Source of the DNA: Girardia tigrina | Lineage: Eukaryota | Length of the DNA: 51,500 bases | Direction of reading: 5' to 3' | Assembly: GCA_001938485.1 (NCBI GenBank) | Contig: MQRK01232526.1 | Coordinates: 8,973-60,472, forward strand | Shown: positions 1 to 51,500 of the stretch, piece by piece | Position numbering within the stretch: the first letter of the stretch is position 1 | Layout of the letters: each line of letters starts with the position of its first letter | Program-made: the position numbers and the translations under genes | The notes under the pieces: model-generated | Seen by the model: only the letters and a program-made list of their open reading frames with translations | Told to the model about the DNA's origin: nothing | The model's database searches: none

Positions 1-207
1 GTTGGTTTGCGAGAATGGGATTGATTGCACTTAGTGCATTTTTCTTAATTTTAAGGAAAAGTGAAATAAAGTTATTTTCATCCAATAATTTATTGGATAA
101 ATTAAATTTATTTTCGGCACGCTACCATATAGTGTACTTGCGTAGTGTATTTTGTGACCTGATGATGGGATTATTATTATCTCGAAACGCGTCGTCTTGT
201 TTTTATC
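1..207 (+). repeat. Penelope pLTR-like repeat ending at a (TA)n tract; diverged copy at about 37460-37660
   Basis: tttgcgagaatgg...ctgatga...tctcgaaa aligns by eye with 37460-37655 and carries a hammerhead core. Confidence 0.6.
156..196 (+). ncRNA. Minimal type I hammerhead ribozyme (Penelope-type)
   Basis: GAC-CTGATGA-T-GGGAT(tattatt)ATCTC-GAAA-CGCG-TC^GTC: full core, stem I GAC/GTC, 5-bp stem II, palindromic ACGCGT stem III, GUC cleavage triplet. Confidence 0.8.
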
Positions 208-236
208 CATATATATATATATATATATATATATAT

Positions 237-450
237 CCATGTAATTTAGAAACTTATTTTTGAAGCTCTTTTACTCAATCAATTTTCTACAAACTTCGCT
301 TATTTACTCATTGTCGATGATAATGAATGATAATGTAAAAATTTGATCCAAAGAAAATACTTTTTAAGATTTCAGAATTGCGAAAAAAACGGTCCCATCT
401 TAGTTCCTGAACAATATTAATTGAAAAAGATCTAGTTATAAATTATAAGT
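237..450 (+). repeat. Unclassified interspersed repeat, second copy at about 43586-43797
   Basis: ccatg(t/g)aatttagaaac(t/c)tatttttgaag...taaattataagta is collinear in both copies; both start directly after (TA)n. Confidence 0.75.
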
Positions 451-689
451 AGTTTAAATTACGCAAAAAATAAATTGAAAAATATATAAAGTCTAGTAAA
501 CCGATTTAAAGTCTAACTAGTAAATCAAAAAAGATATTTTTATATCCATATTTTATGCGAGTGGAACTTTTGATGAACAGAATTTTTTATTGTTTTTTTT
601 CGAAAATATTTTTTAATTAAAACTTTGTTGGAAAGAAGAGTTCTGTCTGCATAAAGAATGGATATAAAAATTTCTTTTCTGATTTACTA

Positions 690-1517
690 TATCTTTTTAC
701 TTTCAAAAGGAGAATAATAACTTTCATAATGAGAATAATGATTATGAATGAACAGTAAAGGATAATCCTATTAAATTTTTTTATAAATTGTTAATATCAA
801 TTTCATTAAAATTAAATCAGTAATAATCCGGTAGCAATCACTAAAATCTTCGACCAGAATTTTTTGGGTATTGATTATTTAAGATTGAATAAAATTGAAT
901 TTAAGGAGCTTATTTTTTTATTAATATTTTTTAAAATTAAAAGACATGTGTGGTTTTCGAATAGGTTCTGTTTTGTTGTAGATAACGTCCCATTCTACTC
1001 GAGCCTTGAATCCGTTTTCAGGGAGCTAGAATTTACAGTAAACATTTTATTGAGGTTAGGTCCTTATAGGTCAATGTTTAACCCCATGTAAAATGTTTGG
1101 TCTTCTGCAAAGGCAAAGGTAAAAAGAGATTTGGCCAAAAAGATGGAATTTATTTTGACTAATACACCTTTAAACTTGACAATTAAAGAATATCGATCAA
1201 GAGCTCTTGAAGAATTAATAAGAGAAGGAATGAGAGTTATTACACTTGGGATATGCAGCAATTTTATTGCTATAAGTTTTAGTAAAGTTGCATATGTAAT
1301 TAATTTGGTTGATATGGTCTTTTAATACAAATTGTGGGTTTTTATGTTTAATAGAGTTTTAAATTTCAGTTTTTGTTTTTTGTGTTAAATATTATTATTT
1401 ATTTCAAAATACTTTAAAAAGAGATAAAGATAAAAATTAATTCTCATTTTTAAAAAGACTTATGGATACATTTCTCATTATGAAAGTTACTATTCTCATT
1501 TTAATAGTAAAAAGGTA
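690..1517 (+). mobile_element. Internally deleted Tc1/IS630-like transposon with DDE_3 C-terminal remnant
   Basis: About 45-bp imperfect TIRs (ta(t/c)ctttttact...aactttcataatgagaa) flanked by TA; remnant VDNVPFYS...LLRLGPYRSMFNPM*NVWSSAKAKVKR. Confidence 0.8.
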
Positions 1518-3728
1518 TAGTTTTTGGAATATTTTCTAAAATTTTTGATTCACGATACACACCGACTGTATTTGATATGGCATCAATCTACCAATGACTC
1601 ATTTTCGTATGTGTGTGTTTATTTCATTTGTTTGGGATTTTCACTTTAACTGACTAAATTGTGCATGTGTGTGTGTGAATGAATATGTATGTTTAATTGA
1701 TGTCATTACTAACAATGACTTCCTAATTATGTGATGTAATTATGATTAATTATTGTTTTAAAAAAATATGGAATTATGTTTAAAATTCAAAAACATACCG
1801 AGTGAAAATAGTGAGTCGAGTGAAAAAGAAATTACGCTTAATAATGAGCTGAAATGTTTTTGTGTTGGCATACGATTGTGTTTTGTAAAGGCTAGAATAC
1901 TTTTTAGAGAAGTTAAGAATGCTTTATACAAATCTTTGTGCTGCTTGTGTTTTAGTTATTGAATTCACTACTTTAAAAAATCAGACAATAAATTTTTTTA
2001 TGACTAGAAAGTAATAAGGATTTTGAATTTGAGTATTTGAATGCTTATAGAAAATGTGTTCAAATTGTCCTTCAATCGTCGTAGAAGATAACCCGTAGCA
2101 TGGTGAATGTAACTGAAGTTGCACTTAAGAAAATTTAAAGTGACAGAAAAATGTAGAAAATTTAGAGTTTTCTTATGAAAGTTTTTTACTTTCCTTTCAT
2201 TAGGAATGAAAAGATTATTGATGAATTTCTCTAATATAGGAAGTATTTCTATTTTCCAAATAGAAGATTAAAAATTTTTTTGTTAAGAATGTAAGTTCTT
2301 TAGAGATTTAAAAATTTTTTGGGAAAGGTTTTGTGAATTTTATTGTGTGGTTTGCTAGTTTGCATTTTTAGGATTCGGATACTTCTAATTTTCTAATAAA
2401 GAGTGTAACTACTTTTTACTACTATTGTGGTTCTCAAAAAAGGAATTGTTTTAAAGAATTATTAATATGTAATTATTGTTTTTTATATTATTTTGTTTTA
2501 TCTTTTGTATATTTTTTTCGTTTTGAGAGAGATTATTTTGAGTTTAGATGTTTGCTTTGTGTGTTATTGATCTTCGTGTATTACAATATATAGAGCTGGT
2601 TTGGTTTGTTGTTTTCTCGAAGTAATTACGATTTATGTTTTTTTTTCTTTTGGGAGAACTTATATTGATTTTTGGTTAATATTGGTAGTAAAAAAGTCAT
2701 AATTTAACACCACAAAATTTATTAATATCAACACTTCACATATTTCAACAAATTTCTTGTTATTTCAATTATTTCGCCCAAAATTAATCTATTAAATTTT
2801 TTCAATTAAATTTTGAAAATATGCTTAATTTTAAACTTTAAAATAATTCTTACATTTTTAAAAAATTTATTACAAAAACTAATTAATTTAAATTTACTAT
2901 AAACCTTTTATTAAAAAATTATTTCTTAAAATATTAATCCGTTAATTATCTATTTTAAAATTTATTTAAACTTATTTAATAACTTTAATTGAAATATATC
3001 AGGGGTTTTTTTTATTTTCTTTTGATAAAAGTGATTATAATTAAACTTGGTGGTGAAATTTGTTCGATTATTATTTTCTGGTTGTTGTAATAAAAATGTT
3101 TAAATGAAAGTGTGAACTTTTTTTAGTAAAAGAAGGGTTTAGTTTTGTGAGTTTTTAGGGAGTTGTTTTTTATATATTTGTCTAAAATGTTTGTTTGTTT
3201 GTTGGTTTGTCGGTTACGCTATAATCAAAATGTAAAATGACAGAAGAACCGAAGCAAATCCATTCAAGGACGTGGTCACTCTGGATAGCCCACATCGAGA
3301 TTGTTCTGCCGGTGCAGCACCTTCGTCGAAGGACACCGGAAAGCCGACAAAATCGACCGAATGTTAAGCCAAAACCATATTCGAAACAATAAATAATAAA
3401 TTATAAAAATTACAATTAAGAAATTTAAACAAAATATTTCAAAAACGAAAATTCAGCTCACCCGTCATATATAACCGGTCTTTTTCTAGTATATTCAGAT
3501 TTAATGAATAAATAACTGAGATTTACCAACCCACAAAAATCATGGGAATCATTGAATAAGAGGGGAGGTGGTTAATTTCGGTGTCTATGAAAAATCTTAA
3601 ATTAGTTGTTACATTAAAAATTAATGAAGAAAATCCTCAACTTTTCTCAGAATCACGAGAAGACTCATTGAGTTTTGAGCAGAATAATTTGTTAATTAAC
3701 ATAAAAATAATTATTTCGTGAAATTTTG

Positions 3729-3923
3729 TCAATTTTTATATTGTTTGAAAATATAAAATTTTGTGGGCGTTTGGTAAACATGTTGCTTTTTTCTACTCAG
3801 TTTTAAGTCACTAAAAATAGGATTTTCCTTTATTCCATATAAACTGTAATCGACCGACGCCATGAAATTCAGTCGTAATTTCTGGTCTCTTCTTTCCAGA
3901 AAGTCTTTGAGAATTTTATTCAA
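3729..3923 (-). pseudogene. Possible highly decayed Tc1/mariner transposase C-terminal fragment
   Basis: KDFLE...DYSLYGIKEN loosely resembles the DFW...DYS.W motif region; no TIRs identified. Confidence 0.2.
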
Positions 3924-4161
3924 TTAACATTAAAGAAAACCACAAGAAAACCTCATATTGTTGTGAGATTCAGCTGTTTCAAATTGTCAATAAAACGATT
4001 AAATTCCGAAATTAAAAATTTTGAAACAACCCAAATTCAACTGATAACCTTTTGGTCGAGGGTGGTCAAATTTTTGGTCAAAGTTGGTTGATCATAGCTG
4101 TTGATATTCAAGCTATATAGAATTATCATTCAAAAGAAAATCGGTTTATCATACTGTAATA

Positions 4162-4489
4162 TTTTTTTTGGTACCGAACCGTTGGGCCGTGGGTGCATTC
4201 AATTATGCACAAGCATTATGGCTTGGTTTTGCATATCTTTTGAATGTCTCAGTAGGCAAGGAACCTGGTGGCGCCTAGCTCCTCTCCAGGTATGGATGGA
4301 CGCTTGCTCAAAGGAGTTCATCCGCCCTTTGCTAGGTTTTGTTTTTCATCCTGCTAGGTGTCCACACACCCTCTTTACCCAGGTTTCTCTGGGTGAGAGA
4401 GCGGGTTTATTCGCCAACCATTCGACCATGGAACAGGTATTACAGGTTTACATGGTACCTATAGCAGACAGCCTACCTGATTTGACCTG
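4162..4489 (-). mobile_element. Non-autonomous RTE-related SINE-like element, copy 1
   Basis: About 320 bp closely matching 43860-44165; A-rich tail on the minus strand; 3' about 40 nt match the RTE LINE tail at 21678-21714. Confidence 0.8.
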
Positions 4490-5214
4490 TACCGTTAAAT
4501 AAATCTTCAAATTTACATTTTTACTTTATCCTTATATATAAATATAAATTTGTAATTTTACACAAATCTTTTTCTTGTTATTTATTAAAGAACAACATCC
4601 TCCACTGAGTGTACGGATATCTGCATTAAATTTAATGACACATTAAATATACAACCATTAAATATACAAGAGTGTAAAAGTAACGAATTTGATTAATTGG
4701 TTGATATACGACAAATTCGTTACTTTTACTAATAGAAAATAAACGCGAATACAAATAAAATAATGTTCAGTGAAAAAATAACTACAATCCAAACGATTAA
4801 CTGTTTAATCATATAGAAATAACTCACAATTGATGTTTCGCGATAAAATCAATTTATCGATAAAATCAAAGAAATCCGTTTGCGATGATTGTTATAAGAA
4901 ATGTAAAAGTTGTTTCAGAAAGTCTTTGAAATCGTTTCAAAATTATTCAAAAAAAAATCAAAATCATTCTTGTAAAAAAAAATTTAAATGAAAGATTCGT
5001 TCAATTTAACAAATAAACAATTGTCAATCTTTTGGAATTTTTTTTGAAATCAATTACGTTTTATATGAATTCATTGAAACTGATCCCCAAATCAATGAGT
5101 TTTGTCGTATCAAATTCCGTAATCAGACGATCTTTGAAATGCTAACGAAGAACTGGTTCGTTTATTTTGAAAAATCTCAAACGTAATTTCGGTTGTCTGA
5201 AATGTTTATCAATT

Positions 5215-5545
5215 AGCGGTATGAATGATATCAATGAACGCCGAGAATTTTTATTCACTAAACTGAACATTTCTGTCATTTTGCTCGACATCGTTCTCAA
5301 CTGCGGCCTTGATGAATCTCATCGATTTTTCGCCGTAATACAATTGAAACATCTGATCAAAAAACACTGGGAAAAGGCGTCAGCTTTCCCGACGGTGATA
5401 ATGAAATCATTCTCCGACAGTTTCTCCGCTCGTCTATCCAAATGAACGCGCCATTATGCTCGAAATTTGTCAATTTGATCGCGGAACTCATCTCAAAAAT
5501 CAGCCGCTCCGATTGGAATCAGAAATGGCCGAATTTACTCAACGT
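5215..5545 (+). pseudogene. Importin-beta family N-terminal (IBN_N) fragment, frameshifted
   Basis: LDESHRFFAVIQLKHLIKKHW then (frameshift near 5442) LIAELISKISRSDWNQKWPNLL, matching the karyopherin R..A.I.LK..I..HW ... IA+.D[WF]P..WP.L pattern; recognised by eye only. Confidence 0.6.
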
Positions 5546-5720
5546 GCAATGGACCTGCCGCTTGTACCAAGGACTCGATCAATTCCTGGGACTAGCGTCT
5601 GTTATGGGCCGACAAAAAGCTGTCAAATTGAAACGGTTACCGACGATTTTTCAATCGAAATTCTATGCTCAATCGAACACGATCGACAACAATCGCTCGT
5701 CGATCGGTCTCGAGTTCGAT

Positions 5721-5843
5721 CCGATCGACACTACAAAAATGCGTCTTGAAATTCAAGAGGGGGTGTTTGCCTTTTATCGCGGTCTGAGTGCTGGAGGGAT
5801 TCGTCAGGCATCTTCTGGCCCTGTAAAAATGGGTTTATATGAG
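5721..5843 (+). pseudogene. Mitochondrial carrier (SLC25, UCP/SLC25A14/30-like) repeat fragment
   Basis: PIDTTKMRLEIQ (Px[DE]xx[KR]xR signature) joined to EGVFAFYRGLSAGGIRQASSGPVKMGLYE; the matrix loop is deleted. Confidence 0.7.
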
Positions 5844-6911
5844 ATTCAAATGTTTTTGTCCCCCCCCGACCTGATGATCACTCCCCGCCGCCGGCGCGCC
5901 GCAGCCACAAAACCACTGCGCCCGCTCTTGCACCATCAATTGATAAGGTTATGTACAGATTGATGGTATCCAAAAACGACACAATTAAATCACTAATTGA
6001 TCTAAAGTTTAACTGAATATCACACGGAATAGCCAAGATAAATTGTCGGGATTCTCATTTTGATGGATTATCTGAATATTTCCAAAGAATTATTCGATAG
6101 GGTTCGACAATAAATTCGGATTTTCGTTGATATATTTTATTAATTGTTTATTGATTTTTTTAATTTTATTCGCAATTTTTATATTTTAATCATAATTCTT
6201 TGGTAATATAATTATACTTTTGTATAAATATATTCCTGATCTTCTCTTGCTTTTTCTACCTTCTTCTTTCTTGATTCTTTTCTTTATATTTATAAAAAAA
6301 ATAAAATGATCTTCTTTTTCCAAAATAAAATAACACAAATAAATAAACGAAATAAAATAATCTAAAATTAAAATCATCTAATAATTTCTACAAATTTCAC
6401 ATAGGTAAAGAAAGCGTTTAAAAATTTGAAAGTATTATATTTGGTGCAACATAGATATTTTTCAATCATATCAGAAAAGAAAAATACATGGCGAAAAATA
6501 TACATGCAAAATAAAACAAAAAATATATGTTATTTGTATTTTTTATGAATAATAATGTGATAATTAAATCAATGAAATATAATGATTAATTAAATAAAGC
6601 CAATTCAATTGTTCATCTTGGCTTTATTAATGTAAAACCGTTTTACTCAAATATCGAAGTGGCCATTATTGAAGTTGGCCTTGTGGAAATTTATTTTATC
6701 GTACCTCACGTCGAAGAATTGAAGTTCTCAATCTTTATTTGTTTCTTATTAAAAGAATTGCCCTATGAAATAACGCTTCCAAGAAGACAATCCAGACAAT
6801 CTCAATAAACGACGAATAACAATCAATTCCGACATCGTCCTTCAAGTGAAAAGACAAAAGAATTGTTATCCGGTTATTGAATTGTATGTGTTATTAGTTA
6901 AATTTTTTCTT

Positions 6912-7174
6912 TTTACCACGTTTTACTTAGCTTCGTTTCTTGTCTGGAACAAATCTTGCGATTGATTTTTCGACCACTTTCAGTCATCCAATTGAGCTGC
7001 ATTTTTTTATACAGGCTTGTTTCCGATGACAATACAATATTTTAAAACATTTACGGCTCTACATAAACCGCATATGCTATAATTTAACTTTATGAAAAAA
7101 ATCAATAATATTAATTAATACGTACAAAAAATTATTTTGAAATAAAACTTGCTTTTATTAAAATAAAACTTTGT
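6912..7174 (+). repeat. Interspersed repeat; inverted near-identical copy at 36371-36653
   Basis: ttttaccacgttttacttagc...aaataaaactttgt is the reverse complement of 36371-36653. Confidence 0.9.
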
Positions 7175-7259
7175 TATTTTGATTTTATTATCATTTCTGT
7201 TATTCGAAATCAATCGAAAGATTTGAATTCCTAAATGATAAGTAAAAATAGTAAAATAA

Positions 7260-8810
7260 TATTATTAATAAAAAAATTTTTTTATAAAAACAACCACGTT
7301 TTTCAAGCATTACCAATGCACTAAAAAGAGGAAAATAATTTTTTTCTAGACATGTGCGAAATTTTATACCTAACTGTAGTGACACAAATTTTTATCAGTA
7401 TTTAAAAATATTAAATATATATACATAAAATCCTATATTTCTTATTTATAAATTTATGATAGCGAGTGCAGAGGAAAACTTGACAATCGTAAAAACTATT
7501 TTGTTGATAATTGCAAAAAATCTATTTTTGTTAAAAAAAATTTGAAGAAAAACTATATATAATTTTATGAATTGTTTAAATAATTGTACATAAACAAAAT
7601 ACATTTTTTGAATTATGAAATTTGGTACTTCTTAATTTTAATTTCTGCAAATTCTTTTTCCATACTATTTTTTTATACTATCACAATTTCCCCATGAATT
7701 TGGTGTTTATCGAGTCACACAATCGATCCGACATTCCATTGAGAATAACTGGTCGAATGAGTTTCCATTCATTCGAACTCGTCAATAACGACAACAAAAT
7801 CGATAACGANNNNNNNNNNNNNNNNNNNNNNNNNNNNNNNNNNNNNNNNNNNNNNNNNNNNNNNNNNNNNNNNNNNNNNNNNNNNNNNNNNNNNNNNAAA
7901 TCGATTTATTTCAGTTATCGAATCAATTGCGATTGGACGATCGATCAGTTAATCGGGAAGATTGGCCGCCAATCGTCAACAATCAGTGACCCGGTTGCCA
8001 TGGACGCCGTGTTCTCTTACAGCGACTGGTGCCGGTCCGACAACCACACGATTCCGATTGTCACTTTCACCCCGGTCAATTCTATGCGCCACTCGAACAA
8101 GATCCGATTTGTCGATCGATGTGCTCGTGTTAGTTGATCCGAACACGAGTCTCGTGATGGTGAGCAACGATCCGTGCGCACGCGCGCCGTGTCTGCGCCT
8201 GCTGTCGATCCTGCGTGAGGTCTTTCACGACAACAAGTCTGTGCACCGCATGGTCATCCTGAGTCTCGACTCCCACTATGGCATCGAGTTGAGCGCCACC
8301 GTCGAAGCGAGCACTACGTATGCGCCGATCTTGAGCGACCTCACGGGCNNNNNNNNNNNNNNNNNNNNNNNNNNNNNNNNNNNNNNNNNNNNNNNNNNNN
8401 NNNNNNNNNNNNNNNNNNTCATCCACCAGATCGACATCGAGGACCACGAGCCGGCGATTCTCGCAATCTTCGACAATCAATCGATTCTCGCCCGGCGAAT
8501 GCCTCACGTATGGTCAGAGGATCACATCTCGTTCCTGTGTTGTCTCTTCCACCATGAGTTCGATGCGATCGAAGAGATCTCCAAACTAACCAAAAACGTG
8601 GGGCATAGAAATGATCGATTGTTACTAAAAAGCAGTAAAGAGGAAATAGCAGTTACTAATAGCAGTAATTCAGAAATACGCCCCACGTTTTTGGGTTAGG
8701 TATAAAATTTCGCACATGTCTAGAAAAAAAATTATTTTCCTCTTTTTAGTGCATTGGTAATGCTTGAAAAACGTGGTTGTTTTTATAAAAAATTTTTTTT
8801 ATTAATAATA
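7260..8810. repeat. Foldback palindrome (about 135-bp arms, about 70-bp spacer) interrupted by the 7375-8585 insertion
   Basis: 7260-7374 plus 8591-8606 is the reverse complement of 8677-8810. Confidence 0.85.
7375..8585 (+). mobile_element. Solo-LTR-like insertion, TGTAGTGA...CCAAA family, copy 1
   Basis: 5-bp TSD CTAAC (7370-7374 and 8586-8590); removal restores the palindrome arm; termini homologous to 40747-41827. Confidence 0.8.
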
Positions 8811-9312
8811 TTGTAATTAAATATCATTTTCACTCCCGAATTTATTATTTCGTTTGTTCAATCATATAAAAGTAGCTTCAGGTTCACCTTATCTGAACAT
8901 AAGGTTACTTTTATAAAGAGTATTCCTATTCTCTGGATTTGAGCCTTAAACTAATAGCGGACTATTTGAGTCTTTCCAAATATTTTCTAGAAGATATATT
9001 TTTCTCACAAGAAAACTTGCCTAAAAATAAGATTTTTAAAGAAAATGCGTTATCAATCAAAAGGTAAAAAGATAGATAAATCCAAAATAATATAAAGGTA
9101 AATGCTCCAAAAATTCTACAAAATTGTCTACTAAATACATAAATTTCAAATTAACATTGCAATTTAAGATAAATGAAATATATGCAGAAAAACTACAATA
9201 AAATCTATCCAAATCAACATGATCTAAGGGTCAAAATCAATTAAAAGTTTTTCTTTTTTAATTAATTAATATTAAAATTATTTAATTATTAATCATATAT
9301 TTTTCTATTTTA

Positions 9313-9408
9313 GATCCTGAGAAAATCTTCAATCACTCCAGTGCACGCATTATGGCTTGGCACAGGTGAAAGCAGAATGTGGAGAGAATTGAAGGACATC
9401 GACACTTA
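9313..9408 (+). other. Possible isolated terminal exon (ILRKSSITPVHALWLGTGESRMWRELKDIDT*)
   Basis: Strong acceptor tttttctattttag followed by a GC-richer open frame; no homology recognised. Confidence 0.2.
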
Positions 9409-10396
9409 AAAAAACTGCTAATAGTTGTAAAAGTTGTAAATAGCAACTTTAAAATTAAAATTATATATTTTAATCGATAACTATATAATAATATTTTATT
9501 CCTAATATTTTAAATTTATTTGAAAGTGATTTAAAATATCTTAATATTAGATTATAATGTAAAGATTTATTTAATCACAAATAATGTATTTAAAATGAAT
9601 TAAAATATTTTTTAAAATAATTTATAAATACTTTAGAAAGGAATTGTAATTTAAATTTCTTTGAATAATCAGAGGTTTAGAAATATAATTTTAATTTATC
9701 AATCAAAAACAATGTCTAACTACAAAAGTTCTTTAAGGAATTGCCCGGGAGGCAATTCGAGTTGTGATGTAAATAAAAGTATTGGAAATCACATTAGTGT
9801 TCTTAATAGTCATAATGTATTCTTTTTAAAATTATAATTGCTACAAGAAAGTTAATGCGAGAATAACAAAAAAATTGCAAATAGAAGAATCTGTGAAGAT
9901 TCATCTCATGATTTAACAAAAAAATTGTTTCATACAAATTTAAACAAGTCTCACAAAAACAAAGCATGTTAGCTTCAATATTATTAATTTTATTTGATTA
10001 AAAATTTTGAAAATTAATTAATTACGTTTTATATTGATAAAAAATAATGAATAATACTATTATGAATATCGTGAGAATAATAAATTTCCCGGGTTTAGTA
10101 TCGGATTACTCTACATATGTACCTTATTAGTTAGAAAGCATCTAGCTAAGAGATGTTTATATACACGTGAGAGATGGATCTAATAAAATAATTGTAACTA
10201 AAATATAAATAAATATGTTACTAGTTTGGACTGAAATGAATTTATAACTGACAATTATTATTATTATTATATATTACATTTTTCATTAACGAAGTTATAA
10301 TATAAAAAAAGTTTTTTTTAATTTTAATTTTTTAAAATTTTTACAATAATTCAAATAAATAAACTATAATTAGTTATTCGTATACATTCAAAGATT

Positions 10397-10439
10397 TTGA
10401 ATAGATATTTCGATCAAGATATTTGATCATCTTCAGCAA
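10397..10439 (-). ncRNA. Minimal type I hammerhead ribozyme motif
   Basis: Minus strand TTG-CTGAAGA-T-GATCAA(atatc)TTGATC-GAAA-TATCTA-TT^CAA: perfect 6-bp stem II, stem I TTG/CAA. Confidence 0.7.
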
Positions 10440-13181
10440 TTTAATATTTTAATAAATTCTAGAGTATATACGAAAACCAAATAAATCAGTATTTTATTGT
10501 ATCCTAATTATTTTATTTTTTATTATTCATTTTATATTAATTGAAGAAATTTATTATTGAGACTGTTTTACGTTTCTCATTTTGAATTAGTTATAGAGTG
10601 TCATTAGCAATGATTCACTACACAAACTGTCATAATGTGAATCAAAATGGGGTCCTATATTCGCAGCATTTGCTGCGATCAACAAACTAACTCGATCTAT
10701 TCGACTATGAGTGTTCATTAATTCGTGTTGATTTAGTGAAACATTTTTGAATTGTACCAATTAGTTTAGGATTCAACAATGATACGACAGTTGCACCTCA
10801 CAAAAATACATTAAAGTGCTCTCCTTAATCGGTCGGTCCTTTCGTCCCCCTATTCTTCTCAGTCGGACAACTATTTCGAGTTTGGAACTCAAAATATCGA
10901 CTCAGAATTGATTTGAATTGTTGCCATCGATTCAGAGTCAAGATCCAGAAATTGGTACAGTCCTATCGATTATGAAATCTGAGTTTCGATGGAACTCTAA
11001 TATGAAATAAATAATATATAAAAAAAAGATTTTTAAAAACCACGTTTTTATTCACACTAAAAAGACTAATATGCTTCCACGTTCAAGTGATGATGCTACT
11101 ATCGTTGTAGTAACAGAGACCCTCAAAAATCTAAATACATCTCATGAATATCAGATCTACCGCTTAAGTTTATACATTTCACTGGAGTGGTTTATTGTAC
11201 ATAACGATATTTATAAGGATTTTACCATAACTAAATCAGTGAAAACTGCTCCACATTTTTAGTTATGAGTTTAAATGGCCTGATAAATGTTAATGGATTT
11301 GTAAGCCAACTTAAATATACAAGTCAATAAATAACCAAATATTTCTTTAAATACTTAAAATATTTCTTTAAATACTTTAAATATTTCAAATAATTACAAA
11401 ACGGAAGGAGAACCATGAAAGTTTAACTTCAGTGATGTCACTAAAAAGGAGATAGAAAATTCGAGGAAGATTTACTATAAAAAATAACTATGGATAACTA
11501 AAGTAAATGTTATGATCTCAGGACGAGGACCGCCCTGTAGTTTCAATATTGATTAATTAAATTTTATTTACCAAGAAATTGGTCTGAAGGTAACGAATTA
11601 TTGGTATAATCACTCGTATTATGGAGGAATTTTTTCTTTTGATGGTTATAATTTTCTTTGTTCATCAGGTTTTGCTAATTTGACAATGAGTTTCTGTCTA
11701 ACTAAGATTGGTGAATAATCCAAAGCATTTAGTTGCCAAAATTATCCAAGAATTATTAGTTGTTGAATTCCAGTTGGCAATTTATTTATCAATTATTTTA
11801 TCAATATATTGCATATAACATATTAAAATATAATGGATTATTTAATATATCTATGCTTGGTTTTTCGATTTTTCGGTATGTTTAATATTATTATTATTAA
11901 TGTTTTTTTATTATAACTATTATTCTTTCAAAAAAATCTTTTAAAATAATAATTTTTAATAAATAACACAAGAATAATATATTTATTAATCAAAAAAATA
12001 TTATTTTTCAATATGCAGTCTGCAAAAACGACCGAATATAACGATAATACGCTCGCAAGTAGGAATTTCTTCTTGATACTTCGGTATGTTGCAAACTTTT
12101 GAGAGTATCCATACCTTCTGTTTTGGTTATGTTCAGGATACACTCAGTTTTGTGAGTCTAGACCGAATGGTGGAATTGAATTTGTCTATTTTTACTGGTG
12201 GCCATGGTTACAGTCATATTTCTTCCCCGTTTAGTAGTGGAATAATTATATATGTAAAAATGTTGGTTATTTGTAACTGCAAAGGTTATAAGCATTTGCA
12301 AAACAATTATGTGCGTTTATCGCTGTGTGCATGACAATGATTTGTTGCATACAATCAATGTATGCTTGTTTTCTCACCTCTATAATATAAGGGTTATAAT
12401 CATTTGCAATGGTTATATCTAATTGAGAAAAGTGATAATATTATGATTTCACAGAAGGGATTTTTTTCTGATTTTAAGTCACTTAAGGTATTTTTTCATT
12501 TAATTGAATACAAAATAATGTATATTTAAATGATTTACATATTTATACATATTTTCTCGTAGTTTTTATAGATTTTTAGCAATTGGTTATAACCAATTGC
12601 AAAAAGGTTATGACAAAATGAAAATAGGTGTAATCTTGTAAACACAAATTTATTATTTTTGAAAAATAATTTTGTAAAAACTTTTTTAAAAAAATTAATA
12701 ATTGTTTAACATTTCCGAGTCATTTGTATAAATTTCCAAACCGTGTTTCGGAAATTATTTCTGTTATTTGTTGAACTGATTTGCGCTAGTACGAGTTTTT
12801 ACACCCTTTTGCAATTAAATATATAAAACAGATTAGATTGCAATCTACAAATCGTTTTCGATTTATTCAAGAGGAAGCTTTAAACTTAGAATATTATTGA
12901 AACCAATATTTTTGAAAAACCAAAAACTAAATGTACACAAAACAGATTTGTAACGAAATATTCGATTTCATAGTTATTTGGTGAAAAAGTTCAGAAATAA
13001 ATATTACCAAAGAAAAGATTTTCAAAAAACGTTCGGCCTGCTAAAAACATATGGTGAACAACGGAATTGAAATTTATTTTATAGTAATATCAATCCAGAA
13101 CCTTTAAAGCGATGAGTATCAATGTATTTTAGGCTTGTTATAAAAAAACATTGTTATTATAAACATTGTTATAAAAAACAA

Positions 13182-13758
13182 AAAGAAAATTTGGAAATAA
13201 TTTTTAAAATTTTTGTTATTTACTTTAATTTTAATATATAGTGTATTATCGAATTTAAATTTCATTTAATGTGTAGCGTATTAAATTTATCAAAAATGTA
13301 AAATAATATGGAATTAAATGTCATGCTTTATAATTGTTTAAATAAACTATTGTTATTATGAAATAAACGATTTATCTCAAATCTTCGCTTCTAAAATAAA
13401 ACCGATTAATCCCGTCTTTATCAATGACCGAATTTTCATCAAAACGATCAACAACGAAACCATTTTTTCGAATCTATCATCGTTTGGAAGTCGCGTACAA
13501 AGATCACCGATTTTGCGAATCACGAGCCCGTCGTCCTGACGAATTTACAATATTTTTTTGTGAGATAAATTGTTTATTTCATAATAACAATAGTTTATTT
13601 AAATAATTATAAAGCATGACATTTAATTCCATATTATTTTACATTTTTGATAAATTTAATACGCTACACATAATATGAAATTTAAATTCGATAATACACT
13701 ATATATTAAAATTAAATTAAATAACAAAAATGTAAAAAATTATTTCCAAATTTTCTTT
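13182..13758. mobile_element. Foldback/MITE-like element with about 200-bp inverted arms
   Basis: 13182-13379 is a near-perfect reverse complement of 13561-13758; 180-bp CpG-richer spacer; TSD not resolved. Confidence 0.8.
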
Positions 13759-15230
13759 GTTGTAAAAACATAAATTCATTTAATCAACAAGAGGAGATTT
13801 GATAATAATAAAAAGTACAATTATTTTTTAATTGTGATACAAAACGAACATTAAATAAGAAACATCGACAACAAAATTGTTCATGAAAAATTTAGTTTTT
13901 CTTGTTCAACAAATTAAAAAAAAAACGATAATGTGGTGGCACACAACAAACATGTATTATCCTACTGCCTTATTCATTGGATACTTCCGCTGGTAATTTA
14001 TAATTATTAATTTTTATAAAAATATCATTAAAAATAAGTCTTATTTATTTATAAATAGAAATGTAACATTTGTTTTTCTATTAATATTTCAAAAACAAAA
14101 CATTATCAAAATTTAATAAGTTTCATTCATTATTTTTTATCGTACAAAACAAAGCTAATTTTACAAAGAAAGATATATGATTTATTAATATTTTATATAA
14201 ATCGGCTGAGAATATAACATGCCTCTTTTCCCTTAAATTTACATTTCATTGAGTAATTATTCTAATAAAATTTGTTTTTAATTTCTTTTTTCATCAATTT
14301 ATTTAAGTATATTTTTTTGTTCTGACTTTGCATTCAAAGAAAATATTTTTTATCAACGAACAAAGATAAGACAGTTATCGAAGGTATAATACACGAGACA
14401 TCCTCTTCAAAACTGCCTTGTTTCACCTCAGAACGAAGCGAGTAGATCCTCCAGATTGATTAGATCAACTTCTTATAGATCTAACAGATGTTTGATAATA
14501 TCTTATCAAGCTCTAATTTAAGTATGAACCCTGTGTCATAATGTAATTATTATCATTTTCCTTTTTATCTGGTTGACCAAATAGATTGCAAAGCATGTTA
14601 TTCTTTCTTTGGTAAGGTCAATAGGCAAAAGAATACTTAACATTGGCTACTGAGCACGTCAATAAAGCGTCTAACAAGAATGCTAAAGATACCGTGGAGA
14701 CGAAAGGTTTATCGGGGACTGAAAAATTCTTCAGTACCATAATATAGATAGGAGATCTCCATTGTAAAAACAAACTGTCATCTTAATATTAGAAAAGCTC
14801 AACACATCCAACCGCGTGGATATTGATCAATTTTTGATCACATTTAAAAATGTTAAAAACCACAACTAACTTAATTATCGGATACAATTTACAATTTTAA
14901 AAACAATTTTGACACATCACAAAAAGATATTTTTTGAATAAAGCATTTAATACTATGCTTAAATATCCCAAATTACCAAAACATTTAAAAGTATTTTAAA
15001 TTGGTAAATTGCATATGATTTCAACATGATTTTTAAATGACATATGAATTATTTCAAATTCTAAACATTCTTCACGATTGATTATGTTTTAAAGGTTACA
15101 CATGTTTCTTACAATAAAACATTTGACAAAAAGTAATCTATTACGAGGGCATAATAATAAAGTCTAGAAAATTATTTTTTTCATAAAAATAATTATATAA
15201 AAAAAAATAATAAATAAAAGGATGCTTTAC

Positions 15231-15737
15231 CCACTCCTGGGGTATCCTCGGGGATGGAGCACAATCGATGTTCCATTCCTCTGGACATTCCCGGAGTCGG
15301 GCATATTCTTGTTACCTGTTTTGTTGTTCCATTTTTTTTGAAAAATAAAATATTTTTAAAAAAATGAAATGAAAATTCTTTAGGCCAACTGGCCTATGAG
15401 TCTATCCTCCAATAGGAAGGATAGACATTGTCCCTTGGCTAAATTAGCCCGTTAAGGGCAGAAAATAAAATTATGAGGCTTTAGCCCATTAATTATTTTT
15501 GGGGAAAATTAATCCCCTGATGTTTTGATGTATTGCGGTGATTAATCTGACGTTAATGGGCATTGGTCTCCCATTAACGTCAGTTTGGCAGTAAATTTAT
15601 GGGCTTTTGCCCGATTTCAAAAAAATTTTAATTAAAAATAAAAATATATTTTTTTTATTTATAATTAATTTTATATATATATATATATATTTTTTTAGCC
15701 CAACAGTATATAAGGGCAAAAGAATCTTTTAGATTCA
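15231..15737. other. Cluster of about nine hairpins; possible structured 5' end of a non-LTR retrotransposon on the minus strand
   Basis: Stems include ctgacgttaatggg/cccattaacgtcag (14 bp), gtctatcct/aggatagac, taggcc/ggccta, gggc/gccc and a long hairpin at 15231-15300. Confidence 0.55.
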
Positions 15738-15749
15738 CACAAAAAAATT

Positions 15750-16927
15750 ATAACCAAATCTCGATAATTTTCGGAGAAACAATTTGGAAGAATTCAATTT
15801 CTTTTACAAAAAATAATTATTTGGAAGATCAAAAATAACCTGAAATAGGAGAAGGAATCAGACTCTTTGAGAAATAATTAACATTTGATCGCAACTGAGC
15901 TGGAGTAACCTGGAATAGGTGAAGCTCTTTTGTGCATTTTAATTTCGAGAATCTCGCCTCCAATCAATAGTTAAATTGTACAAGTTGTTGTTAAANCAAT
16001 TGTATTTGTTTGAATCAATAAAGATTTTCAAAGAATTTTGTGTTGAACAAAGTTATTTTCGAGCCCAAATTTTAATCTGAGAATTCGGTAGCGGTGAACA
16101 CCACCAAAAATCCTTCTGATAAATTTAAATTTTCGTTGGCTTTGTGCTAAACTCCCAACAATAGTAAGGGCTTTAATGCTTGATATTAAATTGTCAAAGT
16201 ATTTATAATATGATTTGATCATAAGAGCACAATATTGTAGTAAATGAGCTAGACACTAATATAAAAAGTATTTGGGGATAGAATTTTGATAGTTTCACCT
16301 GCTTTGGTCATGTATCGAGCTGCATCGGTGCTTCATATACTGCTAATATTGATTGATTTTGAGGTCTGAGCAAGTTGTTATGCTTTAGACTGTTTCTGTG
16401 GGAACCAACAAAAATGTTTTCGCTATTCAAAATACACTACACACAGTTAAGCTGATCCATAAAAGTTGTAAATTCGTCTGGATATCTACGAACTATTTCT
16501 TTGACTTTGCTAATGTAGCTACATTTAGTCTTGGACATTTTAAAAACTGCATGAAATATAGAAATTAAAATATAAAAAACAGAATTACTTTTTATCTGGC
16601 AATTTGGAATAAATTTTAAATTATTCAATTTTTTATTTAAATTAAAAAAAATGTATTTGAAAATGATAAATTATCAATCTTAGACCAGTTTTTTTTGTAA
16701 ATTTGAATTTTGTCTTTTTGCCAAAATACCATAATTATCATTTATTAGATTAAACAAATTTAACTTGCACAAAATATTTTTGACTTTCTTGACTTATTAA
16801 AGGAAATTTTGACTTAATTGACCTAAAACATGTCAAATTCATTAAAAGTGCATTTTTAGGTTTTTCAGATAATTCTATTTTTAATTTTGACTTTATGGAA
16901 AAAAATTGCCTTAATGATTCATTGCTA
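15750..16927 (-). mobile_element. Decayed hAT transposon (CGGBP1/DUF659-like transposase)
   Basis: MSKTK...YPDEF...LNCV*C...FVGSHRNSLKH zinc-finger-like start, then TDAARYMTKAG...AHLLQYCA...DNLISSIKALT; ttgac(t/c) subterminal repeats at 16780-16895; boundaries approximate. Confidence 0.65.
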
Positions 16928-16949
16928 AAACTATTAATTTAATACTTAC

Positions 16950-17030
16950 CATATCCGCGGTGGTAGCAATGGCCCACGACGTCGAGCTCAATTACCGCGA
17001 CCAATAAAGCTAGACTTAATTGTTTTGCTC
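16950..17030 (-). other. Candidate 81-nt symmetric (phase 1-1) exon, GAKQLSLALLVAVIELDVVGHCYHRGYG
   Basis: GC-rich island bounded by AG and a consensus donor G|GTAAGTA; only one frame is open. Confidence 0.3.
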
Positions 17031-18319
17031 CTATTTATTATATAAATAATATCAAAATTAAAAAGCTACGTAGTTCAATAAAGCTTTATTTGAGTCTGTC
17101 AGAAATATTTTTTATAATAATCTTAATTTTATATCAAGTCCAAAAATCTCATTCAAAGTAAGAAAATTGTTATTAAATAAAAAAAACTCTGTATAATGTG
17201 TAAATATATGAGGATTCAGAATTCTGAATAAATATTTATGACAATTCTAATAAATAAACAAAAAAAAACTTCATCAAAATATCCATCTAGGAATTTTATT
17301 ATAATTTCAGAAAATAATAAAATTATAATATATGTTTACTATGTAACTACTATTAAATTTTTATTTATTATTTTTTTACATTTATTGATTTATTTTACTG
17401 AAAATAATTTTATTTCCGAATTTATTTCCTGTCTAAAAATACCAGATGTTTTTATATTGGAAAGAAAAATTAACATGTTAACTTATGTTAGAAATTTTTA
17501 TTAATTTTATCATTTAGAAAAAGAATTTTTAATTAATATTAAGAACACCAACATGGGTTTTCGAACTTTTATTTTCAATACAATTAGAATTGTCTTTTGG
17601 GCAACTCTCAGCAAAACTCTCGTCATTCGACATCGTTCTAAATTGATAACTTTTAGTTAATGTTTTTTAATAAACAATTATTCGAACAAGTTTTTCATTA
17701 TTTTCAGATTTTATTTTTAAAGTTCAAATTTTGTAATTTTAGTAATAATTTTATTTAAAAAATTATTTTATGTAAAGAAAGAATATTTATTTAATTTAGA
17801 ACTTATTTAAAAGCTATTTACTTTATTTAAATTTTAAATATGAAAATTTGAAACGATTTGATATTTTTAAAGTTTTTTAAATATCTTATGCTGTACTTTA
17901 AAATATAAATTATACTCGAATAATTATTTATCGTGAACATCTAAAATATCAATTTTCCATCTGGGTGGGAGAAACACATTTCCAAATACTAAACTCAACA
18001 TACAAAATTCAACAAACCAATTTCAACATACCAAATTTAAAATATTCCTCACAATTAATATTACTTTTGTTAAAAAATATAATAAAATTGAAGTAAGTTT
18101 TTTTTTCGAAATTTACGCTTTGACATTGCTGACATTCATTGTGTCATTTAACGCATTTACGATTATACCTCTCTCTATTTTGATGATTGCCTCTCAATGT
18201 TCCTCTAAACTACCTTGATTCTTTCACGTTTAAATTGAACTATCCATTTGAAGACCATTTTGGAGGCACAATTTATGCCATAAATATCTTGTAATTCTTT
18301 GTAAATTAACCACACTTTT

Positions 18320-18900
18320 CCTACCATTACATTTACTCACACGGATATTTGCTGACATGGATATTGCTTACATTTTGTACATTTTTTAAGTTAATCAAAC
18401 TTTCAAATTTTGTAAAAAAATATTTGTTAATTTTATTTCTATTAATTAAAATTGAATTGAAGAAAAGAAATTATATTACATTAATTTCTATTAAAATAGT
18501 TTTAATTAAAAATTTTTATTGAAAAAACTTTTGTTAAAAGTAATTTCCTATGGAAAAATATTTTATCGCAAATTAATTCATGAAAAAAAACTTCACAAAA
18601 TATGTACATTTATTGAATTAATTTATTGATTAAATTACAAGTGTAGATTTTACAAAAAGCTCTGCCCTATAATAAACTAAAAATATTGGGATGGCACGAA
18701 GAAATATTGCTCAAAATTTATTGTTTATTTTAATTTTTTGTTATTAGATAACGTTTTATATTTAAAATATTGTGTACATGTACCCGTGTAAGCAAATGTC
18801 CCTGAGAGCACATGTCACGTGAGGAAGCGCCCGTATGAGTAAATGTCACGAGAGGACACGTTCGTGTACCGAAATGTCATGTGAAAAAACGTCCGGGAAC
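18320..18900. mobile_element. Degenerate MULE-type non-autonomous element
   Basis: About 15-bp subterminal tandem repeats (a/c)atgtc(a/c)cgtgag at 18775-18895 ending ccgggaacc; decayed inverted counterpart at 18320-18380. Confidence 0.45.
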
Positions 18901-19154
18901 CGATAATTCTGTGGCTGTCTATCTTTCGTAGCATAAGAAACTTGATGACACTACTAATTGGGATTTGAGAAAATGAGACGATGTATGAAATCTTAGTTCC
19001 TTACTTGTAAAACAAATACCCAAAATATTATATTTAAACAAATTAGATTCTCTTTTCCTATATATTTTGCAATTTAACAATAAGAAAATTCATTAAAATA
19101 TTGCATCTTTCAGGTATATACAGGGTACTTAATAGTCCAACCACGTGTGTTCTT

Positions 19155-20695
19155 TAGGCGTGGGCACGTTTTAAAATTTTCTAAACGTTTAAACGATCTT
19201 CGTTTAGAAAACGTTTAAACGATTTCTAACTTGATTATACGAAGAAATTAGTTTGCATTTTGAGGGAACTCACACAATATTTACAACACAAAATTAGGAT
19301 TATCTTTCACTCAATCTGAATAAACTTTAATAACATATATGCATTTAAGACGTTTAATACGAATGTAAATTATTTTCAATTTCCATGAAAATTTCCTAGA
19401 AAAACGAAGCGCGAAGGAAATAAGAATATTACATAAAACATCGATCTATAGAAAGCTAGTGTGGTGAAGCTTTACAAGGGTATTTACTACCGATATATTT
19501 GGTGTTAGTACTAATAATTTTTGTTTACCAAAAATAAACAAGCATAATATATTAAACATAAATTTGAGTATTTAACATAAATTAGTTCAGATAATAATAT
19601 ATATCAAGCATCTAGCATAATCACAAATCAACACTCAAATTAACATTGAAAAAAATCATCAATTGTTTTTATTAACGAATTCTTCCTCCATAAATTTCTA
19701 CGTTTTACTGATGCAACCGGTTCCATCTTACTTTTTGCGAAATTGAAAAGCCATTACTCAGCTTGATTTAATAATTATACACTTATTAAATTTAACTGTT
19801 TAATAAATTGAATCGCAATATTGTTTTATTATTACCATTCAAAATTCTGTTTCAAGGAAAATAGTATCAAAGATTCAAATAATAAAAATAATTCAATCAT
19901 CAAAAAGATAAAATTCGCAGTATAATTTTATATATTATAACAAATATATTTTTATATACGAGGGGCGTTCCGAAAGTAAGTGGAAATACTTATATGCGGG
20001 TGTTCGCGTGTGTGTGCATCTTACAGAGGGACAGATGGCGTGGTGGCGTGATGTACTTACCAGCAAATAGAAATCGAGCAAAAGTGGCATTGGTCCGTGC
20101 AACATGTGAGCAGCATAGAAGAAACTGTCATAGTCAGTGTTTTCATTTTTGTTTAACACATGGAAGACACAGTACGTTCTCAGCGTGCCATCATCTTTTT
20201 CCTTTGGAAAGAGGATACTCCAGTGTCTGACATTGTGCGCCGCTTATCAAATGTGTTTCAAGGAAGAGCCCTGCAAAAGTCTGCCGTCTACAATTGGGTG
20301 TATCAATTCGAAATGGACGTGAATCCTTGGACGACGCGGACAGGAGTGGACGTCCAGCAACGACGAGCACGGTAGAAAATGTGGAAAAAGTGTCTGAGAC
20401 CATCAATGCAAATCGCTGCCTTACCTGCCTTGACAGATGAGGATGATGAATGACATTGTATTCCATCAATAAATGCTTTCTTGTGGTGTCGTCTCCCTTT
20501 TTTCCACTTACTTTCGGAACGCCCCTCGTACGTAAAACCAATCATAAAATTTCAAAAAAAGTATAACCCATGTCGTGAGTTTTGAAATACGAAATTAATA
20601 ATTATACGCTCGTTTAGAAATCGCTAAACGTTTAAACGCCCTAAAAAACTAAAAAGTTTAAACGGTCGTTTAAACGCTAAACGTGCCCACCTCTA
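19155..20695. mobile_element. Non-autonomous hAT element containing a nested mariner
   Basis: TIRs tag(gc/ag)gtgggcacgttt; 8-bp TSD gtgttctt/gtattctt; subterminal aaacg/cgttt repeats. Confidence 0.85.
19959..20528 (+). mobile_element. Internally deleted mariner element (570 bp)
   Basis: Perfect 28-bp TIR cgaggggcgttccgaaagtaagtggaaa with TA TSD; ORF at 20160 encodes a mariner N-terminal HTH (QRAIIFFLWKE...IVRRLSNVF...VYNWVYQF). Confidence 0.92.
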
Positions 20696-21119
20696 GTATT
20701 CTTGGTGTATGCTTTATTCGATCTTTCTGGAATGTGGGCAATACACAATGTACCAAAACCAGTTTAATAATAAAAATAATTTATATAAAATTAAGAAATT
20801 TAATACCATTTTAAATTTATTTTCCAATTATTAAATTTAAAATAACATTTCTAATAACATTCATAAAAATAAATAATTATTATGTTAAAAAACTTTATTC
20901 AGGTACGATTGCTAAAATAATGGATTCTTTATCTATATGTTCAAAATTGTACTCTTTATAAATAATACCTCTTCTCAATTTTCTTTCAATTACTTCACGA
21001 TAATTCTTTCTATAACTCGAGGATAATTCTTTTAGATATAACAGTAATTACATCTTTTCGTTGGATTTGAAATTTTAAAAAGAGTGATATTTTAAAAAGG
21101 TTTGAAGTAATTGAATATC

Positions 21120-21725
21120 TTGAAACCAGCAAAAAAGCAAAATGAGGGTTTTAGGAAGCTCTAACAATGAGGTTAAACCGGGGTTTAACATTGAAGTGAA
21201 TAATCTTAAAGAAGTTAAGAGATTTTAATATTCAAACTCTTCTATAACTGAGAATAGAGAGACGGAAGTAGAAACACAAAGCAAGATTTGTATTGCCGCA
21301 AATTGAATGAAGGCAACGTGGATAAAGCTTAGCACAGCTTTTAACGTCAAAGAAATTAACCTCAAGAGCAAAATATTCAATTATCGATGAATGAATTAGA
21401 CACTAAATCAGAAGTGCATAGATAAACCAAAAGAGTTTGTGATACAGGGAATGCTGAAAATTACATAGAAAGAATAAAGAAACAAATTTGTCTAAAATAG
21501 AGTGACAGAAATACTAAGTAATAGACCTGAATCAATTAAGGAGACCTTAAAGGGAAAGAGCTGAAATTCTATGGGCATAAGAAAAGAAAACAAGCACTAG
21601 CGAAGATTATGATTGAAGGGAGAGTGGAAGGCTTGAAAATTGCCGCTACAAATAAATTGCAGCGGTGAAGGCTTATACATAATTGGGTGCACCAAGGTCC
21701 GACGGCTAAGCTACAAAAGAAAAGA
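21120..21725 (+). mobile_element. 5'-truncated, decayed RTE-clade LINE 3' end
   Basis: Remnants NLKEVKRF...KATWIKLSTAFNVKEINLKSK...MLKIT*...ELKFYGHKKRKQALAKIMIEGRVEG, a short 3' UTR and an (AAAAG)n tail. Confidence 0.8.
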
Positions 21726-22144
21726 ATTTTAACCACTATTTCTTTTTTATCAATAATCAGATAATAATAAACAATAGGTTCTTAATGAAATTGATCATAC
21801 AATAAAATTAATAATCATAAATAATGAGGATAAGTGCGGATGATAATTTATTTTACACTCTAGTCCTTTCTTTTTTTCTAGACTTTTTTTAATATATTTT
21901 ATTAATATAATGTGAACTTATTAATTATTAAAATATTATATAAAATATGAATAAGATTTAATTTAATAACGAAAATATAAATATTTTATATAGTAAACTA
22001 ACTTCGTATTGTTTTTTTACAAAAAAAATATTTCTGAACTAATAATATAATAAAGTAGCAGCAGTAGCAGTTATAAAAATCATTAGTCGAAAAATAAAAA
22101 TATTCAAAGATTATTAATAAAACTTATTTCCTACTAATTAATTA

Positions 22145-23344
22145 TTAGGGGTACCAAAATGTTATGTCGTTTTTTATTGATTTTTAGAAACAAAAATAAA
22201 ACCATATAAAACATTTATTTAATCAGAAAAATAGTCCCCATCGCAATTGATGACCTTTTCCCAACGTGATATAAGNNNNNNNNNNNNNNNNNNNNNNNNN
22301 NNNNNNNNNNNNNNNNNNNNNNNNNNNNNNNNNNNNNNNNNNNNNNNNNNNNNNNNNNNNNNNNNNNNNNNNNNNNNNNNNNNNNNNNNNNNNNNNNNNN
22401 NNNNNNNNNNNNNNNNNNNNNNNNNNNNNNNNNNNNNNNNNNNNNNNNNNNNNNNNNNNNNNNNNNNNNNNNNNNNNNNNNNNNNNNNNNNNNNNNNNNN
22501 NNNNNNNNNNNNNNNNNNNNNNNNNNNNNNNNNNNNNNNNNNNNNNNNNNNNNNNNNNNNNNNNNNNNNNNNNNNNNNNNNNNNNNNNNNNNNNNNNNNN
22601 NNNNNNNNNNNNNNNNNNNNNNNNNNNNNNNNNNNNNNNNNNNNNNNNNNNNNNNNNNNNNNNNNNNNNNNNNNNNNNNNNNNNNNNNNNNNNNNNNNNN
22701 NNNNNNNNNNNNNNNNNNNNNNNNNNNNNNNNNNNNNNNNNNNNNNNNNNNNNNNNNNNNNNNNNNNNNNNNNNNNNNNNNNNNNNNNNNNNNNNNNNNN
22801 NNNNNNNNNNNNNNNNNNNNNNNNNNNNNNNNNNNNNNNNNNNNNNNNNNNNNNNNNNNNNNNNNNNNNNNNNNNNNNNNNNNNNNNNNNNNNNNNNNNN
22901 NNNNNNNNNNNNNNNNNNNNNNNNNNNNNNNNNNNNNNNNNNNNNNNNNNNNNNNNNNNNNNNNNNNNNNNNNNNNNNNNNNNNNNNNNNNNNNNNNNNN
23001 NNNNNNNNNNNNNNNNNNNNNNNNNNNNNNNNNNNNNNNNNNNNNNNNNNNNNNNNNNNNNNNNNNNNNNNNNNNNNNNNNNNNNNNNNNNNNNNNNNNN
23101 NNNNNNNNNNNNNNNNNNNNNNNNNNNNNNNNNNNNNNNNNNNNNNNNNNNNNNNNNNNNNNNNNNNNNNNNNNNNNNNNNNNNNNNNNNNNNNNNNNNN
23201 NNNNNNNNNNNNNNNNNNNNNNNNNNNNNNNNNACTAACTGAAATTAATAAATAAAAATGGTAGAGTCAAAATAATGTAGGCGGCAGTTAAACGATTTAG
23301 AAAAATATATAAAAAAAAACGACATAACATTTGGGTACCCCTAA
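22145..23344 (-). mobile_element. Mariner element, interior lost in an assembly gap
   Basis: TIRs ttaggggtacc(a/c)aaatgttatgtcgttttt with TA TSD; visible C-terminus LISRWEKVINCDGDYFSD*. Confidence 0.88.
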
Positions 23345-23485
23345 TATTAATTTTAATTTCTCTTATTTTTTTCCATTTTCATTGCTTTGTAAACCAATAT
23401 AAAATACTTTTAAAATTATTTTTAAGGAAGAAATAAGGAACCATATTTGTGATTCATTCATGTTGCCTGTGGCCAGCATCTAGAT

Positions 23486-23932
23486 CAAGGGTGCGCAAAC
23501 TTTTTGTCGTTGACGGCCACAAAGCAATAAGTCTTCTGGTACCAAGGTCGAATGAATTTCGAAGTGATTATTGCATCTATTAGTTTTTTTCACTTACGGC
23601 CTATGCCTTAATTCTAATTTATCTATGATAAGGTATGTACTAACTCCACTCATCTATGGGCATATAGTGATTTACGTGTATAATAATTAAATACAACATA
23701 TAAGTATGTAGTAACAAGATGAGACTTGGTAAAAGACTTTATTAGTTGATACCAGCCTTGCATGGGTTAACATGCACGAGTATTTAAGTTATGGCCGCTT
23801 TCTAGATTAAAATTTATTGTTTAAAATTTAATTAATGTTTAAAATTTAATTTAATGATTAAATTCATACACTTCTCCACGGCCGTACAACGTTCCTCACT
23901 CGGCCGTACGGCCGGAAGGTTGCGCACCTCTG
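23486..23932. mobile_element. hAT (Charlie/Buster-type) MITE, 447 bp
   Basis: TIRs ca(ag/ga)ggtgcgcaa; perfect 8-bp TSD ATCTAGAT at 23478-23485 and 23933-23940. Confidence 0.9.
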
Positions 23933-25371
23933 ATCTAGATGATCGTTCTGATTCTTATTTAATCATGACGTTCAGTTGGAAAATTGCTTAATTGTATCAG
24001 TTATCTGTTTTTTTATTATCTTTGAAAAATCACTGTTTAAAATTGTTATTCATTAATCAAGTGGGTGATGTCACTTTTAAAGGTCCAGCGTTAGAATTAT
24101 AAGGGCAAATTCAAAAATGCAGTCAATATATCTTTTATATATAATATTTCGAGATTTATTATTTTACTTTTAATAATTGTAAATTTTAAGAGAGTTTGTA
24201 GATATGTACTTCTGTAAATCCATGCAAATTCAATTACACTTGTTTTTGATATTTTCTGATTTTTGACATTTGTGAACTGTCAGAAAATATTTTGAACTAT
24301 GACGCAAAAATTTTATAGGGCTTTTGCTAATACATTTTGTAATTATCGAAATTAAAAATTAGAGATCATCTTTGTTTTCGTTGTACTTATTCATTTAATT
24401 TTAAATATTATAATTGCAAGAATGAAAGTAACTGTTAATCAGTTGAAAGTGTCCGTTTTAATTATTTTAATAGCTATGGTAAGGTATAACTTTACTAATT
24501 AGCATGCCAAAGTACTCTACATTACAAGCATAAAGTACCACCAATACATAAAGCTTGTAAACATCAGGTATGAGCTTCAAATATTAAAAGATTTATGTAT
24601 TTTTTTGAAAATTAAAAAAAATATTTTTTTGTTATTTGAGATCAATCCATGCATTAATTTTATACTTTAATCATAAATAATCTCTTCAGGGAAATATAAA
24701 TTATATAATAAAACTAGATAATATCGATTTTTACAATTCTTTATTTTCATTTATATAATATATAATAGTATGTTATTATTATTATCTTCTTAAAATTATT
24801 ATTAATTTTATATAAAATAATTATTTGTATTAAAAAAATAATATGGATTATAGCCATAAAAGGATATTACGTCAAATAATAAATTATACACTTGTTTTCA
24901 TTTTAATAATGTATTTTACGCTTTGTTAAGGGCCCTATATATAATAATAAGTATTAATGCGTATATGAAATTTTAATTTATTGTTGAAATGAAATTCTCA
25001 ACAATTATTTCTATTATTAATGATCGATATCGAATTAAATCTGTGATTATATAAATGGAAAACCTGTGAATAAAAGGAAGGAAAAGCGTTCTGGATCGCT
25101 CGATATTTATAATGCATAAATGTGAACTGCGCTGCATTTCGAAATGCAGTTCAGATTCCAAAATATTCGATGTTTACGATGATGAATACATAAAATCACG
25201 GATTACATAAACAATTCAAGTAGTACCGACTCAGATTTAGTTGCATCGAAACCGTACCTCGTCAATCACAACAGAATCATGTCGGAATTTCTTTAGGGAA
25301 TCCATTTTGACTCACTAGAGAGACTTTGGAGTTTTGTGCTGTGGGTTTCCGATATCGACGAGTCGCGTTTA

Positions 25372-25880
25372 CAGTGCATTTCATTTAACAACTGCAGGAT
25401 ACGAAATTCTAACCTTCAAAAATAGGTTGAATATAATTATCCAATACAATAATAGTTGAAGATCTTTAACATTTACTATAGGAATTAAGTTACACACTCT
25501 CACACAAGTATATACACACAAATACACAGATATACATTCATACAAATATCAAAACACACAACATTTTAGGGTCATTTAACAATTTAAAGCTCTTTTAACA
25601 GCCGTATCTCAGAAAAGTTTAAAAAAATGAATTTTGAATTGGAAACCATTTCTTCGGCGTCAGACAATAATACTGACCCAGCAATGGATATTTCTCATGA
25701 CATTCGTGCTAAAAAGAAACGAAAATCGTAAGATGTTTAAACTTTTTACTTGATTTATTTCCTCATTTATCAGAGTTTCTAAGAATGACAAAGAGAGAAT
25801 TGTATCGGCGTACAATAAAGGACAAGATTATATCCTCTTGGCTGATCAAATTAATATAACCAAGTCAACAGCCAGGACTG

Positions 25881-25925
<45 letters not shown>

Positions 25926-27229
25926 GGCCATGCAACGGTCGGAAAGCATGGTGGTCATAAAAAGCATTTAATATCCCCGGAGTTCGGTAAGAAAATCCTG
26001 GATTTCATGGATGATAATCCCACCTGTTTTTTTGCGAGAAATAGGTTCCTTTTTAGTGCAATCATAAAATGTGACAATATCCAGAAGCACCATCTCCTGA
26101 TATTTGGAAGGTCAATTATTAACATTCAAAAAAGCAAAACCCTGTGTCGAAAATCGAAACTCCGAGCGAGTGAAACAATCCCGATATGAATACGCTCTCA
26201 GATTTATTGAAGAAGGCTGGAGGACGCATGAGTGTGTATTCATAGATGAGGTGGGCTTCAATCTTTGGATCCAGAGATTGAATGCTAGATCCAAGAAAGG
26301 AGTTCCGGCCAATGTAGTCGTTCCCACAAATCGAGGTAGAAATATTTCAATGATAATGGCTATTTGGAAATTCGGCTCAATAAATTTTAGAGTGGTCCCC
26401 GGTAGCGTCAACCATGACGTGTACCAAGATTTCATTGAGTAGCTATCATCAAAGCTCCCAGATGGCAATTATCGTTTGATAAACGATAATACATAATTCA
26501 TTTCGAAAAAAACTCTATTTATAGGGTGTACAATTTACCAACATATTCTCCTTTCTTGAACCCCATTGAAACCGCTTTGCCAAACTGAAGGGAAATATCA
26601 GAAGTCAAATGTCGATGAATAGGGAACTCTTATATTTAACCCATGTTGAAAGGATGAGAACTCTGGAGACAACAATTAAAGAAGAAATTCAAAAGGATGA
26701 TTGCAAAGATTTATCCAACTATTTTAGACATTGTCGTAAATTCTTGGCAAAATGTCTCCTAAAATATAACATCTTCGGAGATTGAGTGACAATTGTTGAT
26801 TGATTTGTTATGTTCTAAAATAAAAATGTTTATTAGTGACTTAAATTCAAAAGATAAAAATATATATTAAAATGACTTACAAAAATTAACTCCATCATCT
26901 CGCGCGTCGTCAAATGGAGGTTACAATCAACGATTGTGGCCATCATGAGGACAGGTTCACTTTTTCCGGCGTTGCTCCTCTCGAAGACCACCGTCGCCGA
27001 CGTCGTTATAACAATCGGTTGAAAATAGAATACGATTGCAAAAATTAAATTGCAAAATTGAAATTAATCGACAGTACATAAAATTATATCATAAAATTGA
27101 ATGTTATTCACTTTATGATATAACATTATATGAATCTTTTTTAATGTTGCAATATTATGTAACAGTGTATTAAAGCAATCATAAAGCAAAATTATGATTG
27201 CTTTCACTGTTATAAAATGAAACGCACTA
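25372..27229 (+). mobile_element. Tc1/IS630-like transposon
   Basis: Imperfect TIRs cagtgcatttcattt / aaatgaaacgcacta flanked by TA and enclosing a transposase pseudogene. Confidence 0.7.
25627..26785 (+). pseudogene. DDE_3 (Tc1/IS630-like) transposase pseudogene with a 46-nt intron
   Basis: HTH region, CVFIDEVGFNLW, RGRNISMIMAI, LINDN, LPTYSPFLNPIETA; stops, frameshifts and a (TA)n expansion at about 25884-25919. Confidence 0.88.
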
Positions 27230-29700
27230 TAGATTTCTTGAAAACACGAAAAATACAATTGAATTTAGTAAAGGAAAAGATTACGTTTTGATGTTTTGTT
27301 CAGAGAAACATATCTCTGTTATTATTAAACAAAATTTAATAAATATTTGCTTTTTATTTTCTGGTTTTGTTTATTCTGCATATAAATAATAAATGACGAT
27401 TGTGTGAGGAATATTTCGTGAATATTGTGTGAAGATTTATTAACCCTCCTCAAATTAAATTATTCAATTCTTGCCATTTTTAGTATTTTGAAAGGACAAC
27501 CTTTTTTCTTGTGTTTCATCTTTACTTTGGTTTTCATTACTGATGATTTTCGAGTAATAATTTTCCATATTTTTATTTAAATTTGGAAATTATTTCTTAA
27601 AAAAATTAATTATTTTGATAAATTTAATTTTAAATTGCCATATTAACGTGAAAAGACCATATGAAAATGCAAAATTAGGGTGTATGTATATTAGTGTGTC
27701 TGTGAATTTTTGGTGTGTTTGCGTATATTTTTGTATGTATATTATTTTTTCTGCTCTCTTCAGATATTAATGCCCTTTTAAAATGAGCATGTTATATCAA
27801 AATGAAAACATGGTCGATTTTAATTGGTAAATTAGCATTTATTTTGTTTGTTTTTTAAGTTCTATGAGGCCCTATTGAAGTGGAGTAATGCCATATTAAG
27901 AAGGAAAAGGGTGTAATTAGAAATCAAAGAAGCTCATTCCTCATTTACGTCAAGCGAATTTCCAGATGATTCGTTTATCCGATTATTTACAATCGTCTTC
28001 CGATACTGATTTTGGATTAAACTAATTTCGTCCAAGTCGATTATAAATTCTTTTTCATTCCGGAACTAGTCTGTTTTGGTTAAGAAAATAAAGAATAATC
28101 AAAGCAAATCACAGAATTATCAAGGTAGAAAAATAATTACGTTTACCTATTACCAAAAAAATAAAAAGACAAGTCATTCCGCTAACTAATAATCAAATCA
28201 CAAAATTCAACGTTCGATTCCATAACCCTACGACTACCAGCGGAGAAGCTATCCAGCTACCGAGCTGACATTTGGTCCTCTTTATAAAAAAAATCACAGT
28301 ATTTACTTACACAGGTAACCGTTGGTTTCTCATTGTGACTCTTTTTTTACTGTATCATGATCAATTGTTGCAAAAACATCATCTTTATCTCTTATAATTA
28401 ACGTTGTTATTCTTAAAGTAAATTGTTTTATAAAAAGTTCTTATTTATTTAATTATTTACAATGACCTTTTTCTGGTCTTTCAATACTTAATTATCTAGC
28501 TAAATTAAGGTAATATAATCTCAAATTTTACAAAACCATAAATTATCTTTATTCTTGATTTATTTGACATTTTATGTTAATATACTATTATCAAGAAAAA
28601 ATAAAGTTTGGACATAGATCAATGTGTCCTACTTATGATTTACTTCATAATTAAAACTAAAAAAGATATCAGATATAAAACCTGCCTCGTCGGTCAACAG
28701 AAATGTTGCTACAAATTTTGGTGTTTCAAAAAAATTCTGTTGATTATAATATAAGTAAGATATGGAAAAATAGAAGACAATGCGACACCAACTGACCTAA
28801 AATATTAAAATGTCGAGGTATCTTTGCGTAAAAAAGTTGTTTTTATAAATCATTCATTATTTTGTTTTAGTGCATCTCAAAATTTGAGCCTCGTATAAAT
28901 ACTCTTTAAAGTGAAAATTAATTTCAACGTTCTAAGGAGAAGCAAATTAATTTATTCACTAATTAATGTAAAAAAGATTTTTTGTTAACGGTGTTACAAA
29001 CCAAAAACTGTTACTGTTATAGTGATTCCCAATCAAGTAAAAATAATCTAAAATGCTGATTTTAAACTAAATATGTGAATAATTCTAGTTTTGTCACATT
29101 TTTTAATGTAAAATACAAAAAGGAAGCTTTTCTAACTAATGTCATTGAAACTGAATAACGACAGCAACTACATGTATAAAGCAGATCAACTTATGAATGT
29201 ATCGAAAGTCATAAATGATGAAAATCTTCAATTCAGATAATATAACCTAATAATGATGATCAATAAAATGATAATTGATAAATTCGAACTTCACAGAAAA
29301 TGTTTCAGCAAGAGTGATGCAGAAGGTGAAGGGACTGTTAGTCTCATGACCGTGTCAAGTGATTCATATTTGGTGTCATAAGTCTTAAGGGTGAGTCTTG
29401 TTCTAGTCGATCGTCAAAGTAAAACGATGAAGACTCGGAAGCTGTGTTGGTTACCAAATACGATCTGTGAGGATTTGGGGAAACTCTTCTAAATTTTTGA
29501 ATTAAAATCTAACTAAACAACTTTTTACAAATTAATACAATATTTAAAATACAAAAATAAATATTAAGTTGCGTTAAATTAAAAATATAAAAAATATTCA
29601 AAAAGAGGTCTTAAAAAATTATTATAGTTTTTAAAAAAATTTAAAATACAAGATTTCAAAAATAAATAAATTTACATTTAATTAAACTATATTAGTATTA

Positions 29701-30497
29701 TTGGTTTGTGCAAGACAAATGAAAAAGTGTTCCTCAGAAATTTACTTAAACAAAACTTCAAATGAGTTTACCAAAGTCCACGTAGCGCAAAAGGTTAAAA
29801 TTAGCCGTGAGGTGTTCAATATACAAATGAATAACCAATTCTGGGTATAAACATTAATTTCTGACAAGAAATTGGTTTCTCAATTCTATCAAAATTGAAG
29901 CAAAAGTTGCGTTCCAACAAGTCAAGCAACGCTATTAGTTTCCCTTTAATATAAATTTTCCAAGAAGGTCATGATTTGAGTTTGGTGGGATTTTGAAGAA
30001 ATTTTGTACCTTCCTTCAAATAATCATGTTATCAATGCTAAACTCTACTACCAGCAATTACACTGCCTTTACGAAACAATGGTTCAGTAGTAAACTTGGA
30101 TTATTAAAAGCATGTTGTGTTTCAGCAGAACAATGTCAAACCACATACTACCAAACTCAGAATTAAGGACAAATTTTAGGAGTTCGAGCATACAGTCCAG
30201 ATGTTACACCATAGAATTTCAGTTTTAATGGATCGATGTATTACTTTTTGAAAGACGACTGATTTGAATCATTTGACGAAATTTTAAAGCATGTCACAAT
30301 TCTGTGATTCGAACGAACCAAAAGATAGTCAAAATAAATGGGAGTTATTGCAGACGGATTGCGCAAAGTGAGAGAAATGATGGACTGTACTTAGAGGCAT
30401 ATGTTGTTTTAGTTATTCATAAATAGTTATTTTGATCAATAATTTATGAAACAATGAAATATTTTGCAGCTGTAAGAGTACTTATGAGAAAACCAAG
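29701..30497 (+). mobile_element. Old, deleted mariner remnant
   Basis: VFQQNNVKPHT...YSPDVTP*NF...FESFDEI motifs; weak ttggttt/aaaccaa ends. Confidence 0.65.
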
Positions 30498-30880
30498 TAT
30501 AATTATATCAATTGTTAATTTAAAGAAACGTACAGAACATTATTATATTTTATTTAATATATTATTTTATCTGATTAGAAAAGGATAACGTTAACAAATA
30601 CTAAAAATAATTCAACGTTTTTACTTCAAAATATCAGATTATAAATTATGAGAGAAGAGATAATCCGGTTTTGTGGGTAGGGAAATATATTAATTGAAAA
30701 TCTAAACGATAATTTTGAATAATCAATAGATACAGAAAAAAATCGTTACTTGTAAATAAAACGTTGAAAAAATCAGTATAATTTACAAATATATCTAACA
30801 TGCTTATCGTTCTTTCTAAAATGCTAACCATCATCACTAAAATACTTTCAGAATTTTAGATAAATTTCTATTGACATTTT

Positions 30881-31050
30881 TGTTATTATTATTTATAAAT
30901 TCAGTGCTTCTCTCCTCTCCTTTCCCAAAAGATAATCATATCAAATGCATTGTTTCATAACTTGAATTTTTAAAATCATTAAGTATTTACCTCTGACATG
31001 TTTGCGCTATCCTGCTGCCTTTTAATATATATGTGTATATTATAAATGTA
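30881..31050 (-). repeat. Putative 3' LTR of the Gypsy element
   Basis: Follows PPT-like GAGGGGA on the minus strand and ends in ATAACA; start is TA instead of TG, and there is no second LTR to confirm. Confidence 0.35.
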
Positions 31051-34000
31051 TCCCCTCGATTTAAATGGCTTTAGCCATTCCACATTTCTGATCAATATTC
31101 TGCCATCATCTAATTGTATCTCGTAACTTCTTTCGTGTTGTCGGTTCTTTATTGTGGCTGGGCCCATATATTGATCCTCATCCTTCGTTACGTTTTCTTT
31201 CTTTATCAGCACTTTATCTCCAATTTGGAATACTCGTTTCGTCTGTGTCGTGGTTTTATTCATTTCCTTCTCGACATGTCTTTTTCCATCGGTGTTTTTC
31301 CACCAATGTCTTAGTTTTCTACCAAAAATTATTTCTGCTGGAGATATCCCTGTGGTTGCCTGAATTGTGCTATTTAGCATAAACTCTATTTCTGGCAGGG
31401 TTTCCGTCCAATCTTTGTGGACCTCGTCTTTCATCCGTATATTCATGACATCCCTAATTGTTCTGAATTGTCTCTCAACAATCCCATTTGTATTGTGGTG
31501 GGAAGGATTGGAATATACTATCTCAGCTTTAAATTTATTTGCTGTTTCTTTAAAAAGGGCTGATTCGAATGTTTTTCCTCTATCGACATGGATTTCTTTT
31601 AGTGGTCCGTATTTGAAAATCCATTTGTCTAGTAATACCTTTCACACGGTTTTCTCGTCTTGATGAGCTACTGCGTTCAAACTAATGTATCTGCTAAATT
31701 GATCGATTATGTTTATGTTTAATATGTTTCTCTTTTGTTTTTATTGTTAAGGGCTTTCTTTTCTGACAATTCATACAACTTTGCACAATTTCCTTTACCG
31801 TTTTTCTCATATCTTCCATATCGAAATCATCTTTAAAATAATTATAAACTTTCTTACTACCAGTGTGGCAAAGCATCTTGTGTATTTCTTCCACGAATTC
31901 AGTCCTTTTACCTTTCGGAATCCAGTATTTGTTATCTATTGCGTTACGATATCATCTTCCAGTAACCATTTCTTTGTTTTCCCAGTTTTGATATCTGATC
32001 TAATCTGTTTTATCTCGTCATTATCTTTCTGCCATTTGAATCCTTTGGATTCATCGTCTAACGCTAGGATTCTTGTTTTAACTTTACCCTTCTTAGCTTC
32101 CTCATGCATAGTTTGNNNNNNNNNNNNCATTTCACAGGAATTTCTCGACTTTGCATCGGCGTTAGAGTGTTTTTCACCTTTCCGGTATTCCATTGTCATA
32201 TCCAACCCACTTAGAAAATTTATCCAAGTTTGAAATTGCGGAGTGATTGGGTTCTTTGTCGTCATCATAAAGGTAATGGTTTTATGATCCGTTCTTAATA
32301 GAAATTTCTTGCCGTAAAGATAGTGCTTGAAGTGTTGTGTAAAATAGTAGATTGCCAGCAGTTCCTTTCTCATAATACGGTATCCCAATTCCTGTTTGTT
32401 CATTTTGTGGGATCCATATGCAATCACTCTTTCTCTTCTATATATATCTTTCTGAGATAGCACCGCGCCAATGGTGTCAAACTAGCGTCTGTGTCCAATA
32501 TGAATTCTTTTCCGAAATCTGGGTATGCTAGTATTGGTGTATTTATCATCTTTTCCTTTAATTTTCGAAACGCTTCGTTGCATTCTTCCGTCCATATTAG
32601 CTTTTTTTCTTTATTCTTTCCGCATAGTCCTTCCAATACTTTTGAATACTTTGCGTAATCTTTTAAGAATTTCCTGTTATAGTTCGTTAAACCTAAAAAG
32701 CTTCTCAAATGTTTTACACATGAAGGATTCTGAAACTTGCTAATCGCATCAATCTTTGTCTGATCTGTTTCTATGCCATCTCTGCTGATCACATATCCCA
32801 AAAACTTTGTCTTTTCCACCAAAAAGTGACATTTATCTGGATTAATTCTCAGACCCGGTTGCTTTATTTTACTAAATACGTGTTCAATTCGTTTGAGGTA
32901 TTCTTCCTTGTCTTTTGCGAAAATTAAAATATCGTCTAAATACACAACTGCCTCTTTCCAATTTTATTCACCCAAAACTCTTACCATCAGTTCGTGAAAC
33001 GTTGCTGGTGCCGCTGCAATTCCAAATGGCATTCTCTTGAAACAGTATTGGCCATCCTTTGTTGAAAATGCTGTTTTGACTTTTGATCCATCTTCAAGTT
33101 CCACTTGATGGTATGCGTTTCCTAAATCGATTATTCTAAAATACTTTGCTCCATTTAGTGTATTCAGCATTTCCTCAACATTCGGCATAGGAAATGCAGG
33201 TCTTACGGTGATTTTATTCAATTGTCGAAAATCTACACACACTCGAATGTCCTGTTTCTCCTTTTTCCAAACACAAACTAGAGGGAAATTCCACGGTGAA
33301 CTGCATTTCTCTATAATATCGTTTTCTTNNNNNNNNNGAATAATATCGTCCAGTTTTTCCTCGAAATGTTTTGATTGTCGATAAGGTTTCACTAAAACTG
33401 GTTCTCCATGCGTTTCGATCTTGTGTTTGGTCAGTGACGTCCTTCCAATATCCCATTTGTCGGCCATAAATATTGATTTAAATTGTGTTTTCAAACAGCT
33501 CTTTTATTCTCCTCAGTCTATCCTCGTCTGATGGATTGTCTCGTATTGCCAGTAACTTATTAGTATTTGATGGTTCTCTCTTTAACTTAATCCTGAATTT
33601 GTCCAAGAAATCTATTCCTGCTATCTTTTCTGGATCTAAATCTTTGACCACAAAGAAATCCACTGTTTTCTGCATTCTTTCAATTATCACTTTAAGTTGA
33701 ACAATACCATAGTTTATAAGTTCTGAATCATTCGCACAATGTATTNNNNNNNNNNNNNNNNNNNNNNNNNNNNNNNNNNNNNNNNNNNNNNNNNNTCTTT
33801 AATTATCTCTGCTTTAATAACGTTGACTCGAGCTCCTGTATCTAACAGGCAATTGACATTTTTATTCTTTATTCGGAACTCTATACTTGGTCTACCTTTC
33901 AATTCTTTATAATTAATGTTAAACTTCGGTAATATCAATACATCTTCAGCATTCTTTTTTATTTTTTTCTCATTTTCTATATCCATATTAGCACATATTT

Positions 34001-34475
34001 CATCGTTTTCTTCAGGTTCATTATCTAATCTACACATCTCCAGAGGAATATTTTCAAACACATCATCAAACATACAATCACAAACACATTCATACATACA
34101 ATCAATCATACACCTACATTGAGTTCCTATTGTAGCACACTGATNNCTTCTCCCTGAGATCGTGCGTCCTCGTTTCCCTGATCATTTCTGAATTTTCTGT
34201 TACCCACGGGATATTCCAGTCTTTTGCCATCTTCTCTTCTATACGTTCCTTCAGAATAGTCCCCTTTTTTTGAGTCTTCTCTTATGTAAAATTCATCATC
34301 TAGTTCGTCCACTTCTGCTACTGGATATTTCCTATTCGTGTATCTTGGCCGTTCTCTATACCGTTGATTTGAGTAATTTTGCCTGTTATTCCATTGATTA
34401 TTTACATTATCCATTTTCCATTGATCACGCTCCCTATATCTATTAGGGTTTTCATAACACTGTGTTCTTAAATAT
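31051..34475 (-). mobile_element. Ty3/Gypsy retrotransposon, 5'-truncated; gag end plus frameshifted pol (PR-RT-RH-INT)
   Basis: LLDTGARVN (protease), CVDFRQLN, MPFG, YLDD (RT), LDTDAS, LRTDHK (RNase H), H..LCH...C..CQ and YMGP (integrase). Confidence 0.97.
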
Positions 34476-35798
34476 TTATAATAATATCACATCTCCTTTA
34501 TTAAATTATTTAGTCATAATTTTAACAATTATATTTAAAATAAACAGGTCTGAATTTCTTCATTATTCTAATACATTAAAAATTTTAAATTATCAATAAA
34601 ATTACCGATTATCAAGAAAATGGTCCCAGTACTATCCGTAGCACAAACACTAATACTCTGCTACCACCTGTCAGTTTCTAAGGCAACCTGAAGACTCTTA
34701 GTTTCTTTAAAATTGTAAGTTCTTAATAGAAAACCTTAACCAGTAGTCTTAGGATTGACAATAACAGAAGATAAGTACATAAGATTTTTTTTATTATTCT
34801 TGACCATTGTTTTTCGTCATTACGAAACATTATTTAACTGGAAGTGATAGCAACTCGTAACACAGATTATGTTAGAACTACAATACAGGAAAATGTAATT
34901 GTAGTTGAGATAAACTAATGGTAAAGACACTAAAAACAATAATTTATGCACTTTTATCATTTTATCATGGTTTCTTTTCATTCGCTTAGATTGTCTGTCT
35001 GTTTACGACAAATCTTCTAGCCATAATATCTCCAAATTTTGATTATCGCACTGCGCTGGAGTTTTGCTAACTTATTTGTTCTAGATTACATTTCAATAAT
35101 TTATCAAAATATTCACCAAATAAGGGATCAATTAATCAAAAATGATTGAAAAACACAGAAATCCGGAACAAAATCGACAATCTGCGAGAAAACCTTATTC
35201 AAAATCACAATAACTCGAGATATGATAATCATTCGTGTTAAAATACGAAGTCATCAAATATAAGAGTGGCTTTTAAAAAAATATTTTTTTAATATTTAAT
35301 TAATTTGTTTCTTTCAAAATTTCTTCGTGATTTTAGATTTTTTTCTTTTTTTATTTTAAATTAAAAACCAAATTGGTTAATCTGTTGATAATTTATTTTA
35401 ATCAAATTATAAAATTCATTATATTTTATATTATATTTAAAAATTATTATATTTTCTGAGATGCTTAAATCCCAATACGAGTTTTTTAGTTAGTGTTATT
35501 TAATTAAGAAAGAATAATTTCTAAACTTAAATTACATTTAAATGAAAATAAGAGTTTTTAATTATGTTTTTCAGATTAGCTTTAGAACAAAAAGAATGAA
35601 TACAGAAAACTGAATGAATAGAGAAAAGCTTTAATTATTAGTTAATTCATTTCAGTTGTCTTAAATTGCATACATAAAGTATTTTTATTAAAACTAAAAA
35701 TAATCTCAAAAATGAACTAATTTTAGTAAATTTCTTTTATTAAGAAAATTAATTTTGATAATTTAAGAATAACGTTTATCAACTTTTTAATAAAAAGA

Positions 35799-35854
<56 letters not shown>

Positions 35855-36370
35855 NNNNNNNNNNNNNNNNNNNNNNNNNNNNNNNNNNNNNNNNNNNNNN
35901 NNNNNNNNNNNNNNNNNNNNNNNNNNNNNNNNNNNNNNNNNNNNNNNNNNNNNNNNNNNNNNNNNNNNNNNNNNNNNNNNNNNNNNNNNNNNNNNNNNNN
36001 NNNNNNNNNNNNNNNNNNNNNNNNNNNNNNNNNNNNNNNNNNNNNNNNNNNNNNNNNNNNNNNNNNNNNNNNNNNNNNNNNNNNNNNNNNNNNNNNNNNN
36101 NNNNNNNNNNNNNNNNNNNNNNNNNNNNNNNNNNNNNNNNNNNNNNNNNNNNNNNNNNNNNNNNNNNNNNNNNNNNNNNNNNNNNNNNNNNNNNNNNNNN
36201 NNNNNNNNNNNNNNNNNNNNNNNNNNNNNNNNNNNNNNNNNNNNNNNNNNNNNNNNNNNNNNNNNNNNNNNNNNNNNNNNNNNNNNNNNNNNNNNNNNNN
36301 NNNNNNNNNNNNNNNNNNNNNNNNNNNNNNNNNNNNNNNNNNNNNNNNNNNNNNNNNNNNNNNNNNNNNN

Positions 36371-36653
36371 ACAAAGTTTTATTTTAATAAAAGCAAGTTT
36401 TATTTCAAAATAATTTTTTTGTACGTATTAATTAATATTATTGATTTTTTTCATAAAGTTAAAATTTTCATAAAGTTAAATTATAGCATGTGCGGTTTAT
36501 GTAGAGCCGTAAATGTTTTAAAATATTGTATTGTCATCGGAACCAAGCCTGTATAAAAAAAATTCAGCTCAATTGGATGACTGAAAGTGGTCGAAAAATC
36601 AATCGCAAGATTTGTTCCAGACAAGAAACGAAGCTAAGTAAAACGTAGTAAAA
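36371..36653 (-). repeat. Inverted copy of repeat 6912-7174
   Basis: Direct sequence comparison; has a local ttcataaagttaaa duplication; the left end runs into a gap. Confidence 0.9.
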
Positions 36654-36759
36654 TCAGTAAAAAGTAAGTATGTATTATAGATATAATTATCAAAACTTCT
36701 TTCAGAATCAAAATTTACTTTTTAAAAAATTTTTCCAAAGGGGTTTGTACTGCATTGTC

Positions 36760-36922
36760 TTTTTTTCCGCATAAATTTCTTTATAGCAATTTATGATACC
36801 CAGAACCGATCTGTTTACCCTCGACTTGCCGTGTGTCCACGATCAAAGCGCTTAAGTATATCCAGTTTTGCATCTAGCGTTAAAGCCTTTCTGGAAGATT
36901 TGCGTTTACTGCTCATGTCCAT
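36760..36922 (-). pseudogene. pogo/Tigger transposase N-terminal CENP-B-type HTH remnant
   Basis: MDMSSKRKSSRKALTLDAKLDILKRFDRGHT. Confidence 0.6.
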
Positions 36923-37617
36923 ATTAAATTTTGCAATTATTAAAACAAATTTAATGTTTAAATTAATGTTAATTAATTAATTAATTTATTTAATGTTAAA
37001 TTTTATAAGGCAAAAAATGAAAAATCAATCGACACTAAAGCGAATTGACGCATAGCTGGGCTTTGGTGTATATAACTTTTCGATTTTTATTTTTTTCAGA
37101 TAAAATCAATACTTTTGTGAACGATTTAGAAAGAACGAAGAAATTCAAAAGAAGATGTATTTTGCTGTGTGGGATTGTCTGGATGTCCCTGTCTGAAACG
37201 TGGTACAGTCGAAAATACATAGTGCTCTCAGATCGTCATTTGTCAGACATTTCAGTCGAATTGCATCAATGAGATTTCATATTGTTTTGGATTTGATGTG
37301 AAGGCTAAAATTGAGTGCATTACATTGAGTGTGAGAAGTTTTATCTCAATGATTAGCTTTTAGTTTGCTCTCAATTGTTATTCTTATCATATGTCTCCGC
37401 TATTCGTTAAAATACAGAACGATAGAGTAAACATATATTTTTTTCTATTGGTATTTACAAGTTTCTTTGCGAGAATGGAATTGATAATGTTTAGTGTATT
37501 TTTACTTAATTTTTAAAATTTCTGAAATAAATTAATTTATATCAAACAACATATTGATACAATGTTTTTTTATTTATTTAAAGTCTCTTATTTATAGTTT
37601 AATAAATGGTGTGGATG

Positions 37618-37655
37618 GATCTGATGATTGAATTTTTATCTCGAAATATGTCGTT
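37618..37655 (+). ncRNA. Degenerate hammerhead motif, paralog of 156-196
   Basis: GAT-CTGATGA-TTGAAT(tttt)ATCTC-GAAA-TATG-TC^GTT; core intact, stems decayed. Confidence 0.5.
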
Positions 37656-39437
37656 TAGAAATGTATACATAAATGGTTGTCCAAATATATCTATAAATAA
37701 TAGGGAATTTGTTAATTAATTTTGAATTATAAAAGTTTTAACTTACTTAAACAATACAACAAAATGCAAAAACACGTTTTACTAGTTTTTATATATATTA
37801 AGGAAGAATTATTATTTTATGAATCTTTTCTTCGAAATAAAAAACAGTGGACGTTTAAGCAAAGCTAATTACTTTATTTTGCAAAACACTTTTTTCAATT
37901 GAAGAAAAAACTTCACTTAATTTGTACATGTGATCCATTTATGGTGCTTGGCAATAAATCGGTTTTGCAGGGTTGATAAAAATGGAATGGCCAAAGGTTC
38001 TCGTTACTCATTTCCTGTTACATAGGCATAATCTAGCGGCGAAACACTTTAAACTATTTCTAAAATAAGTATTATAAAATTTTATTATAATAGTCAATTT
38101 TACTTTAACTTTGCCTTTTAAAGCACTATTAATATTTATACATATTTATAAAAATTATATTTTGTAATAATTGAAGTATTTTTAATTTATTTTTAATATA
38201 CATTTGCAGATTTGGAGGGCTTTGAAAAACATTTTCAAGGGGTCCATTAAATCAAAATGATTAAGACCCAATGTATTGTGTGACAAGGATTCGGATGTTC
38301 CTGTTTACAACTGAGGCCCACGAACTGTCTCCAGAGATAAATTATTACGACTAAATCAAAATGTTGACTTATTTTTGTTATAAAAAATCGAATAAAAATG
38401 AGTTTTTTCCTAGTTTTTGTAGGGAACACAAATCAGTTTCGTTGTAGAAAAATTTCTCATTTAAATTTTTGAAAGTTTTAATCATTTTTTTAGAAAAAGT
38501 ATCTAAGACTTAATATTAGCCGCGTTTTATTCAACCGTGAAGACTAAAATAATGAGAGTTGTTTGTTAATGTTTAAAAATTTATATTTTATTTGAACCTT
38601 AGAAACAAACTTGTATTATTATTTATCACTTATTTTCATCTTGATTAAAAGTTTCCTCTATATTTCGATAACATTAATTAGAATTTATAAGAGTATCATG
38701 CTAAATCATATTTTAAGGTTTGTAATTATATATAAAAAAACGAGGCCTTCATTTTTAATCTTGAGAGTATGTTGTGGAACCTTTGGGATTCCGTGTTTCT
38801 TATAATAATGGCTATTGTTCTTCTGATCCTAAATGCTTACTGTTCAGATCATTGTCCCTCATTAGAATCTCATTTGAATCAATGGAAATAAAAATTTCAT
38901 CTTAAATGAGAATACTCCAAAAAACGTATACAGTTCCAAGATATGTATTATGATTCAACAGGTAATATATCCCTTTATCCTTTTATCAGAAACAAATGAG
39001 GTGAACTTCTTAATTTTTTGCACATTCAATACCTTCATCCACACATACATATATATGTGGATTAAAGTTTTGTTTAACTATTACAGTCTATCATCTACTG
39101 TTAAGAAGGATGCTTCATGTTTATCAACTTTGGCTAGTCTGGTAAATGTGAAGAATCCTTCTAAACAGTAGTGTAGATTGTAATATCTTCATACATTTAA
39201 TTGTTGGGTTTTTTTGTAAAGCAAAATATGTAAAAATACTTTAATATTCGATAAGCGAAATCAGGACTAGAATAAGAGTTTAAAAATCTTGGATTACTTT
39301 AATAAAGATAAATTAATTAAATTTCTTTTCCTAAACTACTTTTAAATTAAAATTTACTAAATTATAATTTTAAAATTTGTATTAAGGAGAATTGAATAGC
39401 AATCACCATCAAATTGTACTTTAAATGACAAGTGTTT

Positions 39438-39475
<38 letters not shown>

Positions 39476-39476
<1 letters not shown>

Positions 39477-39650
39477 TTTCAATTAATTCAAATGGCAATT
39501 GGGTTAATAAAACAAAAAAAAACAAAAAATAGCCGTTTTCCCAAACATTTATTTTTATTTTGCAATACTAGTTTCGCCATATTGGCATCTTCAGTTGACT
39601 AATTGAAATTTCAGATTTAAGTCCCTTTTATATAGCGGTAGAGTGTTACA
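39476..39650 (-). repeat. Penelope pLTR-like repeat, uninterrupted copy of 43841-44311
   Basis: Reverse complement matches 43841-43859 plus 44176-44311; ends at (TA)n. Confidence 0.85.
39563..39597 (-). ncRNA. Minimal type I hammerhead ribozyme
   Basis: CAA-CTGAAGA-T-GCCA(ata)TGGC-GAAA-CTAG-TA^TTG; palindromic ACTAGT stem III. Confidence 0.8.
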
Positions 39651-40049
39651 TATTCGATTGATCTTTCTTAAGATTAGTTGATTTCTTTTCACAAACTTAT
39701 CTAGTGATCCATTCGTAGAAGTCATACGGGAATTTGATTTCATTTCAATCAAAATTTATTGTGCTTTTTTAATAATCATTTAAAGAGGTTCGCGTCTCCG
39801 TTTTAATCGTTCATCAATAACAAAATCATTTAACAAACTGTCTAAAAATCATTTAACAAACCTGTGGGAAACTAAAAATTTCTTTTATGATCGTTGTATA
39901 AAAGTAATGGTTTGCTCAATTTTGTTCATTTTTCATTTGTGTATAGGGAATTTATTTGGCTTTTAACAAGAATTACGAGTAAAATGTAATATGACTTAGT
40001 ATTACAAATATTTAGAGACAAAAAAATATACGTAATCTAATTTATTATA

Positions 40050-42443
40050 CAGGGTGATCATAAAGTAACTACCTGGTTTTAAACTGCAATAACATTTTTT
40101 GGCAAAACATTATGAAAAAATGGTTTTAAGTAGCAAAAAAGCATTTATTGATATTTAATAATATTCAACAGAATAACCATTGACATCAATACAATGTTTA
40201 AGGTGTCTATTAAAAGACTTAATGACATTTAGGAACATTTTACAATTTATTTTTGCAGCTTCTTGACAAATAAAATCATCAAGTTGCTGAATTGTTTCTG
40301 GTTTTCTCTTGTACACTTCATTCTTCAAATACCCCTACAGAAAAAAATCGAGTGGTGTCAAATCAGGTGACCTAGCCGGTCATACACATGGACCACATCG
40401 TCCCAGCCAACATTGTGGAAACGCTTCATCCAAAAATTGTCGCACAATCAGTGAATAATGGGTAGGTACTCCATCTTGCTGGAACACAGCTTTCCGTTTG
40501 TATGTTCTTGATAACGATGGCATAAAGCAACTTTATAATATAACCATATAATACGCCGCTGTTATGTTTCCTTGAATAAAAAATGGCCCATAAACACGAG
40601 TTGAAGACAACCCCATCCAAACATTAACTTTTTCACTAGCCTGTGACCTCTGATATGTTTCGGTTGGTGTTTCAGTGTCCTAAATGCGACAGTTATGTCT
40701 GTTTACAATCGTTAAGATGGAAAGTTGACTCATCAGAGAATATCAGTGTAGTGATTCAAAATCATAACTATATTTATAAATATGAATATATACTAAAATC
40801 TGATATTTTTTATTTATAAATACTATTGCCGGACTCTATGCAACAACGATGCAAAAATGCAAATCATTATTATCTTACATTCTAGTATTCAAATTTGGAA
40901 ATTTGTTTTCAAATNNNNNNNNNNNNNNNNNNNNNNNNAAAAAACAATTTTTTTCCGCATGCGTTGTTAAATGTAAATAAAGATTTATTTGATAAATAAT
41001 TAATTAAAAAAAATATATTGGACATAAATGATCAAATTGGAATTTGTTTGAATGTTCCTTTTATTAATGGCAATTTGTAAATAAACAAATATATTTTGAA
41101 CGGTTTTCTTTCAATTTTGATTTGAACCAGTATTCTCACCAATCGACTTCAACTCATCAAAAAGAAAATTCTTCTGCAACTAATGCGACACAAATATTCC
41201 TTTCCGTTTCTCCATCCGGTCGATCATACGGCGCTCAATATCCCANNNNNNNNNNNNNNNNNNNNNNNNNNNNNNNNNNNNNNNNNNNNNNNNNNNNNNN
41301 NNNNNNNNNNNNNNNNNNNNNNNNNNNNNNNNNNNNNNNNNNNNNNNNNNNNNNNNNNNNNNNNNNGAACATCTTCAACTCGAAACTCGAAAAATTACCG
41401 TCCCAAGAAAACGACATCTCCTCCGGCATCAGCAACACCAACAGCGCCAAGAAAGACACGAAATCTAGCAGTATCAACAAAGATTTGTCCCCGGAGCCGC
41501 CACCAGTGTGCGACATAAAGGAATCACTCCGGCCGACCACTAAGCGCCTCAAATCGACCTCGAATTACAACGAAGCGACATCGACCCATGCGAGCAATTG
41601 TTCGATTTCTCCGGACGCGAAACCCAAATCNNNNNNNNNNNNNNNNNNNNNNNNNNNNNNNNNNNNNGTTCGAGCTCCCAGAACACGTCAGACGGTCAAT
41701 AGAGGCGATATTACCGGTCGATTGCGTCGCCATGGTGATCGAGCGCGCGTGGAACAAGAACGACGGCAACCGCAACTGGGAGGACAGTTTGTGTCCCAAG
41801 TCCGACGCGATCGACGAGGCCACCAAAATCAGGTTACTAAGAAAATTTTCATCTGCATCTATCGATTGAATTAACGTTTCACATATAAAACGTCTAAGAG
41901 CGCAATCTTCTTCATACAAAAGTTGCGTGGCTGAATTCTATAGGAGAACATTTTAAAGTCGTTTCGTAATACTTTTTGAACAGTTCCATAAGAGTAAGTC
42001 AGAGTTGACAACGATTTCCTGATAGCAGACTGGGGTTCTTGCTTAAAATGTTCAGCTATCTCATTTTTCTTTTCCTCATCAATTGGCGTCTTCCATATTT
42101 TAGGGCATTTAGAACGCTTCCTGTTTCTTCAAACTTTTTGAAGATGCTTCTAATAATTTTTTCAGTTGGAATATTTTTCCATTTAAGTCGTTGAAGTTCT
42201 CTTCTTACTAAAGTCACTGACTCATGCTTCGCAAATAAAATAATAATTTTTACACACTGATTTACATCCATTTTGAATCTTACGCTTAAAACAATAACAA
42301 CAATTAATACATTTAAACAAAATGTACTTTTAATTAAATTTTTAAGAATAAGCTTCAAGATGCCTTTATAATTAAAAAGAAATATAATATAGTTCAAAAG
42401 TTATTGCAGTTTAAAACCCGATAGTTACTTTATTATCACCCTG
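40050..42443 (-). mobile_element. DD41D (rosa/Visitor) Tc1-mariner element interrupted by a 1081-bp insertion
   Basis: 44-bp TIRs cagggtgat...aaactgcaataac with TA TSD; transposase about 42271 to 40155 with FEETGSV HTH, LIFSDES, FQQDG and SPDLTPLDFF; 41 residues counted between the second and third D. Confidence 0.92.
40747..41827 (+). mobile_element. Solo-LTR-like insertion, TGTAGTGA...CCAAA family, copy 2
   Basis: 5-bp TSD ATCAG (40742-40746 and 41828-41832); removal restores transposase frame SNLIFSDE. Confidence 0.82.
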
Positions 42444-43585
42444 TATATTAGCAATCTTTATAGATTTCTGTAATTAATTCGACAAGTAAAATGGGAATGG
42501 TTGTTTCAACAGTAAATAATATCCGGTGACCATTTGCATTATAGTGAATCTGAATTTATATGACAATTAATACAAATATTATATTAGTAAAATGATGTAA
42601 ACTTTTCCTTGGACCTACATTAAGTTAGTTCAAGATAAGTACTAATTCTTTTCTCGATAATTTATATTATGTAATTTAATATATATTTTTTCAAATTTAA
42701 TTTATTTATTTTTAATAATTATAAAATTCATAATATTCTTTTCTAAAAAAGGATAAATAATATTATTTTATTAAAAAAATTCATTAAAAAATTATGGTTT
42801 TAATTAACTGATTCATTTTGTTCTAAGACATAGGAAACAAAAATAAAACATTTTTATTGCCGCTAAGTTGAGGATTCGAAACTTTATGACTGAAAGTCTT
42901 CCATGTAATTCGTTTGTCGGAGATTGTTTTAGGAAATCACAGATTAAATTTATATAAAATTTTTGAGCCATTTTATTACCATATTTAATATTTTTTGAAT
43001 CGACTAACTAAAGTCTTGATTTTTTGATTTATTTATTTTTGTGCAATTATAGTGATGAGGAGTCAGTTAAAATTTAAAATTTGCAAATTAATTTATAAAA
43101 AATTTTAAATTAAAATGTTAAACATAATTAGATAATTATGTAAAAAATAAAAATATATAAAGTTTACAAATTTTAATAATAAAAAAATGATTTTTGTAGA
43201 AAAACTACAAACTGTACAATAATTAAAATAAACAAAACTTTTCAGTTAAAAAGGTTAGATTAATCAAAACCAATATATTTAAAAAAAGATAATATATTTA
43301 AAAAAATAAAGAAATAAGGAAGTTAAATTGATTTTTTATAAAAACAATAAATTTGGTAAAATTATAATGTAGAATGACATTATTTTGAAAATAAAAATAT
43401 TATTATAAATTAAATTTCACATAACTTAAATATTTTTTAATAATAGTAAATTTCAGTGATAAATATAATATTGAAAGTTTAATAAATTTATACAAAAGTA
43501 TAAATTTGATTTGAAAGAAAATTTAAAAAATGAATTTTGGCAAAATAATAAATAATAAATAATATATATATATATATATATATAT

Positions 43586-43797
43586 CCATGGAATTTAGAA
43601 ACCTATTTTTGAAGGATTTTTACGCAATCAATTTTCTCCAAATTTTGTACAATTACTCATTTTTGATGACAATAAATGATAATGTTAAAATTTGATCAAA
43701 AAAACTTTCTAAGGTCCCAAAATGAGAAAAAAACGGCCAAATCGGAGTTCCTAATCAGTATTAATATAAAAATATCTGGTCATAAATTATAAGTACT
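43586..43797 (+). repeat. Second copy of repeat 237-450
   Basis: Collinear similarity; begins after (TA)n. Confidence 0.75.
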
Positions 43798-43859
43798 TTG
43801 TATTATATATATATAAAGCCTTAAATTGAGTAATATTGCGTAACAGTCTACCGCTATAT

Positions 43860-44165
43860 TTGTTTTGGTACCGTAGCCTTTGGGCCATGGGTGCACTCAA
43901 TTATGCTTGGGTTTGGCATATACATTTGAGTGTCTCAGTAGGCAAGGAACCTGGTGGCGCCTATCTCCTCTCCAGGTATGGATGGTCGTTGGCTCCAAGG
44001 AGCTCATCCGCCCTTTGCTAGGTTTTTGTTTTTCATCCTGCTAGGTGTCCACACACCTCTTCACCCAGGTTGCTCTGGGTGAGAGAGCCAGTTTATTCGC
44101 CAACCATTCGACCATGGGACAGGTATTACAGGTTTACATCGTACCTGTAGCAGACAGATTGCCTG
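43860..44165 (-). mobile_element. Non-autonomous RTE-related SINE-like element, copy 2
   Basis: 10-bp TSD ACCGCTATAT at 43850-43859 and 44166-44175; matches 4162-4489. Confidence 0.88.
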
Positions 44166-44206
44166 ACCGCTATATAAAAAGGACTTAAATCTGAAATTTC
44201 AATTAG

Positions 44207-44243
44207 TCAACTGAAGATGCCAATATGGCGAAACTAGTATTGA
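44207..44243 (+). ncRNA. Minimal type I hammerhead ribozyme
   Basis: TCAA-CTGAAGA-T-GCCA(ata)TGGC-GAAA-CTAG-TA^TTGA. Confidence 0.82.
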
Positions 44244-44309
44244 AAAATAATTTTTTGGAAAAATGGCTATTTTTTGTTTTATTAACCCGATTGCCATTGG
44301 AATTAATTG

Positions 44310-44348
<39 letters not shown>

Positions 44349-46407
44349 NNNNNNNNNNNNNNNNNNNNNNNNNNNNNNNNNNNNNNNNNNNNNNNNNNNN
44401 NNNNNNNNNNNNNNNNNNNNNNNNNNNNNNNNNNNNNNNNNNNNNNNNNNNNNNNNNNNNNNNNNNNNNNNNNNNNNNNNNNNNNNNNNNNNNNNNNNNN
44501 NNNNNNNNNNNNNNNNNNNNNNNNNNNNNNNNNNNNNNNNNNNNNNNNNNATATATATATATATATATATTATATTTAATATATATATATATATATATTT
44601 ATTTGACAGCAGGCATCTATCTTCACTGATCAATTGGAACTGTAGGGATTTGTTAAATAAGATTTATAAATCTACATTTTCAACATTTTTCAAAAGACAA
44701 AGGATTGAAAAATGATTTTTTAAAAAATTAGTGAAATTTTTTTTATTAAATTTGAGTTTAAATATATTTTTTAAGTTAAATAAGAGAGTCAGCATAAATA
44801 ATGGATTCAAAAATGTTTTTTTGTTTTACTAGTTATTAATAATTTTTTGTGTGAAATTATGACTTTTAATCCTGAATCAAACAGTATCGAAGTAATGTCA
44901 ATCCAACTAACAATAGTAAAACGATTCATGTGTGTATTAAAAAATTATTCAAAAAAATTATTTAACATTTATATTATATTAATTTTCATATTTTTTTGTA
45001 AAAATGCTCTTCATAAATTGTTTTTTTGCCCGGCCAAGTAAATAATGATTTAATAGACCCATTGAGACTGAACTTCCCAATTATGTTCAATGAGTGAATA
45101 TATGTTACTTCTTACACATAAATTATGTCAAGTAGGTAATTTTTATTTCAAGGGAAAACATTTATTTTCTCCTAATTTATTTATCATTCTGTTCAAATTG
45201 AAAAAAAATAATTTTTCTAAAATATTTATTAATTCTGATATGATGATTTTATTGATTTTCACTATTATTTCAATAACATTATAAAAGTATTCCAACAAAA
45301 AAAATTAAAAAAAACTCTATGGAAATATAATTCCTTTTTCTATTCCCCTGAAATAATTTGAGATTTCAAATATTTCCATTATTAAAGTAAGCAGTAAAAT
45401 TGATTTTTTTAAAGTTTTGTTAAATTGTATGAAAGATTTGCATTAAAATTTGTTTAAGAAAACTAAAAAGTTTTATAAAAGTTCATTAAAACTCATAATT
45501 AAGTTGAATTTAATAATAATTTCATTTACATATGAGAAAAATATGTAAATTTTATTAGAAATTTATACAAAAATAAATAAAATTTTAAAAAGAATTTCTT
45601 ATTAAAATGTGATAAAAAAACTTAATTAAAATTTGAAAAATTACTTCATTTTTAAAAAAATTATAATATTTCAAGTTGTTAATGTTTAAATTTTGTAATA
45701 TTAATAAAGTAAAATTTTAATATATTAAAATTTATTTTCTAAATCGTATAGAAATAATAAATAAAAAAGATGGAGAAATTAAGAGTAAAAAGGATTTAAA
45801 AATTTTAGGTATCAGTAAAATGGAAATATAACATTTATTTAAATTGTAATAAAATAAAAATTACTTTAGTGGACAATTACTCCAATTTTTGCAATCTTTA
45901 TTACTTTTACAGTCATGACCATTCTTTGGACTATCCGTACTAAGACTTTCATACATTGACATTATTCTTGTTTGAAAATAATAGTGTATTTTTAATTTTT
46001 ATTTTGCAAAGAAATATTAGCAATAACAAATAATAAATCTTCATTGAGCTTTATCCTTCATCCGAATAGTAATTGTGTCTCTGATAATTCTAAATTGCCA
46101 TTCCACAATTCTTTTAGTGTAATGATAGTATGGACTGGAGTAAACTATTCCTTCTTCAAAATTATTACACATTTTGTTGAACAATGATGCTTCAAACGTT
46201 TGCCCTTTAACCATATGAATTTCTTTAGGTTGTCAAAATTTCCACATTCATCTGATGTTCGTACGGATTTCCAATCTTGATGAGCCAAGGTATTCAAACT
46301 ACTATAATATACTAAATTAGTATATATTATCGAAAATATGTGATAGTACCCAATCACATTTCTTTTGAATGGTCCACAGATATTCATGTACAATTTTTGG
46401 AAAGGTT

Positions 46408-48005
46408 GGTGATCCGACAAATTCACTTAAAGGGGATTGCAAAACTTTTTTTTATTACTTAATGTTAAAGATTAGTTATTGTTAAAAATATTTTTGAATT
46501 ATAAAATTTATAAATGCTTTTCCAAATTTTTATTATTATTTACTTATTGCTAAAAATATTTTTGAATTATAAAAGATGGATAATCTTCATGGAGATGTGT
46601 CAAACGAGAGTGTTCTGGAAGAGGGAGGACAGAAACTAATGGTACAGTCCTGAATATCACTGATCATATACATACTCCAGACAATTATAAGAATGAAACT
46701 GAAAAAATCAAATCGAATCAAATGCATACAGAGGAGACAAAGGAGAGCTGATATTAACAATTCCAGACCAAAATCTGTTAATTACATCATTCTTCCTGAA
46801 GATATGAAAGTAACAACACGTTCAGAAAATTTTATTTCTTGGGACACTGGGGAAGAAGACACAGATAGAATCTTCATTTTTGGTACATCAGCGAATTTGG
46901 AGTTGTTGGAGCAGTATCCACACTGGTTTATAAATGGTACGTTCAAAGTAGCTCCAGAAATATTTCTACAGTTATTTACTACACATGCTTTAATTGAAAA
47001 TCGGTCAATTCCCTTGATTTATGTCCTAATGAGAACAAAAATACAGTTTTACTATGAACGGATTTAACTGAAGTTGATAAAAGAAAGATGTTTAATCACA
47101 CCTACCAGTGTTTTGATAGATTTTGAATTACCATGTATGATATTTTGTTGTCTATTTCATATTGGGCAATCTTTGTAGCGCCGAATACAGAACGAAGGCT
47201 TATGTAACCTTTATCGTAACGACGAAAACTTAAAATTATATATACAAAAATGTTGATAGCTTTGTTCCTCCAGAAGATGTTGGAACAGCTTTTGATGACT
47301 TGAATAACAGTAGACCTGGGTGTCTTGAAAATATTTATAATTACTGGGCAATTATAAATAAATTACTTGATAGGCAATCGATGGGGTCTGAAGGTTTGCC
47401 TCAAACTAATGATTCAGCTGAGGATTGACATAATGCATTTCAGTAATCTGTTGCTTGTCATCATCCTATAAATTACACATTGATCGATCATTTCCGTCGT
47501 GAACAGGACTTGATAGAGCAAACTATGAGTCGTAAATTTAGTGGAATTTCTACTAAAACAGCCAGCAGATCTAAGTACGTACAATTATCCAAACGTCTTG
47601 CTGCAATTATTCCTACTTATAATGGATGTGAATTTAAGGAGTATTTGCAAACTATAGCTTTTAATATTGACATTTACATTGTCTCTTTTAGATAATTGTT
47701 TAATTGATAATAAATTTGTGTTTTTTAATCTTGTGTTTCAGTATATTTAATTAATATTGACATTAAGATTAATATTGACATTAAATATTTCAAACATATT
47801 TAATAAAATCATTACAATAAAATCCAATACTTATAATTTGACAATGACTCAAAATATCTTAAGCAATAAGTAAATAATAATAACAAATTTTCAAAAAAAT
47901 CTATTAATTTTATAATTCAAAAATATTTTTAACATTAAGTAAATAAAAAAAGTTTTGCAATCCCCTTTTTGCTCATTTGTCGGTGCGCGCATTTATCAGG
48001 GTACC
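46408..48005 (+). mobile_element. MULE/Mutator transposon with decayed transposase (about 46575-47695)
   Basis: Long imperfect TIRs (ccgacaaat...aaaggggattgcaaaactttt); 9-bp TSD ggaaaggtt/gaaaaggtt; HWFINGTFKVAP...QLFT, IDFE, CLFHIGQS motifs. Confidence 0.92.
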
Positions 48006-49439
48006 GAAAAGGTTCATTAACTTATTGTTTAATATAGCTTTCTGTCGTTTTCGTTGTAAGAGTGTTCCATTGTTTGCAATTATACAGCTTTATGTGACTT
48101 CTTTTACTGTCACTCACATATAATCCATATTAAAATCATTTTTAAGGTAATTGCGAACCTTATTTTACTGCCAGTAAGACGCAAAATATTATGCATGCGT
48201 TCCACAAAATTAATTCTTTTACTTTTTGGAATCCAGTATTTATTGTCGATTTTAGCTTCAATATCATCTTTGTTCTTTCTTTCATGATATCTTTCATTAT
48301 TTGCTTAATTTCATCCCTTACCTTCCTTTATATGAATCCATTGAGATCTATATTTATTTGCAAAGATTCCTGTTTTTAATTTTCCACTTCTTCGCTTCTT
48401 CGTGCATTGTTTAAAACTGACTACACAATTCCCAATATTTCTTTGACATTGCACCTGTTTTATAGTATTTTCCCCTTTCCTACATTCCATTAGCATATCT
48501 AAACAACTAAAAAGCTTATCTATGTTTGAAAATGCGGTGTAAATAAATTTTTCGTATTCATCAGAGGCTTTGTGATATGTTTTTAGTAAAAAATTTTACC
48601 GTATAAGAAGTTTTTAAAATGTTGATTAAAAGTCATTACGGAGGAGAATCAGGTTTTCAGAATTCCTTGACTGAGTCCTTTTTATCGATTTTATTTCAAA
48701 ATATTTTACATTTACTTTTTTAATTTGCACAATTGTGTTCTTTCTAAACTTTAAAATTTCTATATTTAAATTATAATTTCGTCCTTCAATTATGACATTT
48801 GTTTTTCAATTTTGTATATCGTTCTAAACTTTCAGCTTCTCTTTTACGAGCTTTTTCTCGACTTAATTTAATATTTATTTGCTGAAAACTCATATAATTG
48901 TTAGAGAAATTATTTGGTCTTTTATTTTTCATTATCATTAAAATTTTAGACATAATTTGATTAACCATTTAAATTCGCTTTCTCTTTTCTTGAACCATTG
49001 GCCAATTTTTTTATTTTCACAAACATTTTTTAATAGTGACAAAAACAGTCACGTAACAAAAAATAAACCAATTCATGCATTAAAACAAATGTTATGATTC
49101 ATTATTTTCAATAATTTATGTATATATATATTTCGTTAATCCTTTTTTAAAATAATTTTTATTAATTTTTTGTTAATTATTTTTTAACACGCAAATTATA
49201 AATTACTGATTATTAGCAAAGTTACAGATGAACCGAAATGTCAATATTCACTTCAATTTTAGATAATAAAAATTCAGATCATTCAAAAAATTTTATAAAC
49301 TATGCATAATTACTTTGACAATAACTGACAATAGATTATTCTTTGAAAATTCAAACTTTACATTATTATAGATTATTATCTAGAACTGATAATGACATTT
49401 TTAATAATAATGAAAACAAAGGCCATTTTTGAATATTAA

Positions 49440-50104
49440 ATTTATTCCCAATACAAACGCGTTTCACTATTTCGGCATCTTCAGTGCAATGAAATAAAGT
49501 GATTAATTGCTATTTATATAGTTGAAAAACTATTACATCATACGTCTCAANNNNNNNNNNNNNNNNNNNNNNNNNNNNNNNNNNNNNNNNNNNNNNNNNN
49601 NNNNNNNNNNNNNNNNNNNNNNNNNNNNNNNNNNNNNNNNNNNNNNNNNNNNNNNNNNNNNNNNNNNNNNNNNNNNNNNNNNNNNNNNNNNNNNNNNNNN
49701 NNNNNNNNNNNNNNNNNNNNNNNNNNNNNNNNNNNNNNNNNNNNNNNNNNNNNNNNNNNNNNNNNNNNGGCTCAATATCGAACTATTTCTACTCGATTGA
49801 GTATGTTCAGCAATTCTAGTGCGGAGATGACGACTTGTCTCTCCAATGTACAGGGCTTCGCACTTGTGACATTTGAATTGATAAACTGGATTTGCCTTAA
49901 TACACAAAGGAGTTTTTGATTTGTTGGAAAATAGTTCCGGCATTTATTCGTTAAAAAGATTACTCTCAATTTTAAGCCAACAGGTGTTCGATGTTCTAAA
50001 AAATCGTTTAAACTCTTTTGCTCTCTCTGAGTACGGTAATTTTAGATTGATAGTCATTTGATTATCAATGTCATTTCCCGAAGTTATATTTGATGCATTA
50101 TTTT
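49440..50104 (-). mobile_element. 5'-truncated Penelope-like element (GIY-YIG endonuclease end plus pLTR)
   Basis: LKLPY...NPVYQFKCHKCEALYIGETSRHLRTRIAEH followed by a hammerhead motif. Confidence 0.9.
49452..49488 (-). ncRNA. Hammerhead motif in the Penelope pLTR, stem II mutated
   Basis: TGCA-CTGAAGA-T-GCC(gaaat)AGT-GAAA-CGCG-TT^TGTA. Confidence 0.7.
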
Positions 50105-51500
50105 TAACACAATATCAAGTTCGTGTTTGTTCATTTTAATGTGATCCATATGCAATCACTCTCTCGCTTCCTTAATGATTATTTATATATTTCTTAAATA
50201 AAGGAGAATTTATTATTGTTAGTGTTGTTTGGAGATGATGGTCAATCCTTCGAAATTGATCACAATAAATTCTGATAAAGTTACACAAATTATGAAATAC
50301 GTTGAATTTTATTTTTTTAAATTGTTTTTGTTGTTAAATTTTGGATTTTTCTCAGAATATCAATTCCAAATTCATTAGTCTCGCTGTTTGAATTCCTAGT
50401 TTTCAGGAATTATTGAATTCAATCGTTGATAATTTGTCTCATTGATATCGCATTTCGGTAAGACTTACTTTTGATTGAATATTTTTTTTTAGTTTGGGAA
50501 TATTTATTTCAACTTCTTTGCCCGACCACAGAAAGTTTTTTTCGATACCGAGCTTTTATATGCATAATTTCATTGAATCATTAGTTGAATCAACAATCTA
50601 AAATTACATTAGGTCAGGTAATATTATATTATTTTTATTTAATAAGACTGTAGGCTTCAATCAGTAAAATTTCAAATTTATATAACCTCATGTTTCTGTT
50701 AGGTTGAGTATTTGCTTCCATTTTCTAAATAAAAGAAAACGTTAATATTTTCAAATTTTATTAAAAATATGAAAGCTAAAAATTTATATTTAAATAAATT
50801 TTCTTTTTTTAATTTTTTAATTTTTATTTCCGAAATATTTTTTATTTTGATTATAACTAGAAATTTTAAATAACAATATTTTTATAAATTGCTATATTTT
50901 TAAAAATTGAAAATTATCGATTACAATCTCTTACAGTTGCAGCTTTTTGGATAAGACAGCGTCTACTATATAAATGGTGTCTCGATGCTAAGGCAACGGT
51001 TATTTCTCATATATGCGGAACTACCGTCAGGAAGAGTATTTTACGTAACATAAGATTTCGGTAGCAGGACAATTCAGTACCGTCGTTTTGGTTCCCAAGT
51101 TTTCAAAATCTTTCCTTGAAAAAGTTAATGTTATCCCTAACAAGTGTATTTGTATATCGATATCATGTATTTGATGCACATTTTGATTCTCTATTTGAAT
51201 GTGCAATTCAAATTTTCATATATTGATTACTTTTTTCTACAATTAGCATAATGTATAAATTTACACAAAGTGCACATTGATTTTAAAGGTACAAGGAAGC
51301 AGAATATCAGAAAAGTGCTCATACACTTGAATAGGAAACTACATACGTACATTCAGATTCAACATCAACATTTTCGAAAAGGTGCTGATAAATCGATTTT
51401 TTCGAAAATTTTTGAAATTCTCAAAAAAGTGCTCAAAAATCTATTTTTTCGTACATATCTGAAACCCCTATGATATATGTATGTTGTTTACCATCAAACA

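What the first reader, a model, noticed from the sequence alone, without database searches (positions are those of the whole stretch)
7375..8585. Unclassified mobile family with asymmetric TGTAGTGA...CCAAA termini and 5-bp TSDs
Seen: this segment and 40747-41827 both start TGTAGTGA and share a similar AT-rich leader (taaaatc..atattt.ttatttataaat; ttgta.ataaacaaa.ta.atttt..gaa). Both then become CpG/TCGA-rich and end agt(t/c)cga(t/c)gcgatcga(a/c)gag....ccaaa. Each has an exact 5-bp TSD (CTAAC, ATCAG), and excision restores the host sequence. There are no real TIRs (5/8 end match) and no poly-A. Known: 5-bp TSDs without TIRs are typical of LTR integrases, whose ends are normally TG...CA; Transib has 5-bp TSDs but CAC...GTG TIRs. 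Inference: solo LTRs or non-autonomous derivatives of an integrase-mobilised family with a non-canonical AA-3' end in two independent, diverged copies. True length is uncertain because both copies contain N gaps.
Basis: partly seen in the sequence, partly recalled or inferred. Interest (0 to 1): 0.85.

Follow-up and report, generated by a model that had tools for sequence, protein, structure and literature searches.

The report
Mobile elements carrying host gene fragments
Two 1.1-1.2-kb insertions, plus a third partial relative, belong to an unclassified helper-dependent mobile family whose shared AT-rich 5' leader and 29-bp 3' end enclose the 5' parts of different cellular genes (one is Integrator subunit 7), so they are gene-fragment carriers and not plain solo LTRs.

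Summary
Segments 7375-8585 and 40747-41827 are real insertions, one into a foldback element and one into a Tc1/mariner transposase gene. Each has an exact 5-bp target-site duplication.

They share only three stretches: a 79-bp 5' end (TGTAGTGA...), a ~24-bp block in an AT-rich leader, and a 29-bp 3' end (...CCAAA). Their interiors are unrelated.
- **Copy A** carries, in sense orientation, about the first 275 codons of an Integrator subunit 7 gene (Pfam E 2e-14; profile E 2e-21).
- **Copy B** carries an ORF I could not identify.
- **A third partial relative** (~5146-5738) carries an importin-beta N-terminal fragment in front of the same 3' block.

Proteins from other public contigs show an intact 300-codon version of A's ORF and a B/A mosaic.

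These are therefore not plain solo LTRs. They are a non-autonomous, gene-fragment-carrying ('Pack-like' or transducing) family. The fixed 5-bp duplication and TG start suggest an integrase/DDE-type insertion. However, the ends are asymmetric, and I found no LTR pair, TIR, poly-A or partner element. DNA of further copies could not be fetched, so the mobilising mechanism is inferred. I rate it a new variant of a known kind, of moderate interest.

The parts
7375..8585 (+). Copy A, whole insertion (1211 bp, two N gaps)
   Evidence: Bounded by the 5-bp TSD. The empty site is shown by the other arm of the host palindrome.
7370..7374 (.). Left TSD of A (CTAAC)
8586..8590 (.). Right TSD of A (CTAAC)
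7375..7693 (+). A: AT-rich leader (GC 0.19). It holds the shared 5' block 7375-7453 and the shared block 7584-7607.
7694..8556 (+). A: cargo ORF. It comprises an upstream open stretch plus the INTS7 N-terminal fragment (about INTS7 codons 1-275, lacking ~58 internal codons). Relative to the sibling P0001 it is broken by one frameshift.
   Evidence: Pfam INTS7_N E 2e-14; PDB INTS7 chains; tblastn of P0001 in two frames; hhalign E 1.8e-21
8557..8585 (+). A: shared 29-bp 3' module ending CCAAA, read in frame with the cargo
40747..41827 (+). Copy B, whole insertion (1081 bp, three N gaps)
   Evidence: 5-bp TSD. The flanks of the host transposase ORF are in the same phase.
40742..40746 (.). Left TSD of B (ATCAG)
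41828..41832 (.). Right TSD of B (ATCAG)
40747..41121 (+). B: AT-rich leader (GC 0.21). It holds the shared 5' block 40747-40821 and the shared block 41075-41097.
41122..41798 (+). B: cargo with open reading pieces of unknown origin. There is one phase change across an N gap.
   Evidence: No Pfam, PDB or INTS7-profile match. Part of it recurs next to A-like sequence in P0021.
41799..41827 (+). B: shared 29-bp 3' module ending CCAAA
5146..5711 (+). R3, probable third relative: TCGA-rich cargo with an importin-beta N-terminal fragment. Its 5' end and TSD are not resolved.
   Evidence: Pfam IBN_N E 6.4e-7, above the cut-off; composition
5712..5738 (+). R3: variant of the 3' module, 17 of 18 nt identical to A's. 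Homology stops at the A run.
   Evidence: The core pattern has 3 hits in the window against 0.03 expected; alignment; blastn.
7244..7374 (.). Host of A: left arm of a foldback/palindromic element
   Evidence: (I14, I25)
8586..8830 (.). Host of A: rest of the left arm, the loop, and the uninterrupted right arm
40043..42450 (-). Host of B: Tc1/mariner-type element with 55-bp TIRs and a decayed transposase on the minus strand, interrupted by B
   Evidence: I21; DUF4817 HTH; DDE-type motifs in the ORF pieces

Best explanation
A and B, and probably a third degenerate relative R3, belong to one non-autonomous composite mobile-element family.

Each copy has three parts:
1. An AT-rich 5' leader of about 320-390 bp. 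It starts TGTAGTGA and holds two conserved blocks, one of them TATA-like.
2. A GC- and TCGA-rich cargo made of the 5' part of a cellular mRNA-like sequence in sense orientation.
3. A 29-bp 3' module ending CCAAA.

The cargo differs between copies: INTS7 in A, importin-beta in R3, unknown in B. Cargo pieces also recombine between members.

Shown: the three-part architecture, the true insertions, and the 5-bp duplications.

Inferred:
- Cargo was acquired and exchanged by template switching or recombination at short similarities. This most likely happened on RNA/cDNA, as in retroviral or LTR-mediated transduction.
- The elements are inserted in trans by an enzyme that makes a fixed 5-bp staggered cut and needs only the short terminal sequences. 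This is most likely a retroviral-type integrase or related DDE enzyme.
- No partner element was identified.
For: - Real insertions: 5-bp TSDs in 2 of 2 copies, both with empty-site support.
- Only the ends and one leader block are shared; the interiors are unalignable at DNA and protein level.
- Cargo A is INTS7. Evidence: Pfam INTS7_N E 2e-14, human INTS7 chains, and profile comparison of the sibling P0001 at E 1.8e-21. That alignment covers INTS7 residues 29-275, which places the INTS7 start codon inside the element.
- P0001, from another contig, has an uninterrupted 300-codon ORF. It departs from A directly after the last codon of the element, so a third copy shares the same 3' boundary.
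- R3 carries a different gene fragment (IBN_N, E 6.4e-7) in front of the same 3' core, which has 3 hits against 0.03 expected.
- P0021 is a mosaic: B-like sequence followed directly by A-like sequence.
- All cargo pieces share the orientation of the leader and read in frame through the 3' module.
- Just before the module, A and P0001 repeat an internal INTS7 motif seen in the exon-like relatives P0002 and P0012. This suggests the junction formed at a short similarity.
- Capture of partial mRNAs, multi-gene chimeras and secondary mobilisation by microsimilarity-dependent template switching is documented for LTR retrotransposons across animals (PMC5131818).
- A Ty3/gypsy-type pol remnant lies in the same window, so this enzyme class exists in the genome.
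Against: - Only two complete copies and one partial copy were seen, all in one window. DNA of further copies could not be obtained.
- The ends are asymmetric and the 3' end is AA, not CA. There are no LTRs or terminal repeats, which LTR-mediated chimeras are expected to keep.
- Absence of introns could not be tested, because the parent genes are not available.
- Two identical TSD lengths are a small sample.
- The TATA-like block lies about 70 nt inside the element. That fits an LTR-type or DNA-type life cycle better than a simple RNA copy.
- B's cargo could not be shown to come from a gene.
Confidence: 0.5

Rival explanations
1. Solo LTRs of two or three related LTR-retrotransposon families. 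Only the integrase-binding ends stay conserved, and the LTR interiors happen to contain captured gene fragments. The ORF that runs off the 3' end would continue into the internal region of a full-length element.
For: - 5-bp TSD, TG start and ~1.1-1.2 kb size.
- Conservation limited to the termini, as between related LTR families.
- A TATA-like block near the 5' end and an AATAAA-like block downstream.
- A CA lies 2 nt inside the 3' end in all three copies.
- A gypsy-type pol remnant lies in the window.
Against: - The 3' terminus is AA, not CA.
- No paired copies and no adjacent retroelement-type interior were seen in 51.5 kb.
- Three different cellular gene fragments in three LTR lineages, all sense-oriented and in frame to the end, would need three independent captures inside LTRs.
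- About 70% of each 'LTR' would be coding-like U5.
Confidence: 0.2
2. LINE-dependent (target-primed) retroposons or tripartite chimeric retrocopies. The 29-bp 3' module plus AAA would be the tail recognised by a partner LINE's reverse transcriptase. Cargo and leader would be added by template jumping toward the 5' ends of other RNAs.
For: - Asymmetric ends, no TIR, and a short A run at the 3' end.
- The cargo consists of the 5' parts of mRNAs, as expected when a reverse transcriptase runs to a template's 5' end and jumps.
- Mosaics exist.
- R3 may be 5'-incomplete.
Against: - The TSD is exactly 5 bp in both complete copies, whereas TPRT usually gives variable lengths.
- There are only three A's and no simple-repeat tail.
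- There is no tRNA/5S/7SL-type head and no Rfam match.
- The 3' hairpin is no more stable than shuffled sequence.
- No LINE sharing the tail was seen among the window ORFs that I scanned.
Confidence: 0.15
3. Pack-type non-autonomous DNA transposon of an undescribed DDE superfamily. It would be cut and pasted at the DNA level and would acquire genomic gene fragments during gap repair.
For: - Fixed TSD and conserved subterminal blocks with free interiors.
- Gene-fragment mosaics resembling Pack-MULEs.
- R3's 3' end contains the exact reverse complement of the 5' heptamer, which hints at an ancestral TIR.
Against: - A and B have no significant TIR.
- All cargo is in one orientation.
- In P0001, 236 INTS7-homologous codons run without an interruption, which suggests cDNA origin.
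- From my own knowledge, no eukaryotic DNA superfamily combines a 5-bp TSD with these ends.
Confidence: 0.12
4. Not a family: chance resemblance of AT-rich and TCGA-rich sequence, or assembly misjoins across the N gaps.
For: - AT-rich background gives many weak blastn hits.
- Each copy contains N gaps.
Against: - The shared blocks are colinear and anchored exactly at both insertion boundaries.
- Shuffles give 0.00 matches to the block patterns.
- Empty sites are supported for both copies.
- The gaps in A keep the frame and match a sibling's length.
Confidence: 0.02

Closest known systems
LTR-mediated chimeric retrocopies / transducing retroelements (Tan et al. 2016, PMC5131818; maize Bs1; acute transforming retroviruses)
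   Same: - Partial cellular mRNA sequences in sense orientation between element-derived 5' and 3' parts.
- Chimeras of more than one gene.
- Junctions at short similarities.
- Behave as non-autonomous elements that move again.
- Integrase-size TSD.
   Different: Those chimeras keep both LTRs. Here there is no terminal direct repeat at all, and the 3' end is AA, not CA. The element-derived 3' part is only 29 bp.
Solo LTRs of Ty3/gypsy, BEL/Pao or Ty1/copia elements
   Same: 5-bp TSD, TG start, kilobase size, and conservation concentrated at the ends.
   Different: - The interior is cellular coding sequence that differs between copies.
- An ORF runs off the 3' end.
- The 3' terminus is non-canonical.
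- No paired copies were seen.
Pack-MULE / Pack-CACTA ('Pack-TYPE') transduplicating DNA transposons (own knowledge)
   Same: Non-autonomous elements whose conserved ends enclose mosaics of host gene fragments, often from GC-rich 5' gene regions.
   Different: Those have long TIRs and TSDs of 9-10 or 3 bp, carry introns, and hold fragments in both orientations. None of that is seen here.
Transib and Ginger DNA transposons (own knowledge)
   Same: 5-bp (Transib) or 4-5-bp (Ginger) TSD. Ginger ends begin TGT.
   Different: Both have clear TIRs (CAC...GTG or TGT...ACA). A and B have none.
Helitrons (own knowledge)
   Same: Asymmetric ends, frequent capture of gene fragments, and a palindrome about 12 nt from the 3' end in copy A.
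   Different: Helitrons make no TSD, insert between A and T, and have TC...CTRR ends. Here 5-bp TSDs are proven and the hairpin is not conserved or significant.
SVA-type composite retroposons and LINE-tailed SINEs (own knowledge)
   Same: A composite head-body-tail build, helper dependence, and the ability to pick up exons of host genes.
   Different: Those end in poly-A or simple repeats, have variable TSDs and are often 5'-truncated. None of this is seen in A or B.

Membership tests
Solo LTR / LTR retrotransposon | TSD of fixed length, 4-6 bp | tested here: met
   5 bp in both copies, with empty-site support.
Solo LTR / LTR retrotransposon | Termini 5'-TG...CA-3' forming a short inverted repeat | tested here: not met
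   The 5' TG is present, but the 3' terminus is AA in A and B, with a CA 2 nt inside. There is no significant inverted repeat.
Solo LTR / LTR retrotransposon | The same sequence occurs as direct pairs around an interior with PBS, PPT and gag-pol | tested here: inconclusive
   No pairs and no A/B-like sequence next to the gypsy-type pol remnant in this 51.5-kb window. The genome was not available.
LTR-mediated chimeric retrocopy / transducing retroelement | Partial cellular mRNA, sense-oriented, between element-derived flanks; multi-gene mosaics | tested here: met
   INTS7 codons ~1-275 in A; IBN_N in R3; B/A mosaic P0021.
LTR-mediated chimeric retrocopy / transducing retroelement | Cargo lacks the introns of its parent gene | not testable with these tools
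   No parent-gene DNA was available. The only pointers are an uninterrupted 236-codon INTS7 stretch in P0001 and the exon-like relatives P0002/P0012.
LTR-mediated chimeric retrocopy / transducing retroelement | Both LTRs retained at the ends of the chimera | tested here: not met
   The longest direct repeat between the first and last 150 nt is 6-7 nt.
Pack-MULE / Pack-TYPE DNA transposon | Terminal inverted repeats of the parent superfamily | tested here: not met
   Best 7 of 20 matches, reached by 80-93% of shuffles.
Pack-MULE / Pack-TYPE DNA transposon | Host gene fragments between conserved ends | tested here: met
Transib | 5-bp TSD | tested here: met
Transib | CAC...GTG terminal inverted repeats | tested here: not met
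   The ends are TGTAGTGA... and ...CCAAA.
Helitron | No TSD; insertion between A and T; 5'-TC...CTRR-3' | tested here: not met
   A 5-bp TSD is proven, and the termini differ.
Helitron | Conserved 3' subterminal hairpin | tested here: not met
   The fold is no more stable than shuffles in A and B (z -0.45 and +0.53), and the stem is not kept in B.
LINE-dependent retroposon (SINE, processed or chimeric retrocopy) | Poly-A or simple-repeat 3' tail | tested here: not met
   Only AAA before the TSD.
LINE-dependent retroposon (SINE, processed or chimeric retrocopy) | Variable TSD length and frequent 5' truncation | tested here: inconclusive
   5 bp in 2 of 2 copies, and both 5' ends are complete. 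R3's 5' end is unresolved.
LINE-dependent retroposon (SINE, processed or chimeric retrocopy) | tRNA/5S/7SL-derived head | tested here: not met
   No tRNA and no Rfam match, even at E <= 1.

The most novel reading that the evidence does not exclude
This would be a previously undescribed class of LTR-less, integrase-type (5-bp TSD) element. It repeatedly transduces the 5' halves of cellular mRNAs in frame with a fixed 29-bp 3' module and carries no stop codon of its own. At least one lineage (P0001, an intact 300-codon ORF) would be kept open because a truncated Integrator-7 N-terminal domain benefits the element, for example as a decoy acting on Integrator-dependent RNA processing or silencing.
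Probability: 0.1. Interest if true: 0.8.

Novelty: new variant of a known kind. Interest (0 to 1): 0.5.

Why it matters
- **Exon shuffling in an animal genome.** If the reading is right, this AT-rich animal genome has a helper-dependent element that picks up, reshuffles and disperses the 5' coding parts of cellular genes. That would be an animal counterpart of plant Pack-type elements or of retroviral transduction, and a ready source of exon shuffling and truncated proteins.
- **An insertion mechanism outside the current scheme.** The combination of a fixed 5-bp duplication with asymmetric ends, no LTR, no TIR and no poly-A fits no superfamily in the usual classification. Finding its partner would define how it inserts.
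- **Annotation.** These copies would otherwise be called as spurious INTS7-like or importin-like genes.

Tried and rejected
**Searches for further copies**
- More copies in the window: the 5' and 3' block patterns with up to 3 mismatches hit only A and B. A third TGTAGTGA at 10615 (-) is unrelated. A scan for TGTAG...CCAAA with 5-bp TSDs found only A and B on the + strand; the minus-strand hits had AT-only repeats and I took them as chance.
- Sensitive blastn of the leaders against the window gave only AT-rich noise.
- A protein-guided scan of the metagenome contigs found no relative. A viral-contig pattern scan found nothing.
- The metagenome DNA pattern gave one hit, L001. It is a chance match in an AT-rich, plant-like contig without the 5' terminus.

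**Cargo and donor**
- B's cargo gave no Pfam, PDB or INTS7-profile match.
- The donor or host taxon could not be named. The nearest INTS7, P0003, is an unnamed UniParc entry with no close relatives. The next named hits are Schistosoma and bivalves at 37-44%.

**Structural tests**
- No tRNA or Rfam family.
- No TIR, terminal direct repeat or significant 3' hairpin.
- No LTR pair around the gypsy-type pol remnant.
- R3's 5' end: two candidates (around 4764 and 4621) and a 6-bp candidate TSD were examined, and none convinced me.

**Literature**
- Searches for these termini, a host mariner TIR or flatworm gene-carrying elements found nothing relevant.

- I also reasoned about roughly where A's frameshift lies.
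- Early scripts printed three-frame translations with stop marks.
- None of the remembered letters went into a tool or served as evidence.

Full report
**1. Checking the observation.**
- Both segments begin TGTAGTGA and end CCAAA.
- A pairwise comparison finds three colinear shared blocks: the first 79/75 nt (78%, E 6e-13), a block at 7584-7607 / 41075-41097 (87%), and the last 29 nt (79%). Everything between them is unalignable.
- Patterns taken from the 5' and 3' blocks match only these two places, with 0.00 expected in shuffles.
- The leaders have GC ~0.2. The 3' two-thirds have GC ~0.5, CpG o/e ~1.5 and TCGA 6-7 times expectation.

**2. They are true insertions with 5-bp duplications.**
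- Copy A sits in one arm of a foldback element. The uninterrupted arm aligns with A's left flank up to 8695 and with A's right flank from 8699, so exactly 5 bp (CTAAC) are duplicated.
- Copy B sits in a Tc1/mariner-type element with 55-bp TIRs at 40043-42450. It lies inside the minus-strand transposase ORF, just before the first DDE-type motif.
- I translated the two flanks of B separately. Both read the duplicated ATCAG in the same codon phase.
- A window-wide scan for TGTAG...CCAAA with identical 5-mers outside finds only A and B on the + strand.

**3. The N gaps.**
- In A both gaps keep the reading frame. Their nominal lengths are 30 and 24 codons, and the sibling protein P0001 has 28 and 24 residues between the same anchors. 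A therefore appears continuous and about 1.2 kb long.
- I used only these counts. No letters were taken for the gaps.
- In B the 121-N gap keeps the frame. The 37-N gap implies one phase change, unless its size is inexact.

**4. What is inside A.**
- On the + strand A encodes an Integrator complex subunit 7 N-terminal fragment: Pfam INTS7_N E 2e-14, and human INTS7 chains at residues 109-166 and 272-307.
- The protein database holds a sibling from another contig, P0001 (300 aa, 80-92% identical to A), with one uninterrupted ORF.
- A profile of INTS7 proteins aligns P0001 residues 95-285 with INTS7 residues 29-275 (E 1.8e-21), with one internal gap of about 58 residues. The INTS7 start codon therefore lies inside the element, preceded by about 190 nt of exon-like sequence.
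- Relative to P0001, A's ORF has one frameshift.
- P0001 and A diverge directly after the last codon of the element. This gives a third independent copy with the same 3' boundary.
- Exon-like relatives P0002 and P0012 (84% identical to A) lose homology at both ends of a 113-codon stretch.
- The closest full-length-type INTS7, P0003 (59-65%), has no taxon and no close relatives. The next named hits are Schistosoma and bivalves.

**5. What is inside B and R3.**
- B's open pieces match nothing in Pfam, the PDB or the INTS7 profile, and they do not match A.
- P0021, an out-of-frame ORF from another contig, matches B 41668-41802 and, directly afterwards, A 8222-8500. Mosaics of B-type and A-type cargo therefore exist.
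- A third TCGA-rich island at ~5146-5738 carries an importin-beta N-terminal fragment (IBN_N, E 6.4e-7).
- This island, R3, ends in a variant of the same 3' module: 17 of 18 nt match A, and the core pattern has 3 hits against 0.03 expected. After the module the composition changes, and a mitochondrial-carrier-like piece follows.
- R3's 5' end and TSD could not be fixed.
- In all three copies the cargo reads in frame through the module and off the 3' end, with no stop inside the element.

**6. What it is not.**
- There is no TIR (best 7 of 20, within shuffles), no terminal direct repeat longer than 7 nt, and no poly-A.
- The small palindrome in A's 3' module is not conserved in B and is no more stable than shuffles.
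- There is no tRNA and no Rfam family, even at E <= 1.
- There are no paired copies, and no A/B-like sequence lies beside the Ty3/gypsy-type pol remnant at 30979-34414.
- Helitron, Transib, Ginger, Pack-MULE and SINE definitions each fail at least one tested feature (see the membership table).

**7. Interpretation.**
- The simplest reading is a non-autonomous composite family with a shared leader, exchangeable cargo made of 5' parts of cellular mRNA-like sequences, and a minimal 29-bp 3' end.
- Several features match what microsimilarity-dependent template switching by retroelement reverse transcriptases produces (PMC5131818): partial genes, multi-gene mosaics, sense orientation, a long uninterrupted coding stretch, and a junction in A that repeats an internal INTS7 motif.
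- The fixed 5-bp duplication, the TG start, and a CA 2 nt inside the 3' end point to an integrase/DDE-type insertion step.
- Against this, such chimeras normally keep both LTRs and these have none. The terminal dinucleotide is AA, and no partner was found.
- I therefore put the composite-element reading at about 0.5. The rivals are solo LTRs (0.2), LINE-dependent retroposons (0.15), an unknown Pack-type DNA transposon (0.12) and artefact (0.02).
The 'non-autonomous, possibly integrase-mobilised family' part stands as an inference.

**8. Limits.**
Ends and TSDs of further copies, parent-gene introns and a partner element could not be examined.
- The source organism was not identified. It is not human-like.
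- Slips: in my private reasoning I wrote from memory a human INTS7 sequence and short terminal motifs of known elements, and I considered roughly where A's frameshift lies. Early scripts printed framed translations with stop marks. None of this was used as evidence or sent to a tool.

**9. Verdict.**
- I rate it a new variant of a known kind (gene-fragment-carrying non-autonomous elements).
- It is of moderate interest until a genome-wide census shows how it inserts.

Noticed in passing
window 5146-5960: A third GC- and TCGA-rich mosaic on the + strand. An importin-beta N-terminal fragment (one frameshift) is followed by unknown sequence, the family's 3' module (5712-5738), and then a mitochondrial-carrier-like piece in the same frame and a very C/G-rich stretch. 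Its 3' end contains the exact reverse complement of the family's 5' heptamer.
   Followed up: partly
window 7244-7374 and 8586-8830; also 6903-7174 vs 36371-36663: The host of copy A is a foldback element with ~130-bp arms that are 98-99% complementary. The sequence just upstream of it recurs inverted (91-98%) at 36371-36663, directly after a 516-N gap.
   Followed up: partly
window 39555-39639 and 44166-44250: An 85-bp inverted repeat (98%) brackets a ~4.7-kb stretch that contains the mariner-type host of copy B. The nesting is therefore three deep.
   Followed up: no
window 19958-20530: A short mariner-type element with ~26-bp perfect TIRs and an N-terminal HTH-like ORF remnant. It is unrelated to the finding.
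   Followed up: no
window 30979-34414 (-), and 48165-48251: A Ty3/gypsy-type pol remnant with protease, RT and RNase H matches. It is split over at least six ORF pieces and four N gaps. I did not count the individual breaks. No LTR pair was found. A second RT-like fragment, 72% similar, lies near 48.2 kb.
   Followed up: partly
window 4159-4480 vs 43856-44166; 213-461 vs 43562-43805: A GC-rich repeat unit (87-92% identity) is present twice. It gave no Pfam or Rfam match and may be a SINE-like or other TE fragment.
   Followed up: no
window 26104-26468: A Tc1-type DDE_3 transposase fragment (E 2.6e-7).
   Followed up: no
window N runs: Several N runs abut (TA)n microsatellites (35855, 44349). 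Those inside copy A have lengths that match a sibling protein to within two codons. This fits masking or well-sized gaps better than unknown-size gaps.
   Followed up: partly
L001 1201-1228 (-): The only metagenome match to the 28-nt 5' block pattern lies in an AT-rich contig full of plant-like tandem repeats. It lacks the TGTAGTGA terminus, so it is a chance match.
   Followed up: yes
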